Shown here piece by piece: positions 1 through 64,000 of a stretch of 64,000 nucleotides of DNA. The position numbers were made by a program, and so were the translations under genes. The stretch is from the NCBI GenBank assembly GCA_021782205.1, contig JAJXVH010000005.1:6833-70832 (forward strand), written 5' to 3'. The notes beneath the pieces were generated by a model. The model did no database searches and had not been told where the DNA came from. It was given only the letters and a program-made list of their open reading frames with translations. Positions within the stretch are counted from its first letter, which is position 1. Every line of letters begins with the position of its first letter. The stretch comes from a bacterium. GTDB lineage: Bacteria > Elusimicrobiota > Elusimicrobia > UBA1565 > UBA9628.

Positions 1-646
1 GCTCGACCTTCTTCTCCGCCTCGACGGCTTTGTCGAGCGCGTCGCCCAGCCCGCGGACCTCCTCGACGCTCTTCTCGGTCTGCTCTAGACGGCTCTGCAA
101 TTGCGCCGCTTCCGCACGGCGCTTCTCGACTTCCGCGCGCAGAGCCTCGGCCGCGGCGGCGGCTTCGTCGGCGCGCTTGCGGCTGTCGGCATTCTCGTCT
201 TTAAGCGCGGCGGCCTCCGTCTTGCGGGCCTCGACGGCCTGCTTGAGCTCGAAGGCTTCCTTATCTTTCTCGGCCAGCTCCTGGTGCAGGCCGGTCAACT
301 CGGCGTCCTTGACGCGCAGGGATTCCTGAAGCTGAAGCACCGCGTCCTCCAGCATCGCGGTTTTTTCCTGCAGACTGCCCAGCGCGGCCAGATCCTTGAG
401 CGTCGGCTCCGCGGGAAGGCCCGCGAGCGTCAGCACGGGCTGGCGCGCGGTGCGGCCCTGCGCGGCCTTGACCAGTGCGGCGGACAGATCCGGCACCATG
501 CCCGCGCGCTGCCAGTCTCCCATGCTCGTGCCGCGGCGCCCCTCCGGGCAGACGAGGCTCTCGGCGCCGAACGTGTCGAGGCCGTTCAAATCATCCGGGC
601 CGTAAGGCCCCAGTACTTGGTTGCTTTGGAAAACCCAATATTTCAT
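1..646 (-). CDS. 5' part of a gene for a DUF4339 (GYF-like) N-terminal domain protein with long charged coiled coil; 3' end is beyond the window start
   Basis: Minus-strand ATG at 646..644 gives MKYWVFQSNQVLGPYGPDDLNGLDTFGAESLVCPEGRRGTSMGDWQRAGMVPDL (DUF4339-type start). An E/K/R/A/L-rich coiled coil (..SRLEQTEKSVEEVRGLGDALDKAVEAEKKVE) follows and runs in frame with no stop to position 1. Absent from the ORF track only because no stop lies inside the window. Confidence 0.5.
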   Translation of the reverse strand, partial: MKYWVFQSNQVLGPYGPDDLNGLDTFGAESLVCPEGRRGTSMGDWQRAGMVPDLSAALVKAAQGRTARQPVLTLAGLPAEPTLKDLAALGSLQEKTAMLEDAVLQLQESLRVKDAELTGLHQELAEKDKEAFELKQAVEARKTEAAALKDENADSRKRADEAAAAAEALRAEVEKRRAEAAQLQSRLEQTEKSVEEVRGLGDALDKAVEAEKKVE

Positions 647-787
647 AGCGCTTCAATTATAGAGACTGCGCGCGCCGCGGCGATGTCGCAATTGTTAAGC
701 CTCGCGCACCTCAGGATAGCCCTGTGGACGCGTCCGCGTCAAGACGCGCTGGACGTCCGCGGCGCGATTTTGCTATAAACTCACCCA

Positions 788-861
788 GGACGATTAGCTC
801 AACTGGTTAGAGCAGGACCCTCTTAAGGTCAAGGTTCTCGGTTCGAGTCCGAGATCGTCCA
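788..861 (+). tRNA. tRNA-Lys (anticodon CTT)
   Basis: 74-nt cloverleaf: acceptor GGACGAT/ATCGTCC, D-arm GCTC-AACTGGTTA-GAGC, anticodon loop CTCTTAA (U33, CTT, A37), T-arm CTCGG-TTCGAGT-CCGAG, discriminator A; no encoded CCA. Confidence 0.85.
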
Positions 862-913
862 AAACTTTGCAGCCGTGCGAGGACCGAAGACGCTTCGGTC
901 CTCTTTTGATTTC

Positions 914-994
914 GGGCGGGTGGCGGAACGGCAGACGCGCGCGGCTTAGGACCGCGTGCCGAAAGGCGTGGGGGTTCGAGTCCCCCCCCGCCCA
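914..994 (+). tRNA. tRNA-Leu (anticodon TAG), long variable arm
   Basis: 81 nt: acceptor GGGCGGG/CCCGCCC, anticodon stem CGCGG/CCGCG with loop CTTAGGA, 13-nt variable arm TGCCGAAAGGCGT, T-arm GGGGG-TTCGAGT-CCCCC. Confidence 0.85.
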
Positions 995-1017
995 CGCGAC
1001 TCTCCGTGGAGGCATCA

Positions 1018-2286
1018 ATGGGATTGTTCACGTCGGCCAAGCCGGAAGCGAAGTTCAAGAAGATCAAGGAAGAGGGCTGCGTCGTCACGCTCTCCGTCGA
1101 GATTCCGGCGCAGGAGATGACCGACGCCACGCAGACGGCGCTGGTGCGCGTGCAGAGCCGCGCGCAGATTCCGGGCTTCCGGCCCGGCAAGGCGCCGCTG
1201 GCCGTGGTCACGCAGCACTTCACCGGCCGCGCCCGCCAGGAGGCCGTCGACGTGCTCCTGCGCAAGCACATCCCCACCGCGCTTGATTCGCTCAAGCTGC
1301 GCGCCGTCGAGGCTCCCGCCATCGAGGACATGAAGTGGGAGGAAGGCAAGCCCCTGGCGCTGACCTTGGCCGTGGAGGTCGCCCCCACGCCGACCGCCAA
1401 GGACTACGCGAAGATTCCCGTGACGCGCAAGCCGCGGACCGCCGACGCGGCCGCGCTCGACAAGCGCCTGCAGGAACTGCGCGAGTCCCACGCGCGTCTG
1501 GAGGTCGCCCCGGAGGACGCGGTGGCCGCCACGCACTTCGCGGTGATCGACTACGCGGCCGCGCGCGACGGCAAGCCCCTGGCCAACGCGAAGGGCACGG
1601 CGGAACTGGTGGACATGTCGGCCGAGCAGTCCGTCGAGGGCCTGACCGCGGGCCTGCTGGGCCTCAAGCGCGGCGAGAGCCGCGCGCTGAAGGTCAAGCT
1701 CGGCGGCAAGGACGCGGATCTGACCGTGACCCTGACCGAGATCAAGACCAAGGTCCTGCCCCCGGTCGACGCCGAGTTCGCCAAGGACATGGGCTTCGAG
1801 ACGCTCGACGAGTTGAAGGCGAAGCTCAAGGAAATCCTCGACCGCGAGGTCGCGCAGGAGTCCGACGCCGACGCCTCGCGCCAGATCGAGCAGGCGCTGG
1901 TCAAGGCCAACAAGTTTCCGCTGCCCCCGTCCATGGTCGAGCGCCAGCTCCAGGACATGCTGGAGCGCTTCCAGCGCCAGCTCGGCTCCGTGAAGCTGCC
2001 GGAGAAAAGCGTGGCCGACCTCAACGAGAAGATGCGCACGGCCGCCGAGGACTCGGTGCGCCTCTCCTTCGTGCTGGGCGCCATCGCCGAAAAGGAGAAG
2101 ATCGCCGCGACCGACGCGGAGATCGCCGCGGAGCTGGAGGCCGGGCTCAAGGACGCGGAGAGCGAGGACAAGAAGAAGGAGCTGCGCGACCTCTTCGAGC
2201 GCCGCAAGGACCAGATCGCGCACATGCTGCGCGAGCGCAAGGTCATGGCTTTCCTGCGCGACAAGGCCGCCTACACGGACGCATAA
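1018..2286 (+). CDS. tig: trigger factor (ribosome-associated peptidyl-prolyl isomerase/chaperone)
   Basis: GGAGG 6 nt upstream of ATG at 1018. N-terminal ribosome-binding signature GFRPGKAP is present, the length is about 420 aa, and the gene is followed by clpP and lon. Confidence 0.9.
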   Translation: MGLFTSAKPEAKFKKIKEEGCVVTLSVEIPAQEMTDATQTALVRVQSRAQIPGFRPGKAPLAVVTQHFTGRARQEAVDVLLRKHIPTALDSLKLRAVEAPAIEDMKWEEGKPLALTLAVEVAPTPTAKDYAKIPVTRKPRTADAAALDKRLQELRESHARLEVAPEDAVAATHFAVIDYAAARDGKPLANAKGTAELVDMSAEQSVEGLTAGLLGLKRGESRALKVKLGGKDADLTVTLTEIKTKVLPPVDAEFAKDMGFETLDELKAKLKEILDREVAQESDADASRQIEQALVKANKFPLPPSMVERQLQDMLERFQRQLGSVKLPEKSVADLNEKMRTAAEDSVRLSFVLGAIAEKEKIAATDAEIAAELEAGLKDAESEDKKKELRDLFERRKDQIAHMLRERKVMAFLRDKAAYTDA

Positions 2287-2309
2287 CCTTTCGTCCAACG
2301 GTCTTAACT

Positions 2310-2351
2310 GCGGCGTCGGCCTTAGGGCCGGCGCCGCGTTGCTTTATTTCG
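2310..2351 (+). terminator. rho-independent terminator after tig
   Basis: GCGGCGTCGGCC-TTAG-GGCCGGCGCCGC hairpin followed by GTTGCTTTATTTCG. Confidence 0.6.
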
Positions 2352-2418
2352 ATGTTCCATCAAGACGCGAAGCCGAAGCGTCCTTGAGGGTCGGCTTCCA
2401 AAGAGCTAGACTCTGACC

Positions 2419-3027
2419 ATGCCCAACCTGATTCCCACCGTGCTCGAGCGCTGGTCCGGCGGTTCCGCGACGTCCTACGACATCTTCTCTCGCCTTCTTC
2501 AGGAGCGCATCATCTTCGTCGGCGGCGAGGACGGCGCGGTGACCACGGACTCCGCCAATAATCTGATTTCACAGATACTGTATCTGGACTCCCAGGACTC
2601 TCAAAAAGACATCAACCTCTACATCAATTCCCCGGGCGGCATGGTCTCGGCGGGCCTGGCGGTCTACGACACGATGCAGTTCGTGCGCGCGCCGATTTCC
2701 ACGCTGTGCATGGGGATGGCGATGAGCTTCGGCGCGGTGCTGCTGGCCGCGGGGGCCAAGGGCAAGCGCTTCATCCTGCCGCACGCGCGCGTGATGATCC
2801 ACCAGCCTCTGATCCGCGGCGGCATGGGCGGGCAGGAGAGCGACGTCCGCATCGAGGGCAAGGAAATGGCGGCCACGCGACGGCGTTTGTCGGAAATCTT
2901 GGCGCGGCATTGCGGCAAGCCTTACGAGGACGTCGATCGCGATGTGGAGCGAAACTTCTACCTGTCGGCCGAGGAAGCCGTGGCCTACGGCCTGGCCGAC
3001 AAGGTCGTGCCGGCGGCCAAGCCGTGA
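2419..3027 (+). CDS. clpP: ATP-dependent Clp protease proteolytic subunit
   Basis: 202 aa with the typical ClpP sequence (..[21 protein letters not shown].. [22 protein letters not shown]). Confidence 0.95.
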
Positions 3028-5459
3028 GCGAAAAGAAAAATCCCGCGCCGCGTTCCGTTCGTCCCACGCGCCTGCCCCTGCTGGCCGTGCGCGACGTGGT
3101 GATGTTTCCGCACATGGTCCTGCCACTGTCGGTGGGACGGCCGAAGTCGGTGAAGGCCATCGAGGCGGCGATGGCCAAGCACGGCAAACTGCTGGTCGTC
3201 GCGGCGCAGAAGGACGTGGCCGTCGAGGATCCCAAGGTCGACGACGTCTACAAGACCGGCGTCCTGGTGGAGGTCGTCCAGTACCTGCGCATGCCCGACG
3301 GAACGCTCAAGGTCTTCCTGCAGGGCCACGCGCGCGCCGCGCTGGAGACGATGGAGTTCTCGCAGGACGACGGGCACTGGAACGCGAAGCTGGCCTATCC
3401 GGAGCCCGCCGCGCGCAACACGGCGGAGCTCAAGGCGCTGATGCGCCACGCCGTCGAGGCCGGCGAGGAGCACGCCAAGCTCTCGCGGCGCTCGCCCGGC
3501 GAGCTGGCCGCCCTGCCGCAGATCGAGGATCCTTCTGAATTCGCCGATTCCGCCGCCGCGGCGCTGGTCGCCAAGCCCGCGGACCGGCAGACGCTTTTGG
3601 AGACGCTCGACGTCAAAGAGCGCCTGGAAAAGCTCGTCGTGATGATCAAGGCCGACGTCGAGATCCTCAACCTCGACCGCAAGATCCACACGCGCGTCAA
3701 GACTCAGATCGAGAAGACGCAGAAGGAGTACTACCTCAACGAGCAGATGAAGGCGATCCAGAAGGAACTGCGCCAGAAGGACGACTTCGCGCAGGAAATC
3801 GAGGATCTCAAGAAGGCGGTGAAGGACGCGAAGATGCCGGAGGTCGCGGAAACCGCCGCGCAGAAGGAGATCGGCCGCCTGGAGAAGATGGCGCCGTTTT
3901 CCCCCGAGTCCACGGTCAGCCGCACCTATCTGGACTGGATGGTCCACCTGCCCTGGTCGAAGCGCACGCGCGACACCCTCGACCTGCCCAAGGCGCAGAA
4001 GATCCTCGACGAGGACCACGCGGGGCTTCCGAAGGTCAAGGAGCGCGTGCTCGAATACCTGGCGGTGACCAAGCTCACCAAAGGCCTGCGCGGCCCGATC
4101 CTGTGCTTCGCCGGTCCTCCCGGCGTGGGCAAGACGTCCTTGGCCAAGTCCATCGCCCGCTCGCTTGGGCGCAAGTTCGTGCGCATGTCCCTGGGCGGCG
4201 TGCGCGACGAAGCCGAGATCCGCGGCCACCGCCGCACCTACATCGGCAGCCTGCCCGGACGCCTCATCCAGCATCTGCGCAAGGCCGGCTCTAAAAATCC
4301 GCTGATCCTGCTCGACGAGATCGACAAGATGGGCATGGACTGGCGCGGCGATCCGTCGGCGGCGCTGCTCGAGGTCCTGGACCCGGAGCAGAACGCCACC
4401 TTCCTGGACCACTACCTGGACGTGGAGTTCGATCTCTCCGAGGTGATGTTCGTCTGCACGGCCAACGAACTGGCGAGCATTCCGGTCACCCTGCGCGACC
4501 GCTTGGAGGTCCTGAATTTCTCCGGCTACACGTTGTCGGAGAAAGTCGCCATCGCGCGTACGCATCTTCTGCCCAAGGCGCTGGAGACCCACGGTCTTAA
4601 GCCCGAGCAGATGACCCTGACCGACGCGGCGCTGGAGCGCGTCGTGGAGGAATACACCCGCGAGTCCGGCGTGCGCCACCTGGAGCGCGAAATCTCCTCG
4701 CTGTGCCGCAAGGCCGCGCGGCGCGCGCTGTCTGAGAAACCCGAGACCTCGTCCTGGGACGCGGCCGACGTGCCCCGGCTGCTGGGACCGGCGAAATTTC
4801 CGCGCGAGAAGAACTCGCACAACGGCGTGGGCGTGTCCACGGGCCTGGCCTGGAGCGAGGTCGGCGGTTCGACCATGGCCGTCGAGGCCGTGGCGCTGCC
4901 GGGCCGCGGCCTGGTCAAGATCACCGGCCGCCTGGGCGAGGTCATGCAGGAATCGGCGCAGGCCGCGCTCTCCCACGTGCGCTCCATCGCCGAGGAGCTG
5001 GGCGTGGCTCCGGAGTTCTTCCGGCGCCACGACTTCCACCTGCACTTCCCCGAAGGGGCCGTGCCCAAGGACGGCCCCTCGGCCGGCATCGCCATCGCCA
5101 CCGCGCTGGCCAGCCTGGCCTCGCTGCGGCCGGTCGTGTCCGACCTGGCGATGACCGGCGAGATCACCTTGCGCGGCCGCGTCCTGCCCATCGGCGGCTT
5201 GAAGGAAAAGCTTCTGGCCGCCGACCGGGAGGGCCTGAAGACCGTGCTGATCCCGGAGGCGAACGTCAAGGACTTGGAAGACGTCCCGGCCGAGGTCCGC
5301 GCGCGCCTCAAGATCGTGCCGGTCAAGCACTTCCGCGAGGTCGCCGCGCTGGCGCTGGGCGCCGCCGAGGCCGCACCGCAGACGAAGACGAAGCCCGCGT
5401 GGCGAGCCCCCGGCTCCGCCACGTCCGACCAGCCGCCCCACCGCGGCGGCGTCGCTTGA
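3024..5459 (+). CDS. lon: ATP-dependent protease Lon
   Basis: GTG at 3024 overlaps the clpP stop (GTGA). It has a Lon N-domain, AAA+ Walker [10 protein letters not shown] and a C-terminal S16 protease with PKDGPSAG. The ORF-track 5' extension back to 2706 overlaps clpP and is spurious. Confidence 0.95.
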
Positions 5460-5479
5460 GGAGCGCGCACGAGGTTCCC

Positions 5480-6571
5480 ATGACCCACCGCAACATCATG
5501 CTCACCCCCGGCCCCACCCCCCTGCCGCCGCAGGTGCTGGAGGCCATGGCCCGCCCTCTCATCCATCACCGCACCGAGGAGTTCGGCGCGCTGTTCGCCT
5601 CCGTGCTCGAAGACATGAAGTGGGTCTACCGCACGAAGGGCACGGTGCTGATGATGACGTGCTCGGGCACGGGGGCGATGGAATCGGCCGTGACCAATCT
5701 GCTTTCCCCCGGAGATGCGTCGCTGATCTGCACCACCGGAGCGTTCGGCGACCGCTTTGTCGCCATTCAGAAGGCGTTCGGACTTTCTCCCGAGGTTCTC
5801 CCCTTCGAGTGGGGCCGCGCCGTGGACGCCGACGCCCTGCGCGCCAAGCTCAAGACGCTCAAAGGCCTGAAGGCCGTTTTTCTTCAGCACACCGACACCT
5901 CGACGGGCATCGTCAACGACCTGAAGGCTCTGGCCCGCGTGGTGCGCGAGGAATCGGGCGCCCTGGTCGTCGTCGACTCGGTGTCCGGCCTGGCCTGCGA
6001 GCCGCTGGAAATGGACGCCTGGGGCCTGGACGCGGTGGTGACCGGCTCCCAAAAGGGCTTGATGAACGCGCCGGGGCTGGGCTTCGTCGCTCTTTCCGAG
6101 CGCGCCGAGAATGCCGTCGCCGCGGCGCGTCTGCCGCGCTTCAACTTCGACTATCGTCTCATAAAAGCGTCCCTCGCGCAGCGCGAAACGCCCTGGACGC
6201 CCGCGATCTCGATCGTCGTCGGTCAAGCCGCGGCGCTGAAGCTCCTGCGCGCCGAAGGCCTGGACGCGGTCTGGACGCGGCACTTCGCGCTGGCCGACCA
6301 CGCGCGCGCTCGGCTCAAGGACGCGCTGGGCCTGCCGTTCTTCGCCAAAAATCCGGCCAATATCCTCACCGGCGTGATTCTGCCCGAAGGCGTGGACGGC
6401 AATAAGCTTCTCGCCGACATCCTGCGCGAGGAAGGCATCTCCATCGCGGGCGGGCAGATGCATCTCAAAGGGAAAATATTCCGGCTGGCGCACATGGCCT
6501 ACATCTCCAAGTCCGACGTGGACGCCGGCGTCGAGGCTCTCGCGCGGCGGCTGGCGAAGGCGAAGGTTTGA
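5480..6571 (+). CDS. class V aminotransferase (serine-pyruvate / phosphoserine aminotransferase family)
   Basis: ATG at 5480 with GAGG 6-9 nt upstream. N-terminal MLTPGPTPLPPQVLEAM..IHHRTEEF and a PLP-fold pattern; the ORF-track start at 5399 is an upstream extension. Confidence 0.8.
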   Translation: MTHRNIMLTPGPTPLPPQVLEAMARPLIHHRTEEFGALFASVLEDMKWVYRTKGTVLMMTCSGTGAMESAVTNLLSPGDASLICTTGAFGDRFVAIQKAFGLSPEVLPFEWGRAVDADALRAKLKTLKGLKAVFLQHTDTSTGIVNDLKALARVVREESGALVVVDSVSGLACEPLEMDAWGLDAVVTGSQKGLMNAPGLGFVALSERAENAVAAARLPRFNFDYRLIKASLAQRETPWTPAISIVVGQAAALKLLRAEGLDAVWTRHFALADHARARLKDALGLPFFAKNPANILTGVILPEGVDGNKLLADILREEGISIAGGQMHLKGKIFRLAHMAYISKSDVDAGVEALARRLAKAKV

Positions 6572-7278
6572 TGGGTTTCCGTCCCCCGACATCGCCGCCC
6601 GTTCGTTTCGCCGCCGCGCTCTGCGCGGGTGTTCTTTTCATTGCGGCATCGGCCCATGCCGCGCAATCGCGCACGATCATGCCTCAGGAACTGCAAGATC
6701 GGCTCTATTCGATTTATAACTCAACAAGCGCCGCGCCGTCCATGAAAATCCGCGCCTGGAGAGAATTGCGCGCCGTTATCCACCCGCTACCGCCTCCCAA
6801 CTTCACCTGGCCCGCCGCCTCCTCGACCGCGTCGGCGTTGATCTCGGCCGCGAAAGGCGGTCGCGTCTTCCGCGCAGACAACGCCGAAATATCAATTGCT
6901 GCGGGTGCTTTGCTTACAGACCAGACCGTCACGATCTCGACGCCCGCGGCGCGCGGCGCGGACGAGGAGTCCGCCATGGTCCGAGCGGCGTCGGCGGCGG
7001 GCCTGCTCGTCGCGTCCGACGGCGTCGAGTTCGGTCCAACGGGAACGCGTCTGCGCCGCGCGACCGCCGTGGTCGTCCCTTATTCGGCGGCGCTCGCCCG
7101 AGCCGCCGGCTTAAGGGACTTCGATCTGGCGATCTACCTCTGGAACCCATCCGCACGTCAATGGGTGAGGCTACCGTCCCTGATCGACACCGCCAATCAT
7201 ACGGCCACGACCCGGATTTTCGCCTTCTCGCTTTGCAAGATCTTCGGCGCGCCGCGGGTATCGTCAGGAGTCCGATAA
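6571..7278 (+). CDS. secreted hypothetical protein (signal peptide)
   Basis: TGATG overlap with the aminotransferase stop; N-terminal hydrophobic signal ..FAAALCAGVLFIAASAHAAQS; no recognisable domain. Confidence 0.5.
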   Translation: MGFRPPTSPPVRFAAALCAGVLFIAASAHAAQSRTIMPQELQDRLYSIYNSTSAAPSMKIRAWRELRAVIHPLPPPNFTWPAASSTASALISAAKGGRVFRADNAEISIAAGALLTDQTVTISTPAARGADEESAMVRAASAAGLLVASDGVEFGPTGTRLRRATAVVVPYSAALARAAGLRDFDLAIYLWNPSARQWVRLPSLIDTANHTATTRIFAFSLCKIFGAPRVSSGVR

Positions 7279-7279
7279 A

Positions 7280-9400
7280 ATGCGAGGCAGCGGAAGCCGC
7301 CGCCGCTGGTTGCTTGCGGTGGTGCTCGTCGCCCTCGCATCCGCCGCGCGCGCCGACCCGCTTCCGCAACAGGTTTACTATTCGACCTTCACGACATACG
7401 CGGGTTTGCCGTTCTCGATGACGCCCGATCCTGCGGGAAACGCCTACATACTATCGGATATCGGCGTCTCCGAGGTGTCGCCGCAGGGTGCGATTTCAAG
7501 CCTCGCCGGAGCCGTCAGCGGCGTTGCGTATTTCCCCATCGCACTCGCGGTCAATCCGGCGAGCGAAGCGGTGTACTACACTTGGCAGGATTGGAACTTT
7601 CTCGGCAACAACGTCACGGGTAATTACATTGTGCGGGTGGGTAGCGGCACCGTGCAGGTGCCGACGACGGCATACGCGTCCTATGTGAGCGGCGTGGCCG
7701 TGGATTCGACCACGGGGCACGTTTATGTCGTCGAGACGTATTCCAACGACGCCGCGCAATACACCAACGGCGTGCAGGTGCTTGAGTACGACTCGGCACT
7801 GAACGGTCCACTGCACAGCGCGGACATCGATCCGGGAGCGCCGGTCGACATCCAGGCGTTCGGTCAATCGGCGGTGACGGACGGTTCAGGAAACATCTAC
7901 GTAGTCGCGACCCAGTGCGGCAGCCCGCTGATGAGTCCGCCATGCGCCCTGCTGGCGGTGAAGTTCTCGCCGCACTTGGCGGGAAAGCTCTACAGCAGCC
8001 TGGTCAGTATCGGCGTTCCAGGAAATTTTCCGTTCAGCGAGGACATCGCAGTGAACCCGGCGGGCGAGGCGTTCATAGCCGGGGTCACGCCGTTGTCGGG
8101 GGTGGGGGCCAACGGCTCCAACTACTACACTGGAGGCGTGCTGGTTAAACTGAACCCGGCGGGAGCGACCGACTTCGTGAGGAACACGCTCGGGCTCGCC
8201 TCCGGCACGCAGAACAGCGACATCTACGCAGTAGCGGCGGACGCGGACGGCGACGGTTACGTGTTGGCGAACTTGTATAGCAGTAATTATCCATACGAGT
8301 CCATTGCCCATGCGGTCAAATACAGCACGGGTGGAGCCGTCGCGTGGAACTTCCCCGTTTTCAATGGGCTAGCGGGCGGGGAAGGCACGGCGATCGCGAC
8401 GGACGCGCAGGGCAACGTCTACATGGCTGGCATCAGCCAGGGTAGCGCGACTTACTTTGACGCAGCCACCATCGCGGCGAAGTACGGCCAGGTGAGTCAG
8501 AAGTTGCTGCGCATCTCGACGGGCGCTTTGACCGTCTCGCCGGCGCCGCCGACCTATCCCGGAGTCCAGTTGTCCGGCAACCCGTCGACCACGGTGGAGA
8601 TCGACCTGCTCGACGCGACCGGCGCGCCCCTGCCGCAGCAGGCCGCGGTCGACCTCGCCGTGACCGAGGCGCCGCTCTCCGGCGGGCACGCCCACGACAA
8701 CGCCCGCCCGGTCGGCACGCTCTCCTGGCAAGGCGGCCCGGCGTCAAGCTCCATGACCGCGACGACGAACGCGAGCGGACAATTGTTCGTCGTTTACGCC
8801 TCGACGTCGTTCGGCGGCCAGGAGACCATCACCGCGTCGCTCGCCGACGATGCGAGCGTTTCGACGTCGGCGGTCGTGAACGTTGGCGTGGTGGATTCCG
8901 ACGGACTGGGGCTTGTCGATCTTTCGACCTTGCCTATTGCGTCTTTTGCGCGCTTGACAGGAAACACGCTGCCGACCACCTACGCGGGCTGCCCGGGATA
9001 CTCCACGCAAAATCACCCTTCGAACCATTGGGCGACCGGCGACACGATAGCACGGGCGCTGTCGGCGATCGTCGAGTTCTACAATGAGACGGGAATCCGG
9101 CTCGGCATCAACGACATGGGCCTGCCCAACGGAGGGATATTCGACATCTGCGGGGACTGGCAGTTGACTGCTTTCATAAACAAGAGGAACAAAGTGAGCA
9201 TAAAGGGTCATCAATGTCATCGTGGCGGGAACAGTATTGATATCGACAGTAACGATGTCAACGGCATAGCCCTTACAAAACATCAGCTCCAAGTCTTGGA
9301 TGATGCGATGTCGAAATTCGGCGGGCAAAAGGTCAACGAAGGGCCAATCCACTATCAGTTTCCTGGCCCCGAGATTTGCTTCAGGAAGGGAGGACAGTGA
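7280..9400 (+). CDS. large secreted multi-domain protein: signal peptide, beta-propeller (SBBP-like) repeats, Ig-like domain, variable Cys/His-containing C-terminal domain (polymorphic-toxin-like)
   Basis: Signal peptide MRGSGSRRRWLLAVVLVALASAARA is followed by repeated G(N/D)(I/V)Y(V/M)xA..S motifs. The Ig-like stretch (8537-8746) is duplicated downstream. The last about 210 aa (DICGDW, GHQCHRGGNSIDIDSND motifs) are encoded by visibly AT-richer DNA. Confidence 0.7.
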   Translation: MRGSGSRRRWLLAVVLVALASAARADPLPQQVYYSTFTTYAGLPFSMTPDPAGNAYILSDIGVSEVSPQGAISSLAGAVSGVAYFPIALAVNPASEAVYYTWQDWNFLGNNVTGNYIVRVGSGTVQVPTTAYASYVSGVAVDSTTGHVYVVETYSNDAAQYTNGVQVLEYDSALNGPLHSADIDPGAPVDIQAFGQSAVTDGSGNIYVVATQCGSPLMSPPCALLAVKFSPHLAGKLYSSLVSIGVPGNFPFSEDIAVNPAGEAFIAGVTPLSGVGANGSNYYTGGVLVKLNPAGATDFVRNTLGLASGTQNSDIYAVAADADGDGYVLANLYSSNYPYESIAHAVKYSTGGAVAWNFPVFNGLAGGEGTAIATDAQGNVYMAGISQGSATYFDAATIAAKYGQVSQKLLRISTGALTVSPAPPTYPGVQLSGNPSTTVEIDLLDATGAPLPQQAAVDLAVTEAPLSGGHAHDNARPVGTLSWQGGPASSSMTATTNASGQLFVVYASTSFGGQETITASLADDASVSTSAVVNVGVVDSDGLGLVDLSTLPIASFARLTGNTLPTTYAGCPGYSTQNHPSNHWATGDTIARALSAIVEFYNETGIRLGINDMGLPNGGIFDICGDWQLTAFINKRNKVSIKGHQCHRGGNSIDIDSNDVNGIALTKHQLQVLDDAMSKFGGQKVNEGPIHYQFPGPEICFRKGGQ
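8537..8746. repeat. 210-bp direct repeat, copy 1 (inside the 7280..9400 gene; encodes ..PPTYPGVQLSGNPSTTVEIDLLDATGAPLPQQAAVDLAVTEAPLSGGHAHDN..TLSWQG..)
   Basis: Aligns base-for-base with 10407..10616 with about 13 mismatches and no indels. Confidence 0.85.
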
Positions 9401-9402
9401 CT

Positions 9403-10335
9403 ATGTTCCTGCATCTCGCAGTTGGTGCGTGCTGTTTTTTTCCCGGACTATTGCATGCGCAAACGCTCGCCATGCCCGCGGGAATTCCTCTTACAACCGC
9501 AACTGTCAGCGTCGCGGTGAGTTATGATCCGACGAACTATATTTTCATCTACTCCTACTCCGTGTCCAACTCCAAACAGAGTGCGGGAAAAATCGATGCT
9601 CTCAATATTGATATATCGACCGCGCCTAATGGCGCGAGCTTGGGTTCAAACGATCTTCTCAACGGTGCAACGGGATACTCTGGTTTCGGTTCGGCAACAA
9701 GCTTAGCCGATTCCGTCGGAAATGCGACTATACCAGTCGGTTTTAAATCACAGCCGGCCGGCTGGAGTTCGGGGCCAACGGCGCAATTTACTGCAAGCTG
9801 GTATGGCCCCCTTCCTCCGGGCGACTATATCGCTCCGGGAGAATCTCTTGGTGCATTTGTTCTAACCAGCCATGGCCTGCCAGGCATCCGTCATTTTGCA
9901 GTTCGGCCAGCATACAATTCCGCCGATTTTCTGCCGGGGATCGACGACGACTCCAGCGAGGCCACGCAAATTTCTGATCTCGACAACGAAATACAGCGCG
10001 TGATCCAATCTCAGGGATACACGATCGGCCCCGTTCAGCCGCCGAGCCTCACGGATAGCGGCCAGCTCCTGGATTTCATGGCCGCGCTCAAGCACCAGGC
10101 CGCCTCCCTGGGCTGGATATACGGCCCGGGCTCGGACGGGATCGTGCGAAGCCTGGACGCGAAGCTGACCGCCGCGAAGGCGTCGGCCGCCTCCGGCGAC
10201 GGCAAGGCCGCGATCAATCAGCTTAATGCCTTCATCAATGAGCTTCAGGCTCAGCGCGGCAAGACGATCAGCGACAACGCGTTCTATCTGCTCCAGCCCA
10301 ACGCGCAGTTCATCATCTCAAAACTGGGCTCATGA
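9403..10335 (+). CDS. secreted/periplasmic hypothetical protein; candidate immunity partner of the upstream C-terminal domain
   Basis: ATG at 9403 starts 3 nt after the upstream stop. Signal peptide MFLHLAVGACCFFPGLLHAQT. The gene is low G+C relative to its surroundings (especially the 5' half) and matches no known family. Confidence 0.55.
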   Translation: MFLHLAVGACCFFPGLLHAQTLAMPAGIPLTTATVSVAVSYDPTNYIFIYSYSVSNSKQSAGKIDALNIDISTAPNGASLGSNDLLNGATGYSGFGSATSLADSVGNATIPVGFKSQPAGWSSGPTAQFTASWYGPLPPGDYIAPGESLGAFVLTSHGLPGIRHFAVRPAYNSADFLPGIDDDSSEATQISDLDNEIQRVIQSQGYTIGPVQPPSLTDSGQLLDFMAALKHQAASLGWIYGPGSDGIVRSLDAKLTAAKASAASGDGKAAINQLNAFINELQAQRGKTISDNAFYLLQPNAQFIISKLGS

Positions 10336-10721
10336 CTTCGGTCGTGGCCAACCACCATCAAGAATCGAATCCGGGAGTGAAGATCGCCCTGAGCCCGGCG
10401 AGCGCCTCGCTGGCGCCGCCGACCTATCCCGGAATCCAGTTGTCCGGCAACCCATCGGCCACGGTGGAGATCGACCTGCTCGACGCGACCGGCGCGCCCC
10501 TGCCGCAGCAGGCCGCAGTCGACCTCGCCGTGGCCGAGGCACCGTTCTCAGGCGGGCACGCCCACGACAACGTCTGCCCGGTCGGCACTCTCTCCTGGCA
10601 AGGCGCCCCGGCGTCCTTTCGACTTTGCCCATCTCGTCTATTGCGTGCGTCCAGGAAAAAGATAAAACGGAATATACCCGGGACGCGAGGTCCGAATCTA
10701 ACATATGATTTCCAATTGTAA
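10332..10721 (+). pseudogene. orphan fragment of a paralog of the 7280..9400 gene (contains repeat copy 2, then terminates after a short unrelated tail)
   Basis: The 129-aa ORF carries ..APPTYPGIQLSGNPSATVEIDLLDATGAPLPQQAAVDLAVAEAPFSGGHAHDN..TLSWQG.. with no signal peptide and no N-terminal propeller region. Confidence 0.6.
10407..10616. repeat. 210-bp direct repeat, copy 2
   Basis: See copy 1 at 8537..8746. Confidence 0.85.
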
Positions 10722-10770
10722 CGACATACTGCTGATTTCATCAGGCGCGAGCCGGAGGCTAAAAATCGAC

Positions 10771-12366
10771 ATGAGCAAGCTCAAAGTCCTGGTCACCGAC
10801 AAGATCGACCCCGAGGGCCTCAAGCCCCTGCAGTCGCATCCCGACATCGAACTGCGCTACGAGATCGCGCCGAAGCCCGAGGCGCTGGAGAAAGCCCTGG
10901 TCGGCGTCGGCGTCTGGCTGGTGCGCTCCGAAACGAAGGTCACGGCGGACTGGATCGCCAAGGCGCTGGACCTGCGCCTGATCGGGCGGGCGGGCGTGGG
11001 CGTCGACAACATCGACCTGGCCGCCGCCACGCGCCGCGGCGTGGCCGTCATCAACGCGCCGGCGGCCAACACCTTGGCCGCCGCGGAGCACGCGCTGGCG
11101 CTGATGCTGGCCGTCGCGCGCCACGTGCCGCAGGCGGACGCCTCGCTGAAGGCCGGCAAGTGGGAGCGCGGCAAGTTCATGGGCGTGGAGCTGTTCGGCA
11201 AGACCCTGGGCGTCGTCGGCCTGGGCCGCATCGGCCGCGAGGTCGCCAAGCGCGCGCAGTCCTTCGGCATGAAGATCGTCGGCTTCGACCCGTTCGTGTC
11301 CGAGGCGCAGGCGCGCGAGCTGGGCATTACGCCCGCGGCCTTGCCGGAACTGCTGGCCCAGTCGGATTTCGTCACCTTGCACGTGCCGGGCGGCGACAAG
11401 ACCAAGCACCTGATCTCCGCCGAGGCGCTGAAGACGGTCAAGAAAGGCCTGCGCCTGATCAACTGCGCGCGCGGCGAGCTGATCGACGAGGCCGCTCTTG
11501 TCGAGGCGCTCAAGGACGGCCGCGTGGCCGCCGCGGGCTTGGACGTGTTCAGCGCCGAGCCTCTGCCCGCCGACAGCGTCCTGCGCTCGGCGCCGAACTT
11601 GGTTCTCACCCCCCACCTGGGAGCGTCCACGTCCGAGGCGCAGAGCCGCGTCGCCGTGGAGCTGGCGCAGGCGGTCGTGGACTTCCATGAGAAGGGCCTG
11701 GCGCCCAACGCGGTGAACCTGCCCGGCTTCGACGCGCGCACGCTTTCGGAACTGGGCGAATGGCTGGGCCTGGCCGAGGCCCTGGGCCGCTTCCTGGGAC
11801 AAACGCTCGAAGGCGGCGTGCGCGAGTTCGTCGTCCAGTTCGAGGGCGAGTTCAAGGGCTCGGAGCGCCGTCCCCTGCTGATCAGCGCCTTGAAAGGCCT
11901 GCTGACGCCGATCCTGGGCCCCGCGGTGAGCTGGATCTCGGCACCGTCCGTGGCCGCGGACCGGGGCATCAAGATCTCGGAGTCGTCGGATCCCAAGTGC
12001 TCCGAGGGCGTGCGCCGCCTGCTCACCGTCGCGGCGGTGACCGACGCGGGCACCGCGACCGCCGCCGGCGCCGTGCTGGCTCCCGGCGAACCGCGCATCC
12101 TCCGCCTGGGCGCCTTGCGCGTCGACGTGCGTCCCGCCGGCAAGATGATCGTGCTGACCAACACCGACGCGCCGGGCGTGATCGGCCGCGTGGGCACTTT
12201 GCTGGGCCGCGCCGGCGTCAACATCGCCGACATGCGCGTGGGCCGACGCTCGCCGCACGGCGAGGCGGTCATGGTGCTCAACGTCGACGAGGCCGTCTCG
12301 CCCCAGGTCCGCGCGGAACTGGAGCGCCTGGACGGCGTGCGTCGCGCGCATTGGGTGGAGTTGTGA
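10771..12366 (+). CDS. serA: D-3-phosphoglycerate dehydrogenase with C-terminal ACT domain
   Basis: ATG at 10771 with GGAGG 13-17 nt upstream. 2-hydroxyacid dehydrogenase NAD motif GVVGLGRIGREVA, catalytic region ..LTPHLGASTSEAQ, and an ACT-like C-terminus. Confidence 0.9.
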   Translation: MSKLKVLVTDKIDPEGLKPLQSHPDIELRYEIAPKPEALEKALVGVGVWLVRSETKVTADWIAKALDLRLIGRAGVGVDNIDLAAATRRGVAVINAPAANTLAAAEHALALMLAVARHVPQADASLKAGKWERGKFMGVELFGKTLGVVGLGRIGREVAKRAQSFGMKIVGFDPFVSEAQARELGITPAALPELLAQSDFVTLHVPGGDKTKHLISAEALKTVKKGLRLINCARGELIDEAALVEALKDGRVAAAGLDVFSAEPLPADSVLRSAPNLVLTPHLGASTSEAQSRVAVELAQAVVDFHEKGLAPNAVNLPGFDARTLSELGEWLGLAEALGRFLGQTLEGGVREFVVQFEGEFKGSERRPLLISALKGLLTPILGPAVSWISAPSVAADRGIKISESSDPKCSEGVRRLLTVAAVTDAGTATAAGAVLAPGEPRILRLGALRVDVRPAGKMIVLTNTDAPGVIGRVGTLLGRAGVNIADMRVGRRSPHGEAVMVLNVDEAVSPQVRAELERLDGVRRAHWVEL

Positions 12367-12376
12367 CCGCGGCACG

Positions 12377-13147
12377 ATGACTCCGGAGAAATGCCCTAAC
12401 TGCGGCACGAAGCTCAAGCCCGAAGCGCCCTCTTGTCCGAACTGCCCGATGTCTTTTCCGGAGGGCGATTCCGCCTCCGCGGTGCATCCGCTCAAGCAGA
12501 CTCGGCTCTACCGCGCCCTCCCACCGATATTGCTCTTCGCCGGTATCGGCTATTTGATCTGGTCTATGGCGATGGGACTGTTCCACCTCGGCGAGGAGAG
12601 CGCGAACTACGACGCGGTGGCCCCTAACGCAGCGGCCTCGGGATCTCCGGCGTCATCGTCGACGACAATGCAGGCGGCGGCGTCGCAGCCGGCGCGCCGT
12701 GAGGTCGTTTACATTTCTCATGAAGACGCGGCCCCGCCGCGCCGTGCAATGAGTTCGGCTCGCGCGGCCGATCAGCAAGTCCGCTCCTGGCGCCTGCGCG
12801 GCGCGGTCTATGATCTGATCACGCTCGCGCCCCTGCCGGATTGCGCCATCATCTTGGTCGATGAGCGCGCCAACCGGCGCATCGAGACGCGCACCGATGC
12901 TTCCGGCCGCTACCGCATGATCGTTCCGTCTTTGCCCGACGGAGGCTATGCCGTCGGCATCCGCAAGGACGGCTACGCGCCTGCCTATCTAGATTCGGCG
13001 CAAGACGGTGTTCCGGCCATGAGCCCCGTCCAGCGTGCCGCCCGGGCCCGCGACCTGGCCAAGACGTTCACCTCTCCACCCGTGACGCTTCAAACCGCGA
13101 GCGCCGTTCCGCTGCTCACGGATTTCTACCTCGCGCCTCGGCGCTGA
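12377..13147 (+). CDS. zinc-ribbon / transmembrane / carboxypeptidase-regulatory-like (CarD-like) domain protein
   Basis: N-terminal CPNCG..CPNC ribbon, one hydrophobic helix LPPILLFAGIGYLIWSMAMGLF, then a C-terminal ..VDERANRRIETRTDASGRYRM.. pattern. Same architecture as the 38622..40337 gene. Confidence 0.6.
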   Translation: MTPEKCPNCGTKLKPEAPSCPNCPMSFPEGDSASAVHPLKQTRLYRALPPILLFAGIGYLIWSMAMGLFHLGEESANYDAVAPNAAASGSPASSSTTMQAAASQPARREVVYISHEDAAPPRRAMSSARAADQQVRSWRLRGAVYDLITLAPLPDCAIILVDERANRRIETRTDASGRYRMIVPSLPDGGYAVGIRKDGYAPAYLDSAQDGVPAMSPVQRAARARDLAKTFTSPPVTLQTASAVPLLTDFYLAPRR

Positions 13148-13171
13148 GCCTCGCGCCGCCGTCGACGCGTC

Positions 13172-14281
13172 TTAGACGAGCGTGGCCAGTTCGACGGCCT
13201 TCTCGCCCACCGACTGAGCGACGGCCGCGTAGGTGACCTTGCCGCGATAGACGTTGACGCCCTTGCGCAGGGACTCGTCGCGGCGCACCGCCTCTTCCAA
13301 ACCATGGCGGGCGATGTCGCGCGCGTATTTGAGCGTCACGTTGGTCAGCGCGTAGGTGGAGGTGTGGCTGACCGCGCCCGGGATGTTGGGCACGGCGTAG
13401 TGCAGGACGCCGTGCTTGACCAGCACGGGCTTGTCGTGGCTGGTGACCTCCGCGGTCTCGACACAGCCGCCCTGGTCGACGGCCACGTCCACGATCACCG
13501 AGCCCGGCCGCATTTGCTTGACCATCTCCTCGGTGACCAGATGCGGCGCCTTGGCACCCGGGATCAACACCGCGCCGATGACCAGGTCCGCGCGCAGGAC
13601 CGCGTTCGTGATGTTCTCCTCATGGCTCATCAGCGTGGAGACCGAGTTGCCGAACACGTCGTCGAGGTAGGCCAGGCGCTGGGCGGAGACGTCGAGTATG
13701 TTCACGCGCGCGCCCATGCCGATGGCGATCTTGGCCGCGTTGATGCCCACGACGCCGCCGCCGATGATCGTGACCACGCCGCGCGCCACGCCCGGCACGC
13801 CGCCAAGCAGGACGCCGCGTCCGCCGTGGTGCTTCTCCAAAAATTGCGCGCCGAGCTGGACCGACATCTTGCCGGCGACCTCGCTCATCGGCGTCAGCAG
13901 GGGCAAAGCGCCCTCGCGCGTCTGGATGGTCTCGTAGGCCACGGCCTTGACCTTGGCCTTCATCAGCGCCTTGGTCAGCGCCGGGGCGGGCGCCAGGTGC
14001 AGGTAGGTATAAAGGATTTGGTCCTCGCGGAACAGCGGATACTCCTCTTCGAGCGGCTCCTTGACCTTGACGATCATGTCCGCGTCCGCGAAGAGGCGCT
14101 TCTTGTCGACGATGGCGGCGCCGGCGGCCTTGTATTCGTCGTCGGTGATGCCCGAACCAACGCCCGCGGACTTCTCGATTAGGACCTTGTGGCCGTCCTT
14201 GACCAGCGCGCGCACGCCGCCGGGCACCAGGCCCACGCGGTGCTCGCGGTTCTTGATTTCCTTCGGCACTCCAATTTTCAT
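13172..14281 (-). CDS. ald: alanine dehydrogenase
   Basis: 369 aa: [18 protein letters not shown].., Rossmann [18 protein letters not shown]. Confidence 0.9.
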
Positions 14282-14330
14282 AGCGGTGTTCTCCTCAATG
14301 TTCGCATCTTAGCAAAGTCCCGGCCGGGCG

Positions 14331-16766
14331 CTACGCCGGGCCGCCGTCCAGCGTTCGGCGCAGCGCGCGCGCCAGGGCCAAGGGCTCCGCCGGTTTGCCC
14401 AGAAACGGCGCGCCGCGGCGCCGGATCTCCTGCGTCAGTTCCAGCGGCGCGAAGCCGCTCAGGAAAAGCACCTTGAGCTCCGGACGTCGAGCCTTCATGC
14501 GGTCGTAGGTTTCCAAGCCGTCCATTCCCGGCATCACCAGGTCCAAGACGACTGCGCGCACCTCCGGTTCGGCGTCCAGCACGCGCACGCCCTCTTCGCC
14601 GCCCGAAGCGCAGAGCGTCGCGTAGCCGAAGCCGCGCAGGAGTCGTTCCAGCGTGGATCGAACCATCGGCTCGTCGTCGACGATCAAGACTTTTTCGGCG
14701 CCGCGTGGCGGCGCCGCGTCGGCGACAGCCGCGGGCGCGGCTGGCGAAGGGCACGCGGGCCAATACACGCTGACCAAGGCGCCTTTCTCGGGGGCCGTCG
14801 AGATGTCCAGCCCTCCGCCGTGCTGGCGCACTATCCCGGAAACCACGGCCAGCCCCAGACCCGTGCCCTCGCCGAACGGCTTGGTCGTGAAGAAGGGTTC
14901 GAGCAGTCGCGCGCGTTCGGGCACAGGAACGCCAGGCCCGTCATCGGCGACTTCCAAGACCCAGTAGCGTCCCGGGGGCACGGGCAGCAGCGCGTCGCCG
15001 CGCCCGCGCTCCAGCGCCTCCTCGCGCAGACTCACGCGGACCGCACCCTTTCCGGAGACGGCGTCACGGGCGTTGAAGCACAGATTGAGCAGAACCTGTT
15101 CGGCTTGACCCGCATCGGCCATGACCCAGGCCGGACCGCCGCCGGTCCGCAGTTCCAGCGCGACGCGGCGACCCAACGCCGCTCCCAGCATCTTGCTCAT
15201 GCCGGCGACCAGTGCGTCGAGGTCCGTCGGCCGCCGTAGCGCCTCGCGCCGACGGCTGTAGGTCAGAAGTTGCGAGACGAGATTCCCGGCCCGCCGTAGA
15301 GAGGTGATGATGCCGTCCACGTCCGCGGAGCTGGGGTGCTGAGCGCCGAGCGATGTCAGCACGATCTGCGCCAATCCCGAGGCTGCCATCAGGATATTGT
15401 TGAACTCGTGCGCCACGCCCCCCGCCAGGCGGCCGACCGACTCCATGCGTTGGGCGCGCATCACGCGCCGCTCCTGCTCGCGCAGTTCGGTCGTCTTGAA
15501 TTCGACCAGCGCGCTGATGCGCTCCGCGCGGCCGTATAAAGTCAGCGCGATCCAGCTCGCCAGATACATCAATATCAGCACGCGTCCCAGCACCAGCCAG
15601 CGCTGCAAATCGTCCCCGGAATATTGAGGGCCCGGACCGGGCCGTGCCGCGAGGAGCCAGCGTCGTCCGGCGGCCTCCACGCTGCGCGCGGAGCCCGCGG
15701 TATCGGCGCCGTCCTTGTTTGTTGCGGGCGAAACGAGAAACTCCACCGAGGTGTCGGACCCAGACAGGCCGCGCGCCGCCTGGTCGACGTCGAACTCGCC
15801 TTCCACCGTTCCCGAGGGTCCGAAAGATCCGAACGGCCGTGCTTCGGCCCGGAGGAGCGCTTCACCGGAGCGGTGGGACGCGTCGGCGGGCTCCCGATAG
15901 AGCGCCGCTTCCGACGAGGGCGGCCGCCATGCCAAAGACAGAAGCTCCGGATGTGTCCGCAAAACGGCGCGTGCATAAGCGGAAAATTCGTTCCGATCCA
16001 CGCGTGGAAAGCTTTCAAAGAGCGCAGCCGCGCCGCGTACCGCGTTAAAGCTTGAGTCGATCTGCACCCGCAGCGTCAGAGCCGCGTCATCGAGCCGGCG
16101 CTCTGCGCGCGCGTGCGCCCGGACCTGTTCGCTTCTCAACGTGTAGTCGTGGATGGCGAGCACCAGGATCAAGGTGGCGGACATGGTCGCGGTGACGGTC
16201 GCCTTGCCGCGACGGGATCCCGCGAGTCCGCGTCCGGACCATAAAAGAATCAACGGCGCGGCAAAGACCACGCCGATGGCGTCGCCGACCCACCACGTGG
16301 CCCACGTGTAGAGCGACTGGGAGGCGGTGATTCTTCCAAAGAGAAGCAGGCCGGCCGTCCCCCAAACGGAGGCGACCAGCCCGGCCAGCGGCCCGGCGGC
16401 CATCATGAAACGGAATAGAAGCTTCTCCTCGGACAGCGGTTCGCGCCCGCCGGTCGCGCGGCGGGCCAGAGTCGCGGCGGTCAGAGCCTGGGCGGCCGCG
16501 CCCGCGCCGATCCACGCGGCCAAGAACGTCGGCGCGGCTCCGGTCGCGCCGCGCAGCCAGGCGCCCGCCGCGTTGGCGGCCAGCGAGCCGAGCAGGACGC
16601 CGGGCCACAACTCCGCGCCCCACAACCACAAGGCGGCTACGGCGATGCCCGCCGACGGCCAGGCGATCGCCGCGTAGCCGGGCGAGATGGCGAAGGCCAG
16701 GGCCGCGCCGCCTGCCGCGAAATAAGCCAGCGCCAGAATCAGAGCGCGGCGGCCACGCGAGCTCAT
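14331..16766 (-). CDS. hybrid sensor histidine kinase (MASE1-like membrane sensor, CHASE-like segment, HisKA, HATPase_c, C-terminal receiver)
   Basis: Internal ATG at 16766..16764 begins MSSRGRRALILALAYFAAGGAALAF with multiple TM helices. H-box GVAHEFNNIL, G-boxes DDGPGV / GTGLGLAVV, and a C-terminal REC (LIVDDEP..VVLDLVMPGMDG..KVLFLSGF). The 270 aa upstream in the 14331..17576 track ORF overlap the PIG-L gene out of frame and are rejected. Confidence 0.85.
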   Translation of the reverse strand: MSSRGRRALILALAYFAAGGAALAFAISPGYAAIAWPSAGIAVAALWLWGAELWPGVLLGSLAANAAGAWLRGATGAAPTFLAAWIGAGAAAQALTAATLARRATGGREPLSEEKLLFRFMMAAGPLAGLVASVWGTAGLLLFGRITASQSLYTWATWWVGDAIGVVFAAPLILLWSGRGLAGSRRGKATVTATMSATLILVLAIHDYTLRSEQVRAHARAERRLDDAALTLRVQIDSSFNAVRGAAALFESFPRVDRNEFSAYARAVLRTHPELLSLAWRPPSSEAALYREPADASHRSGEALLRAEARPFGSFGPSGTVEGEFDVDQAARGLSGSDTSVEFLVSPATNKDGADTAGSARSVEAAGRRWLLAARPGPGPQYSGDDLQRWLVLGRVLILMYLASWIALTLYGRAERISALVEFKTTELREQERRVMRAQRMESVGRLAGGVAHEFNNILMAASGLAQIVLTSLGAQHPSSADVDGIITSLRRAGNLVSQLLTYSRRREALRRPTDLDALVAGMSKMLGAALGRRVALELRTGGGPAWVMADAGQAEQVLLNLCFNARDAVSGKGAVRVSLREEALERGRGDALLPVPPGRYWVLEVADDGPGVPVPERARLLEPFFTTKPFGEGTGLGLAVVSGIVRQHGGGLDISTAPEKGALVSVYWPACPSPAAPAAVADAAPPRGAEKVLIVDDEPMVRSTLERLLRGFGYATLCASGGEEGVRVLDAEPEVRAVVLDLVMPGMDGLETYDRMKARRPELKVLFLSGFAPLELTQEIRRRGAPFLGKPAEPLALARALRRTLDGGPA

Positions 16767-17560
16767 GGCGCGAGCAGGGCCGCGACGTCGGCGTCCACGG
16801 GCGCGATCCGACCAGGGCCGGAGACGCGCGCCAGCGCCCGACCGTCCCACCGCGACAGCCGGTAGAGCGAGGCCCAAGAGGCGCCGCCCGCCGCCGCTCC
16901 CTGCCCGCCGACAAGCTCCGCGCCGCGGCGCGCGCCGTCGGCCAGCCAGCAGGGCCAGAGCGCGTGATACGGATTGCGCGCGACCTCTCCGGCGTGGCAG
17001 GTCAGCGCGGCGAGAAGGTCTCCGGCCACGGCGAGGTCGGCCTCCACCAGCGCGTTGGGGTCTTCGAGCGTGGACCAATACTCGGACTCGGCCGCGACGG
17101 CGCCGGGCTTGAGGCCCGCCCGGCGCAGCGCCGCCAGCGCGCGGCGGTGGACGGCGCGGTGGGTGGCGTTGGCGTCGCGACGGTGCGGCAGGACGATCAA
17201 GCCCGGCCGCGCGTCGCGCACGATCTCGTGCAGCGGACGGTCGGCGGCGCAGAGGAACTCCCAGCCCAGGCGCGCGCACGCGGCCGCCATCTCCGCGCGC
17301 CGCGCGCAGCGCCGGTCCAGCCGCGAGCCCAGCGTGACCGCGACCGCGATCACGCGCCAGCCGCTCTCGCGCTGAAGCCGCCGGGGCAGCACGCCCATCA
17401 GGCACTCGTCGTCGGGGTGCGGCGCCAGGATCAGCGCCGTCGGCGCTCCGGCGCGGGCGCGCGGCGCCGGGCGCGCGGGAGCCTGCGCGTTCGGCAGGCG
17501 GCGGCCCGCCGCGAGCAGGCGGGAGAAATCGCGCAGATATTTTTCGTGAGGCGTGGTCAT
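16763..17560 (-). CDS. PIG-L / LmbE-family N-acetylglucosaminyl deacetylase
   Basis: ILAPHPDDECLMG motif plus downstream His/Asp pattern; its stop overlaps the histidine kinase start (ATGA). Confidence 0.75.
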   Translation of the reverse strand: MTTPHEKYLRDFSRLLAAGRRLPNAQAPARPAPRARAGAPTALILAPHPDDECLMGVLPRRLQRESGWRVIAVAVTLGSRLDRRCARRAEMAAACARLGWEFLCAADRPLHEIVRDARPGLIVLPHRRDANATHRAVHRRALAALRRAGLKPGAVAAESEYWSTLEDPNALVEADLAVAGDLLAALTCHAGEVARNPYHALWPCWLADGARRGAELVGGQGAAAGGASWASLYRLSRWDGRALARVSGPGRIAPVDADVAALLAP

Positions 17561-17627
17561 GGGCGGCGCAGGTCAATTAGACGAGATTTGGCGCCGTGGA
17601 CTCAACGCGCCAGCGTGCTGCCCGACC

Positions 17628-17656
17628 GGAAAAGAGAAAGCCGCCCGGCGGGCGGC
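17628..17656 (-). terminator. rho-independent terminator on minus strand (likely the original terminator of the tRNA-Asn locus, displaced by the island)
   Basis: GCCGCCC-GGC-GGGCGGC stem; on the minus strand it is followed by TTTCTCTTTTCC, and it lies immediately inside the left direct repeat. Confidence 0.5.
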
Positions 17657-17678
17657 CTCTCAAGCGAAGTTATGTCTG

Positions 17679-17695
17679 GCGTACAAAATGGCTCC
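17679..17695. repeat. 17-bp direct repeat GCGTACAAAATGGCTCC (att-like, left copy)
   Basis: Identical to 25566..25582, which spans the 3' end of tRNA-Asn (TGGCTCC is the reverse complement of GGAGCCA) plus 10 nt of flank. Confidence 0.75.
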
Positions 17696-17780
17696 CCGTA
17701 TCCGACGCTCTTCAAACCGGAATGGGGCCATTTTATGAGTTTAGGGGTAGAGGCGGGCGCGAGGGTCGGAAGGGATCAAT

Positions 17781-18443
17781 CTAATGTTTTTTGGAACTCG
17801 GTAAAGGGGCTTCACAGAGTTCGATGAGTTGCTGAAGCTCCCTGAAGCGGACCCATTCCTGCGCAAGCTGTTCTCTTTTCAGATTCCCCCCGTCAGCCAG
17901 AACAGCCTTTATCTCTATATCCATTTTCTCTACATACGCGGCCAATTCAGCCTTAAGCATGCGTCGAAGACGAAGTAGCGTAAGTAGAGGACGATTAAGC
18001 TGTAACAGCTTGATCATGTATGCGGCGGGTGGTCGTTTTCCTTCGAGCGTGCCGTCAGTCTTGACCTCGAAATAGAGACGGCGATCATCCGCGAATGGAT
18101 CGATAAATCCAGCGACTCCGTCATGCGGATTTGACGGATGTGTTGAGGGCCAGCAAGAACCTTTGAGTCGATTACAGCGGCCGCAGGAATGGTGGAAATT
18201 ATTCGGATCGTTTTTGAGATGGGAGAATTCAGCGCGCGACCACGGACGGAAGTGGTCTAGTTCCATGGATTCGCGTCCACCGACTTCCATCTCGTGTGAA
18301 TCGCAGTATACGCACCTGCCGTCACAGTCGCTGGCGATTTCCTCGCGACAATGCTCGCGGAAAAATTCGTAGCTATAGAATTCGCCATTCGGCTTTGTCG
18401 AATATTTCGAACGCCTTTTAAGTTGCAGGAAAAACTCACTCAT
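17781..18443 (-). CDS. HNH endonuclease
   Basis: CVYC...ELDHFRPWS...NNFHHSCGRCNRLKG shows two Cys pairs flanking the His-Asn-His catalytic core; encoded in low-G+C DNA. Confidence 0.8.
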   Translation of the reverse strand: MSEFFLQLKRRSKYSTKPNGEFYSYEFFREHCREEIASDCDGRCVYCDSHEMEVGGRESMELDHFRPWSRAEFSHLKNDPNNFHHSCGRCNRLKGSCWPSTHPSNPHDGVAGFIDPFADDRRLYFEVKTDGTLEGKRPPAAYMIKLLQLNRPLLTLLRLRRMLKAELAAYVEKMDIEIKAVLADGGNLKREQLAQEWVRFRELQQLIELCEAPLPSSKKH

Positions 18444-18461
18444 AGCGTTCTAGACGCGGAA

Positions 18462-19097
18462 CTACGGCAAGGGAAGATCGTTTTTATTAATGTGCTTCTT
18501 CAGCTCAGCAATTGCATCCTGGAGCGCCTTAACATCACCGATTTCTTTTGCCTGCTGAGGGAGTATGCGCTCCTTTTCCAGAAGACCCATCTCGGCCGCT
18601 TCTTCTGGAGGCAATGATTCCCGCAAGCTCTTCACGAGTAAATCTTGATAGCGTTGAGCCCGAGCCCCGAGAATTTCGGCGAAGCCTCCAAGGCGTCGGA
18701 GAAATCGAGCTTTGAAAATCTGTGCGTCTCGAGTCGTCGGGTCAGCTATGGTTTTCTTCGAAATAACGTACTCGACAGCGTCGGCGTCCTTCTCAAGAGC
18801 GGGGTCGTCTGTGTAGTTTGAAAGTATCACGATAGGAAGTTTGGACATGAACCCGCGCAAGTACGCGGATAGCTGTGTACCCGTATAGCCCACACCCCCA
18901 TCCTCCATTTTTTGATCGAGAACGAGTCCGATCACTGAACCGTCTGCGAGTATAGCCGAATAATCTTCAACCTTCGGCAGAGGAGCCATTGCCTTCACCA
19001 CAATCCCGGTATCGGCAAACAGCTCTCCGAGTACCCGCGCGTATGCGCGTCGTTGTTCGTCATTCTCATCTATAAAGCAAATCGTGATTTGGTTCAT
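18462..19097 (-). CDS. stand-alone receiver (REC) domain protein with alpha-helical C-terminal extension
   Basis: REC residues at canonical spacing: acidic pocket ICFIDEND, phospho-acceptor Asp in GLVLDQKM, Ser in PIVILSNY, Lys in EYVISKK. The ATG overlaps the stop of the upstream GHKL gene (ATGA). Confidence 0.65.
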   Translation of the reverse strand: MNQITICFIDENDEQRRAYARVLGELFADTGIVVKAMAPLPKVEDYSAILADGSVIGLVLDQKMEDGGVGYTGTQLSAYLRGFMSKLPIVILSNYTDDPALEKDADAVEYVISKKTIADPTTRDAQIFKARFLRRLGGFAEILGARAQRYQDLLVKSLRESLPPEEAAEMGLLEKERILPQQAKEIGDVKALQDAIAELKKHINKNDLPLP

Positions 19098-21349
19098 GAT
19101 TTCACTTCCGGAGTCTCAATTGCTCTCGGGACGGTTATGATGAAGCATGCGCCACCTAACCCGCCCTTGGCCAGGGCTCTAACGGTACCGCCCGTATTCT
19201 CTTGCACGAACATTTTTACGATATATAGACCCATCCCAGTTCCTTCTTGCTCGCCTTTGCTATTCCGACGAGTTGAGAAACCCGCGTCAAACACTTGATC
19301 TTCAGTGCCCGCTTCCAATCCGAAGGCGCTATCCTCGAAGGTCAGGGTATAATTGGCTGGGTCTGCCTTAATTGAAAATCGAATTTTTCGTAAGCCCGGA
19401 TGCTTCGTGATTGCCCACATTGCATTTGTAATGAGGTTTGCGAAGATGCTCTCCCAATCGATAGGGTAAGCCCGAATGGGGCATTCCTCAGCAGGAAGAT
19501 CTGTCAAATCGATCTCTATTTTTTTCTGATGCTGAAGTGATTCACCGAAAGCCGCAAACACATCAAGGGCCATTTTTTTGACGCAGAAAATTCGTTGGCG
19601 ACGCTTATCCGGCCGGACGTTTCCCAAGGCGAAGCCGGCAAATGTTTGAAGCCGTTTGGCGTCCGTCCCGATGTCAGTCAAAACTTGCAAGACTTCGGCC
19701 TCTTTGTCCGACGTAACCATGAAAAAATGGGATTTCAGATTTCGATCCAGCCATAGAGAGTTCGTCGTTACCGAGTTTGCCCAGCCAGAGGTTTCGTGAC
19801 CGAAACAGGCTGCCAAAATGCCAAGAGAGGCCAGGTTTGCCAAGGTGTCTTTCTCGCGTGTCGTTTGGACGCGTAGCAGGTTCTCCTGCTTTACGTTTTC
19901 TTCAAGAGCCTTCATGGAGCGAGATAGAGTTTGCGTTACACGGGCGACAATATCACGTACCTCGTCGCCTTTGGGAGGCACCGTGACAGCGCCAGGGGCC
20001 GGCGGCATGAGCAGGTCGAGTTTCTTCGACAACTCCCCCAGTTCTAAAAGAGCCGCATCGGCCTGGGCGACTGTTTCTTTCGCATCGGCTGGAACGTCCT
20101 GCGCACCGGGCTCTTGTGTTTTGCGGGCCCGTTCGAATTTCTGATGTTGCTTTTCAAAGAAAACGAGAACCTTTTCAGAAAAGATGTAAAGGTGCCGGAA
20201 AGCTCCCCCTTTGACGAGCCCCTCGCGATTGGTCTGATCAATCAGTTCAAGGTTTCTCTCGCGGCTCAAGAATACGGCGCCGACGACTTGGTTGTAGCCG
20301 AGACGCCAATTTCCTTTTTGCTTTACGCCTTCGGGATTTATAGTTCGCCGAAATCCTAGGCGGAGCCAATCACCTTCACCGCTCGGCTCACCGTAAGGTT
20401 TTACGCGAAAGCCATCACGGTATATACGTATTCCCTGGTTATTCTTTAAGAATTGATCAAGCTGAGGACGTCGTAACGACTGACCGGGAGCGTCGAGCTC
20501 GCCTCGGTGAAAAAAATAGAACACAAGAGTTAGAGGGCCGCATCTAGGCTGATCACCCTCATTTTTCGTGAACTCAGTCCACGGCACGGGTTGCAAATGA
20601 TATTCCGTTTGATGGAGCTTCGAAGACATCCGAATTTCAACAAAACCGGCTGCATCGATGGTTCCGAGGACCTTCCAGTAAGCGTTGTTGAGTGCCGCAG
20701 CATCAGGGGTGATTGGCCCATCGAATTTCGGGAATACGCCGCCCGTATCTAATTCCACGCCGAAATCGTAAGACGCGCCGAATGGCGAAACTAGCAGGGA
20801 CAATTCGCTGTGCAGCTCCTCAATCGCAGACTCATCCCATTGATCCTTAAGTCCTTCAAGAATTAAGCGAGTGCCTTTGGGGAACTCCTGCGTCAAACCA
20901 GTTATAGGGTCTTGATTCAGGTTCTGAAGGCTGAAGATGGGGTGGCTTACTTCTTCAAGCCGGGTCGTTCCTTCCGCTTCATACTTCAGCCAATCAACGT
21001 CTAATTCCACTGCCTCGGAAGCGCCAAAGGTGATTGACTGGACGCGAGTTCGCGCACAGAGTCGATCAAGACCTAGGCGGCCAAGGCCTTTCTCCCCCGT
21101 CAGAATCCGACGCTTGCCTTCAGATTTTTTCGCAGACGCCTTGTTTGCGGTGCCTATGACCATCCAATTCGCTTTGAGCGCCTTCGATGACATCCCATCG
21201 CCATCGTCTTGAATGACCAGCGTCATCGTCGCTGTATTCAGGCCCGCAAAGCGAATGCGGACCAAATCAGCATCGGCATCGTATGCGTTCTTTACGAGTT
21301 CGAGGATCGCGGTAACAGAGCTGGAAATGCTTTCTCTGCCGAGTTGCAT
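19094..21349 (-). CDS. GHKL-superfamily protein with N-terminal HATPase_c_3-type ATPase plus a C-terminal histidine-kinase core (H-box + HATPase_c)
   Basis: N-terminal ELVKNAYDADA (N box), DDGDGM (G1), GEKGLGRLG (G2). Central ACFGHETSGW (H-box-like). C-terminal NLITNAMWAI, D..FGLEAG, GTGMGLYIVK (N/G1/G2). Start is taken at the internal ATG (MQLGRESISS..) to avoid an 82-nt overlap with the methyltransferase gene. Confidence 0.7.
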   Translation of the reverse strand: MQLGRESISSSVTAILELVKNAYDADADLVRIRFAGLNTATMTLVIQDDGDGMSSKALKANWMVIGTANKASAKKSEGKRRILTGEKGLGRLGLDRLCARTRVQSITFGASEAVELDVDWLKYEAEGTTRLEEVSHPIFSLQNLNQDPITGLTQEFPKGTRLILEGLKDQWDESAIEELHSELSLLVSPFGASYDFGVELDTGGVFPKFDGPITPDAAALNNAYWKVLGTIDAAGFVEIRMSSKLHQTEYHLQPVPWTEFTKNEGDQPRCGPLTLVFYFFHRGELDAPGQSLRRPQLDQFLKNNQGIRIYRDGFRVKPYGEPSGEGDWLRLGFRRTINPEGVKQKGNWRLGYNQVVGAVFLSRERNLELIDQTNREGLVKGGAFRHLYIFSEKVLVFFEKQHQKFERARKTQEPGAQDVPADAKETVAQADAALLELGELSKKLDLLMPPAPGAVTVPPKGDEVRDIVARVTQTLSRSMKALEENVKQENLLRVQTTREKDTLANLASLGILAACFGHETSGWANSVTTNSLWLDRNLKSHFFMVTSDKEAEVLQVLTDIGTDAKRLQTFAGFALGNVRPDKRRQRIFCVKKMALDVFAAFGESLQHQKKIEIDLTDLPAEECPIRAYPIDWESIFANLITNAMWAITKHPGLRKIRFSIKADPANYTLTFEDSAFGLEAGTEDQVFDAGFSTRRNSKGEQEGTGMGLYIVKMFVQENTGGTVRALAKGGLGGACFIITVPRAIETPEVKS

Positions 21350-21429
21350 TGCGACTCGGGCGCTTACAGAAAAGGGCGTTGTCCCAATAAATTTCCGGGA
21401 CTTGTCCTCATGCTTTTCTTGTTTTTGAT

Positions 21430-22776
21430 TCAAGCTTTGCGCTCGGTGCGTTTCGTAGTCGTCGTGTAAGGAATTGCTCCGACAGCGGCTACAGTTAGGT
21501 GCCGGCAGCAAATTCGCCGATTGAGAAATCTGTTCACCCTATTGGATTTAAGTTGCCTCATCAGGTGCAGGCAGCTCTTTAGCGTCTTATCTTTTGGCTC
21601 GCAAACAATCAGATGGTTCTCTACAGCCACTGAAGCCTTCCCAGCAATCACAGTCGCGGTGGCGCGGTAGGGATGTCCTGGACGAGAAGTCCGCCGAATC
21701 ACGACAAACGGTGCTTTATAAACGAGCCCTTTATGTTTGCGAGTTTCCGCTAATTCACGCAGGGTCCTCCACGCAGGGACAGAGCGAGGATGAATATAGG
21801 GGTGCTCTGGCCCGGATTTTTTGTCTCGGTGAGGAACCACGCGTCCGACGTGCACATCGAAGCAGTCCGAAACAGAAGCAGCCCTCGTTTTGTAGAGCGC
21901 CGGCCATCGCTTTGATTTTTTAAGGTTGGCGTCCCTTCGGACCAAGCGGAGAACAAATACATCTATGTCTGTAGTTTCATCGAAAACGCCATAAGGCTCT
22001 ACGAGATGGACTTCCGCGAGCTCACTAATGCGTTCTCTCCACTGTTCGGAAAATGAGCCAGCCCGGAGGACATCGGGCAGGATGGCGAGGACTTCGGTTC
22101 CGGGTCGACTCCTTTCAAGTGCCGTGACCATGAAAGTTGCCGCCATTGACACTCGGCCACCCGCCCAGGTGCACCCAGAGAGTGTACGAGCAAGACCAAA
22201 TGGGGGGTTCATTAAGAGGGTCGTTGCTCGTTTGTAGGTGTCCCTTTCTAATAGACCGTTGCCGATACGAATCTTCGGAAAAAGGGAAGCTATTGTCGAA
22301 TCTCCAGGTCGAGTTTGACCTAATCGCTGCCTCGCCAAAAGCACCAGCCTTGCTTTGGTCCCGTCGATGAATTCCGGCTGTAAATCGGTGCCTGCCAGTC
22401 GGCGTCCCCATAGCTCAAGGGTTTCAGACAAAGTAGCACCTAATGGCAGCGTTCTTGCCGCCGCCAGCAAGAGATCCCCCATGCCACAGGCCGGGTCATA
22501 AAAAAACCCTTCATGATGTGTAATTCCAGTCCGGCTCAGCAGGCGCGCACCCAATTCAGTCCCAGTAAAAAAGGTCCCGTGCTTTCTGCGGAGATGCCTT
22601 GAGGCAGTCTTCCGTAGCATTGTGCTTGCCTGGCCGTTTAGGGCAGCGACGGCATGTTCGTTCCAGATACCCCCCTGGTCAGGCGTACGTGCAAGTGCCT
22701 GAAGACGGGAAATATAGGTTCGGTAGCCGGCAAACGAACCGGGCCTGGGATTTTTGCGTGCGCCTACGGTAGGCAT
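21430..22776 (-). CDS. N6-adenine DNA methyltransferase, gamma class (motif I then motif IV then TRD)
   Basis: Motif I DPACGMGDLL and motif IV LLMNPPFG, with about 250 aa of C-terminal target-recognition region. Confidence 0.85.
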   Translation of the reverse strand: MPTVGARKNPRPGSFAGYRTYISRLQALARTPDQGGIWNEHAVAALNGQASTMLRKTASRHLRRKHGTFFTGTELGARLLSRTGITHHEGFFYDPACGMGDLLLAAARTLPLGATLSETLELWGRRLAGTDLQPEFIDGTKARLVLLARQRLGQTRPGDSTIASLFPKIRIGNGLLERDTYKRATTLLMNPPFGLARTLSGCTWAGGRVSMAATFMVTALERSRPGTEVLAILPDVLRAGSFSEQWRERISELAEVHLVEPYGVFDETTDIDVFVLRLVRRDANLKKSKRWPALYKTRAASVSDCFDVHVGRVVPHRDKKSGPEHPYIHPRSVPAWRTLRELAETRKHKGLVYKAPFVVIRRTSRPGHPYRATATVIAGKASVAVENHLIVCEPKDKTLKSCLHLMRQLKSNRVNRFLNRRICCRHLTVAAVGAIPYTTTTKRTERKA

Positions 22777-22950
22777 TTGAATAATTATCGCAAATCGTGG
22801 GGCTTTCCTGATGAGTTTTCTGAAAGGCTGCCTTGACGAGAAGCGAGGCGGGGTCCTTTCGATTGATCCAGTTCCGCGTCGTAGGGCCGAATTACTGAGC
22901 GCGCAAATCTGGTAGAATGAGTTACCGCTTAGCGTCCGAGGCCCCGATCA

Positions 22951-23688
22951 ATGCCAGTTATCCCAAAGGACTTAGAGCAAAGGGTTGGACGCGCGGTAGC
23001 GCACTATTGGAGAACGCTCGCCAGCCAGTCTCGAAAGCAGCGCAAGGGCAAGAAGGCTGACCGCGCCGGCCGCGCCGCCGTTGTTGCCGGCAAGCAGATG
23101 AACGGCTTCTGCCGTCTCGTCAGTGACGTTCTCACCGCGAACGGGATGCCAGAGGCGCATATCCATCTGGATAAGAAGCTTGAGCTTCCGGGCTTCTTCC
23201 GGCCGACCAAAAGATGGGACCTCGTGGTTGTTTACAAGGGAAAGCTGGTCGCCGCGATGGAATTCAAATCACAGCGCGGACCCTCCTTCGGCAACAACTT
23301 CAACAATCGTTCCGAAGAGGCCATCGGCACGGCGCACGACCTTTGGACCGCGTACCGCGAAGGCGCGTTTACCGAAAGCCCGCGGCCTTGGCTCGGCTGG
23401 TTGATGTTGCTGGAAGACTGCGAGGATTCCCGCTCGTCGGTCTCGATAGATGAGCCGCACTTCCCTGTTTTCCCTGAATTCAAAGGGACGTCGTACATGA
23501 AGCGCTACGAACTGCTGCTTCGCCGCCTCGTCCGCGAGCGCCTCTATGACTCCGCGACGTTCCTCGTGGCCACTGAAGCAGAGGGTAAGAAGGGCAAATA
23601 CAAAGAGCCCGCCGCCGACCTCCAGGCAAAGCAATTCTTCGCCAGCCTCGGCGGCCACATTGGAACTATTTTGGCGGGTCAATCGTAA
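22951..23688 (+). CDS. type II restriction endonuclease, PD-(D/E)xK fold; XhoI/PaeR7I-like by size and partner
   Basis: 245 aa with WDLVVVYKGKLVAAMEFKSQ (D..ExK catalytic motif). It sits 7 nt upstream of a gamma-class N6A methyltransferase; the family assignment rests on recollection of PaeR7I/XhoI sizes and is not verified. Confidence 0.5.
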   Translation: MPVIPKDLEQRVGRAVAHYWRTLASQSRKQRKGKKADRAGRAAVVAGKQMNGFCRLVSDVLTANGMPEAHIHLDKKLELPGFFRPTKRWDLVVVYKGKLVAAMEFKSQRGPSFGNNFNNRSEEAIGTAHDLWTAYREGAFTESPRPWLGWLMLLEDCEDSRSSVSIDEPHFPVFPEFKGTSYMKRYELLLRRLVRERLYDSATFLVATEAEGKKGKYKEPAADLQAKQFFASLGGHIGTILAGQS

Positions 23689-23695
23689 GAATAGT

Positions 23696-25381
23696 ATGCA
23701 CCCCCTCCTAAACCTCGGAGTCAAGTTCCCTCCCGAGGCCTACAACTACGGCAAGCGCACGTCCGGCGAGACTCATGGCGTCGTGTTGACCAAGCCTCAT
23801 ATCGTCGACATGATCCTGGATCTCGCGGGGTATTCAGAGAATCGCGACTTGGCGAACCTCCGGCTCTTGGAGCCGTCCTGCGGCACCGGGGCGTTTCTCA
23901 TCCCTGCCGCCAGACGCCTTGTCAGGTCCGCGCGACGGCACCGCCGCAAACCCTCACAGCTTTCTGATTGCATTCGCGCCTACGACATTGATCGTGTGCA
24001 TGTGGAAGCGACCAAGCGCGCGGTCGAGGCTGTTCTGAACGAAGAAGGCATCGGGAACGGCGCGGCCAAGAGCCTTGTCGAGTCTTGGATTCATGAGGAC
24101 GATTACCTCCTTGCGCCGCTTGGAGACGAAGGCTTCGATGCGATTGTCGGCAATCCGCCCTACATTCGGATCGAGCAATTGGCCCCGGAGCTGCAGAGCG
24201 AGTATCGCCGCCGATACGAGTCGCTCTTCGACCGGGCCGATCTCTACGTGGCATTCATCGAAAGGAGCTTGGGCCTGCTGAGGCCTGACGGAGTGCTTTC
24301 TTTCATCTGCGCCGATCGCTGGACGCTGAATCGTTATGGTGCGCCGTTGCGCAAGATCATCGCTGAGAAATTCCATGTGAAGGCATACGTCGATCTTCAT
24401 CAAGCCTCGCCTTTCGAATCGGAAGTCATCGCATATCCGTCGATCTTTGCCATCTCTCCCGGCACTCCAGGACCTGTTCCTGTCGCGCGTCTGTCCGACG
24501 CCTCTGCTGACGAATGCGCGGCTCTGATCCAGGGTCTGCGAGCTGGATCGAAGAACGCGATGATATCAACGTACCCATCCTGGTTCATCGCTGACGAGCC
24601 CTGGGTGTTGAGCCCCCCCGAGCATCTGAAAGTATTGCGTGACTTGGAATCGCGCTTCGCTCCGATTGAGGCCGATGGCAAGACCAAGGTCCGCATTGGT
24701 GTCGCGACGGGCTGCGATGCAGCCTACATCGTCGGCGATGACTCAGGCATCGAAAAGGACCGCCTCGTCCCCTTGGTCATGCGCGCCGACATCGAAAACG
24801 GCAAGCTCAAAAACAATCATCATTTCGTGATCAACACGTTCGATGAAGCGGGGCGGACGATCAAGCTGGCAGACTACCCGCACTTGCGCAAGCACCTTGA
24901 CGCTCACGGCCTTGAGGTTAAGCGCCGGCATGTCGCGCAAAAGAATCCGGACTCGTGGTTCCGGACGATTGATCGAGTCTATCCGGAGCTGGTGAAGGTC
25001 CCGAAACTCCTGATCCCAGACATCGCTGGATCGAATGAAGTGGCCTTGGACAAGGGGCATTACCATCCGCATCACAATCTCTACTACGTCACGTCCGATG
25101 CTTGGGACATGGCCGTGCTTGGCGGGCTTCTCAGCTCCAAGGTCGCGCTGTTCTTCATCTGGTCATACGCGACGAAGATGCGGGGCAGCTACCTGCGCTT
25201 CCAGGCGCAGTATCTCCGGCGCATTCGGATTCCGAAGCCGGAGGATATCGCGCCGCAGTTGGCCAGCGACCTCCGCGAGGCCTTCATTGCGCGCGACTTC
25301 AAGCGGCTGGACGTGCTGGCGCTTCGCGCCTACAAGCTCAAGTCTCTCCCCGAATTCGACTTCGTCGATACCAGGAAATAA
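23696..25381 (+). CDS. N6-adenine DNA methyltransferase (cognate to the upstream endonuclease)
   Basis: ATG at 23696; motif I EPSCGTGAFL, motif IV GNPPY; 561 aa. Confidence 0.85.
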   Translation: MHPLLNLGVKFPPEAYNYGKRTSGETHGVVLTKPHIVDMILDLAGYSENRDLANLRLLEPSCGTGAFLIPAARRLVRSARRHRRKPSQLSDCIRAYDIDRVHVEATKRAVEAVLNEEGIGNGAAKSLVESWIHEDDYLLAPLGDEGFDAIVGNPPYIRIEQLAPELQSEYRRRYESLFDRADLYVAFIERSLGLLRPDGVLSFICADRWTLNRYGAPLRKIIAEKFHVKAYVDLHQASPFESEVIAYPSIFAISPGTPGPVPVARLSDASADECAALIQGLRAGSKNAMISTYPSWFIADEPWVLSPPEHLKVLRDLESRFAPIEADGKTKVRIGVATGCDAAYIVGDDSGIEKDRLVPLVMRADIENGKLKNNHHFVINTFDEAGRTIKLADYPHLRKHLDAHGLEVKRRHVAQKNPDSWFRTIDRVYPELVKVPKLLIPDIAGSNEVALDKGHYHPHHNLYYVTSDAWDMAVLGGLLSSKVALFFIWSYATKMRGSYLRFQAQYLRRIRIPKPEDIAPQLASDLREAFIARDFKRLDVLALRAYKLKSLPEFDFVDTRK

Positions 25382-25385
25382 AAAG

Positions 25386-25403
25386 GCCCCTCATGAGAGG
25401 GGC
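25386..25403. terminator. short GC hairpin after the methyltransferase gene (weak or bidirectional terminator)
   Basis: GCCCCTC-ATGA-GAGGGGC preceded by AAAA (a T-run on the opposite strand). Confidence 0.4.
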
Positions 25404-25487
25404 ATAATAAACTGGTGCGCTCCGGCGCCGCGGCATTACTCGAGGCTCTTCTCCCTAGGGTGCTCCCAAAAATTCGGGCCACGTGCT

Positions 25488-25560
25488 GTCGAAAATAAAA
25501 CTGACCTTGCGCCCTCTACCGGACCTGGGCTTCCAGGTCGAGGGCGACAAAGTCAGTTTT
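25488..25560 (-). terminator. rho-independent terminator of tRNA-Asn (island-borne copy)
   Basis: Long imperfect hairpin AAAACTGAC..CGCCCTC / GAGGGCG..GTCAGTTTT; on the minus strand it is followed by ATTTTCGAC. Confidence 0.55.
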
Positions 25561-25565
25561 GATGA

Positions 25566-25582
25566 GCGTACAAAATGGCTCC
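25566..25582. repeat. 17-bp direct repeat GCGTACAAAATGGCTCC (att-like, right copy, overlapping the tRNA-Asn 3' end)
   Basis: Identical to 17679..17695. Confidence 0.75.
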
Positions 25583-25650
25583 GGGCGTAGGATTCGAACC
25601 TACAACCTTGCCGTTAACAGCGGCCTGCTCTACCGTTGAGCTAGCCCGGA
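25576..25650 (-). tRNA. tRNA-Asn (anticodon GTT), CCA encoded
   Basis: Reverse complement TCCGGGCTAGCTCAACGGTAGAGCAGGCCGCTGTTAACGGC..GGTTCGAATCC..GCCCGGAGCCA; anticodon loop CTGTTAA. Confidence 0.85.
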
Positions 25651-25766
25651 ATGGACCAGCAGTATAGCAAGGCTCGACGGTCCGGTCAAAGCGCGCGCGG
25701 GCGTTTGCCGAGAATTTACTCGGGCGGGCTTGATTTTTTTCGGGGAGATGACTATGCTTGCGACGT

Positions 25767-26825
25767 ATGGCAGACACCATCGACCTTTCCACCTTGCTCG
25801 CGGACGTGGTCTCGCGCGGAGGCTCCGACCTCCACTTGATCCACGGCATCCCCCCCATCGCGCGCATCGCCGGCGAGATCGGCGCCTTGCCCTACCCGGC
25901 CATGAGCTCGGAAGCGATCTATAAAATTCTCGAGCCGTTTCTTCACGACGCGCACAAAGGCACTTTCAAAGACGAGATGCGCGTCAACTTCTCGCAGACC
26001 ATCGCCGACGTAGGGCGCTTCCGTTTCAATCTCTATCTCGCGCTCGGCACGGTGGGTGCGACCATCCGCGTGATCCCGACCAAGACGTATCCGCTGTCCT
26101 CTCTAGGCCTGCCGCCGGTCGTCGGCAACCTGGCCTACCGCCGCTCCGGCATCATCTTCGTGACCGGCTCCACGGGCTCGGGCAAAAGCACCACGATGGC
26201 CGCCATGCTGGAGTGGATCAACCAGACCGGGCGTCCGGGCAAGGTCATCACCATCGAAGATCCCATCGAGACCTTGTTCAAGCCCTGCCGCTCGATCTTC
26301 GTCCAGCGCGAGGTCGGCGTCGACACCCCGACCTACGACATCGGCATCATGGACGCCCTGCGTCAGGACCCCGACATCCTTTGCATCGGCGAGATGCGCG
26401 ACGCGGCCTCCATCCGCGCCGCCCTGCTCGCGGCCGAAACGGGCCATTTGGTCTTGACCACGCTGCACACGCGCGACGCATCCAAGACCGCCCAGCGCAT
26501 CATCACCGCCGTGCCCAACGCCGACCAGGAATCTCTGCGCGAGCAATTGGCCGGCACGCTCGAAGCGGTGATCTCCCAGGAACTTCTACCGCGCGCCGAC
26601 GGCAAGGGCCTAGTCGTGTCCTGCGAAATTCTCATCGCCACGCCGGCCGTGCGCCAGCTCATCCGCGAAAACAAGATCGAGTCCATCAACGACGCCATCC
26701 AGGCCGGCGCGCAGGCCGGCATGATCTCGCGCGACGCATCGATCAAGAATCTCTTCATCAAAAAGCTGATCACCAAGGAGACCGCCGCGGAGCATATGCG
26801 CAACCCGGACCTCCTCAACCGCTGA
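25767..26825 (+). CDS. pilT: type IV pilus retraction ATPase PilT
   Basis: Walker A GSTGSGKST, Asp box, ..ISQELLPR.. and a C-terminal AIRNLIREGK-like segment; strong overall PilT pattern. Confidence 0.9.
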   Translation: MADTIDLSTLLADVVSRGGSDLHLIHGIPPIARIAGEIGALPYPAMSSEAIYKILEPFLHDAHKGTFKDEMRVNFSQTIADVGRFRFNLYLALGTVGATIRVIPTKTYPLSSLGLPPVVGNLAYRRSGIIFVTGSTGSGKSTTMAAMLEWINQTGRPGKVITIEDPIETLFKPCRSIFVQREVGVDTPTYDIGIMDALRQDPDILCIGEMRDAASIRAALLAAETGHLVLTTLHTRDASKTAQRIITAVPNADQESLREQLAGTLEAVISQELLPRADGKGLVVSCEILIATPAVRQLIRENKIESINDAIQAGAQAGMISRDASIKNLFIKKLITKETAAEHMRNPDLLNR

Positions 26826-27166
26826 TGGCTTCCGCTCGCCCCGAGCGGCTGCCGCTGGACGAACCCACGGCCGAGTCGGTCTTCCGCGCGTTCCAACTGG
26901 AAGGCTTCTTCCCGGAGTTCAGCGCGGAGTTGTGCGGAACGGTCTTCCCGCACAGCGGCGTCCACCAATTTCGCGCCGGAGAAAAAGTCATCGAAGGCGG
27001 CGAGAACGGCCGCGATCTGTACCTCGTTCTCGCCGGCAGGGTGTCCGCCGACGAGTCGGCTTTCGTCTATCGCCTGGACTACGAGGACGTCAGCTACCTC
27101 CTCAAGAACAATCCCGCGTTGGCCGAACATCTGCACGAGCTGGCCCGCGCGCGGACCGCCCCATGA
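26825..27166 (+). CDS. small cyclic-nucleotide-binding-domain protein
   Basis: TGATG overlap with the pilT stop; FRAGEKVIEGGENGRDLYLVLAGRV matches the cNMP-binding beta-roll signature. Confidence 0.55.
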   Translation: MASARPERLPLDEPTAESVFRAFQLEGFFPEFSAELCGTVFPHSGVHQFRAGEKVIEGGENGRDLYLVLAGRVSADESAFVYRLDYEDVSYLLKNNPALAEHLHELARARTAP

Positions 27167-27813
27167 TCGTCGCCGTCCTCGTGGCGGCTTTGGCCGCAGG
27201 GCGAGCCTCGGCCCAGTCGGGTTTCTCCGCCCCAGGCGACACCGCCGCGTTTGCGCTGCCGGATGGGCCCGCGGGTTTTACTCAGGCGCCCTCCTGCCCG
27301 CGGGGCTTCACCCGACTGGCCACGCCCGACGCGCTCCAGCATTTCCGGTGCGTGCCCGAAGGTTCGGGCACGGCCGCCCCAGCGGCGCCGGGAGCGAGAC
27401 TGCGCGCCGGCGTTCTGTCGTTTGCGCCGCCGCCGGGCTTTCGTGTGCAGGACGATTGGAAGGACTCGGTTCCCATGATCTACATGGAATTGGCGGACTC
27501 GGGTCCCGGCAAGCCCGTGTCGATCACAATCTCGCATCTGGGGCCGAATCAGTCCGATTTCGCCGACCTCGACGCGGCGGTGCGCCGCGACGAGCGCTGG
27601 CAAGGAGCGCGCGAGGTCAAGCCCCTGCGCGTGCTCGGCGTTGACGCGCGCGTCACGGAGGTTCCTGAACGTGCGCTGTCGGTCTATCTTCCGGACGGTC
27701 GGGATTCGTATTATGCCTTCGTGTTCTCCGGTCCCGAGTCTCTCTACGCGCGTCGCCGCCCGGATTTTCTGCGCCTGCTCAAAAGCGTCCGGCGCCAGGC
27801 CCGCCGCCCGTGA
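27163..27813 (+). CDS. secreted hypothetical protein
   Basis: ATGA overlap with the upstream gene; signal peptide MIVAVLVAALAAGRASAQ. Confidence 0.5.
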   Translation: MIVAVLVAALAAGRASAQSGFSAPGDTAAFALPDGPAGFTQAPSCPRGFTRLATPDALQHFRCVPEGSGTAAPAAPGARLRAGVLSFAPPPGFRVQDDWKDSVPMIYMELADSGPGKPVSITISHLGPNQSDFADLDAAVRRDERWQGAREVKPLRVLGVDARVTEVPERALSVYLPDGRDSYYAFVFSGPESLYARRRPDFLRLLKSVRRQARRP

Positions 27814-28580
27814 GCGAACTACAGGAGCGCTCCGAGGGCGCGGTGCGCGTGCTGACCTTCGCGCGCCCCCCCGGCAATACACTGACGACGGCGTTTCTGG
27901 AGACACTCCGCGCGCGCGTGGAAGCCGCGGGACGCGAGGGCGGCGTGCGCGCGCTGGTGCTGGAGTCCTCGGTCGACGGCTATTTTTCCAGCGGGATGGA
28001 CCTTGAGGAACTCCTGTCCTTGCCCGCACCGCGCCGCGGCGAATCCTTCCAGGCACTCATCGCGGTTTACCGAGCCTTGCTGTGTTTCGAAAAGCCGTGC
28101 GTCGCGGCGCTGTCGGGGTCGGCATTGTTGGGCGGCTGGGTGCTGGCGATGGCCTGCGATTGGCGGGTTATGGGAACGCACGCGAAAATTTCATTGGCCG
28201 AGATCCGTGTGGGGCTGACGCCCACGCCTGCGCTGGTTGCGCGCCTATCCCAACTGAGCGCCAATCCGCAGATCGTCAAAGAGATGGTCCTGCGCGGACG
28301 CTCTCTGAACGCGGAGGACGCCCTGGCCGCAGGCCTGGTTGACGAGGTATGCGCCGAAGAAGAGACGCGCGCCTCGGCGCTCTCCGCCGCGGTGCGTCTG
28401 GCGAAGTCCGCGCCGCGAGCCTTCGCCCGGATCAAGGCCACGCTCAACGCGGGCGCGTCCGATGCGGCGCTCTGGGACCGCGCTCTCAAGGAATTTTCCG
28501 ATGTGTTCGCCGGCGAAGAAGCGCGAGAGGGCCTGGCCGCGTATCGGGCCAAGCGCCGCGCGCGCTGGGAGGGCGCATGA
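27810..28580 (+). CDS. enoyl-CoA hydratase/isomerase (crotonase) family protein
   Basis: Crotonase-fold pattern: ..FSSGMDLEEL.., oxyanion-hole region CVAALSGSALLGGWVLAMACD. Confidence 0.8.
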   Translation: MSELQERSEGAVRVLTFARPPGNTLTTAFLETLRARVEAAGREGGVRALVLESSVDGYFSSGMDLEELLSLPAPRRGESFQALIAVYRALLCFEKPCVAALSGSALLGGWVLAMACDWRVMGTHAKISLAEIRVGLTPTPALVARLSQLSANPQIVKEMVLRGRSLNAEDALAAGLVDEVCAEEETRASALSAAVRLAKSAPRAFARIKATLNAGASDAALWDRALKEFSDVFAGEEAREGLAAYRAKRRARWEGA

Positions 28581-29419
28581 GCCGCACATACGCCAAGGAC
28601 TTGCTGTCCGGGCGCGTCGCCGTGGTGACCGGCGGCGGCAGCGGCATCGGCCGCGTCGTGGCCTCGGAGTTGGCCGCGCATGGCGCCGACGTGGTCCTCG
28701 CCGCGCGCGACACCGCGCGCCTGGACGAGGCCGCGCGGGCCATCGCCGCCCAGACCAGACGGCGCGCCATCGGTGTTTCAACCGACGTCGCCGACCCCAA
28801 ATCCGTCGAGGCGCTATTTTCCCGCGTCGACGCCGAGTTCGGCCGTGTCGACATCCTGGTCAACGGCGCCGCCGCCAACTTCGTACGGCCTTCGGAGACG
28901 TTGACCTCGGTGCGCTTTCGCAAGGTGATCGACATCGTGCTCCAGGGCACGTTCTCGACCTCGATCGCTGCGGGCCGGCGCATGCTTGCGCGCGGCGAGG
29001 GCGCCATCGTCAACCTGGTCGCGTCCTACGCCTGGACCGGCGCGCCGGGCTTCCTGCCGTCGTCGGCGGCGAAGGCCGGCGTGGTCTCGCTGACCCGCAC
29101 GCTGGGCGTGGAGTGGGCGCCGCGCGGCGTGCGCGTCAACGCGGTGTGCCCGGGCCTGATCGACACCCCGCAGTCGCGCGAGCGCCTGTGGCCGGAGGAG
29201 TGGATGCGCGAGGAACTGCTGAGCGGCGTGCCCGCGCGCAAGTTCGGCTGCGAAGAGGACGTGTCCGACGCGGTGCTTTACCTTTGCGCGCCCGCCACGC
29301 GCTATGTCAGCGGCGAGGTGCTGGTCGTCGACGGCGGCTCCTCGGTGGGCGGCGTGCCTTATTTGCGCTTCGTCGAGAAGGCCGGGAAGATCCGGCGCGC
29401 GCGGCCCGACAAAGACTGA
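28577..29419 (+). CDS. short-chain dehydrogenase/reductase (2,4-dienoyl-CoA reductase-like)
   Basis: ATGA overlap with the upstream gene; TGGGSGIGR, NGAA, YxxxK-type region ASYAWTGAPGFLPSSAAKAG. Confidence 0.85.
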   Translation: MSRTYAKDLLSGRVAVVTGGGSGIGRVVASELAAHGADVVLAARDTARLDEAARAIAAQTRRRAIGVSTDVADPKSVEALFSRVDAEFGRVDILVNGAAANFVRPSETLTSVRFRKVIDIVLQGTFSTSIAAGRRMLARGEGAIVNLVASYAWTGAPGFLPSSAAKAGVVSLTRTLGVEWAPRGVRVNAVCPGLIDTPQSRERLWPEEWMREELLSGVPARKFGCEEDVSDAVLYLCAPATRYVSGEVLVVDGGSSVGGVPYLRFVEKAGKIRRARPDKD

Positions 29420-29444
29420 GGGCCCCCCTTCACCGGGGAGCCCT
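29417..29444. terminator. bidirectional GC-rich hairpin between convergent genes
   Basis: GAGGGCCCCCC-TTCAC-CGGGGAGCCCTC. Confidence 0.45.
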
Positions 29445-29467
29445 CACTTCGCGCGCGGCGTCCGAAC

Positions 29468-29746
29468 TCAGGCCGGAGCGCCGTCGTGGTGCTTGGCGTT
29501 GGCCTCGCGGTAAGCATCCTTGGCGGCTTTCGCGGCGGCCAGGACAGCTTCTTTTTTCGAGCTCGACTCGTCCTTGACCTTGTCGAGTATTTCGACGCCG
29601 CGCTCGCGGCGCTCCTTGAGCCAGTCCGCCAGCTGCTCGCGCGTCTCGGAACCCGCGCGCGGCGCGAAAAGCACGCCTAGCGCTGCGCCCACCGCCGCAC
29701 CGGTCAAGAACAGAAGAACGCCGGAACCCGTCTCGTTGTCGGCCAT
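29468..29746 (-). CDS. YtxH-domain small membrane-associated protein
   Basis: LLFLTGAAVGAALGVLFAPRAGSETREQLADWL matches the YtxH pattern. Confidence 0.55.
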   Translation of the reverse strand: MADNETGSGVLLFLTGAAVGAALGVLFAPRAGSETREQLADWLKERRERGVEILDKVKDESSSKKEAVLAAAKAAKDAYREANAKHHDGAPA

Positions 29747-29840
29747 AATTCGCCTCCCTACGTCGCTCTTGGCGGCGCGTCGAAAGGGCGGCCGCCCGAA
29801 TCATCATGACACGCAGGACGCGTCGTGTCAACGACCTCGG

Positions 29841-31712
29841 TCAAGCCGCGGGAGCGTCGGGACGTCCGGCCCGCTCTTCCTGCAGGCGCACGGACAATTC
29901 CTCCAGGCGCCGCTCGCGCGCATCGAGGGTGCGTGCACGTTCCACCAGTGCCGCCTCGAATGCCGCCAGGCGCAGGGCAAACGATTTCTCCAATTCGACG
30001 GCGCGCTCGGAGAAGGCGCGTGCGCGCTGGGCCTCGGTCTCGGCGTAGGATTTGGACGCCTCCGCGGACGCGACCAAACGAGACTCCTCCAGCACGCGCG
30101 CCCGCTCGATCTCGCGTAGCCGGTCGCGCTCGGCCAACTGGGCGCGCAGGGCCGCCGCATCGCGGGCGGCCGCTCCGGCTTCGTCGACGAGCGCTCGCCG
30201 TCCGCGCTCGGACTCCGCGAGGCGCGACTCCAACTCTTGAATCCTGGCGCTGTCGGCCGCTTGCTTATGCTCCGCTTCGGAGCGTGCCGCGTGCAATCCC
30301 TCATAAAGCCGTACGGTTTCTTCTTTCAGCGCCGAGCGTTCCCGTGCCAGGTCGGCGAACGATTTTTCCCGGGCCAAGCGCAGCGCGTCTTCGTGCGCGC
30401 GCCCGAGCTCCGCCAGACGCGCGTCGTGTGCGGCCGCGCGCTCGGCGTCCGCGCGCGCGCGGGCGGCGGCGCTCTCGGCCTGGGCGCGCTCGAAGCCGGC
30501 GCGCAGTTCCGCTTCGCGCCGCAGGAACTCCTCGTCGGCGGCACGGCGCACGGCTTCTGCGCGGTCGCGCGCCGCGGCGGACTCCGAGGCAAATGCGCGG
30601 CGCTGCTCTTCCAGTGCCGTCTCGTAGCGCTTGACCAGTTCGCCTTCGCGCGCCGCCCAGCGCTGGTCCATGTCCTTCTGGCGGCGCAGGTGCTCCTCGC
30701 GCAGGGACGCCTTCCAGGCCTCGCGCTCCTCGGCGTCGGCGCGCACCGCGCGCTCCGCCTCGGCGGCGCGTCCGGCGTTCTCCGCGTCCAGCGCGCGCCG
30801 CCGCTGCTCGTATTCGGCCGCCAGTCCCGCCCGCTCGGCCGCGACCAGGCGCTTCTGCTCATCGATGAGCTCCAGCCTTCGCTTCTCGTGCTCCTGGACC
30901 AGGGCGGTCTGCCGCGCGACGTGCTCATCTTCGAGCGCGGCCAGGCGCAGGCGGTTTTCTTCCTCAAGGATCTGGCGGCGCGCAGCCAGCTCGGCCTCCG
31001 CTTTTCGCGCCGCGTCCTCCAGCTCCGCGGATTTGCGCGCGATGAACTCGTCTTGCGCGCGCACGCGCTCGGCTTCGCGCCGGGCGGATTCCTCCAGCCC
31101 CGTTCGGTTTTGCCGCACGTGCTCGCGCTCCAGCTCTTCGCGCCGCGCGGTCAGTTCGCGCAGGCGCGCTTCGTGTTCGGCGTCTTGCACCTTGCGCCGC
31201 TCGTCCCATTGCGCCTGATGTTCGGCGCGCTCGCGCGCCATCTGCGCATCGGCGCGCGCGAGTATTTCGGCCTCCAGCTTCGAGCGGTCCTCGACGAGCA
31301 CACGCCGGTCTTCGGCCTGACGCGCCTCGGCCTCGGCCATGCGGCGTCGAAAATCATCTTCCAGTTCCCTGGAACGAGTCTCGAGGAGCCGCTCGATCTC
31401 CTCCGCACGGTCGGCCAGAGAACGTGCACGCTCCTCGAATTGCTTGTGCACGGCGGCGTCCAGCTGCGCGCGCGACTCCTTGGCGCGCGCCCACAGGCCC
31501 TGCTCCAACTGCGACCACTGCGCCTGAAGCTCCGCCTCGCGGCGCTGATAGCGTTCGACCAGGTCTTTTTCTTTAAGGGAGAAGGCCTTGGCCAGTTCCT
31601 CGCGGCTGTCGTTCAGGAGCTTCTCGCGCGCGCCGCCTTCGGCGGTCAGGGCCGCGCGCGCCGCGTCCAGTTCGCGGCGCAGGGCGGCGGCCTGCTCGTC
31701 GCGGCGGCGCAC
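29841..31712 (-). CDS. charged coiled-coil protein, distal 623 codons (same frame as 31716..32315 after a single TAG)
   Basis: Continuous E/R/A/L/Q-rich heptad-like sequence; begins with GTG immediately after an in-frame TAG. Confidence 0.5.
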   Translation of the reverse strand: MRRRDEQAAALRRELDAARAALTAEGGAREKLLNDSREELAKAFSLKEKDLVERYQRREAELQAQWSQLEQGLWARAKESRAQLDAAVHKQFEERARSLADRAEEIERLLETRSRELEDDFRRRMAEAEARQAEDRRVLVEDRSKLEAEILARADAQMARERAEHQAQWDERRKVQDAEHEARLRELTARREELEREHVRQNRTGLEESARREAERVRAQDEFIARKSAELEDAARKAEAELAARRQILEEENRLRLAALEDEHVARQTALVQEHEKRRLELIDEQKRLVAAERAGLAAEYEQRRRALDAENAGRAAEAERAVRADAEEREAWKASLREEHLRRQKDMDQRWAAREGELVKRYETALEEQRRAFASESAAARDRAEAVRRAADEEFLRREAELRAGFERAQAESAAARARADAERAAAHDARLAELGRAHEDALRLAREKSFADLARERSALKEETVRLYEGLHAARSEAEHKQAADSARIQELESRLAESERGRRALVDEAGAAARDAAALRAQLAERDRLREIERARVLEESRLVASAEASKSYAETEAQRARAFSERAVELEKSFALRLAAFEAALVERARTLDARERRLEELSVRLQEERAGRPDAPAA

Positions 31713-31715
31713 GTC

Positions 31716-32315
31716 CTACTCGCGCGCGGCCAGCGCGGCTGAAACCTCCTTTTCACGCGCCCGGCGCAGCTGCTCCACCAGCTCGATCTCGCGGCGCGCT
31801 CCGTCCACGGCGGCGTCCTTCTCGCGCTTCGACTCCGCGAGTGCCGCGTCGCGCTTTTCCAACTCGCGCCGCAGTTCCGACCAGGCGGTATCCTTCTCGC
31901 GCTGTGACGCGGCCATCGCCGACAGGTCCGCGCGCAGGCGCGCGACCGTCTCCTCCACGCGGCGACGGTCGTCTTCCAGGCGCGCGCGCTCCTCGGAGCG
32001 AACCTCCATGCGCGCCTCGACCTTCCAACGGTCTTCCTCGGCCCGGCGCCGCGCGCTCTCCCGATCCCACTCCTGCGCCCGCTCCTGCCACTGCGCCAGG
32101 CGCTCGTCGAGCTCCGCCAGGCGCTTTTCTCCGGCCTTGCGCTGGGCAACCTCATCTTGGACCGCGCCTTTGAGGGAAGCGTTGGCGTCCTGAAGATCGC
32201 GGATCGTGGCCAGCGCGCCGCGAATGGCCAGACGCGCGGCGTCCAGGCTGTTGATCTCGCGCAACGCCTCTTCGTCCCATTGCTCCATGCGAGGACCAAT
32301 ATAGCGCCGTGACAT
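31716..32315 (-). CDS. charged coiled-coil protein, proximal 199 codons ending at an in-frame TAG
   Basis: ATG at 32315; same composition and frame as 29841..31712. Confidence 0.5.
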   Translation of the reverse strand: MSRRYIGPRMEQWDEEALREINSLDAARLAIRGALATIRDLQDANASLKGAVQDEVAQRKAGEKRLAELDERLAQWQERAQEWDRESARRRAEEDRWKVEARMEVRSEERARLEDDRRRVEETVARLRADLSAMAASQREKDTAWSELRRELEKRDAALAESKREKDAAVDGARREIELVEQLRRAREKEVSAALAARE

Positions 32316-32437
32316 TACGAAAAGATGACCGCATTGTTTCGCGGGAGCATCCCCCGGTGGACGGAATCGGGAGAATCAGCTACACTGGTGGTGCCGCCGA
32401 GGACGATGTTAAGTCCGCCGCGCGGGAGGGCGAAACC

Positions 32438-33337
32438 GTGACTTCAGAGACAAAGCCGCAGAAGCTCCAGGTGACGTCCGTTGCTGACGGCGTGGTGCGA
32501 GTGAAGGTGCCCCAAGGCCGCGGCTTCTTCAAAGTCGCCGTTGAGAAGCGCCACGGCGAGGCGAATTCCCTCTTCTTGGAAGTCAACGGCGCGCGCAAGT
32601 TCGAGGTCGGCAACGACTGCGATACCTGCCACTTCTGGTTCAAAATGTTGCAGGAGCCGCGCCTGTCGACGTCGCGCAAGATCGCCAACCTGCCCAAGAC
32701 CATCCAATTGCCCCGCCCCGTCGACGAGGCTTTGGTGCAGGAACTCGCGCCCATGCTGGAGCTCATGGAAAAAGGCGAGTATCTGGTTTTCGAAACCTCG
32801 GTCAATCTTGCCGGACCTTATGACTCCGATGATGAGTCATCCTATTTCTTTCAGAGCGAGTTTCAGGAGCTCTGGGGCATCGAAGACCCCAAGGAGGAGG
32901 GATTGCTCTCGGGCTGGGAGCATTACGAGTCGCAGCGCCCCCGCGCCTTCCGGCACGGCGAGGCCGGCCTGGTCGAAAAGCAGTTCGACTTCGTTGTCCC
33001 CTTGGTGCCGCGCGCGGCCCTCAAAGAGGAGTACATCAAGCTCTACCAGCAGATGATCCAGAACGGCGACCGCCCGCGTGTGCTGATGCTCGGCATGTAC
33101 CAGCGCGGCGTGCCGGGCTCCGTCAAGAAGGGCGTCGCCAAAGTCCTGCACTCCTTCATGGCCGGCTTCCTGCTCGACGGCCACCACAAGGTCGCCGCCT
33201 ATCGCCGCGCAGGCGTGCCCGCGAAATTCCTGGTCATCCTTTCCCCTAAAGCCAGCAAATACACTTTGCTGCCCGATGAGAAGGGGCCCGCGCAGGCGCG
33301 TCTTGAGGAGCGCTTGTCCGCGCTCAAGCCTTCCTAA
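32438..33337 (+). CDS. hypothetical protein
   Basis: GTG at 32438 preceded by GGGAGGG; the track ORF starts at 32309 but overlaps the divergent coiled-coil gene; no recognisable domain. Confidence 0.45.
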   Translation: MTSETKPQKLQVTSVADGVVRVKVPQGRGFFKVAVEKRHGEANSLFLEVNGARKFEVGNDCDTCHFWFKMLQEPRLSTSRKIANLPKTIQLPRPVDEALVQELAPMLELMEKGEYLVFETSVNLAGPYDSDDESSYFFQSEFQELWGIEDPKEEGLLSGWEHYESQRPRAFRHGEAGLVEKQFDFVVPLVPRAALKEEYIKLYQQMIQNGDRPRVLMLGMYQRGVPGSVKKGVAKVLHSFMAGFLLDGHHKVAAYRRAGVPAKFLVILSPKASKYTLLPDEKGPAQARLEERLSALKPS

Positions 33338-33395
33338 ATTAGCCCTTGCATTGCGCCGCGCGCGGGGCTATTCTTTGGTCGCCCCTCGTTTCGAT

Positions 33396-33413
33396 CTAGG
33401 TCTTTAGACCTAG
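33396..33413. promoter_or_regulatory. perfect 18-bp palindrome CTAGGTCTTTAGACCTAG upstream of the 5.1-kb gene (candidate operator)
   Basis: 8-bp arms with a 2-bp spacer, 59 nt upstream of the start codon at 33472. Confidence 0.35.
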
Positions 33414-33471
33414 GCGGCGATGGGTCTCGGGCCACTGCTTCTTCTGGGCCCAAAAGGGATATCCTGACTCT

Positions 33472-36400
33472 ATGAGGACCCGTCGCGCGACGATCCTGGC
33501 TTTGGCGGCCGTCATGGCCGCGGGCTCCGCGCGCGCGCAGGAGCCCGGCGCGGCGTCGGTCACGGCCGCGCGCTCGCCCGGAAATTCCTCCGCGGTCGTG
33601 ACCCCGGCCGGACGCCGACTGCTGACGCGCATCGCGGCGCTGGAGTCGGACGCGGTCGCCTCACTGACCGGCGCCAGAGCTTCCTCGTTCAACGAGTTGA
33701 GCCGACGTCTGGCCGAGTTGCGCCGCGACGTGGACGCGGAGACTTTGCCCCCGGCGGAGAAGACGGAGTTGTCGGCCCGGCTGGACGTGCTCGATCAGTT
33801 GCTGGCACGCGCGGCCGCGCTGGCCGGAAAGTCCGGGCGTCTGGACCCGAAGCTGGAGGCGGTGATGCGCCAGGCCGTCGCGCGCGCGCCGGCCGGGCAG
33901 CCGCCGGTCGACAGCCTGGAGGCCGTCGCGGCCCAGTTGGTGGCCGCGGCTTCGGCCAAGGATCCCGCGGCGGCCAACCGCGTGTTCGACAACATGCGCG
34001 CGGAGTTGGGGGCCGGCGCCGCCGCGCCGCTGGCGCAAGTCCAGAAGGATTTCGCCGCGCGCGAGCCGATCGACTTCACCCCCCCGGGCGCCAAGGGCAC
34101 GAACGCCTACCGTCGCCGCATCCACACGCCTATTCCGGCGCTGAGAACTCCCGCCGCGGCGGCGCCGACTCATGCCGCGGCGCCAATCAGAGCCTCTCTA
34201 GGCAAAGCCTTGCGCGCGGCCTACACGCCCATCCGCGAGAGCCTCCCCGACGGACAGACCCAGGCTTTTCTCACCCAGCGGCAAGATCTGCTGAAAGCCC
34301 TGGACGCCGCCGGCCAGGCGCTGGAAAGCACGCTCGGCAAAAATACAAGCGACTTTCCCGACCGCGCGGCGATGGCGGCGGCCCTTGAGGGCTATGCCGA
34401 CAAGCTCTGCGCCGGGCTGGGCTTTCGCGTTCCCGTGACGCAGAACGATTACGCGACCTTGCGCCCGCGCCTGGACGCGCTCACGAAGGCCGGGCATCCC
34501 CAGGCCGCCGAATTCCTGCGTCAGCTCTGGAACTACCGCTTCTTTCTGGCCGGCTCAGTCCAAAAGCGCGCCGTCCCGGTGGGAACCACGTTCGCGCGCT
34601 GGGAGTTGTGCCCGAACAACGACCACCCCGTCTCCGCGACGGTCGCGTCCTACGCGCGCGGCGGCACGGATTTCTACGGCCTGCGCGAGAATCAGGCCGG
34701 AGGCGCTTTCGTCTTCGCCGCCCCGGACGCGGGCGGCGACCGCATGCTCCAGATTCTGCGCGGTCCGACGGGCGCCCAGTCCGTCAGTGAGATCAATTCC
34801 GCCGGCGCCGGCGCCGCGCGCAAGATCGTCAGCCAGACGTTCGAGAAATACGACGCGCGCGGCCGCCTGCTCGAGCGCCAGGCGGAAGACGCCGTCGCCG
34901 GAGTAATCAAGACGACGACCTTCGACGCCGCCGGCCGCGAGTACGTCGAGGAGCACCGCGTCGGCGCGGCGCAGCCCTTCTTCGTCAAAGACATGACGGC
35001 GGCGGTGCCCTACGAAGTGAAGCTCTCCGGCAACGTCCGCGACATGACCGTGCTGGATGCGTCCAACCCAGTGCTGCGCCAGGTCGACGCCGTCAACCCC
35101 GACGGTACGCTCCGGTTGGATTACCGACTCCTGCGCAACGGCGTTCGCCAGGAGCCGGTTCCCGGCGCGCCCTTGGCGTTGAAGAATATCGGCAAGGACG
35201 GCAAGCTGATGTACACGCTCGTCGACCTGCGCAAGGCGGGATCGGAGGCTGGTCGCGCAGCCGCCGCGCGCGACGCGATGAAGGCGGCGGGCCTGGGCGC
35301 AGCCGAGATCGCGCGGTTGTCGCCGGAGCTGTCCGCGTTCCTGCGTGATCAATCCGCCGCAGGTTCCGACCAATTCGTCGTTCTGCCCGGACAGCCGCCG
35401 AAATTTATGCTGACTCATTTTCTGCCTGGCGGCGACCGCCGCGTCGTGCGCGGCTACTTCGGCGAGGGCGGCGGCTACCAAGGCGCCGCGAAACAGACCG
35501 CTTTTCTCTCGTATTATCCTGCCGACGCTCAACGAGCCTCGAACAACGACACTCACGTGCAGTTCGAGTACCTGTCCGGCAACAGCCGTCTGAGCGACGA
35601 ACCACCTTCGACCAGCACGGTCAATCCGTCCTGGTACGCGTTCTGGCGCGACTCCAAGACGGTCGTCCATTATTTCGAGACGCCGCAGAGCTACCGGGAC
35701 GGGCGCTGGGTCGCCACGGGCGCCCTGTGGGACGATCCCTCCCGACTGCGCAGCGCCGACAACGAAGGCACGGCCTTCGGCACGACGGTGGCCCAGTCGA
35801 TCGGCAAGATCCCCGGCGCGGGCTGGGTGCTGGGCGGCAGCGACCAGGTCAGCCGCGGCCTCTCCGATCCCGCCCTGCACGCGACAATCTACCAAGCTCT
35901 TCCCGACGACGCGAAAAACGTCGACGAGACGGCGGACTGCGCGGAGAGTTTCGCGTGTTCCGGCACCACGCCGGACGTCAACAAGCAGCATTCTGAATTC
36001 GAGAAATGGCTGACGGGCAAGATCTTGCCGAAGCTGACGCCAGCCGGCCGCAAACTTCTCGATGCCGCCGTGCGCCAAAAACTGCGTCCCTCGCTGCTGA
36101 TCCACAACACGGCCAACCCCATCACTCCCTCCGACGGGGACATCTATTATTCCGCGCTGAACGCGACGATCACCCAAGACGAAGAGTACATGGCGCTGGT
36201 CACTTTCTTCGGCAGCGGCCACGTCGCCGAGCAGATCGCGCAGGCGCACGGCATGATCGCCGGTGTCTCGGCCGGACTAGGCATCGAGACCACGAAGATG
36301 CTGACCAACCCGTTGATGCTTCTACCCGTGGCCGGGGAACTTGTCGGCTCCGTGGTGGGCCGTCTGCTGGAGGCGGCCGGCGTCAGCGATCGGATGATGA

Positions 36401-38583
36401 CGGCGATGAGCCGTGTGGCGGACGTCGGCGTGAATTTCGCCAAGCCGATGGTGTTCACCGTGATGGGCGCTCAGCCCGTCGTCGATTTCATGCAGGCCGT
36501 CGAGCATCCGACCAACCCTGCTTCCGCCGGAAAGTTCGCGGAGCTCCCCGCGCTGATCGGAACGATCAAGCTCTACGGCGCCGGTGAGAAATTCTTGGCC
36601 GACAAATTCCCGGACCTGGGGCCGAAAATTGAACCGCCGGCCGAGGCCGCCGCGCTCGCGCCTGCCGAACCCGCGCCCGAAATCCGGATGACGGAGGCCC
36701 TGCAGCCTCAAGTGGAGGCTCCGGCCCCCGCCCCGATTCCGGAGTTTGAAGCGGCGCCGACGCCGCATCCCGTGGAGCCCGTCCCTCACCCGGACCTTGC
36801 GCCGCGCCCCTCGCCCGCGCCGGAATCCGCACCGGCCCGTCCGCCTATGGAACCGGCCGCGCCCCAGCCCCCAGTAAGCGTTCTGCAGAGGCTGTCCGCG
36901 GCGGCGTCGAGCGGCTTTCAAAGCGCGTCCGATTTCATGACCGCCACGGCTCAGCGTTTCGGCGTCATGAATTCCGACGCGGGTGTGGCCGAGACGTCGG
37001 GCGGCTTCCACGCGACGGAGAACAGCGGCCAGTCGGAAGCCGCGGCCCCGCCCGCCGCGCTGGATGGCGCTCCCGCCCGGGCGGCGGTCGAAGCACCCCC
37101 CGCTTCCGCGGCGCCGAAGCTCACGGACGTTGCCGCCGCCGGGCCCGCACCCGAAGTCTCTGCGCGCCCTGCGGCCGAAGCCCCCGCGGAGCCGTCGCTC
37201 GAGGGAGAAAAGGGCTCCGCCCCGCAGGAAGCGGCGGCCGAGCGGATGGGAGAGCAAGCTCCCAGCGGCGCTCGCGCCGCTCCGGCCGAAGAGTCTCCGA
37301 TCGACACTCAGGGTCCTTCTCAAGCGAAAATGGGTTTGCGGGCGGATGAGACCGTTGCGCGCGAGGATTCTGCGTCGGGCGAGGAGCGCCCGGCCGGAGG
37401 CGAGCGAGCCGCAGCGGATGAAACCGGACGGAACGCCGGCGCGGATGAGAATGCTTCGAGTGACGAGGCGAATCGATCCAAAGCCGACCGCGACGCGAGA
37501 ATGCGAATCTTCGGCCAAAGCGCGCTTCTGGCGATGGGCGGACGACTGGCCTCTCCCTATCAACCCCAACGGCAGGAGACTCCTCCTCCGCCGCCGAACA
37601 GCGACGATCCAGGTTCTGGAGGCGCTCCCGGCTTCCGGAGTGCGTCGAAGAGCGGCCGCGGAACCGGCACTGGAACCGACAGCGGAACCGGCACTGGAAC
37701 CGACACCGGAACGAAAAATTCCTGTGCCGGTCCGAATTGCCAAGCCTCCTCATCACAGAAGCCCTGCGTAGGCGCGGCGTGCAACACGAACGGGTCTTCG
37801 AATTCCGGCGGCTTCCGCGGAGCGCCTGGAGCCGTCGGCGGCTCTAACGGTCCTGCGCCCAGCGCGGGCGGTTCGGGCGGCTCGGGCGGCTCAGGCGGGG
37901 GTAGCGGAGGGGCCGGAGGCGGCGGAGGTTCCGGTGGCGGGGCGGGCGGCGGCTCTGGTCATGCGAATCCAACGGGTACTGCGTCGGGGTCTCCGGGCGC
38001 GCCATCGATCGATGCCGCACCGGTTGCCGGTGCGAATCCAGCTCCTTTCGTGGGTCCTGATATCCCCGCCCGCAAATCGGCGGCGACCACCAACGGAACT
38101 GCGGCCCCGCGGGCGCTGGGCGGGCACAGCCCGGAGCCTTCTATGGCCTCGCGTTTCGACGGCTCGAGCGAGCGAGCGCTCGGACAAGCTTTGCCGATGG
38201 CCAACGCCTTGATGCACGGCTTGGGCGGAGGAGGCGACGTCGGCTTGCCGCAAATGCCCTCCACGCCTCCGGCGGCGGCGGTCTCGGGGAGGAGCAATTC
38301 AATGAAGGAGAAATCCGCGTCCTCCGCCTCCGCTTCTCGCGGACCACTCTCAGCCGCGTCTACGGCGGCTTCGCCCGCCTCCGACGAAGACTACAATTAC
38401 ACGTACCTGGCTCCCGCGCGTCAGAAATACGATCTGCCGACCGACTCCCCGAAAACCAAGGATTGGCGTTACCTGGCGGCGCTGGCCGCACGCGTCTCCG
38501 CGGCGCTGGCCGCGGCGTACTTATTCATGCACTCCGACTTCAGCTATCTGGCGGGCTTCACGCGCCGTCGTCGCGGGCCTTGA
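33472..38583 (+). CDS. giant secreted protein (1703 aa) with Pro-rich, Gly/Ser-rich and short tandem-repeat regions
   Basis: Signal peptide MRTRRATILALAAVMAAGSARAQE; PAP-rich segment about 36650-36900; GTGTGTDSGTGTGTDTGT; GSGGSGGSGGGSGGAGGGGGSGGG low complexity; hydrophobic C-terminal tail. Confidence 0.6.
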   Translation: MRTRRATILALAAVMAAGSARAQEPGAASVTAARSPGNSSAVVTPAGRRLLTRIAALESDAVASLTGARASSFNELSRRLAELRRDVDAETLPPAEKTELSARLDVLDQLLARAAALAGKSGRLDPKLEAVMRQAVARAPAGQPPVDSLEAVAAQLVAAASAKDPAAANRVFDNMRAELGAGAAAPLAQVQKDFAAREPIDFTPPGAKGTNAYRRRIHTPIPALRTPAAAAPTHAAAPIRASLGKALRAAYTPIRESLPDGQTQAFLTQRQDLLKALDAAGQALESTLGKNTSDFPDRAAMAAALEGYADKLCAGLGFRVPVTQNDYATLRPRLDALTKAGHPQAAEFLRQLWNYRFFLAGSVQKRAVPVGTTFARWELCPNNDHPVSATVASYARGGTDFYGLRENQAGGAFVFAAPDAGGDRMLQILRGPTGAQSVSEINSAGAGAARKIVSQTFEKYDARGRLLERQAEDAVAGVIKTTTFDAAGREYVEEHRVGAAQPFFVKDMTAAVPYEVKLSGNVRDMTVLDASNPVLRQVDAVNPDGTLRLDYRLLRNGVRQEPVPGAPLALKNIGKDGKLMYTLVDLRKAGSEAGRAAAARDAMKAAGLGAAEIARLSPELSAFLRDQSAAGSDQFVVLPGQPPKFMLTHFLPGGDRRVVRGYFGEGGGYQGAAKQTAFLSYYPADAQRASNNDTHVQFEYLSGNSRLSDEPPSTSTVNPSWYAFWRDSKTVVHYFETPQSYRDGRWVATGALWDDPSRLRSADNEGTAFGTTVAQSIGKIPGAGWVLGGSDQVSRGLSDPALHATIYQALPDDAKNVDETADCAESFACSGTTPDVNKQHSEFEKWLTGKILPKLTPAGRKLLDAAVRQKLRPSLLIHNTANPITPSDGDIYYSALNATITQDEEYMALVTFFGSGHVAEQIAQAHGMIAGVSAGLGIETTKMLTNPLMLLPVAGELVGSVVGRLLEAAGVSDRMMTAMSRVADVGVNFAKPMVFTVMGAQPVVDFMQAVEHPTNPASAGKFAELPALIGTIKLYGAGEKFLADKFPDLGPKIEPPAEAAALAPAEPAPEIRMTEALQPQVEAPAPAPIPEFEAAPTPHPVEPVPHPDLAPRPSPAPESAPARPPMEPAAPQPPVSVLQRLSAAASSGFQSASDFMTATAQRFGVMNSDAGVAETSGGFHATENSGQSEAAAPPAALDGAPARAAVEAPPASAAPKLTDVAAAGPAPEVSARPAAEAPAEPSLEGEKGSAPQEAAAERMGEQAPSGARAAPAEESPIDTQGPSQAKMGLRADETVAREDSASGEERPAGGERAAADETGRNAGADENASSDEANRSKADRDARMRIFGQSALLAMGGRLASPYQPQRQETPPPPPNSDDPGSGGAPGFRSASKSGRGTGTGTDSGTGTGTDTGTKNSCAGPNCQASSSQKPCVGAACNTNGSSNSGGFRGAPGAVGGSNGPAPSAGGSGGSGGSGGGSGGAGGGGGSGGGAGGGSGHANPTGTASGSPGAPSIDAAPVAGANPAPFVGPDIPARKSAATTNGTAAPRALGGHSPEPSMASRFDGSSERALGQALPMANALMHGLGGGGDVGLPQMPSTPPAAAVSGRSNSMKEKSASSASASRGPLSAASTAASPASDEDYNYTYLAPARQKYDLPTDSPKTKDWRYLAALAARVSAALAAAYLFMHSDFSYLAGFTRRRRGP
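37660..37713. repeat. 24-bp tandem repeat (GGAACCGGCACTGGAACCGACAGC), about 2.2 copies
   Basis: Two consecutive 24-mers differ at 1 nt, followed by a partial third unit. Confidence 0.7.
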
Positions 38584-38621
38584 CGAAAATAGTGATAGAA
38601 TAAGGTCATCAGGCGCCCACG

Positions 38622-40337
38622 ATGATCTCTCGCTGCCCGAGTTGTGGCTCTCAAGTCAAGGAAGAAGACGAAGTCTGTTCTTCCTGCGGCTGGGACTTCC
38701 GGGCGCGCAAACACGCGCCGAAGCCGGGCGACCCATCCATCCCGGGTCTGCCGCAAGCAACGGCGTTGCCCCCCGCAAAAAATATTGGGGCCAGTGGGCT
38801 TCCCACATACGCGCCTCAGCCGACGCAAGGTCTGCCGTTTTCCTTGCCCGCGGCGAATGCTCCGACCACGCCGGTCGAAGCTTTCTCATCCCTTCCTCCC
38901 GCACGAACCTTGGGCGCACCTCCGCTGTCTCTCCCCGGACACGTTCCGACCGCCGCCTCTCAAACTCTGCGCGAGCCCATCACCGCGCCCGCTCCTTCCG
39001 CCCCCGCAAAAGCGCCGAACGAATCCAGCCCCGAGACGGCGGGACTCGGCGCGAAATTAAAGTCATTGCTGGGCATTCTGTCGCCCGCAAAGGTCGAAGC
39101 GGCACCGGCAACCCAAAAGTTGGAGCCGAACTCGACGCTCGTTTCGTCTGCATCGATGCCCGCCCCTACGGCGCCGGCATCCGCGACTGCTTCGCCAACG
39201 CCGCCGGTGGAGGCCGTTGCGCCCCCTACGCCTGCGCCTGCGCCTGCGCCTGCGCCTGCGCCTGCGCCTGCGCCTGCGAAGAAGGATTTGGATTTGACGA
39301 CGCCGCGAAATGATTCATCTCAACTTTTGCCTCAGCCGAAGGAACCGGCAAAAAACCCGCTAGAAAACGAGAGATTTATTGTTCCCACGCAGAACGCGCC
39401 GGAACCGATCCCCTCGACCGACGAAGACGCGTCTTCCGTTTTTGATCTCGACAATCCGCCGGCGTCGCCGCCCGACCACACCCAGGCCGCGCCAGCCGAA
39501 GCGCTCGCGACCGAACTTTCGCCACAGGCGCCCGCCGCGCAAGAAGGAACCGAGACCGTCGCTTCCAGTCCCGAAGAGGCGACGGACCTTGTCGTGGGGC
39601 GTCCCTCGGACGATAAGGCCGCAGCGCCTGAGGCCGCCGCCACGCAGAAGCTTCCCGCCCCTCTCGTCGCTTTGGTTTTGGCCGTGGTCCTCGGCGGCAT
39701 CAGCGTGTTCGTGGGCTACCGCCTGACGCGCCCCGCGTCCACGCCGACGCCCGCGTCGGTCCTGCCGTCTTCTTCGACCGCGACCGCCTTTCCCGCGGAG
39801 CCGGTCTATACGCCCCCCAAAGTCGTGTTCGCCGACGAGCACGTTGTTATCGCCGGCGAAGCGCCGCGGCCCATTTCTTCCACGACGATCGAACCCCGCT
39901 CCCTTCCGGATGTCTCGGCGCCGTCTCCGGCAATCCCGCACGCGTCCTCCGCGGCGGCTGAACCCGCACCGACAAAATGGGCGTTTCGGGGAGAGGCTTT
40001 TGACTTAATGACTGGCGATCCGGTGTTCGCGGCGAAGCTGATCCTGCTTGACGAGAAAGGCGCCGTCGTGGGCTCCGCGGAAACCGGAACGGACGGCCGC
40101 TATGAACTCACCGTCCGCGCCGGCTCCGCGAGCGGCTATCAATTGAAAATCGAGCGAGCCGACTATCTGGATCGCTGTATAGACCAGGGTGCGGGTACCG
40201 CTGCCCTGCGTCAAGCCACGCCCGACGAGCGCGCTGTACTCATTCACGCGGCGCACGGACGTCCCTGGATCGGCTCGCCGAGCAAGCCCACGACACACGA
40301 CCTGGCTCTAATCCCGAAAAACGCAGAGTTGCAGTAG
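38622..40337 (+). CDS. zinc-ribbon / Pro-Ala-rich / transmembrane / CarD-like domain protein (paralog of 12377..13147)
   Basis: CPSCG..CSSCG ribbon, long P/A/T-rich linker, TM helix LVALVLAVVLGGISVFVGY, C-terminal FDLMTGDPVFAAKLILLDEKGAVVGSAETGTDGRYEL. Confidence 0.6.
   Translation: MISRCPSCGSQVKEEDEVCSSCGWDFRARKHAPKPGDPSIPGLPQATALPPAKNIGASGLPTYAPQPTQGLPFSLPAANAPTTPVEAFSSLPPARTLGAPPLSLPGHVPTAASQTLREPITAPAPSAPAKAPNESSPETAGLGAKLKSLLGILSPAKVEAAPATQKLEPNSTLVSSASMPAPTAPASATASPTPPVEAVAPPTPAPAPAPAPAPAPAPAKKDLDLTTPRNDSSQLLPQPKEPAKNPLENERFIVPTQNAPEPIPSTDEDASSVFDLDNPPASPPDHTQAAPAEALATELSPQAPAAQEGTETVASSPEEATDLVVGRPSDDKAAAPEAAATQKLPAPLVALVLAVVLGGISVFVGYRLTRPASTPTPASVLPSSSTATAFPAEPVYTPPKVVFADEHVVIAGEAPRPISSTTIEPRSLPDVSAPSPAIPHASSAAAEPAPTKWAFRGEAFDLMTGDPVFAAKLILLDEKGAVVGSAETGTDGRYELTVRAGSASGYQLKIERADYLDRCIDQGAGTAALRQATPDERAVLIHAAHGRPWIGSPSKPTTHDLALIPKNAELQ
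39225..39278. repeat. hexanucleotide microsatellite (CCTGCG)x8 plus one degenerate unit, encoding (PA)n
   Basis: Read directly in sequence inside the 38622..40337 gene; it is in frame, so copy-number change keeps the reading frame. Confidence 0.8.
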
Positions 40338-40349
40338 CACCGACGAAGG

Positions 40350-41429
40350 TCAGTGGCCCAAGACCGCGGCATCGAATGATCCGGCGTTGATTCGAGAGAG
40401 GGAGGCCGCCGTGCGGCGCGCTCCAGCCAAGCCGGGCGCGGGCGCTCCGACCAACGCGCGGCGCAGAGCCGGAAGGGTCGCGTAGGCTCGGTCGCCGGGG
40501 CAGTCGGTCACCTTGTAGTCGCGATGCCCCTTCAGCGTGTCGGGAGATATTCCGTAACGCGCGACCAGATAACGCCCCAGTGCGGCTACGGCCGCCAACT
40601 GGGGCACCGTCGGCCGGTTGTTGACAGGCGGGTGATAGTTGCCAAGCAGAACGATGCCGACATTGCCCTCGTTGTCGTCCAACGTGTGCGCGCCGAGCAT
40701 GCCTTCGGGGCGTCCCTCAATAATGTTGCCCAGGGGATCGACGGCAAAATGATAGGCGATATCGATCCAGCCCCGGCCGTGGATGTGAAAGTCTTGAATG
40801 AAGCGCACTTCGTCCAAGCTTTCTTGAAGCGTCTGCGTGTAGCGGCCGTCGGAATGGTGAAGCGTGATGCGCCACGGCAGGGGATCGGGCGTGTAAGGTT
40901 CGGTCGCCGGCACGGCTTTCCACTCCGCGCGCGGATGCACGAACGGGCGCTGAGCGCCGGGATCCTTGGGGCCGCGCGACGGCGGGATCGAGGCTTCGGA
41001 GCTTTCGGGGTTGGCGACGAACGTCTCCACTGAATACACTTCGACGGCATGGTCGCGGGAAACCCCTGTGTCCAGAGCGCGTAATCGCAGACGGCCCGGG
41101 CCGGGAGTGGCTCGCGCGCGAGCCCAGAAACGTCCGTTCGGAAAGCGGTGCATTTCCAGTCGGGTCCAATCCGGCGGACCGCCGCCCGCACGCTTAGCCT
41201 CGAAGGTCACGGCGGGATCGGGAAGGAAGCCTTGAATCAGCACGGTGTTCCAAGGCGCGGCGATCGGGTCGCTGGCGCCGCTGTCGAAGACCACGCGCGG
41301 CCCCGCTCCGAAAGCTTGCACGGGAAAACTCTCGCTTGAGCGCGAGCCGAAAGTGACGGGCTGTCCGGCGTCCTCGGCGCGCACCGTCGCGCCGAGCAGC
41401 AGGAGCGCGAACGCCAGTCTAGCGCGCAC
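40350..41429 (-). CDS. secreted N-acetylmuramoyl-L-alanine amidase (Amidase_2/PGRP fold)
   Basis: Signal peptide; ITLHHSDG, IAYHFAVD, GHRD..TDCPG zinc-ligand pattern. Confidence 0.8.
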   Translation of the reverse strand: MRARLAFALLLLGATVRAEDAGQPVTFGSRSSESFPVQAFGAGPRVVFDSGASDPIAAPWNTVLIQGFLPDPAVTFEAKRAGGGPPDWTRLEMHRFPNGRFWARARATPGPGRLRLRALDTGVSRDHAVEVYSVETFVANPESSEASIPPSRGPKDPGAQRPFVHPRAEWKAVPATEPYTPDPLPWRITLHHSDGRYTQTLQESLDEVRFIQDFHIHGRGWIDIAYHFAVDPLGNIIEGRPEGMLGAHTLDDNEGNVGIVLLGNYHPPVNNRPTVPQLAAVAALGRYLVARYGISPDTLKGHRDYKVTDCPGDRAYATLPALRRALVGAPAPGLAGARRTAASLSRINAGSFDAAVLGH

Positions 41430-42681
41430 AGGCGGCCTCCACGTCGGCGATCTCCTTGGGTACGTCGGTCAGGTTCAGCGCGGGACCGTCGGCCTGAACG
41501 ACGATGTCGTCTTCGATGCGCACGCCGCCGAAATCCAGGAAGCTCTCGGCCTTGGCGAAATCGATCGAGCCTTTGTGCTTGCGGCGCAAGGCCGCGTCCT
41601 TGATCAGCGCCTCGATGAAGTACACGCCGGGCTCCATGGTGATCACGAAGCCGGGCTCCAGCTTCGCCACGAAGCGCACCGGCACCTTCGTGGGATTGGG
41701 CATCACGCGTTTCTTGCCGCCGGTCACGTCGTGCACGTCCAGTCCGAGCATGTGCGTCAGGCCGTGCGGGTAGAACATCCGCACGGCGCCGCCCTCGACC
41801 AGCCCGTCGGTTTCACCGCGCAGAAGGCCCAGGGACTTGAGGCCTTCGGCGATCAGGCGCATGGAGCGCACGTGAAGGTCGGCCGACACCACGCCCACGC
41901 GCGCGGCGGCGATGCAGGCCTTCTGTGTCTCCAGCACGACCTGATAAACGTCGCGCTGCCGCGCCGTGAACTTGCCGTTGGCGGGATACGTGCGCGTGAT
42001 GTCGGCGGCGTAGCCTTTGTGCTCGGCACCCGCGTCGATGAGCAGAAGTTCCCCGTCGCGCAGCGTCGCGGTGTTGTGGCGATAATGCAGCACGGCGCCG
42101 TTGACGCCGGCCGCGACGATGGACGGATAGGCCAGGTGCTTGAGGCCGGCTTTGAGACACTCCGCCTCGAAGACGGCCTGGAGTTCGTATTCCTTCATGC
42201 CGGGGCGGGCGGCGGCCATCACCGCGCGGTGAGCAACGCCGCTGACCTCGGACGCCCGGCGCATCAGCGTCAGTTCGGCCTCCGTTTTACAGGCGCGCAA
42301 CTCGTCGAGCGCGTCGCGCAGGCGAGGCTTCGGAGCGACTTTGCGCCGACCCAGGACTTTCTTGAGCTCATCGGCATACATCACCCGGTCCACGCCGAAG
42401 AGAACGCGAGCCTCCGCGGGGCTGGGCACATGCCCTTCCCAGACGCGGTGGTGGCTGTCGACGCGCGGCACGAACAAGGTCTCTTTGCGCGTCTTCGGAT
42501 CCAATACCAGGTGACAGCCGGGCTCCTCGACGCCCGTCAAATACAAAAAGTCGGAATTCTGCCGGAACACGTACTCCACGTCGAAATTGCGCGGCACCGG
42601 CCTGCCGCCTTCCAGATGAATCAACGCCTCTCCGCCCATGCGGCGGCCCAGCGCGCGACGCAGTTCGCGGTAATGGTTCAT
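41419..42681 (-). CDS. Xaa-Pro aminopeptidase (M24B family)
   Basis: Pita-bread fold motifs: DAGAEHKGYAADITRT, HGLTHMLGLDVHD, ITMEPGVY. Confidence 0.85.
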   Translation of the reverse strand: MNHYRELRRALGRRMGGEALIHLEGGRPVPRNFDVEYVFRQNSDFLYLTGVEEPGCHLVLDPKTRKETLFVPRVDSHHRVWEGHVPSPAEARVLFGVDRVMYADELKKVLGRRKVAPKPRLRDALDELRACKTEAELTLMRRASEVSGVAHRAVMAAARPGMKEYELQAVFEAECLKAGLKHLAYPSIVAAGVNGAVLHYRHNTATLRDGELLLIDAGAEHKGYAADITRTYPANGKFTARQRDVYQVVLETQKACIAAARVGVVSADLHVRSMRLIAEGLKSLGLLRGETDGLVEGGAVRMFYPHGLTHMLGLDVHDVTGGKKRVMPNPTKVPVRFVAKLEPGFVITMEPGVYFIEALIKDAALRRKHKGSIDFAKAESFLDFGGVRIEDDIVVQADGPALNLTDVPKEIADVEAACAR

Positions 42682-42786
42682 GCCGGAATTATAACACGCA
42701 AAGGAGGGTCAGTCCTTTCCATATTTCCATTCGAGGCAGGGAAAGATGGGAAAGACTGCCCCTCGCAATATGCTAACATGTCCATC

Positions 42787-42924
42787 GAAAGCCGCCGCCC
42801 CTCAACGCGTACGACAACTCGAGGCGGCTTTCACCTTTTGACGGCCGGCGCCGAGGCGCGCGCGAGAAGCGCGCGCCTCGCGCGTTTCTAGGACCTAAGT
42901 CCGCCGCGCGTGGGACTTAGGTCC
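42787..42924. promoter_or_regulatory. three consecutive perfect stem-loops (10-, 11- and 12-bp stems) in a divergent intergenic region
   Basis: GAAAGCCGCC..GGCGGCTTTC (42787-42832); GAGGCGCGCGC-GAGAA-GCGCGCGCCTC (42853-42879); GGACCTAAGTCC-..-GGACTTAGGTCC (42891-42924). A fourth imperfect hairpin lies at about 42710-42765, and a TATAAT-like hexamer at 42947-42952. Confidence 0.5.
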
Positions 42925-42961
42925 GGCGACGCGGCGCGCCGGGGACGCTATAATAAAGAAA

Positions 42962-44553
42962 GTGCCAACGACATTCCGACCCGTGCTCGCCGCGGCGCTC
43001 TGCGCCGCGCTTATTTTGCCGGCTTCCGCGCAGATGGAAGTCGTCGCGCCCAGCCTCGCCGAGTCGACCATCGCGGGCTCCGTTCGAACCCCAGCGCTCG
43101 CCCTCCCTTCGATTCCGTTGACGGCGTTTTCAGGACTGCCGGCGCTGTCCCCGGCGCTCGCCGCCCCCCTCGCGCTCTCGGCACCTGCGGCGACGACGGC
43201 TCCCGCGGCGCCGGCGGCGACCGCTCCGGCCGGAGCGGTCGCGGCAGAACAGATCGATGAAAGCCCGGCGTTGCCTTTCGCGGCTTATCCCCGACAACTC
43301 GAACCCGCCGCGCCTGCGACCGAAGCCGCCGGCGGCGTCGCCCAATCGCGGCGATTTTGGGAGAACTTTTGGTCCGGGGCGCCTTCGCGCTCGGCTCTGG
43401 CGGCGACGGTCGCCGTTCCCGCGACGGGCGGTATCAAGGCCGCGGCGCTGCACTTCAGTCCGGCTCTCGGCGCGGGCGTGGTTCTGGTCGGCGCTTACGC
43501 GGCCGACCGCGGCTTGCGTTGGGCCGTCTCTAAAGCCGCCGCACGCCGCAACCTGGACCCGCACCAACTCGCGGCCGCGCGGCTGATCGCCCGCGTCGTG
43601 CTTTGGACCGCAGCGGCGCTGGGCGCGCTGGCCGCGGGCGGAGCTTCTCACACCGTGATGGCGGCGGCGCTGGGGACGGGAGGCACGATCCTCACCCTCG
43701 GGCTTAAAGACGTGCTCGGCAATTGGATCCAAGGTCTGACTTTTCTCGTTTCCCGGCCGTTCACGATCGGCGACCGCGTCCAGGTCGGCGATCAGACCGG
43801 GCGCGTCACGGGCCTGGACCTGTCCGGACTGACTCTGACCCGCGACGACGGCGCCCAAGTCAAGGTGCGTCACACGACGCTCGCGACGATGAGCGTGGTC
43901 GTGTTCGGGCCTTTCAACGACCCGGGTTTGGCCGCTCTCGCCGCCCAGACGCGCCTGAGCGGCGCGGCCGTGGCGGTCTGGAAGAACCTCGGACGGGGAT
44001 TCTGGATGTCGGCGGCGGCGCTTGGAGCGCTGATCGCGGGGCCGGTGTTCCTTGCGCCCCTTCAGACCGGCCTCTTCGCCGCGGCCGCGCATTGGGCCAT
44101 GGCGGGAGTACTGGTTCTGGCGACGAAGTCTCTCGCGCGCAGTCTTTCCTCCGCCGTCGAGGCCATCGCGGTCCGTAATTCCTGGCGGCTGGAATCCCGC
44201 GTGCTTGCCACGTTGTTCGTGCGCGCGCTGGCGTGGGGCGTGGGCGGCGGCGCGTTCCTGCGCGTCATCGGCCTTTCCTGGGGGACGCTCGCGGCAAGCT
44301 TGGGCCTGACCACCATCGGCCTGGGCCTGGCCACCAACAACGTTTTCGGCTCCATCATCCTCGGCGCCGAGATACTGTTTTCAAAGCCCTTCAAGGTCGG
44401 GGACACGGTCCAGCTCGGCTCCTATTCCGGGGTCGTCGCCGACGTCACCCTCGCTCACGTCGTGATCCGGCTCGATGAGAACCGGCGTCTGTACGTGCCG
44501 TACGCGGCCATCCGCGACGGAGTCTTGATCGTCACCACAGGAAATAAAACCCC

Positions 44554-44557
<4 letters not shown>
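42962..44557 (+). CDS. mechanosensitive channel, MscS family, with two tandem MscS core signatures
   Basis: Signal/TM N-terminus; ..[39 protein letters not shown] and ..[42 protein letters not shown] each fit the MscS beta-domain signature. Confidence 0.75.
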
Positions 44558-46377
<1,820 letters not shown>

Positions 46378-46402
46378 GAATTCCTTCCTGGTCCAAAGCC
46401 CG

Positions 46403-46436
46403 GCGCCCCCCTAGGCCCATCGGCCCAGGGGGGCGC
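46403..46436. terminator. 9-bp all-GC hairpin after typA
   Basis: GCGCCCCCC-(16 nt)-GGGGGGCGC; no T-tract. Confidence 0.3.
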
Positions 46437-46439
46437 GAC

Positions 46440-47516
46440 ATGTCTGGCTATAATGCACGCATGCGAGCCGTGTTCGCCTGCATCCTCTCACTTTTCTGCG
46501 CGGCCCCAGCGTCGGCCGCCGAGCCGCTGCTCGGCTTCAATTATCCCGTATGGTCGCGCGACGGCTACGGCTCCGCGGCCGCCGCGGCGTCTCTGCGCGC
46601 GCTGGCCGCGACGGGCGCGGGTTGGGTCGCGTTGACGCCGACGCTGTACGTCAAGGACCGGCGCGACAGCGCGCCGGCCCCGACGGAGAGCACGCCCAGC
46701 GATGACTCCCTGCGCGCGGCCATCCGCGCCGCGCGCGCGGCGGGCCTGCAGGTCGTCTTGAAGCCGCACGTCGACCTTCTGGATGGAGGAGATCGCGCGT
46801 GGCTTTCCCCACGCGACCCCGCGCGCTGGTTTGCGGCTTACCGGGCGCAGATCCTGCGCTACGCCGCGCTCGCGCACGAGGAAGGCTGCGGGCTCTTCGT
46901 CGTCGGCACCGAACTGTCTCTGTTGACCTTGCCGCAGCATTGGCGCGCCTGGCGCGCGCTGATCGCCGAGGTGCGCGAGGTCTACCCCGGCCCGCTCACC
47001 TTCGCCGCGAACTGGCACTCGGCCGCGCACGTCGGTTTTTGGCGTGAGCTCGACTACGTCGGCATCGACGGCTATTATCCCGTCGCCGCCGCAAGTCCCC
47101 GCTTGATGCGCGCCGAACTGGACGTCTGGGCTCTGGAAGCCGAGGCGGTCGCGCACGCCGCCGGACGCCCGCTGCTCTTCACCGAGATCGGCATCGCCAG
47201 CCAGCGCGGCGCTCAGCGCAGACCGTGGGACTACCGAGACTTCGGCGCCGTCGACGACGCGGTGCAGGCGGATTATTTTGAGACGTTCCTGGACGTCTTC
47301 GGCCGCCGCGCGAATTTCGCCGGGATGCTGGCGTGGGATTGGGAAGACGCCCCGGCGCCGCCCGGAGACAAGTCGATGAACCTGCGCGGCAAGCCCGCGC
47401 TCCACGTTCTGGAGCAGGTCTTTCACGCCGCGCGGCAGCCCCCAAGCGTCTCCCACGCCCCAGCGGCAGCGCGCGTCTCCGCGGTCATGGAAGAAGCGCG
47501 CGACATCGCGCGCTGA
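46440..47516 (+). CDS. secreted glycoside hydrolase, TIM-barrel (GH113/GH5-like)
   Basis: Signal peptide; conserved ..LFVVGTEL.. and ..LLFTEIGIAS.. (two Glu-containing strands), WDWE. Confidence 0.5.
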   Translation: MSGYNARMRAVFACILSLFCAAPASAAEPLLGFNYPVWSRDGYGSAAAAASLRALAATGAGWVALTPTLYVKDRRDSAPAPTESTPSDDSLRAAIRAARAAGLQVVLKPHVDLLDGGDRAWLSPRDPARWFAAYRAQILRYAALAHEEGCGLFVVGTELSLLTLPQHWRAWRALIAEVREVYPGPLTFAANWHSAAHVGFWRELDYVGIDGYYPVAAASPRLMRAELDVWALEAEAVAHAAGRPLLFTEIGIASQRGAQRRPWDYRDFGAVDDAVQADYFETFLDVFGRRANFAGMLAWDWEDAPAPPGDKSMNLRGKPALHVLEQVFHAARQPPSVSHAPAAARVSAVMEEARDIAR

Positions 47517-47548
47517 GAAGGTCAGGGCGCGCACGACGCGTCTTGACT

Positions 47549-47574
47549 TTAATGATAATAGCATGTCATCATCA
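47549..47574. promoter_or_regulatory. Fur/Zur-box-like AT-rich imperfect palindrome overlapping a TTGACT -35 hexamer
   Basis: TTAATGATAATAGCATGTCATCAT contains TAATGATAAT (10/10 to the core of the Fur-box consensus GATAATGATAATCATTATC) with ATGAT/ATCAT ends. It is an AT island in GC-rich DNA immediately upstream of a metal-uptake gene set. Confidence 0.4.
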
Positions 47575-47593
47575 TCCCATGCCGCGCGCGTGG

Positions 47594-47848
47594 ATGAAGC
47601 GTTTGATGGCGACCGTCGCCGTCCTGGTCTTGGCCGCGATGGCCTTTCACGGCGTCGCGCACGCCAGCGAGGTCGGCCACGATGATTGTCCCGCCTGCGC
47701 GGTCGGTGCGGCGAAGACCGCGGGCACGTCGGCTCCGGCCGTCGTCCGCGTCCTCTTCCTCGTCGCCGTCGCCGAGCCTTTGCCCCAGCCTTGCGCCCGT
47801 CCTGCCCTCAAGTTCCGCGCCACCGCCCGCCCTCCTCCGCGCGCTTGA
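47594..47848 (+). CDS. small exported His/Cys-containing protein (possible metal-binding)
   Basis: MKRLMATVAVLVLAAMAFHGVAHASEVGHDDCPACAVG..; the alternative upstream start MIIACHHHP at 47552 would add a His-rich N-terminus. Weak call. Confidence 0.3.
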   Translation: MKRLMATVAVLVLAAMAFHGVAHASEVGHDDCPACAVGAAKTAGTSAPAVVRVLFLVAVAEPLPQPCARPALKFRATARPPPRA

Positions 47849-47894
47849 AGTTCTGAGCGTCGCCGGTCCGTCGTAACATCTAAAAGGAGGATTC

Positions 47895-49055
47895 ATGCTT
47901 CGAATTTCATTGGCGTTATTTTTTGCCGCAATTTTCGCCGCATCCGCGCGCGCGCAGGAGACGATCTTGTCGCCCGCCCCGGAAGCGGGTACGGAGGGCG
48001 TGATCACGCCCGCCATTCCCGGCGTGCCCAAGACGTTCCTGCCGGACTTCGGCATCGCGGGAGACTTCGCCTATCAGCGCAGTTCCCTGCCTAAATCGGA
48101 TCCGCGCTACACGCAAGCGCTCCAGCAGCCCGGAATCCGCGACGGCCAATTGGTGGCGTTCTCGCCCATCGATCCCTACACCAACGCGCAGTTCACCATC
48201 GACCTGCCGCAGAACGGCGTGGCCAACATCGAGGAGGCGTGGCTGTATTTTCACAAGCTGCCCGGAGGCGTGGACGTCCGCGTCGGGCGCTTTCTTCCTC
48301 AATTCGGGCTGCTGGACACGACGAACACGTTCCAACTTTCCATGTTCAACCGCCCCAGCGCCATCGGCGACTACATCGGCTCCGACGGCATGGACGCCTC
48401 CGGCCTGGAGGTGAACTTCTTCATCCCCAATCCGTGGGACCTGAACCTGAAGGCGGACTTCAACGCGGTCCAGGGCGACGTGCTGGGCGGGGCCACGCGC
48501 AACGGCGGCCTGGCTTTCCTCGGAACGCTCGACTACTCGTCGGACTTTCTGACCAACGGCTCGATCGAGGCCGGCGCCAGCGCGGCTCAAGGGCCTTCTC
48601 CCTTCGGCCTGTCCGAGACCTTGGCCAATCCCTACATCCAGGTCCAATACGCGCCGTCTCAGCGCCACGTCTGGACCTGGAGCGCCGAAGGCATGTTCGC
48701 CGAGCGCCAGGGGATGGGCGACCAGAACTTCCGCAAGAGCTTCTACACCTTTCTCGACTACAACTGGGCGCTGCGCTACCACGCCGGCTTCCTGGTCGAC
48801 GTGGTCAACCTTCCCGGCTCCCTGCCGGGCGTGACCTACCCCGGCCAGTATCCGGACGCCTACAACTCGCCCCTGCCGGCGCCCGGCTACGGCACCCAGG
48901 TCAACCTGGCGCCGAACTTGACGTGGTTCGTCTCCGACAACACGCGCCTGCGCCTGCAGTATACCCACACCACGCCCAACGGCGTGGAAAAGGCCAACGA
49001 CACGACGGCCTTCCAGGTGACGTTCTCCCTGGGCAATCTCAAACAGTTGAACTGA
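47895..49055 (+). CDS. outer-membrane porin-like beta-barrel protein
   Basis: Signal peptide, alternating amphipathic beta-strands, C-terminal ..FQVTFSLGNLKQLN; located just before the metal ABC transporter. Confidence 0.45.
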   Translation: MLRISLALFFAAIFAASARAQETILSPAPEAGTEGVITPAIPGVPKTFLPDFGIAGDFAYQRSSLPKSDPRYTQALQQPGIRDGQLVAFSPIDPYTNAQFTIDLPQNGVANIEEAWLYFHKLPGGVDVRVGRFLPQFGLLDTTNTFQLSMFNRPSAIGDYIGSDGMDASGLEVNFFIPNPWDLNLKADFNAVQGDVLGGATRNGGLAFLGTLDYSSDFLTNGSIEAGASAAQGPSPFGLSETLANPYIQVQYAPSQRHVWTWSAEGMFAERQGMGDQNFRKSFYTFLDYNWALRYHAGFLVDVVNLPGSLPGVTYPGQYPDAYNSPLPAPGYGTQVNLAPNLTWFVSDNTRLRLQYTHTTPNGVEKANDTTAFQVTFSLGNLKQLN

Positions 49056-49065
49056 GGACACGACC

Positions 49066-49995
49066 ATGAACATCAAGAACCTAACGCGGACGTTCCCCCT
49101 CCTGGCCGCACTTCTGGCGGCCGGCCCCGCCGCGGCGGCGGGCGGCAAGTTGCGCGTGCTGGCCACGACGGACTATCTGGGCTCGCTGACGCAGACCATC
49201 GGCGGCGACAAGGTCAAAGTCGACTACTTGTCTCCGGCCGGCTTCGACGCCGACAACTACTCGCCGCGCCCGCAGGACCTCTTCAAGATCCACCGCGCCA
49301 AGCTGTTCATCATGGTGGGCCTGAGCCTGGAGGACTGGGCGCGCGATCTGGTCAACGCGGCCAACAACCCCGGCTTGATCAAGGCCGAGGTCTACCACGG
49401 CATCAAGCTTCTGGACGTGCCCAAGGGCTCCGTGGACTTCAGCTTCGGCGACATCCACCCGCACGGCAATCCGCACTTCCAATTGGACCCGGAGGACGGG
49501 CGCGTGATGGCGCGCAACATCAAGACCGCGCTGGCCTACGCCGATCCGGCCAACAAGGACTACTACGCCGCGAACCTGGCCGACTTCGAACGCCGCCTGA
49601 CCGCGGCCGAGGCGCGCTGGAAAGAGCTGATGGCGCCCTACAAGGGCTGGGCCTTCACGCCGTATCACGAGGACATGGACTACTTCGCTCAGGCGTTCCA
49701 GTTGAGCATTCCCAAGCCGCCGAACACCATCGAGGAGAAGCCCGGCTTCGTGCCCTCGCCGCGACGCATCGAGGAGGTCATCAACCAGGGCAAGACCGCG
49801 GGCGTCAAGCTCATCGTGACCGAGCCCTACTACGACGTCTCGATAGGCCGGGCCGTGGCCAATGGCGAGAAGCTCCCGTTTCTGGTCGTTTCCTTGTATG
49901 ATATCGGCCTGGACCCGAAGCAGACCGACTACATCTCCATGGAAGACTCGATCGTGACGCGCTTTGCCCAAGCTTTCGCCGGCCATGGCGACTGA
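49066..49995 (+). CDS. metal (Zn/Mn) ABC transporter substrate-binding protein, ZnuA/TroA family
   Basis: Signal peptide; metal ligand His pattern ..DIHPHGNPHFQLDP..; cluster-9 SBP fold. Confidence 0.8.
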   Translation: MNIKNLTRTFPLLAALLAAGPAAAAGGKLRVLATTDYLGSLTQTIGGDKVKVDYLSPAGFDADNYSPRPQDLFKIHRAKLFIMVGLSLEDWARDLVNAANNPGLIKAEVYHGIKLLDVPKGSVDFSFGDIHPHGNPHFQLDPEDGRVMARNIKTALAYADPANKDYYAANLADFERRLTAAEARWKELMAPYKGWAFTPYHEDMDYFAQAFQLSIPKPPNTIEEKPGFVPSPRRIEEVINQGKTAGVKLIVTEPYYDVSIGRAVANGEKLPFLVVSLYDIGLDPKQTDYISMEDSIVTRFAQAFAGHGD

Positions 49996-50701
49996 ACTGC
50001 TGCACGCCCGCGGCCTCAGCGTCGGCTACGGGCGCCACGCGGTTCTGCACGGCGTGGATTTCGCCATCGAACAGGGCGATTTCCTCGGCGTGATGGGCCC
50101 CAACGGCGCGGGCAAGACCACGCTTCTGAAGACTTTGCTGGGTCTGCTCGCGCCGTTGGCCGGGACCATCGAGTCGTCGTCGGCCAAGAACGGGGGCAAG
50201 CCGCTGTTCGGCTACGTGCCTCAGCGCGAGAGCCTGGACCTGCACTTTCCGCTGACCGCTCTCGAAGTGGCGCTAATGGGCCGCTTCGGACGGCTTGGCC
50301 CTTGGCGCAGGCCCGGAAAGGAAGATCTGCGCATCGCGCGCGCCTGCCTCAGCCAGACCGGGATGGACGCCCATGCCCACCGCGCCTACCGAAAACTGTC
50401 CGGCGGCCAAAAGCAGCGCGTGCTGATCGCGCGCGCGCTGGCGTCGGAGCCGGAAATTCTCCTTCTCGACGAGCCGACCAACGGCATGGACGTCCACTCC
50501 GAGCGCGCGATCATGGAACTGCTGGCCGAACTGCAGTCCAAGAAAAGCGCGACGATCGTCTTCGTCACCCACCTGAAGGCCACGATCGAGGAATACGCGC
50601 ACCGCGTGGCGCTGATCACCTACGACGGCAAGCTTCTGGCCGGCGAGAAAAAGAAGATGCTCGACCCCAAGGTGCTGTCCCAGGCCTACAAACCCAAATG
50701 A
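49985..50701 (+). CDS. metal ABC transporter ATP-binding protein (ZnuC-like)
   Basis: GPNGAGKTTLLK (Walker A), LSGGQKQR (signature), LLLDEPT (Walker B); start at MATELL.. overlaps the znuA-like stop. Confidence 0.85.
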   Translation: MATELLHARGLSVGYGRHAVLHGVDFAIEQGDFLGVMGPNGAGKTTLLKTLLGLLAPLAGTIESSSAKNGGKPLFGYVPQRESLDLHFPLTALEVALMGRFGRLGPWRRPGKEDLRIARACLSQTGMDAHAHRAYRKLSGGQKQRVLIARALASEPEILLLDEPTNGMDVHSERAIMELLAELQSKKSATIVFVTHLKATIEEYAHRVALITYDGKLLAGEKKKMLDPKVLSQAYKPK

Positions 50702-51507
50702 TGGAACTCCTGTCCATGCCGTTCATCCGCAACATCTTCCTGGCCGGCATTCTTGTCGCGCTGGGCCTGGCCCCGTGGAGCGTCTACGTGGTGCTTCGCC
50801 GCATCGTCTTCTCGGGCGCGGCCGTGGCCGAGATCGCGTCCGCGGCCGTGGCGCTGGCGGTGCTGTTCCAATTGGCGCCGTTTCCCATCGCGCTGACCAT
50901 GACCGTGGCCAGCTTTATCGGCCTGTCGCGTCTGAGTGGCTCGGCGCGGCTGCCGCCGGAGACGATGGTGGGCATGCTCTACGCCGGCGGTTCGGCCGCG
51001 TCCGTCCTTCTGATCGCCAAGGCGCCGCGCGGAGAGGCCGACATTCTGAACATCTTGTTTGGCAACATCCTGACCGTGCCGGCGAGCATGCTCTGGGGAC
51101 TGGCCGCGGTGTTCGCCGTCTTGTCCTTGCTTCAGTTCTTCGCGGCCAAGGAGTTCCTGATCTCGGCCTATGATCCGGACATGGGCAAGGCCTTGGGCAT
51201 CCGCGTGGACGCCTGGAACATGGTCTTCTACGCAGCTCTGGGCGTGGCCGTCGCGGTCTCCATCCGCGCGGTCGGCGCCTTGATGACGTTCACCATGCTG
51301 GTGGCGCCGGGTGCCGCGGCGCTGTGCCTGACCGAACGGCTGGGCCGGGCCTTCGTCGTCGCCACGGCGCTGGGCGTGCTCTCTGCGATCGCGGGCGTGT
51401 TCCTGTCCTACCAGTATGATCTGCCCACCGGCTCGACCATCGTCGCCGTGCTTTCGGCTTTGTTCTTCGCGAGCTTCGTGGCCGGTCGCCTGCGCGCGGC
51501 GGCTTAG
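50698..51507 (+). CDS. metal ABC transporter permease (ZnuB-like)
   Basis: ATGA overlap with the ATPase gene; eight hydrophobic helices. Confidence 0.8.
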   Translation: MMELLSMPFIRNIFLAGILVALGLAPWSVYVVLRRIVFSGAAVAEIASAAVALAVLFQLAPFPIALTMTVASFIGLSRLSGSARLPPETMVGMLYAGGSAASVLLIAKAPRGEADILNILFGNILTVPASMLWGLAAVFAVLSLLQFFAAKEFLISAYDPDMGKALGIRVDAWNMVFYAALGVAVAVSIRAVGALMTFTMLVAPGAAALCLTERLGRAFVVATALGVLSAIAGVFLSYQYDLPTGSTIVAVLSALFFASFVAGRLRAAA

Positions 51508-52670
51508 TAGATCCAGCCCGGCACGCCGGGGTTCTCGCGCGGCGTGGCGCGCGGCGCGGGGGTCGGCTCGTCCTGGTCCGGGCGCGTCTGGTCCAGGCCC
51601 TCGACGGGCGCGCGCTCGGGGGAGCTCTCGATATAGTCCTGGCGCTGGCGTGAGCGCACCGATGGCGGCACGCCGCCGAAACGGTAGGCCAAGGTGAAGC
51701 GCTGGCCGTTGCCCAACTGGTCACCCATCGCCCAGCCGTAGTCGATGATGAAGCGCCCTTTCCAACGGAAGCCGAAGCCTAGAGTCAGGCCGCCCTGGTT
51801 AGGCCGGTCGAACTGATAGCCCAGCCGCAGGCCGTAGGTCTTCAGCCAGAAATACTCGGCGCCCGCGTTGATGTGGTAGAGGCGCTCGTAGATCGAGTAG
51901 TCGGTATCGGCGGCCACGGTGAGGTTGTGGACGCCGGGTTCGCCGCCCTGCCAGGCCACGCCCGCGCGCGCGGTCGCGGGCAGCGGATCGGCGGCGCTCA
52001 GATATTTGAGTTTGCTGCCGAGGTTCAGCGCGGAGGCGCCGAAGCTGAAGCCCGTCTGCGGCTGGCGCATCAGGTAGCCCACGTCCACGGCGTAGGCGTC
52101 GGCGTGGTAGGTCTGAGCCAGGGTCGAGTGCAGGTATTTCGCGCCCACGCCGACGAAATGGTCGACGTCGTAGTTGTCGTTGCCGACCGCGACCGGGGTC
52201 ATGCCCACGCGCTCCGAGTAGCCGCCTTCAATCACCATATCGCTGCCCGCGTTGATGTTGGACGAGGAGCCGAGCGTGCCGTTGGCGTTGAGCTGGTTGA
52301 CCTGGACGGTTCCATCCTGCGAGTAGAGCAGGGAGCCGGCCGCGCTCGCGTAGCCGTTGCCGGTGATGCCCGTAAAGCCCGAGGGCGTGGGCCCGCCGTA
52401 GGTCAACTGCTGAAGGGACGTCTGCCCAGCGCCCGCGATCTCGGTGAACTCCACGTCTTGGGCGTTCAACTGAGAAAGACCGGCGGGATTGTATTCCAGC
52501 GCGCTGTCGTCGTCGGCCACCGCGGTGAAGGCCGTGCCCATGCCCAGGGCGCGCGCGCCCAGCGGCACCTGGAGCACGGAGCCGGCGGTGACGCCGGGGT
52601 TGACCTGCGCGGCGGCCGAGGCGGCCAGCAGGACCAGCCATGCGGCCGCGGCGGGCCGCGGGCTTCCCAT
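51504..52670 (-). CDS. PorV/FadL-like outer-membrane beta-barrel protein (possible T9SS shuttle protein)
   Basis: Signal peptide; N-terminal LGARALGMGTAFTAVADDDSALEYNPAGL resembles the PorV-family motif as I recall it (not verified). Directly follows a gene encoding a CTD-tailed protease. Confidence 0.4.
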   Translation of the reverse strand: MGSPRPAAAAWLVLLAASAAAQVNPGVTAGSVLQVPLGARALGMGTAFTAVADDDSALEYNPAGLSQLNAQDVEFTEIAGAGQTSLQQLTYGGPTPSGFTGITGNGYASAAGSLLYSQDGTVQVNQLNANGTLGSSSNINAGSDMVIEGGYSERVGMTPVAVGNDNYDVDHFVGVGAKYLHSTLAQTYHADAYAVDVGYLMRQPQTGFSFGASALNLGSKLKYLSAADPLPATARAGVAWQGGEPGVHNLTVAADTDYSIYERLYHINAGAEYFWLKTYGLRLGYQFDRPNQGGLTLGFGFRWKGRFIIDYGWAMGDQLGNGQRFTLAYRFGGVPPSVRSRQRQDYIESSPERAPVEGLDQTRPDQDEPTPAPRATPRENPGVPGWIY

Positions 52671-55600
52671 TTATTTCACCACCACGATCTTCTGCGTGGA
52701 GTCGATGCCGGGCCCGCGTCCGCGCACGATGTAGACGCCGCTGGCCACCACGTTGCCCGCGGAGTTGCGCCCGTTCCAGTTGATCGAGCCCATGCCTTCC
52801 GGAACGGGGCCGTCGAACAAGGTCGTCACCGGCTCGCCCAGCACGGTGTAGATCACCAGCTTCATGGTCCCGGAGCCGGACGTGGAGTATTTGATCACGG
52901 CCTGCTGGCCCTTGAGCGGGTCGAAGAGGTTGTTGTAGGCGGTCAGCGAGCCCGCGCCGGAGCCGGTCAGGTTCAGCGCGTTGGAGACGCCCAAAGAGAC
53001 CGTGCTGCCCAACACGTCGTAGCCGAACACTTCCAGGTAAACGGTGCCAACGGCCGGGAAGCTGGACAGATATCCGGGTTGGAGCTGGACGGTGCCGCTG
53101 ATCTGGCCGCCTGAATTCTGCTGCGTGGCCAAAGCCAGCACGCTGCCCGCCAAGGACGTGTTCGTGTTCGCCATCGCGTTCTGGCCTTGGTCGCGCAGTT
53201 GGACGTAGGCCAGGTGATAGAGCTGGGTGCTGACGTAGGTGGTGACGTTGACCTGGAAGGAGATCGTGTCGCCGCCATAGCTGGCGGTCACGATGCCGGA
53301 GGCCAGCGCGTTGCCGTGCTGGTAGGAGACGCTCAACGAGTAGGGCGTCGTCGAGTTTACGTCGGACGGACCGTTGGCCAAGGTCCCGCCGAGCACCTCC
53401 AGGTAGAGTTGGCCGCCGCTGGGGTTGTTGTAGGACAAGCTCACCTGCGACGCGGACGTCGCGCAGCCGCTGATTTGGCTGTTGCCGTTCTGGCAGTAGC
53501 CGCCGTAGGTGCCGATGCCGTTGTAGGGAGGTGCCGCGGATGCGACGATCTGGTGCGCGGAGTTAAAAAGCTGGAGCTGGTAGGCGTAGTAGGTCGACAG
53601 AGCGTAGCTGGTCAGCGGCAGCTTCATGGTCGCGGTGACCAGGCCCGGGCCCGCGCCGAAGGTGTAGAAATCCTGGTCGCCGATGGGGTAGATCGTCGCG
53701 CTCAGAGCCGGGATCGTGCTGATGTCGGTGGCCGTGTCGAAGGAGTCGTTGGGCTCGTAGGCGTCCTCGCCGGACTGGGACACCGCGTCGGGGATATGAG
53801 CGTTGAAGGCGACGGTGATCTCGCTGGAGGCCATGCCCGCCCCGCCGCAGCCGGCGGCACCCGCCTTGTCGGCCAGGATCAGCGCGTCGTAGAGCTCGTT
53901 GAAGCTTTCCGGGAAGAACAAAAGGGCCTGGAACTCCAGGTTGTCGGCGCACTGCTGGCCCATGACCTTGCGGATGTCCCACAGCGCCTGGGAGACGAAC
54001 GGGCTGTCGGCGTGAATCTCCCCCGACCAGCCGGGGGTGTTGGCGCTCAGGTTGTAGCAGGGCGGGTTTGCGGCGCAGTCCAACGCGCGCAGGGGGCCAT
54101 AGGTGCCATAGATTCCGTTGTACTGGCCATAGAAGAAATTGATGTAGCTGCCTATGTTCGGGTCGTTGAGAGAAGAGGCGGAGAAGTAGTCGGCGTTGGC
54201 CTCGGAGATGGTGCCGGCCTGGCCGAAGTTCACAAGCGACCATATCTTGTTGACGATGTAGTGCGTGTATTCGTGGTGCGGCACGGTGGCGTCATCCTCG
54301 AAAGCATCCGACGGAGAAATGCCGGAACCGTCACCGAAGAATAAGTCGTCGAAATCAGGATCGAAAAAGGCGTTGAGCAGGTCCGGCCCCACGTGCGCCA
54401 TCGCCGCAACCGGGCCGGGGATGGGCGCGTATTGGCCTCCCGGGCAGGAGGGGCAGGCGTTCACCCCAGGCGAGTACGCGGTCGAATAAAAACCGCTGCT
54501 GCCATTCATAAAAAAATCGTGCATCAAGTTGAGGTGGTAGAACAGGCTGATCTCGCCGTGCAGGTTCGGACAGGCCGCTCCGGGGGACGGGCAATCGATG
54601 CTCACGGTGGGGGTGCCTGGAGTGAATGTGTCGGAACTCGACCAGACATGCGAGGACGGCAGAGTGCCGGGAGCGGTGGGATTGACGAAATAAAGGGCGC
54701 TGGACACGCCGACCACGTATCCGGAGTTGGAGCCGCCCTTGGCGGACAGGGCCAGGAGGACGCTTTGACCGTGAGACTCTGGGCCGTGGTTGGTGTTGCC
54801 GAACACTCCGGGCGGTACCGGAGCGATGTTCGGGTTCAAGCCGACATAAGAACCTAACGCCGCCCCCGCAGGATCATAAACCCCGACCTGGTCGTCCTGG
54901 ACCAGGGCGCCGCCCTCGCCGCCGACTTGGGTCTGGTCCGAGAAGACGCCCACGTTGAATTGGCTGAATTCGGGAATCATCGAGACGGCCGGATAGGGGC
55001 AGGCCGCCGCGGTCAACGTCGATGAATAGACTCCGCCGAACGGATACGGATTGGGCGTGGCTCCGGGTGTGGTGCACTGCTCCCACAACCCGCCTTGGGT
55101 CGCGCATGATCCCCCTCCGGGCGAACAGCCGCCGTTGTCATAGTGCGCGCCCGTGCCGCGGAATTCCGCAACGCTGACGTATGGGCCCTGCAAGGACATC
55201 GCAACGGGATAGTTCACGGCCGTGGTATAGTTTCCGGAGACATCGGTGGTCAGACGCAGGGGAACCCCGCCGACATAGACGTACTGGTCGGCGAAGGCGC
55301 GCGCGTAGCGCGTCGGAGTCTTGACCGGGTCGATGTCGAATATCTGTCCCGTCACCGTTCCGGAGACGAACTGGTGCGTGTTGTAGCGCAGGAGCACTTG
55401 GCCCGCCAGCGCATCGACGTAGTAGCGCCACGCCGCGCCGGGCGCGCGCACCGTCAGTTTCCAAGCCAGATGCGGCAGACCATCGGTTTCGCTGGGAAGA
55501 ACAACGAGCGTCGGCGTGCCCAGGGCCGTTCCCCCGCCCGCGTCGGCCGCCGCGGTGGCCTGCGCCGCGGACGCGCTCACTGAGGGCGCGGTCGGCAGAT

Positions 55601-56108
55601 TGATGTTCGGCTCGTAGGACGAGTGCACGCCGATCACCGCGCCATTGGGGGCGATGTGTACCTTGACCGAGGCAAACTCCACGGGAAGGCCTTTGTAGCT
55701 CTGCCGGAACAGCACGTGATTGTGGCCTGCGCCTCGGGTTTGGCGCTCGAAGCTCAGCGTCGCTGGATCGAGCCCGAGCATATCTGGGTGAGCGTTGATA
55801 AATGAAAGGCCGATCTCCTGCGGCGTGCCGTAGCGCGGCGTGTCCGCTCCGCCCACAAGAGAAGTCGGAATGCCGGTGCGCGGGCTGTAACGCAGCTTCC
55901 ACGTGCGGCCCTGCGCTGCGTTGAAGGCCGAGAACGCCGCGGCCGCCGCAGGCGCGTGGCCCTTGCGCATCTGCGGGAAGGCGCGATTAAAACCGAAGCG
56001 CGTGCGGTCGCGCGCGGCGTCGGGGCCGGGCTTGACGGCGTCAGCCTGAACGGCGGCCGCAAAGAACGCCGCCGCCAATGCGGCGCGCAACGCGAGGGCT
56101 CGTCTCAT
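52671..56108 (-). CDS. secreted zinc metalloprotease (HEXXH) with T9SS-type C-terminal sorting domain
   Basis: ATG at 56108..56106 gives MRRALALRAALAAAFFAAAVQA; HHEYTHYIVN (HExxH); N-terminal propeptide-like region; C-terminus ..NWNGRNSAGNVVASGVYIVRGRGPGIDSTQKIVVVK fits the SGVY..R..TxKxVVxK CTD pattern. Confidence 0.6.
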   Translation of the reverse strand: MRRALALRAALAAAFFAAAVQADAVKPGPDAARDRTRFGFNRAFPQMRKGHAPAAAAAFSAFNAAQGRTWKLRYSPRTGIPTSLVGGADTPRYGTPQEIGLSFINAHPDMLGLDPATLSFERQTRGAGHNHVLFRQSYKGLPVEFASVKVHIAPNGAVIGVHSSYEPNINLPTAPSVSASAAQATAAADAGGGTALGTPTLVVLPSETDGLPHLAWKLTVRAPGAAWRYYVDALAGQVLLRYNTHQFVSGTVTGQIFDIDPVKTPTRYARAFADQYVYVGGVPLRLTTDVSGNYTTAVNYPVAMSLQGPYVSVAEFRGTGAHYDNGGCSPGGGSCATQGGLWEQCTTPGATPNPYPFGGVYSSTLTAAACPYPAVSMIPEFSQFNVGVFSDQTQVGGEGGALVQDDQVGVYDPAGAALGSYVGLNPNIAPVPPGVFGNTNHGPESHGQSVLLALSAKGGSNSGYVVGVSSALYFVNPTAPGTLPSSHVWSSSDTFTPGTPTVSIDCPSPGAACPNLHGEISLFYHLNLMHDFFMNGSSGFYSTAYSPGVNACPSCPGGQYAPIPGPVAAMAHVGPDLLNAFFDPDFDDLFFGDGSGISPSDAFEDDATVPHHEYTHYIVNKIWSLVNFGQAGTISEANADYFSASSLNDPNIGSYINFFYGQYNGIYGTYGPLRALDCAANPPCYNLSANTPGWSGEIHADSPFVSQALWDIRKVMGQQCADNLEFQALLFFPESFNELYDALILADKAGAAGCGGAGMASSEITVAFNAHIPDAVSQSGEDAYEPNDSFDTATDISTIPALSATIYPIGDQDFYTFGAGPGLVTATMKLPLTSYALSTYYAYQLQLFNSAHQIVASAAPPYNGIGTYGGYCQNGNSQISGCATSASQVSLSYNNPSGGQLYLEVLGGTLANGPSDVNSTTPYSLSVSYQHGNALASGIVTASYGGDTISFQVNVTTYVSTQLYHLAYVQLRDQGQNAMANTNTSLAGSVLALATQQNSGGQISGTVQLQPGYLSSFPAVGTVYLEVFGYDVLGSTVSLGVSNALNLTGSGAGSLTAYNNLFDPLKGQQAVIKYSTSGSGTMKLVIYTVLGEPVTTLFDGPVPEGMGSINWNGRNSAGNVVASGVYIVRGRGPGIDSTQKIVVVK

Positions 56109-56166
56109 CTGGCGCGAGAATATCACTTGGTCGTTACGAGATTGTTGCGCGACGCGTCAAAAAAAT

Positions 56167-56238
56167 TGGGCCCGCCAGGAATCGAACCCGGATCCCTTGG
56201 TTCGAAGCCAAGTGCTCTATCCGTTGAACTACGGGCCC
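56167..56238 (-). tRNA. tRNA-Arg (anticodon TCG)
   Basis: Reverse complement GGGCCCGTAGTTCAACGGATAGAGCA-CTTGG-CTTCGAA-CCAAG-GGAT-CCGGGTTCGATTCCTGG-CGGGCCC-A; no encoded CCA. Confidence 0.8.
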
Positions 56239-56374
56239 CACGGGCGATTGTAAGATAATCCAGCGGACGGCGCCAGGAAATTTCAGCGCGGCGAAGAAAG
56301 ACAGTCGACAATATGGCGGTCCTTTCGCTCGGAGCATCGATAGTCCGAGCTGACGCTGCCGTGGGTGCGCCATT

Positions 56375-57106
56375 CTAAGGCCGCCGCTGGACCCTGGTCG
56401 GTTCGGCCGGAACGACGTCCCCCGATAGGACGGCGGCGAATTGCTGACCTAATAAAAGTTGGGGATGATTACGCGCCTTCCCATGCCCTTTCCCATGGGC
56501 AAGGCCGAGGAAATAACTGGCTCGTCCCGCTCCGAATTCGCAGTAGATCCTGTAGGGTGTCTCGGCGCAGAGTTCCACGATTCTCTTCTCCGCATGGCCA
56601 AGCGTGAATTGGAGGCCCGCGCCGTATCCATCGTAGAAATATTTTATATGCCCAACGTCCCGAAACCGGATATCGGCGGGGGAAACGGATTCATGCGCCG
56701 CCGCCATGCCGACGGCCACCATCTTGATCGGCGTCTCTGCGCCGACAATCTCAATTTGGGCGGAGGATTCTTGCGAACCCTGGCGGGCGCGATCACGGAG
56801 GGTTTTTTGAAGAAACCTTGTATAGACGCTGAAGAAATAGCCCTCCTGGCAGAACAAGCCGTCGGCCACACGATCTTCAGGGCACGCGTCACGGGGGCTC
56901 AATCCCCGCTCCTGCCGCGAGACCCCCGCGTAAAACATGGGCAGCGCCGCCCGGCCTTTCGGAAAACCGATGGACGCATACATCAGAGCGCGCGTATGGC
57001 CCCCTCCCTTTTTCCAGTAAGCGAAAAGGAAAAAAGCCAAGATCGTGGCGTAGCCCAGGATCGGAAGAACGACGGCGCGGCGCGGCGATCGGCCGTTCTC
57101 AGGCAT
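56375..57106 (-). CDS. hypothetical membrane-anchored protein
   Basis: ATG at 57106 gives MPENGRSPRRAVVLPILGYATILAFFLFAYW; overlaps the start of 57099..57941 by 8 nt. A competing plus-strand ORF 56459..57166 cannot be excluded from codon bias alone. Confidence 0.3.
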   Translation of the reverse strand: MPENGRSPRRAVVLPILGYATILAFFLFAYWKKGGGHTRALMYASIGFPKGRAALPMFYAGVSRQERGLSPRDACPEDRVADGLFCQEGYFFSVYTRFLQKTLRDRARQGSQESSAQIEIVGAETPIKMVAVGMAAAHESVSPADIRFRDVGHIKYFYDGYGAGLQFTLGHAEKRIVELCAETPYRIYCEFGAGRASYFLGLAHGKGHGKARNHPQLLLGQQFAAVLSGDVVPAEPTRVQRRP

Positions 57107-57941
57107 GGACGCCGAACTCCAGTTCCTTTTCTCTCCACGGGTCCGGACCCTGGCTGTCGTGGGTGAAGTGGTCGATGACGGCGTAGAGAAGCGTCGTCGC
57201 GAAGAGCGCAAGGTAGACAGAAAGGCGCAACTCACAGAACCGGAACAGATTGTCCAGCAGAGCCACGCAGCCTCCGAAGAGCAACTGCAACTTCCGGTTG
57301 TTGGGCGAGGTCTTGGGATCGGTGATCATGAAAAAACAGACGAGCTGGAACATCGGGCCCAGCATCGTTCCCCAATAGAACCAGATCGAGACGCCCTGCA
57401 CCGCGCTGCGGACCAGGCACCCCAGAAAAAAAACCCAATAGTATGCGATCGATGCTGCCCAACGATCCGCCATCCAAGACAACCACGCGCCCAGAACGAA
57501 GATGATTAGAGTCCACTCGAAGGAGCCGGCCCAGCGCGACGGATTCGGAGCGATGCCGCCGGAAAGGCCGATCGCCGCGACGAGGATGCCGAAGTTGTTC
57601 GGATTGAAGATATGCCGTCCGTTCCAACGAAAGAACAATTTGGAGCCGATGGCAAGGAAGACGATCAACGCGTAGTAGCGGTTGGCGGCGCTGTCGACCA
57701 TGAGGAAAGGTCCGACGGACGCGAGCATCCCGCTGATGGGGAATATCCAGCGGTCGTATTTAACGCGGTTAAAGATCAAATCCAGGATGCCACCCGCGGA
57801 AACGCAAGTTAAAAGTTGACTCCAGGTCCTGCCGAAACCGGCGAACGACAGGGCCCGGTAACAGAACAAAGCGAACACGAGAGCCAGCCAGACCCGAGCA
57901 TCCTTCCAGGTCGGAACGGCGATCGACAGGGAACCACTCAT
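57099..57941 (-). CDS. polytopic integral membrane protein (possibly NqrB/RnfD-like)
   Basis: Multiple hydrophobic helices; motif FFMITDPKTSP; assignment uncertain. Confidence 0.4.
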   Translation of the reverse strand: MSGSLSIAVPTWKDARVWLALVFALFCYRALSFAGFGRTWSQLLTCVSAGGILDLIFNRVKYDRWIFPISGMLASVGPFLMVDSAANRYYALIVFLAIGSKLFFRWNGRHIFNPNNFGILVAAIGLSGGIAPNPSRWAGSFEWTLIIFVLGAWLSWMADRWAASIAYYWVFFLGCLVRSAVQGVSIWFYWGTMLGPMFQLVCFFMITDPKTSPNNRKLQLLFGGCVALLDNLFRFCELRLSVYLALFATTLLYAVIDHFTHDSQGPDPWREKELEFGVHA

Positions 57942-59707
57942 CGCGCCTTCTCCCGGAATCCATGGCCTTCAACGATCGTGTAATACCTTCCCGGCGCAGG
58001 CGCATCGAGCGTCTCCTCCAACCCGCTTGGCCAGCGGATACGGATTTTGTCGACGCGATGCGTCCCGAGACCGAAATGAATCCGGCCGTCGCTTTGTGCG
58101 GCGTAGCCGTTGAAGGGCTCCTTGTCCCGTTTCAGTATGCGCCCGTCGTCTAAGAGGGCCGAAACCGCGGCACCGATCGCGTCGCGGTTGCTCTTGGTGC
58201 CGATCAGGCGAAACCCGATCCACGAACCTCGCCGCGGCGTGTCGTTACGGTAAAGATCCGGTTCTTGATTCTGATTGGCGACCACCAGCCCGAGACGGCC
58301 ATCGTTCATGAAATCGATGACGGCCACGCCGCGCCCCTCATGGGAATCGGGATCGAATCCGATGTCCCGCGCGACGTCCACAAAACCCCGGCCGGTATTG
58401 ATGAAGACGCAGTCCCGCTGCGGTCCGGTAAAGCGGGTGTTCGGGAGGAACGGCGGCCACACGTTCGGTCGACCGCTCAAGAATTTGGGGCCGCTGACGA
58501 GAGTGGCGAACTTGAACCAGTACCCATGAGGCGTGCCCGTCGTCTGGGAAATAAACCCGTTGGCCACGACGAGGTCCAAGAGCCCGTCGTTACTCAGGTC
58601 GGCGAATTTCGCCCCCCACGCCCAGCCGCAGCGGTCGACGCCTAGAGGCCGGGCGACGTTGACAAATTTCCCGTGATCATACGTCCAGAGGGCATTGCCT
58701 CCCACGAAGTAGCCGGGTTGATAGGCGTGGCCGACGAACACGACCGGATTGGGGAAGGCATCCAGGTGAGCGATCTCCGCCGTCATGCCCGTGTTCGATA
58801 AAGTCTTTCCAATGGCGGATGGCGTGGCCTCGAACTTTTGCCCGCGGTCAAAGAATACCCGGTCGTTGCCGAAATCCGAGGCGACCCAGAGGTCCTGCCG
58901 ACCCCGGCTGCGGAGGTCTCCCACACCGAGAGCGTGCGTGTGCGTCGGCCGACTTTCGGCGAGAAGCTTGTCGTCCTTAACGAAGCGGCACTGGCCGATG
59001 TTCCGGAAAGCCTGGACGGAACTGCCGCCATCGGAATTCACCATGCTGTTGGGCAGATCCTCAAGGCCGCTGCTTGCCACGACAATGTCCAGCAGCCCAT
59101 CCTTGTTGATGTCGAGAATGTTGACCCCGCCGGTGAACTCTCCGACCCCGGTGTCCAGTATGCCGTGGATTCTGTACTTGCCGCGGCGATCCTGCGTATA
59201 CAGGATCGTCGAGGAACGATTGAAGACGAGCATGGCCGGCTTGCCGCTGTTGTCGCAGTCGAAAAAAACGGCACGGGTCGGGGAACCCAGGTCCGCGATG
59301 TTGTAATCAGAGGCTTTATCGGTGAAAGTTCCGTCCTTGTTATTGATGTAGAGACGCGATCTGGCGCCGCTCTTTTGCGACGGCAAGAAGATGTCAGGCC
59401 AGCCGTCGCCGTTGATGTCGACGACGGACACGGACGCCGATATGGATTCGAACCATTTGCCCAAGTGCGTGAGATCGCGGTTCTGAAGGTAGCCGTCGAC
59501 GTCGACTCCGTGGCGAAAATGTATGCCGCTCAGTCGGGAGACTTCCGTTAAACGCACGCGCTGTGTCTCATCCAGGGCGCCGCCGTAACGCCGGTAGAGC
59601 GACGGCTTGCGAAATAAAGGGATGAACACCAAAAAAAGAACCAGGCCGGTGAAAAAAATTCGAGCGACTTGAAAAACCGCACTGTGGGTCGCGCTCTCCT
59701 TATTCAT
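57938..59707 (-). CDS. CRTAC1-family protein (FG-GAP/VCBS repeats + ASPIC/UnbV C-terminal domain)
   Basis: N-terminal TM helix; repeated D(I/L)(N/S)xDGxxD(I/L)(V/F) motifs (DINGDGWPDIF, DINKDGLLDIVV, DLSNDGLLDLVV, DFMNDGRLGLVV); C-terminal IRWPSG. Confidence 0.7.
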   Translation of the reverse strand: MNKESATHSAVFQVARIFFTGLVLFLVFIPLFRKPSLYRRYGGALDETQRVRLTEVSRLSGIHFRHGVDVDGYLQNRDLTHLGKWFESISASVSVVDINGDGWPDIFLPSQKSGARSRLYINNKDGTFTDKASDYNIADLGSPTRAVFFDCDNSGKPAMLVFNRSSTILYTQDRRGKYRIHGILDTGVGEFTGGVNILDINKDGLLDIVVASSGLEDLPNSMVNSDGGSSVQAFRNIGQCRFVKDDKLLAESRPTHTHALGVGDLRSRGRQDLWVASDFGNDRVFFDRGQKFEATPSAIGKTLSNTGMTAEIAHLDAFPNPVVFVGHAYQPGYFVGGNALWTYDHGKFVNVARPLGVDRCGWAWGAKFADLSNDGLLDLVVANGFISQTTGTPHGYWFKFATLVSGPKFLSGRPNVWPPFLPNTRFTGPQRDCVFINTGRGFVDVARDIGFDPDSHEGRGVAVIDFMNDGRLGLVVANQNQEPDLYRNDTPRRGSWIGFRLIGTKSNRDAIGAAVSALLDDGRILKRDKEPFNGYAAQSDGRIHFGLGTHRVDKIRIRWPSGLEETLDAPAPGRYYTIVEGHGFREKAR

Positions 59708-59806
59708 GGCAATAGGGTACTTATTCTAACCTACTTTTATCGAAGCAGATCCTACATGACGGGCTTTTTTGTATTATCGAGGTAATCGACGCGGAGGGCT
59801 TACGAT

Positions 59807-60562
59807 ATGGGCGGACATTCCCACTGGGCGAACATCAAGCACAAGAAGGGCGCGGCGGACGCCAAGCGCGGCAAGGCATGGACGAAATGCTCGCGCGAGA
59901 TAACGATCGCGGCGAAGCTGGGCGCCAGCGGCGATCCGGGCTCCAACCCACGATTGCGCAAGGCCATGGATGACGCGAAGGCGGTCCAGATGCCCGCCGA
60001 CACGATCAAGCGCGCGATCATGCGCGGCACCGGAGAGCTGGAAGGCGCGGCTTTCGAGGAACTGACCTATGAGGGCTACGCGCCCGGCGGCGTGGCCCTT
60101 CTCATCGAGTGCACTTCCGACAATCGCAACCGCACCCGCGGCGACGTGCACACCATCATGGCCAAGAACGGCGGCAGTCTGGGCGCGCCAAACTCGGTGG
60201 CGTGGATGTTCAAGGCGAAAGGGCTGATCGTCGTCAAGAAGGACGGCGCGCCGTCCGAGGACGACGTGATGGGCGCGGCCTTGGACTTCGGCGCCGAGGA
60301 TTTCAAGCCTGTCGGCGACGCCTACGAAATTTATACTCAGCCCAACGACCTGCAGAAGGTCCGCGACGGCCTGGTCGGCAAGAAGATCTCGGCCGCCACG
60401 GCCGAGGTCACGATGATCCCCGACAACGTCGTCTCGGTGGGCGAGGCCGACGCGGCGAAGGTGCTCAAGCTCGTGGACCTATTAGAGGCGCTCGACGACG
60501 TCAAGAACGTCTACGGCAACTACGACATCGCCGACGCGGTCCTGGAAAAGCTGGCCGCCTGA
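59807..60562 (+). CDS. yebC: YebC/PmpR-family transcriptional regulator
   Basis: MGGHSHWANIKHKKG..; about 250 aa; precedes ruvCAB as in many bacteria. Confidence 0.9.
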   Translation: MGGHSHWANIKHKKGAADAKRGKAWTKCSREITIAAKLGASGDPGSNPRLRKAMDDAKAVQMPADTIKRAIMRGTGELEGAAFEELTYEGYAPGGVALLIECTSDNRNRTRGDVHTIMAKNGGSLGAPNSVAWMFKAKGLIVVKKDGAPSEDDVMGAALDFGAEDFKPVGDAYEIYTQPNDLQKVRDGLVGKKISAATAEVTMIPDNVVSVGEADAAKVLKLVDLLEALDDVKNVYGNYDIADAVLEKLAA

Positions 60563-61080
60563 TGGCGAAGGTCCTGGGTGTCGACCCGGGGATGCACGAG
60601 ACCGGTTGGGCCGTGCTCGACGGCGAGGCGACCGCCCCTCGCCTGTTGGCCTCGGGCGTCATCCGAACTTTGCCGGGCGTGCCCCTGCCCAAGCGCCTGA
60701 AGGCCATCCATGCGGAGTTGGCCGCCGTGCTGGCGGCGCACGCGCCTGAGGCCTGCGCCATGGAGGAGATGTTCTTCACCACGATCGCCACCACGGTGCG
60801 CGCCACGCTCCAGGCCCGCGGCGTGGCTGTGCTGGCCGTCGCGCAGGCCGGCCACGACGTGCACGAATACAATCCCAAAACCGTCAAGCTGGCGCTCACC
60901 GGCTCCGGCCGCGCCGAGAAAGCCCAAATGCAGATCGTCGTCCAGAAAGCCTTGGGTCTTAAGGAAGTCCTGCGTCCGAACGATGTGGCCGACGCCGCCG
61001 CGATAGCCCTATGCCATATGCGCTCGGGCCGGATGAAAGGGCTGCGGGTTCTCGACTCCTGGGGAGGCGGCCGAAGGTGA
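60562..61080 (+). CDS. ruvC: Holliday junction resolvase RuvC
   Basis: ATG overlaps the yebC stop (TGATG); MAKVLGVDPGMHETGWAVLD (catalytic Asp), ..YNPKTVKLALTGSGRAEKAQ.. Confidence 0.85.
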   Translation: MAKVLGVDPGMHETGWAVLDGEATAPRLLASGVIRTLPGVPLPKRLKAIHAELAAVLAAHAPEACAMEEMFFTTIATTVRATLQARGVAVLAVAQAGHDVHEYNPKTVKLALTGSGRAEKAQMQIVVQKALGLKEVLRPNDVADAAAIALCHMRSGRMKGLRVLDSWGGGRR

Positions 61081-61697
61081 TCGCCTCGTTGCGCGGCGTC
61101 GTGCTGACCAAGGACCTGGAAGCCGTGGTGCTGGAGACCGGCGGCGTGGGCCGAGAGATCCACGTCACCGCGTCGACCGCCTCGCGCCTGCCGGCGCCCG
61201 GCGGCGAGGCGCTTCTGTTCGTCATCCCCTCCTACGCGATGTACGGCGGCGGCGAAACGCTGTACGGCTTCATTGATCCCGCGGAAAAAGCCCTGTTCGT
61301 CGCGTTTCGCGATGAGATCCCCGGCACCGGCGCCAAGAAGGCGCTGGAGTATCTGGACAAGGCGTCGAAATCCCTGCCGGATTTCCGCCGCGCGGTCATC
61401 GAGCGCGACGAGAAGATGCTGTGCGCGGTGTTCGGCTTTACCAAGAAGACCGCCGCCAAGCTCCTCGACGCGCTCAAGGGCAAGCTCGACGACGTGCGCA
61501 TCGAGGGCGCTCCACGCGTCCAGCGCGCCGATCCCGCCCTGCCCGCCGGCTCCTGGTCCCAGGCGCTGTCCGCGCTGGAGGCGCTGGGCTACAGGAACTC
61601 CGAGGTGCGTAGCACCCTGCAGTCGCTGGCCGAGGAGCACGGCGGCCGCGAGGTGCCGGCCGACCAGCTGGTGCGCCAGGCGCTCAAGAGGCTATGA
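61077..61697 (+). CDS. ruvA: Holliday junction DNA helicase RuvA
   Basis: GTG at 61077 (GTGA overlap with ruvC) after GGGGAGG; VIASLRGVV.. N-terminus. Confidence 0.8.
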
Positions 61698-62725
61698 CGG
61701 CCAACGCGCGCGATGAATCCGTCCTGAACCCCGGAGCCAAACCCGCCGAGGAGCCCGCCGACCGCGCCCTGCGGCCGAAGACGCTGGAGGAATTCATCGG
61801 CCAGGAGTCGCTCAAGGCCAACCTGCGCGTCTTCATCCAGGCCGCCAAGCAGCGCCGCGAGCCGCTGGACCACTGCCTGTTCTACGCGCCGCCGGGCTTG
61901 GGCAAGACCACGCTCGCCAATATCCTGGCGCGCGAGATGGGCGTCAACCTGCGGACCGCAAGCGGTCCGATTTTAGAGCGGGTCGGGGACCTGGCCGCGC
62001 TGCTCACCGACATCTCCGAAGGCGACGTGTTCTTCATCGACGAGATCCACCGCCTCAATCCTCTCGTTGAGGAGGCGCTGTATCCGGTGATGGAGGACTA
62101 CACCTTCTTCATCTCCACCGGCAAGGGCCCCGCCGCGTCCACGCTGAAGCTCTCGGTGCCGCGCTTCACCTTGGTGGGTGCGACCACCCGCTCGGGATTG
62201 CTGACCGGCCCTCTGCGCGACCGCTTCGGCATCGTCGCCCAGTTGGGCTTCTACGGCGCCGAGGAGCTGCGCCGCATCGTCCTGCGCTCCGCGGGCCTTT
62301 TGGGCGCGCCCTGCGAGCCGGGCGGGGCCGACGAGATCGCGCGCCGCTGCCGCGGCACCCCGCGCATCGCCAACCGTCTCCTGCGTCGCGTGCGCGACTT
62401 CGCTCAGGTGGAAGGCGGCGGGACCATCACCACGGCCTCCGCGAAAAGCGCGTTGGGAAAGCTCGAGGTGGACGAAGAGGGGCTGGACCCCATGGACCGC
62501 CGCCTTCTGCGCGCCGTCATCGAAAAATTCGACGGCGGCCCGGTCGGCGTCGAAAATTTGGCCATCGCGGTCAGCGAAGAGCTCGACACCGTCACCGACG
62601 TCGTCGAACCCTACCTGATCCAGGCGGGCTTTCTGTCGCGCACCCCGCGCGGACGCGTCGCGTCGTCGAAAGCCTACGCGCATCTCGGCTTCAAAGCCCC
62701 GAAGCGCCCGCTCGAGCTCCTGTGA
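61694..62725 (+). CDS. ruvB: Holliday junction DNA helicase RuvB
   Basis: ATGA overlap; [48 protein letters not shown]. Confidence 0.95.
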
Positions 62726-63849
62726 CTCTCGCCGCGCTCGTCCTGTGGGTGGCCGCGGTCGCGGGCGCGCAGACCGCGGCGCCGTCCCGCGTCCAGGTCG
62801 CCATCGTACGCGGGGCCGTCTCCGCGGCGCTCAGGACCGACGGCGGGGTGGAGGTCGTCGAGCCCGGCGGACGTCGCCGCGCTCTGGAATGGAAAGGCCT
62901 CATCCGACTGCGCCCGCGCGAGGGCGGCCTGCGCCTGGCCGATCTGCGCCTGCCCAGCGAGACGCGCTTGGTCCCCGCCGCCGGCGCGCACGTGCGCGTG
63001 GGGCCGGACCCTTACGAGGGAACCTTGATCCTGCGCCTCGACCCCGGTCAGACGGTCTCCATTATCGAGGACGTGCCCATGGAGGACTACCTGCTGGGCG
63101 TCCTACCCAACGAGATGAATCCCGATTGGCCGCTGGAGGCGCTGAAGGCTCAAGCCGTGGTGGCGCGCTCCTTCGCGTACGCCAATTTGGGGCGCTTTAG
63201 AAAGGAAGGCTTCGATCTGACCGCCGACACGCGCACCCAGGTCTATCGCGGCCTGTCCGGCGTCAACGAGAACGTGCGCGCGGCCGTGCGCCAGACGCGC
63301 GGCGAGGTGCTGGGCTGGAAGGGCCGCCTTCTGCGCACGTATTTTCACGCCTGCTGCGGCGGCCACACCGAAAACGCCGCGGAAGTCTGGGGCGGAGACC
63401 CCGCGCAGACCCCCAGACCCCTGCGCGGCGTCGTCGACAAGTGGTGCCGCACCTCGCCGCAAATGCATTGGAGCGCCTACTTCGCCTGGCCGGATCTGAC
63501 GGCGGCCCTGGAAGAAAAAGCATCCCTGACCGGGACGCTCAAGTCTCTGCGCCTGGGCCGCCGCGACGCCGCCGGATATGCGTGCGACTTCGTCGCGCGC
63601 GCGGGACGCCGCGACGTGCGCGTGAAGGCCGCGGAGGTTCGGCTGGCATTGGGAGCGTCGGACCTGAAAAGCACGAAAATCGGCCGCCTCGTCGCCCTCA
63701 AGAAAGGCGTGGAGTTCTATGGCGCGGGCTCCGGCCATGGCGTGGGTCTGTGCCAGTGGGGCGCGCGTCGCCAGGCCGAGCACGGGCGCGGCTACGAGCA
63801 GATACTGCGCTTCTATTTTCCCGGGGCGACGCTGTCGGTGATCGAATGA
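62722..63849 (+). CDS. SpoIID/LytB-domain protein (peptidoglycan lytic transglycosylase family)
   Basis: GTGA overlap; signal peptide; ..[10 protein letters not shown].. and ..[11 protein letters not shown].. Confidence 0.8.
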
Positions 63850-64000
63850 CGCGCGTCCTGCCCCTGTCCGACTACGACTACGACCTGCCCGAGGAGTTGA
63901 TCGCGACGGCCCCGGCCGAGCCGCGCGACTCCTCGCGCCTGCTGGTCATCGACCGCGCGGCCGATCGCCTGGAACATGTCCTCTTTCGCGACTTGCCGCG
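63846..64000 (+). CDS. queA: S-adenosylmethionine:tRNA ribosyltransferase-isomerase QueA (5' part; continues beyond window)
   Basis: ATGA overlap; [37 protein letters not shown] matches the QueA N-terminus. Confidence 0.75.

Follow-up and report, generated by a model that had tools for sequence, protein, structure and literature searches.

A cassette-exchange locus for an exported LAS-type peptidase and its exported partner, a candidate toxin-immunity system

In the window (the whole 64,000-nt stretch of DNA analyzed), which comes from an uncultured member of the Elusimicrobiota, a gene for a large, apparently exported protein is followed by a second gene for an exported protein and by a repeated piece of the first. 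This arrangement raises the question of whether the locus exchanges toxin domains together with their immunity genes. The preliminary description proposed an architecture of this type, which proved largely right, and details that proved wrong. The genes concerned are:

6568..7278, forward strand: gene for an exported ZU5-like protein (start placed at 6742 or 6571 by gene callers)
7280..9400, forward strand: main gene, 706 aa, an ORF ending 2 nt upstream of the partner gene
8501..8899, forward strand: Ig-like (invasin/intimin-type) domain with the family-invariant SGGHxHD motif
8900..9397, forward strand: LAS-fold zinc peptidase domain (MepA/VanX/Hedgehog-N-like)
9403..10335, forward strand: partner gene, 310 aa

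The main protein, found exactly on 11 contigs, comprises a signal peptide (aa 1–25), an SBBP-like beta-propeller body (~aa 26–405), a Big_1-like Ig domain (~aa 408–540), and the peptidase domain (~aa 541–706). Read by eye, the N-termini of the main protein (...ASAARA before DP) and of the partner (...LLHA before QT) are plausible Sec signal peptides. The earlier picture of a Sec-exported protein with a beta-propeller and an Ig-like region is thus retained; the SBBP match is weak (NF047494, E = 1e-7), and Pfam SBBP matches occur in relatives. For the upstream protein, the Pfam ZU5 match is sub-threshold (E 0.044) and the profile comparison with the ZO-1 ZU5 domain reaches E 0.85 at best, while a relative in locus L019 has a ZU5 match at E 0.0023 and a T9SS-type C-terminal sorting domain. 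ZU5-like homologs adjoin the peptidase-partner pair in L019, L023/L029, L028, L036, and L058; in P0002, such a homolog and the cassette form a fusion. The ZU5-like gene is a recurrent neighbor of the cassette.

The C-terminal domain of the main protein is a LAS-fold zinc peptidase with the motifs HPSNHW, INDMGLPxGGIFD, GHxCHRGGNSIDID (H-x6-D), and EGPIH. Its relatives are the penicillin-insensitive murein endopeptidase MepA (MEROPS M74; PDB 1TZP/1U10) and the LAS group of VanX, VanY, lysostaphin-type enzymes, and Hedgehog-N. The metal motif common with MepA, xNDMSLxxGGxFD...GHxxHRxGxSVDI, aligns to IGDMGMPAGGRFN...GHASHQTGLDVDI. Identity to MepA is only 18%, and in contrast to MepA the domain forms the C-terminus of large proteins with several domains, where an Ig domain bearing the invariant SGGHxHD always comes before it. 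The main protein of the window has no Pfam match, and Peptidase_M74 is reached by only 2 of 81 relatives (E ~1e-4). Taken together, the domain can be predicted with good reason to be an active LAS-family metallopeptidase related to MepA. Given this relation, the domain probably acts on the peptide moiety of peptidoglycan, and the cell-wall target suggested earlier is plausible. The preliminary description had instead considered a papain- or NlpC/P60-like cysteine hydrolase using the Cys/His motifs, which is very improbable. Four cysteines are indeed conserved among close relatives, but across the wider family invariance holds for the His/Asp/Glu metal and catalytic residues and not for these cysteines. 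This identity was rejected on that invariance, on the LAS fold, and on the lack of any Pfam or NCBIfam match to papain or NlpC/P60 families. For cysteines of an exported protein, disulfide formation is a likelier role than catalysis.

Comparison of the window (allele A) with the near-identical strain L006 (allele B) delimits the variable part of the locus:

5480..6571, forward strand: class-V aminotransferase gene (left flank), identical in alleles A and B
8813..8825, forward strand: GGQE codons, the 5' boundary of the cassette; 8825 is the last base common to both alleles
8826..10335, forward strand: variable cassette (allele A), with the last Ig strands, the LAS peptidase domain, and the partner gene
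10771..12366, forward strand: serA, D-3-phosphoglycerate dehydrogenase (right flank), protein 100% identical in alleles A and B

Nucleotide identity is ~100% over 2749–8825, 53–80% across the C-terminal domain and the greater part of the partner gene, 81–89% in the last 300 nt (3' end) of the partner gene, and 99.85% from 10768 on (serA onward). The main proteins differ by one substitution in aa 1–515 and are ~70% identical from aa 516; the partner proteins are 68% identical. Values of dS are ~1–2.4 in the cassette versus 0.005–0.007 in the flanks, a contrast also found in the sister species. Recombination has replaced the 3' end of the main gene jointly with most, if not all, of the partner gene, so that genomes that are otherwise clonal carry deeply diverged alleles. 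The locus is a cassette-exchange locus, in which the Sec-exported main protein and the exported downstream protein form a pair. Consistent with the earlier proposal, the downstream protein is probably exported, as judged from its signal peptide, and co-varies with the C-terminal domain. The dN/dS ratio is ~0.1–0.25, indicating old, purified alleles and not ongoing positive selection.

The left crossover lies directly after the conserved GGQE, inside the Ig domain. The first mismatch between the alleles beyond 8423 is at 8826, 80 nt past the repeat that had been taken for the recombination junction. In an orphan module of the sister species, homology begins at the same codon, right after GGQE, and the fusion point in P0002 falls between SGQE and I. 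The junction is exact and recurrent, with three independent events. The AT-richer DNA reported between the repeats is present as well, with a dip to ~0.51, but it is placed differently. G+C drops from 0.61–0.71 to 0.51–0.56 at ~8950–9850; as it falls only from ~8950, the onset is ~200 nt past the repeat and not at it, and the recovery to 0.60–0.65 lies in the 3' third of the partner gene. In alleles A and B, as well as in relatives, cassette G+C is below that of the host, and the cassette occupies different genomic sites across species, once beside integrase and T4SS genes. Both are signs of mobility.

The sister species has three alternative cassettes and a genuine orphan C-terminal-domain/partner module. 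The order in L049 is body-CT2-I2. In L050 it is body-CT1-I1, a 53-nt spacer, and then the orphan (junction plus CT2)-I2, the junction being a 315-nt repeat of 99.7% identity. L059 has CT3-I3, followed by the same 53-nt spacer and the same orphan as L050. At least three alleles thus exist at one locus, and displaced or duplicated cassette copies stay behind as orphans. Together with the L006 allele, the three cassettes bear out the proposed architecture, in which the body is conserved while the C-terminal domain and the gene after it can be swapped. As for the proposed swap of a toxin and immunity pair, both genes take part in the exchange, but the variants are not a set of unrelated toxins: they represent one family and one fold, with every catalytic motif kept. 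This single fold counts against a toxin reading, as classical polymorphic toxin loci swap unrelated domains.

Downstream of the partner gene, the window contains a repeat and its surroundings:

8530..8745, forward strand: repeat copy 1, within the Ig domain of the main gene
10329..10767, forward strand: 439-bp segment, carried by allele-A strains but missing in the allele-B strain
10332..10721, forward strand: 129-aa ORF over the remnant, a truncated Ig domain ending in unrelated sequence
10339..10658, forward strand: decayed remnant of a second gene copy, with the linker and first part of the Ig domain at 10339–10615
10400..10615, forward strand: repeat copy 2

The direct repeat, initially placed at 8537–8746 and 10407–10616 with ~94% identity, is real; its exact extent is 216 nt, 93.06% identical, ungapped and in frame in both copies, with similarity breaking off sharply at both ends. 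The 64-kb window contains no third copy of the repeat. The repeat is the leftover of a second, decayed gene copy and not the exchange junction. The remnant is 82% identical to the sister-species main gene over 278 nt, linker included, and continues, after a 175-nt internal deletion, with 43 nt (10616–10658) matching the start of the peptidase region (8921–8964; score 41 versus a shuffle maximum of 25). It holds neither an alternative peptidase nor a partner gene. The 129-aa ORF, previously regarded as a cassette-type orphan remnant, is a piece of this decayed copy; it had no match in a family search and is probably not a functional gene.

Strain mixing in metagenome assembly could in principle generate such a repeat and orphan. 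The source is a MAG, the short Logan contigs L016 and L018 break inside the repeat (ending at aa 446), and L050 has one scaffold gap with a 127-nt overlap. However, the segment 10329–10770, which spans both unique flanks of repeat copy 2, is 99.8–100% identical across contigs from several samples, MAGs, and assemblers, so the locus is not an assembly artifact. In the sister species, the unique 53-nt spacer that joins partner and orphan sits within a contig, and a second sample shows this joint again, there preceded by another cassette. The overall arrangement recurs in many independent assemblies, and an artifact is hardly credible.

Alternatively, the locus may be an ordinary horizontally acquired secreted-hydrolase operon that recombined by chance with a diverged relative, the repeat being a neutral scar of tandem duplication and subsequent deletion. 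Horizontal transfer is indicated by the low G+C and the lack of synteny between locations, the dN/dS is compatible with this view, the orphan in the window is a non-functional fragment with internal deletions, and GAC microhomology at both ends of the 439-bp segment fits a simple deletion. One-off neutral recombination does not predict the regularity observed, namely the identical junction in independent events in two species, the several alleles at one sister-species locus, and arrays and orphans at many loci. This explanation is unlikely.

The partner consists of a signal peptide, an Ig-like beta-sandwich (~aa 33–170), a helical linker, and a C-terminal four-helix bundle (FIMAH, aa 248–305). 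The S3 partner has the C-terminal half, but not the beta-sandwich, in common with the S1 partner; therefore, the beta-sandwich is the part that co-varies with the peptidase, and specificity would reside there. In an HMM scan of 30 loci (L006 and L019–L048, window left out), the partner gene follows, or is fused to, the peptidase gene in 27; L039 and two contig ends are the exceptions. Starting from the partner, five more loci were reached, and all have the peptidase gene upstream. The pair forms tandem arrays in L019, L025, L031, and L033, and its named hosts, from several phyla, are Elusimicrobiota, Ignavibacteriaceae, Gallionella, Lindowbacteria, Nitrospirae, and Chloroflexota. No partner-only islands occur in the few loci examined. 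No known trafficking domains or secretion-system genes (T5, T6, T7, PAAR, RHS) that would account for delivery to a target cell were found accompanying the family. These absences, the lack of an alternative peptidase or partner gene in the window's own orphan, the generic fold matches of the partner, and dN/dS < 1 count against a toxin reading.

In L044, L045, and L048, the peptidase and the partner beta-sandwich share one ORF, with a relic signal peptide as linker. Such fusions are unexpected for a toxin and its antidote, fit a pro-domain or accessory subunit better, and argue for caution about an immunity role. They are among the features favoring a two-subunit secreted or surface enzyme, in which the beta-sandwich would serve the peptidase as a subunit for substrate binding, anchoring, or activation, or as a pro-domain that can be detached. 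Such an enzyme would remodel the cell's own envelope or degrade extracellular material, its diversity arising from horizontal import and selection on exposed surfaces (e.g., by phages or grazers). Where testable, the partner nearly always adjoins a peptidase gene and was in no case found alone, all variants have one fold, and throughout the family the N-terminal bodies resemble adhesins or carbohydrate-binding proteins (Big_1, fn3, BACON, SBBP). A FIMAH-type bundle also ends a secreted GH92 mannosidase (PMC10167667), and ZU5 domains are also common in polymer-degrading surface proteins (PMC3482391). Nevertheless, this explanation does not account for displaced cassettes kept with an intact partner gene (L050, L059), for at least three deeply diverged alleles in clonal backgrounds in two species, or for the build-up of pairs in tandem arrays. 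It would also be unusual for a subunit to be exported separately and to co-vary, given that binding domains of cell-wall hydrolases are normally fused. A two-subunit enzyme is a possible but doubtful reading.

Among known systems, peptidoglycan-hydrolase effectors that act in the periplasm and have periplasmic immunity proteins include T6SS Tse1/Tsi1, Tae4/Tai4, and Tse3/Tsi3, as well as pesticin/Pim and colicin M/Cmi; their enzymes are NlpC/P60 amidases, muramidases, or phosphatases. The window likewise combines a predicted cell-wall enzyme with an adjacent signal-peptide protein whose place of action would be the periplasm, but the enzyme is a LAS zinc peptidase, no T6SS or colicin-type uptake apparatus is present, and the partner has no sequence or specific fold similarity to those immunity proteins. 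Inh/AprI are periplasmic inhibitors encoded in serralysin-type metalloprotease operons. They also represent an exported inhibitor gene beside an exported metalloprotease gene, shielding the producer's periplasm; however, the folds and families are unrelated, and their operons are neither polymorphic nor accompanied by orphan modules. CdiA-CT/CdiI and Rhs-CT/RhsI share with the locus a conserved body, a variable C-terminal domain, a co-varying gene directly downstream, a short conserved junction motif (VENN or PxxxxDPxGL there versus GGQE here), and strains that have the orphan domain in the main gene (L049 versus L050). They also share promoterless downstream orphan modules with a stretch of homology, which belong to the definition of polymorphic toxins (PMC4436062). 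In contrast, T5SS/T6SS partner genes, RHS/FHA repeats, and PAAR were not found here, export relies on a plain Sec signal peptide, one enzyme fold replaces many unrelated toxins, the junction falls within a folded Ig domain, and the toxin and immunity roles are predicted ones. In MafB/MafI of Neisseria and the T2SS/Sec-dependent class (Zhang et al., 2012), the signal peptide is also the sole recognizable export signal, and orphan modules occur (PMC4436062). The Sec-dependent class is a recognized one, for which beta-propeller repeats and ZU5 processing domains are listed (PMC3482391). The differences are that the DUF1020/MafB N-terminal domain is absent here and that the partner is exported and not cytoplasmic. 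The available portions of Zhang et al. (2012) mention neither MepA, VanY, nor murein; thus, no LAS-type toxin is seen in those portions of the survey.

Overall, an exchanged cassette of an exported peptidase and an exported cognate inhibitor, of the toxin-immunity type, is the reading that we favor, with a probability of roughly 0.55. The partner would bind the peptidase through its N-terminal beta-sandwich and keep the enzyme inactive in the producer's periplasm; as a cognate inhibitor, the partner would correspond to an immunity protein. The peptidase would be deployed against other bacteria, and selection for toxin-immunity specificities missing in neighbors may maintain the allele diversity. 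A toxin-immunity function of the pair is suggested by the pattern of exchange. Joint exchange between otherwise identical strains is the genetic hallmark of toxin-immunity systems in bacteria; the one proposed here would consist of two unannotated protein families.

Between a class-V aminotransferase gene and serA lies a pair of genes, here termed the main and partner genes, followed by a short ORF:

5480-6571, class-V aminotransferase gene, left border of the region
6568-7278, + strand, ORF for a 236-aa protein
7280-9400, + strand, ORF for a 706-aa protein (main gene)
9403-10335, + strand, ORF for a 310-aa protein (partner gene), 2-nt gap after the main gene
10332-10721, + strand, 129-aa ORF
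10771-12366, serA, right border of the region

The preliminary description reported a repeat of ~94% identity in this region (8537-8746 and 10407-10616). This direct repeat is present and comprises 216 nt (8530-8745 and 10400-10615) that are 93% identical, without gaps, in frame, and with sharp edges; no third copy exists within the 64-kb window. AT-richer DNA was also described between the two copies. The G+C content indeed drops from 0.61-0.71 to ~0.51 across ~8950-9850, but it rises again toward the 3' end of the partner gene. Because low G+C is also found in allele B (0.49), which is carried by the near-identical strain L006, and in relatives, the dip characterises the cassette (8826-10335) as such and is not peculiar to allele A of the window. 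Since 11 contigs carry the exact 706-aa protein and the segment 10329-10770 is reproduced at 99.8-100% identity among contigs from several samples, an assembly artefact is scarcely credible as the source of this arrangement. Separately, two Logan short-read contigs (L016 and L018) stop within the 216-nt repeat, at main-gene aa 446, which indicates that the repeat breaks assemblies. In practice, the locus breaks short-read assemblies and may mislead MAG annotation.

The organism is an uncultured member of the Elusimicrobiota, the name that NCBI gives to a protein from the 90%-identity cluster of this SerA. The L006 locus, retrieved by an exact SerA protein look-up, encodes proteins of 702 and 315 aa and lacks the 129-aa ORF. 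Identity between the two strains changes abruptly along the region.

Nucleotide identity of the window to L006
2749-8825: about 100%
8826-10027: 53-80%
10028-10327: 81-89%
10329-10767: missing from L006
10768 onward (6.6 kb): 99.85%

The main proteins differ by one substitution in aa 1-515 and are ~70% identical from aa 516, with all motifs kept, and the partners share 68% amino acid identity. A GAC microhomology borders the 439 nt that allele B lacks. Synonymous divergence is 0.005-0.007 in the flanks versus about 1-2.4 in the cassette (dN/dS about 0.1-0.25), which indicates that the alleles are ancient and were set into a clonal background by recombination. Such recombination may be neutral, although we consider this improbable.

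The left boundary of the exchange is sharply defined. Past 8423, the first difference between alleles A and B is at 8826, the base following the GGQE codons (the joint is GGCGGCCAGGAG followed by ACC versus AAA). In a sister species, the homology of an orphan cassette starts at the same GGQE codon (...GGGGGTG, then ACGATCACC), and in P0002, a protein of the related locus L019, a ZU5-like N-terminus is joined to the cassette at SGQE followed by I. With the boundary at one codon in three independent events, GGQE takes at this locus the part of the VENN motif in CdiA. This junction is within the Ig domain, 80 nt 3' of the repeat, and the repeat itself, proposed earlier as the recombination junction, is therefore rejected in that role.

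The second repeat copy has a different origin. The segment 10339-10615 has 82% identity to the main gene of the sister species, including the linker before the Ig domain, and this linker part has no similarity to the main gene of the window. The 43 nt directly after 10615 correspond to 8921-8964 in the main gene, a skip of 175 nt (score 41, compared with a maximum of 25 in 100 shuffles). The remainder up to serA has no match, including in Rfam, and no convincing promoter or terminator was found in the orphan and serA-leader region. Because the second copy starts upstream of the cassette boundary and has internal deletions, it is best described as the wreck of a second gene copy and not as a cassette-type orphan. 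The 129-aa ORF, previously regarded as an orphan remnant of a cassette, is accordingly rejected as a gene; what occupies the orphan position in the window is a decayed fragment without a peptidase or partner gene. Comparable tandem arrays are present in four related loci (L019, L025, L031, and L033).

A search with P0154, a partner homologue, led to three contigs from the sister species (L049, L050, and L059), in which intact displaced cassettes are found. L049 has the order body-CT2-I2 (C-terminal domain and partner). L050, identical to the MAG contig L022, has body-CT1-I1, a 53-nt spacer, an orphan whose first 315 nt repeat main-gene sequence at 99.7%, and then CT2-I2. The bodies of L049 and L050 are identical in DNA (100%; 99.8% in protein), followed by an abrupt fall to 50-86% nucleotide identity, and their downstream DNA is 99.97% identical. 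In L059, from another sample, the spacer and orphan of L050 recur behind a third cassette (CT3-I3), which independently confirms that the orphan joint is real. Downstream orphan modules that have a stretch of homology in common with the main gene, a feature of polymorphic toxin systems, are clearly present in L050 and L059; in the window, only the decayed fragment is left. Among these alleles, the third partner (L059:346-1269, compared with L050:2500-3435) is a mosaic, with a diverged N-terminal beta-sandwich and a C-terminal ~125 aa equal to that of the S1 partner. This shows that the right-hand crossover can fall within the partner gene and that the part which consistently accompanies the peptidase is the beta-sandwich.

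The main protein begins with a plausible Sec signal peptide, as judged by inspection, and has a weak SBBP beta-propeller signature. For its C-terminal 217 aa, a word-indexed homology search gave no match, and an exhaustive HMMER scan found 501 cluster representatives at E <= 1e-3; the former null result therefore reflects limited sensitivity rather than an absence of relatives. In all 150 listed relatives (of 501), the match is at the protein C-terminus behind bodies of widely varying length. In most of them it extends over the preceding Ig-like domain, so that conservation covers two domains together, as a module of ~296 aa. Direct annotation was uninformative, with no PDB match for the whole main protein, no Pfam match for it even at E = 10 (the M74 family threshold included), and nothing beyond a Big_9 trace (E 0.27) for the isolated domains against Pfam and NCBIfam. 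For both the peptidase and the partner family, the window proteins reach no model in Pfam or NCBIfam.

An alignment of 20 diverse modules was more revealing. Its invariant positions include G-H-x-H in the Ig domain, N-D, G-G, W, H-x-x-H-R-x-G-x-x-x-D, and E-x3-H; among these are H647-x6-D654 and E687-x3-H691 (H240, D247, E280, and H284 in module numbering). The sole PDB match of the 20-module profile is the murein endopeptidase MepA (E 0.39), exactly on the metal-binding motif, and by analogy with MepA, residues of the H647/D654/H691 type are assigned as putative metal ligands. The AlphaFold model built on this alignment is confident (pLDDT 86, pTM 0.83), and both its fold and the conserved putative metal ligands, H-x(3-6)-D and a distal His, are those of LAS metallopeptidases (Hedgehog/DD-peptidase fold: M15, M23, and M74). 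Among 81 full-length relatives, two reach Peptidase_M74 (PF03411; E about 1.6e-4), and other Pfam domains are Big_1, SBBP, fn3, BACON, and similar, with no RHS, PAAR, FHA, or LXG domain. The domain is a family related to but separate from Peptidase M74/MepA, and a predicted cell-wall peptidase activity is its best remaining reading. The papain/NlpC-P60-like hydrolase suggested before can be dismissed with near certainty, given the LAS fold, the lack of any match to that family, and cysteines that are not invariant across relatives. The Ig domain has a loop with an SGGHxHD motif (window 8684-8704; aa 469-475) that is nearly or fully invariant family-wide. This motif may serve as a second metal site or as part of an autoinhibitory loop.

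The partner was correctly described as exported, insofar as its sequence predicts a signal peptide, and it has a C-terminal FIMAH domain. In its model (pLDDT 88), a helical connector joins an Ig-like beta-sandwich to a four-helix bundle. As the fold matches are otherwise to generic bundles and sandwiches, they are uninformative on function, and all 58 partner homologues lack a protein name.

The association of the two genes is widespread. Two collection scans with six close sequences as query, together with exact-protein look-ups, provided 30 loci besides the window (L006 and L019-L048). In 27 of these, HMM matches place the partner immediately after the peptidase gene or in a fusion with it, the exceptions being two contig ends and L039; five further loci found from the partner side all have a peptidase gene upstream. 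Named hosts include Elusimicrobiota, Ignavibacteriaceae, Gallionella, Lindowbacteria, Nitrospirae, and Chloroflexota, and the genomic sites of the pair vary among species. A distant pair (L021, 32% identity; JGI 3300062134, 1-16608) has to one side a type I CRISPR-Cas locus that includes a PemK toxin. To its other side are genes for an integrase, an excisionase-like HTH protein, and conjugation (TrbC/VirB3/VirB4), a setting that suggests carriage on an integrative element. In three loci (L044:3861-6737, L045:2309-5125, and L048:1-2511), the LAS peptidase and the partner beta-sandwich form a single ORF with a linker that resembles a relic signal peptide, and the L044 ORF continues into a DUF4214 domain. 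The peptidase gene at L055:5057-6992 is split into two ORFs, by either a frameshift or an assembly error, and is intact in the otherwise matching L056 and L057. The L019 array (153-5201) contains two pairs in tandem, and its second 'toxin' gene encodes P0002 (416 aa), in which the ZU5-like N-terminus runs straight onto the cassette without the propeller or most of the Ig domain.

Other neighboring genes were also recorded. The gene upstream of the main gene is ZU5-like at sub-threshold similarity (window 6568-7278; L019:5209-6231; L058:3320-4348). An HFS-type motif, which we take to be the ZU5 autocleavage site, closes the domain in most relatives and is AFS in the window copy. The L019 relative has a T9SS-type sorting domain (23 bits, cut-off 27), and a PorV-like gene comes after it. 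Directly past serA, 12377-13147 encodes a 256-aa protein (232 aa by the later start of gene callers) that combines a zinc ribbon at its N-terminus with a CarboxypepD_reg-like domain. A defence-like cluster on the - strand (17781-22776) encodes a Septu PtuB-like HNH nuclease (E 8e-16), an unassigned protein of 211 aa, a double GHKL ATPase of 751 aa (HATPase_c_3 and HATPase_c) with weak type II restriction-enzyme matches, and a protein of 448 aa that weakly matches type II methyltransferase/mad2.

The gene architecture matches that of polymorphic toxin loci as defined previously (PMC4436062; PMC3482391). A variable C-terminus follows a constant N-terminus between strains (window and L006; L049 and L050; L059), the immediately downstream gene co-varies as a conserved pair (2-nt gap, 68% amino acid identity), and GGQE demarcates the two parts. 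The predicted Sec signal and the beta-propeller body fit the 'T2SS/Sec-dependent' class, which is listed with beta-propellers and ZU5 domains (PMC3482391). However, the polymorphic-toxin architecture proposed in the preliminary description holds only in part. In polymorphic toxin systems the alternative C-terminal domains are of unrelated types, whereas here the alleles and all 150 listed relatives share one combined Ig and LAS module with its catalytic residues conserved. The pair also differs from T6SS peptidoglycan effector-immunity pairs, which are linked to T6SS components; VgrG, Hcp, PAAR, and marker domains were absent both from the called neighbors of the listed loci and from the Pfam annotation of 81 family members.

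We favor, with a probability of roughly 55%, a candidate toxin-immunity pair, that is, an effector and its cognate inhibitor. A peptidoglycan peptidase that crosses the periplasm of its producer would need an exported inhibitor, a role that the partner suits. It is likewise consistent with immunity that displaced cassettes are kept and that their partner genes are intact. Several points weigh against such a pair: a single fold is swapped, peptidase-partner fusions occur, no partner-only islands, which immunity genes would be expected to form, were seen in the loci examined, and no known delivery apparatus was found at the listed loci. Alternatively, the partner may be an accessory subunit of the peptidase, which seems rather unlikely, though less so than neutral recombination.

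More tentatively, and with the odds somewhat against it, the effector-inhibitor pairs may represent a class of polymorphic antibacterial toxins that is Sec-exported, spans phyla, and has so far gone unrecognised. Its toxic part would be a LAS peptidoglycan peptidase of the MepA type, in every case placed behind an Ig domain that bears SGGHxHD, a second conserved histidine motif, and the GGQE recombination junction, and each toxin would be neutralised by a new exported immunity family (beta-sandwich and four-helix bundle). Delivery would be outside the known T5, T6, and T7 routes, perhaps with autoprocessing by ZU5 and a route of T9SS-like or outer-membrane type, and the fused forms would be self-inhibited zymogens. 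No LAS-type toxin was found in the text of the 2012 polymorphic-toxin survey (PMC3482391) under 'MepA', 'VanY', or 'murein'.

Natural cognate and non-cognate pairs are at hand (alleles A and B in the species of the window, S1-S3 in its sister), which opens specificity to direct testing in E. coli. If the accessory-subunit explanation is true, the locus would still represent an unannotated, widespread two-gene module (501 representative peptidase-module clusters) with unusual population genetics. If the toxin-immunity reading is true, LAS zinc peptidases would be a new enzyme class among polymorphic toxins, together with a new immunity family, with cassette exchange at a junction within a folded domain and without a known dedicated secretion system. 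Such systems would then extend to Elusimicrobiota and other little-studied environmental phyla.

Follow-up and report, generated by a model that had tools for sequence, protein, structure and literature searches.

A defence-gene island at the tRNA-Asn gene of an uncultured Elusimicrobia bacterium is probably the remnant of a serine-recombinase element

A low-G+C island bounded by a repeat of the tRNA-Asn 3′ end

The window analysed here (the whole stretch of DNA to which all positions refer, 64,000 nucleotides) comes from the high-G+C Elusimicrobia genome of an uncultured soil or groundwater bacterium. An intact tRNA-Asn gene and a direct repeat delimit the island under study; with their neighbours they are:

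16763-17560: PIG-L deacetylase gene, left neighbour of the island, next to a gene for a MASE1 hybrid kinase
17627-17659, minus strand: terminator with a 10-bp GC-rich stem and T-tract, probably the displaced native tRNA-Asn terminator (terminator scan, trailer comparison)
17679-17695: distal direct repeat, predicted core of attR (far junction), predicted crossover TC at 17693-17694
25566-25582: proximal direct repeat, predicted core of attL (tRNA-side junction), predicted crossover TC at 25580-25581
25576-25650, minus strand: tRNA-Asn(GTT), intact, the presumed integration target (ARAGORN; Rfam RF00005, 64.4 bits)
25661-25689: promoter-like site of tRNA-Asn (promoter scan: TTGACC-17-TATACT)

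The 17-mer GCGTACAAAATGGCTCC occurs exactly twice in the 64 kb, at 17679-17695 and 25566-25582, even when up to two mismatches are allowed (chance expectation 0.02; two or more matches in 0 of 100 shuffles). Since tRNA-Asn lies at 25576-25650 on the minus strand, the 17-mer is made up of the 3′ terminal 7 nt of the tRNA (GGAGCCA) and 10 nt of its trailer. A sequence-only reading of this DNA had proposed that a 17-bp repeat bounds an island at the tRNA-Asn 3′ end and that the proximal copy joins the last 7 nt of the minus-strand tRNA to 10 nt of flank; the repeat search returned identical coordinates, ARAGORN and Rfam agree on the tRNA, and the 17-mer is no common repeat within the window. At one boundary, then, the tRNA gene is whole, and at the opposite boundary its 3′ end recurs as a direct repeat, as expected of a tRNA island.

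The island is also, as that reading had it, richer in A+T than its flanks: G+C is 0.542 between the repeats, and the 10-kb flanks have 0.669 and 0.679. Within it two compartments can be told apart, one of 0.52 (17696-22905) and one of 0.585 (22906-25565).

Two defence modules make up the cargo

All six open reading frames of the island are of defence type, and no integrase, excisionase or relaxase was found among them:

17781-18443, minus strand: HNH nuclease, 220 aa (Pfam HNH, 5.8e-07; PADLOC PtuB, 7.7e-16; TIGR02646)
18462-19097, minus strand: receiver (REC)-like protein, 211 aa (weak PF00072 match, 0.0063; NF052378, 9.6e-07)
19094-21433, minus strand: double-GHKL protein with an N-terminal HATPase_c_3 domain (paraMORC, BbrUII/HgiDII-like) and a C-terminal histidine-kinase core
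21430-22776, minus strand: N6-adenine-type DNA methyltransferase of 448 aa that opens the four-gene cassette (weak PF02384 match; PADLOC MTase_II, 3.5e-09, and mad2, 1.4e-09)
22951-23688, plus strand: XhoI/PaeR7I-family type II restriction endonuclease, 245 aa (PF04555, 1e-89; PADLOC REase_II, 3.7e-93)
23696-25381, plus strand: cognate gamma-class adenine methyltransferase, 561 aa, with Eco57I and TaqI_C domains (PADLOC MTase_II, 1.8e-189)
25386-25403: the gamma-class methyltransferase's own terminator (terminator scan)

This content (HNH, a kinase/REC pair, two methyltransferases and a restriction endonuclease) is the one previously assigned from the letters alone. The island is a composite of two modules that differ in G+C and in history.

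The first module, with its genes in the order methyltransferase, double-GHKL protein, receiver and HNH nuclease, recurs as a conserved operon in unrelated genomes, and the double-GHKL kinase has more than 1400 homologues. The likely start of the kinase gene is a TTG at 21433 that overlaps the methyltransferase stop codon. Candidate residues of the receiver-like protein, assigned by eye, are D10/E11/D13, D61, S93 and K114/K115, and the HNH nuclease resembles PtuB and retron-associated HNH proteins. The cassette probably encodes a kinase-regulated restriction-like system. Two-component-like modules of a paraMORC/histidine kinase and a response regulator are known in association with restriction-modification (Bellieny-Rabelo et al., 2021, PMC8011034; Iyer et al., 2008, PMC2292703), and like them the island encodes a soluble protein with HATPase_c_3 at its N-terminus and HATPase_c at its C-terminus beside a small receiver-like protein and restriction-modification genes, here a methyltransferase and an HNH nuclease. 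Unlike them, its methyltransferase is of the N6-adenine type where C5 enzymes prevail, its genes form a fixed four-gene operon, and the profiles that define such modules, HEF_HK (PF19191) and Response_reg_2 (PF19192), found no match in it even at E values up to 10. As far as we found, the cassette has been described by sequence analysis alone, and it is a candidate for experiment.

The second module is an XhoI/PaeR7I system. Its endonuclease aligns with PF04555 over the length of the profile (190 of 191 profile positions) and adjoins a gamma-class adenine methyltransferase with a TaqI_C specificity domain; as far as the sequences tell, the pair appears to differ in no respect from known systems of this family.

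Island-free relatives and the soundness of the assembly

The synteny of tRNA-Asn and PilT is kept in 12 related Elusimicrobia genomes. Relatives retain the order alanine dehydrogenase (Ald), tRNA-Asn, PilT without the island, and the distance from Ald to tRNA-Asn, 11.3 kb in the window, is about 550 nt in two of them (L004 and L008). Together with its atypical G+C, this absence from the syntenic locus is typical of a tRNA island. As to the comparison with an empty site that had been suggested, syntenic relatives lack the island, and an empty site of the same species was not found. In JGI metagenomes, exact-pattern matching found no copy of the 17-mer joined to either right-hand context, as in an empty site or an excised circle, and exact-protein look-ups of the left-hand PIG-L neighbour returned solely island-bearing or truncated contigs.

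A hairpin stands just outside the distal repeat on the tRNA strand (stem 17637-17659, tail CTCTTTTCCG) and is similar to those found directly after tRNA-Asn in L010 and L006. Because island-free relatives (L003, L004, L006, L007 and L010 among them) have, as read from their sequences, a GC-rich hairpin and a T-run immediately after the tRNA, the earlier suggestion that this is the ancestral tRNA terminator, pushed to the far end by the insertion, holds.

In another Elusimicrobia species, represented by contig L002, tRNA-Asn is likewise occupied by an island, of 2.9 kb. This one holds the XhoI-family pair and a relic of a recombinase gene (described below) only; a separate 15-bp repeat bounds it in the register seen in the window, with a perfect terminator just outside.

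Could the island be no insertion at all, that is, an assembly chimera, or ancestral content beside a chance repeat? A related contig, L016, gives this a footing: it is a hybrid that resembles L002 up to about 24,900 on the left and is identical to the window on the right, so assemblies do break or switch within the shared methyltransferase gene. (We had also considered L016 as a same-species variant with the XhoI pair only; its hybrid make-up led us to reject this.) Against it, independent contigs cover the whole island: L030, from another assembly, spans window positions 6763-25165 at 99.99% identity, and L017 (22359-36825, 99.9% identity) and L020, which begin at 22359 and 22416, overlap it. 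An assembly artefact is not the source of the island. With a statistically significant repeat and relatives that lack the island, the supposition that nothing was inserted is scarcely tenable, and the evidence supports a real insertion as first interpreted.

The tRNA-proximal junction holds the relic of a serine recombinase gene

Where an integrase gene would be sought, at the tRNA-proximal junction, only 33 in-frame codons and a decayed upstream stretch remain, which share their DNA with a hairpin:

25489-25590, plus strand: relic, consisting of the final codons of a large serine recombinase (LSR) gene, SKIKLTLRPLPDLGFQVEGDKVSFDERTKWLRA followed by a stop codon (tblastn and translation)
25497-25560, minus strand: long hairpin with A-run and U-run flanks inside the relic coding sequence (fold -56.2 kcal/mol, z -7.2)

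The relic's stop codon falls within tRNA-Asn, and a frameshifted extension ("EALL") reaches upstream to about 25440. By tblastn the relic (25489-25581, 31 aa) is 87% identical to the C-terminus of protein P0002 and 84% to that of P0009 (E values of 5e-15 and 1e-15). A profile of relic-type fragments matches the C-terminal ~150 residues of full-length proteins of 538-743 aa that bear Resolvase, Recombinase and Zn_ribbon_recom domains; the three domains are present in relic homologues P0016, P0021, L039 and L040, and the family is related by sequence to the solved serine integrases TP901-1, SPbeta prophage recombinase YokA and A118. The LSR reading frames of L039 (531 aa) and L040 (550 aa) terminate inside tRNA-Asn, L029 and L038 are partial examples of an LSR gene at tRNA-Asn, and provirus LSRs that are 51% identical adjoin tRNA-Gln and tRNA-His in the same geometry. 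In the distal direction, the available upstream sequence of L039, L040 and the IMG/VR proviruses L041-L043 holds no repeat or P′ motif. The tRNA-Arg gene at 56.2 kb of the window has no adjoining mobile-element genes.

The catalytic part of an LSR is absent from the 64-kb window, in which no LSR segment other than the relic and no protein combining Resolvase, Recombinase and Zn_ribbon_recom was detected. The statement in the sequence-only reading that the island has no integrase is thus right for an intact gene and overlooked the 33-codon relic at 25489-25590. Its second terminator (25488-25560) is indeed a strong hairpin with a U-tract, and turns out to be the 3′ end of an LSR gene as well. 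Since that terminator sits in the last LSR codons, the integration machinery can be identified: the homologues support an LSR as the enzyme that inserted the island.

The 14-bp lower stem of the hairpin is retained in six family members with two compensatory pairs, and we predict that tRNA-Asn transcription now terminates at the hairpin. Over 17000-26200, Rfam models matched the tRNA alone, which led us to reject the hairpin as a known RNA family.

Joined island ends form a predicted serine-integrase-type attP

When the island ends are joined in silico they read GTTTTGATGAGCGTACAAAATGGC-TC-CCCGTATCCGACGCTCTTCAAACC, an attP of LSR type. The half-sites are:

25556-25569, plus strand: outer motif of the predicted P half-site, GTTTTGATGAGCGT, 10 nt from the central TC
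17705-17718, plus strand: outer motif of the predicted P′ half-site, ACGCTCTTCAAACC, which repeats the P motif in inverted orientation and is likewise 10 nt away from the central TC

This virtual attP is dyad-symmetric at 16 of 24 positions, a score matched or exceeded by 0.15% of 2000 site shuffles, and the only two exact matches to the outer motif in the window are those at the island ends. As in known LSR elements, a site of about 50 bp forms an imperfect dyad about a non-palindromic TC that lies inside the repeat. In the window island the core is present along with both half-site motifs. L002 has no P′ motif at the distal end of its island, and at the attP-type junctions L026 and L027 the dyad is not significant.

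A classical tRNA island made by a tyrosine integrase that has gone without trace, the LSR relic being incidental, has general experience on its side. A 3′-terminal crossover class reportedly exists (Williams, 2002). According to the Islander paper, tyrosine integrases make most tRNA-gene islands (PMC4383910). The particulars here oppose it: the LSR relic directly spans the junction, intact LSR homologues end within tRNA-Asn in several genomes, the island ends make a serine-integrase-type dyad, and the reading frames of the island yielded no fragment of a tyrosine integrase. We consider this origin highly improbable.

A duplicative, transposition-like or restriction-modification-driven insertion would make the 15-17-bp repeats target-site duplications. 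It predicts repeats whose trailer part varies from lineage to lineage and is the same in both copies of each genome, as observed (window GCGTACAAAA, L002 CGTCAGAG), and the minimal L002 island consists, cargo-wise, of the restriction-modification pair only. Serine recombinases require just a matching central dinucleotide, and a family P half that mimics native tRNA-Asn trailers explains the within-genome identity only partly. On the other side, the outer bases (G)CGT of the repeat are family-conserved recombinase codons (D-E-R) that also occur in non-integrated attP-type junctions, and for this reason we judge target-site duplication quite unlikely. No transposon-type terminal inverted repeats, transposase or casposase were found among the island reading frames; the two recombinase half-sites, which lie 10 nt inside the repeat or astride it, are the sole inverted motif. 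Site-specific recombination, moreover, accounts for the same register, the same tRNA and the relic.

Proposed origin and decay of the element

We propose, with a probability of about 0.8, that 17696-25565 is the remnant of an integrative element that was inserted into the tRNA-Asn 3′ end by an LSR and later lost the LSR gene by deletion. To judge from relatives, the LSR gene would have lain at the tRNA-proximal end, convergent with the tRNA, its last codons making the P half of attP and its stop codon landing in the tRNA upon integration. Crossover would have taken place at the TC within GGCTCC, the 17-bp repeat being the stretch of attP/attB identity. The hairpin in the C-terminal coding sequence would then have given the tRNA a new terminator as the native one moved to the far end of the element. 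Later the recombinase gene would have been lost save for about 33 in-frame codons and the decayed stretch upstream, both att half-sites being retained.

With its recombinase lost and its half-sites kept, the island would be unable to move itself, much like a cis-mobilizable element (CIME); it may be mobilised in trans. A decayed element or one mobilised in trans were the two options of the sequence-only reading, and the relic and the half-sites fit that pair.

Comparison with L002 bears on the second option. The restriction-modification DNA of the two islands is 94.7% identical and the backbone 74-83%; synonymous divergence (dS) amounts to 0.19-0.21 in the restriction-modification genes, as against 0.66 in PilT. 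On these values we reject vertical inheritance of the module. The LSR truncation point appears common to both islands, and the pair and the relic may have spread among species after the recombinase was lost. None of the closer XhoI homologues L121, L122 and L123 adjoins a tRNA gene or comes with a relic, and no third host of the island was found.

A refinement of the decayed-element reading, and not a rival to it, is that the island still moves, a phage or some other element in the genome or in the community providing in trans the cognate serine recombinase for tRNA-Asn, with a directionality factor, that excises and integrates it. This would explain how a restriction-modification pair and relic with apparently one truncation point came to occupy the same tRNA in two species, and why the shared unit is much less diverged than its hosts (94.7% against 74-83%; dS 0.2 against 0.66). 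The window's virtual attP is symmetric and complete, and intact family recombinases occur in related environments. Set against this, no helper recombinase was seen in the 64 kb, neither a circular junction nor an empty site was found, the L002 copy has lost its P′ motif, and other routes of transfer are possible, such as recombination between resident related islands that swaps only restriction-modification genes. We hold continued mobility of this kind to be possible, if somewhat doubtful. More speculative, and rather unlikely as a whole, is a live "integration satellite" that has discarded its own recombinase, keeps a functional split attP under selection and is moved between Elusimicrobia by the tRNA-Asn-specific recombinase of a co-resident phage or element, with a two-module cargo that includes a phosphorelay-controlled restriction-like system (GHKL kinase to receiver to HNH). 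Under this reading the recombinase family would also have evolved a tRNA terminator within the coding sequence of its C-terminus.

Relation to known systems and significance

Like Islander-type tRNA islands, which include insertions at the 3′ end that displace a tRNA fragment, the island begins at an intact tRNA and closes with a short copy of the tRNA 3′ end; its G+C is atypical, its cargo is defensive, and relatives lack it. Unlike them it was probably made by an LSR in place of the usual tyrosine integrase, and its integrase gene is cut to the last codons. With LSR elements (phiC31, Bxb1, A118, TP901-1, SPbeta SprA, and SCCmec/Ccr at the rlmH 3′ end) it shares relic homologues with Resolvase, Recombinase and Zn-ribbon domains and a ~150-residue C-terminal region, as well as a reconstructed attP of about 50 bp with an imperfect dyad, a non-palindromic dinucleotide and a short attB/attP core, although a core of 17 bp is at the long end of the LSR range. 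The island family differs from these elements in targeting a tRNA gene 3′ end and in having a conserved terminator hairpin within the recombinase coding sequence. Its recombinase reading frame also runs through attP, so the C-terminus changes on integration, from WLP to WLRA followed by a stop. The CIME definition stems from streptococcal integrative conjugative elements with a tyrosine integrase; CIMEs travel with such an element by accretion (ICEberg 2.0, PMC6323972). As in CIMEs, integration and transfer genes are gone (six defence-type reading frames are left), both recombination sites appear to be kept and only cargo is carried; in contrast, the island has sites like those of a serine recombinase, and only its inter-species distribution suggests mobilisation.

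A few residual codons at a junction, together with the symmetry of the joined ends, can reveal the enzyme family behind an "integrase-less" island. The homologues outline a clade of serine recombinases in uncultured phyla that act at tRNA 3′ ends (Asn, Gln and His), whose att sites are predictable and may be of use in integrase prospecting. In the Elusimicrobia, an XhoI-type pair has apparently spread between species after its island lost the recombinase.

An island inserted at tRNA-Asn

The tract next to tRNA-Asn is a real island and an insertion. Even allowing two mismatches, the 64-kb window contains exactly two copies of the 17-mer GCGTACAAAATGGCTCC, at 17679–17695 and 25566–25582 (chance expectation 0.02; two matches in 0 of 100 shuffles). 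Both ARAGORN and Rfam identify an intact tRNA-Asn(GTT), and its placement means that the repeat takes in the tRNA's final 7 nt (GGAGCCA) and 10 nt of the 3' trailer, bearing out the sequence-only reading. As that reading also held, the island is AT-richer than its flanks: G+C between the repeats is 0.542 versus 0.669 and 0.679 in the 10 kb adjoining either side, and the interior comprises two compartments of 0.52 (17696–22905) and 0.585 (22906–25565).

Features at the island boundaries
16763–17560, minus strand: PIG-L deacetylase gene, left neighbour of the island
17637–17659, tRNA strand: stem of a terminator-like hairpin with T-tract, just outside the distal repeat
25489–25590, plus strand: relic of the 3' end of a large serine recombinase (LSR) gene, translated as SKIKLTLRPLPDLGFQVEGDKVSFDERTKWLRA-stop in the frame used in L012
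25497–25560: very stable hairpin with U-tract past the tRNA, inside the island (−56.2 kcal/mol, z = −7.2)
25576–25650, minus strand: tRNA-Asn(GTT), intact
25661–25689: good promoter-like site upstream of tRNA-Asn

Right of the tRNA, a PilT-like gene (25767–26825) matches solely uncultured high-G+C Elusimicrobia, and 12 of the retrieved Elusimicrobia loci share the window's arrangement, in which tRNA-Asn sits upstream of PilT and on the other strand. In the island-free loci L003, L004, L006, L007 and L010 we read a GC-rich hairpin and T-run about 10–45 nt past the tRNA, and the hairpins of L006 and L010 (GGCCGCCC...GGGCGGCC) are similar to the one beyond the distal repeat. This comparison supports the proposal that the latter is the ancestral tRNA terminator, pushed away by the insertion. 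Relatives thus keep this tRNA-Asn locus free of the island; for the same species, neither look-ups with the left-neighbour PIG-L protein nor a 17-mer junction scan of JGI metagenomes recovered a contig with an empty site. An assembly artefact does not account for the island: L030, which comes from a separate assembly, spans window 6763–25165 with 2 mismatches, and contigs L017, L018 and L020 span the window from 22359 onward at 99.9% identity.

Beyond PIG-L, away from the island, lie genes for a MASE1 hybrid histidine kinase and alanine dehydrogenase. The PIG-L and MASE1 kinase genes (14331–17560) are missing from every related locus retrieved, and alanine dehydrogenase, whose orthologue in L004 and L008 (92% amino-acid identity) is about 550 nt from tRNA-Asn, is 11.3 kb from it in the window, so variability downstream of tRNA-Asn extends past the island. 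In L014, a distant relative, a 14-nt copy (6473–6486) of the tRNA-Asn T-arm region (8909–8922) lies 2.4 kb downstream of the tRNA and may mark another island at this tRNA, one of tyrosine-integrase type.

Elsewhere in the window, a direct repeat of about 210 bp (8536–8745 and 10406–10615, 93.8% identity) encloses a low-G+C stretch (0.53) with a FIMAH-domain ORF at 9376–10335. Beside tRNA-Arg(TCG) G+C drops to 0.57–0.62 (56167–60000); the ORFs there are ordinary (FG-GAP/ASPIC, RnfD-like, YebC) and no mobile-element genes were found in that interval.

A serine recombinase relic and its family

The window shares about 75 nt of hairpin sequence with L012, a more distant relative in which this sequence adjoins tRNA-Asn and forms the end of an ORF (...GKIKLILRPLPDLGWSVNGDEISFDESQNWLRR-stop) that continues through the repeat into the tRNA. 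The corresponding window fragment has homologues, and a profile made from them matches the C-terminal ~150 residues of full-length proteins of 538–743 aa, which are LSRs since they carry Resolvase, Recombinase and Zn_ribbon_recom domains. Against LSR-family homologues (tblastn) the window relic is 84–87% identical over 31 residues and that of L002, a different species with its own island, 75% over 40 residues. No further LSR parts were found in the 64-kb window. The island had been described as lacking an integrase; it does lack an intact one, but the 3' end of an LSR gene is present.

Intact LSR ORFs in L039 (531 aa) and L040 (550 aa) terminate inside tRNA-Asn, with L029 and L038 as partial cases. 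IMG/VR provirus recombinases (L041, L042 and L043), which share 51% identity with the tRNA-Asn family, end convergently at tRNA-Gln or tRNA-His 3' ends, and together these look like an LSR clade specialised on tRNA 3' ends. By sequence, TP901-1, A118 and YokA, the recombinase of the SPbeta prophage, all of them solved serine integrases, are relatives of the family. ORFs running into a tRNA terminate in ..WLR(A/R)-stop (L012, L029 and the window), and protein P0021 of L028 ends in ..WLRD-stop at a tRNA-like 3' end; those not meeting a tRNA read on as ..WLP.. (L026, L027), the form also seen at the ends of P0005, P0006, P0009, P0016, P0017 and P0019. Joining the two ends of the window's island gives exactly this ..WLP.. 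form (..TKWLPVSDALQTG..). The L012 recombinase gene (149–778) is truncated 5', carries an in-frame TAG and adjoins a lower-G+C ORF of unknown function; it is a third, independently decayed family copy.

The relic overlaps what had been called a second terminator, a description that holds as a prediction but missed the coding origin of the DNA. The 14-bp lower stem is kept in six LSR-family members with compensatory changes at two base pairs (in L026, a synonymous TTG-to-CTG change is matched by AAA(K)-to-AGG(R)). With A4 and U4AU4 on its flanks, the hairpin looks like a bidirectional terminator within recombinase coding sequence, putatively serving the tRNA.

Reconstructed attachment sites

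Rebuilt from the joined island ends, the element site attP reads GTTTTGATGAGCGTACAAAATGGC-TC-CCCGTATCCGACGCTCTTCAAACC, with dyad symmetry around TC at 16/24 positions; 0.15% of 2000 site shuffles scored equal or higher. In the window the outer motif ACGCTCNTCAAAMC has exact matches only at 17705–17718 and, inverted, 25556–25569, each 10 nt from the TC within the repeat. The reconstructed host site, attB, has no comparable dyad. In sequence, then, the joined ends resemble the attP of an LSR, and we infer a crossover at TC (25580–25581 and 17693–17694). With a crossover there, the element would bring the last tRNA nucleotides, the trailer and a new terminator; an LSR would have catalysed integration and its gene would later have been deleted.

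Within each genome the two repeat copies agree fully in their trailer portion, although that portion is not the same in the window as in L002; a serine recombinase has no need to impose such identity. Target-site duplication would account for it but is disfavoured, as conserved recombinase codons make up the outer bases of the repeat and occur also in attP-type junctions. Under LSR integration, baseline similarity is high because native trailers of island-free relatives are already like a P half of attP (nTYTGAC, tRNA strand), and perfect identity in both genomes is a mild puzzle.

In L039 (5003–5014; start 5050) and L040 (2273–2281; start 2289), a copy of the outer half-site motif, GTTTTGACG(A), closely precedes the start of the intact recombinase gene and may be an autoregulatory operator.

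A composite cargo

The backbone of L002 is 74–83% identical to the window. Its 2.9-kb island holds only an XhoI-family restriction-modification pair and a 40-codon relic, and lies between the two copies of a 15-bp repeat of its own, CGTCAGAGTGGCTCC, with a perfect terminator just beyond the distal copy. Restriction-modification DNA is 94.7% identical between the two islands, and dS is 0.19–0.21 for these genes versus 0.66 for the adjacent PilT; the module is less diverged than its hosts. The LSR relic appears cut off at the same point ('EALL') in both sequences. From this shared truncation point and low divergence, loss of the recombinase probably preceded divergence of the two islands, and horizontal movement would later have placed the integrase-less unit in two species.

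The public MAG contig L016 (DAHZIE010000013.1) was considered as an XhoI-only variant of the window species and rejected as a hybrid sequence. Against window 22906–36825 it is 94.5% identical up to about 24,900 (as is L002) and ~100% identical beyond, switching inside the shared XhoI-family methyltransferase gene, and represents a recombinant or an assembly chimera. The assembly of sample ERZ27233572 also breaks there, with L030 and L022 overlapping by 141 nt.

The window's cargo is composite: its extra 5.2 kb (17696–22905), not in the L002 island, lies within the att boundaries and is a four-gene operon (17781–22776).

Proteins of the four-gene cassette
Methyltransferase, 448 aa
Double-GHKL protein, about 779 aa: N-terminal HATPase_c_3, C-terminal histidine-kinase core
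Receiver-like protein, 211 aa
HNH nuclease, 220 aa

This operon is conserved amid housekeeping genes in three other assemblies (L032, L034 and L036, one labelled Verrucomicrobia), with typical sizes of about 445, 780, 212 and 225 aa, respectively, and the GHKL protein has >1400 homologues. Its architecture agrees with the two-component-like paraMORC modules that Bellieny-Rabelo et al. linked by sequence analysis to restriction-modification systems (PMC8011034), although the cassette proteins do not match the Pfam models defining those modules. A distant version (33–40% amino-acid identity) again stands beside an XhoI-family pair in L123/L124, another Elusimicrobia genome, at a locus with neither tRNA nor relic; the two modules may thus be functionally linked.

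Status of the element

Cis-mobilizable elements (CIMEs) have lost their integration genes and kept their att sites (PMC6323972), a definition that the island appears to fit. The evidence supports a decayed, CIME-like LSR element with two predicted defence modules, which gives a specific form to the decayed integrative element of the sequence-only reading. On 64 kb of sequence, the other option it offered, continued mobilisation in trans, is possible but somewhat doubtful. Of greater interest as leads are the LSR clade that targets tRNAs, with its putative terminator embedded in coding sequence, and the kinase/receiver/HNH/methyltransferase cassette, which is known from sequence.
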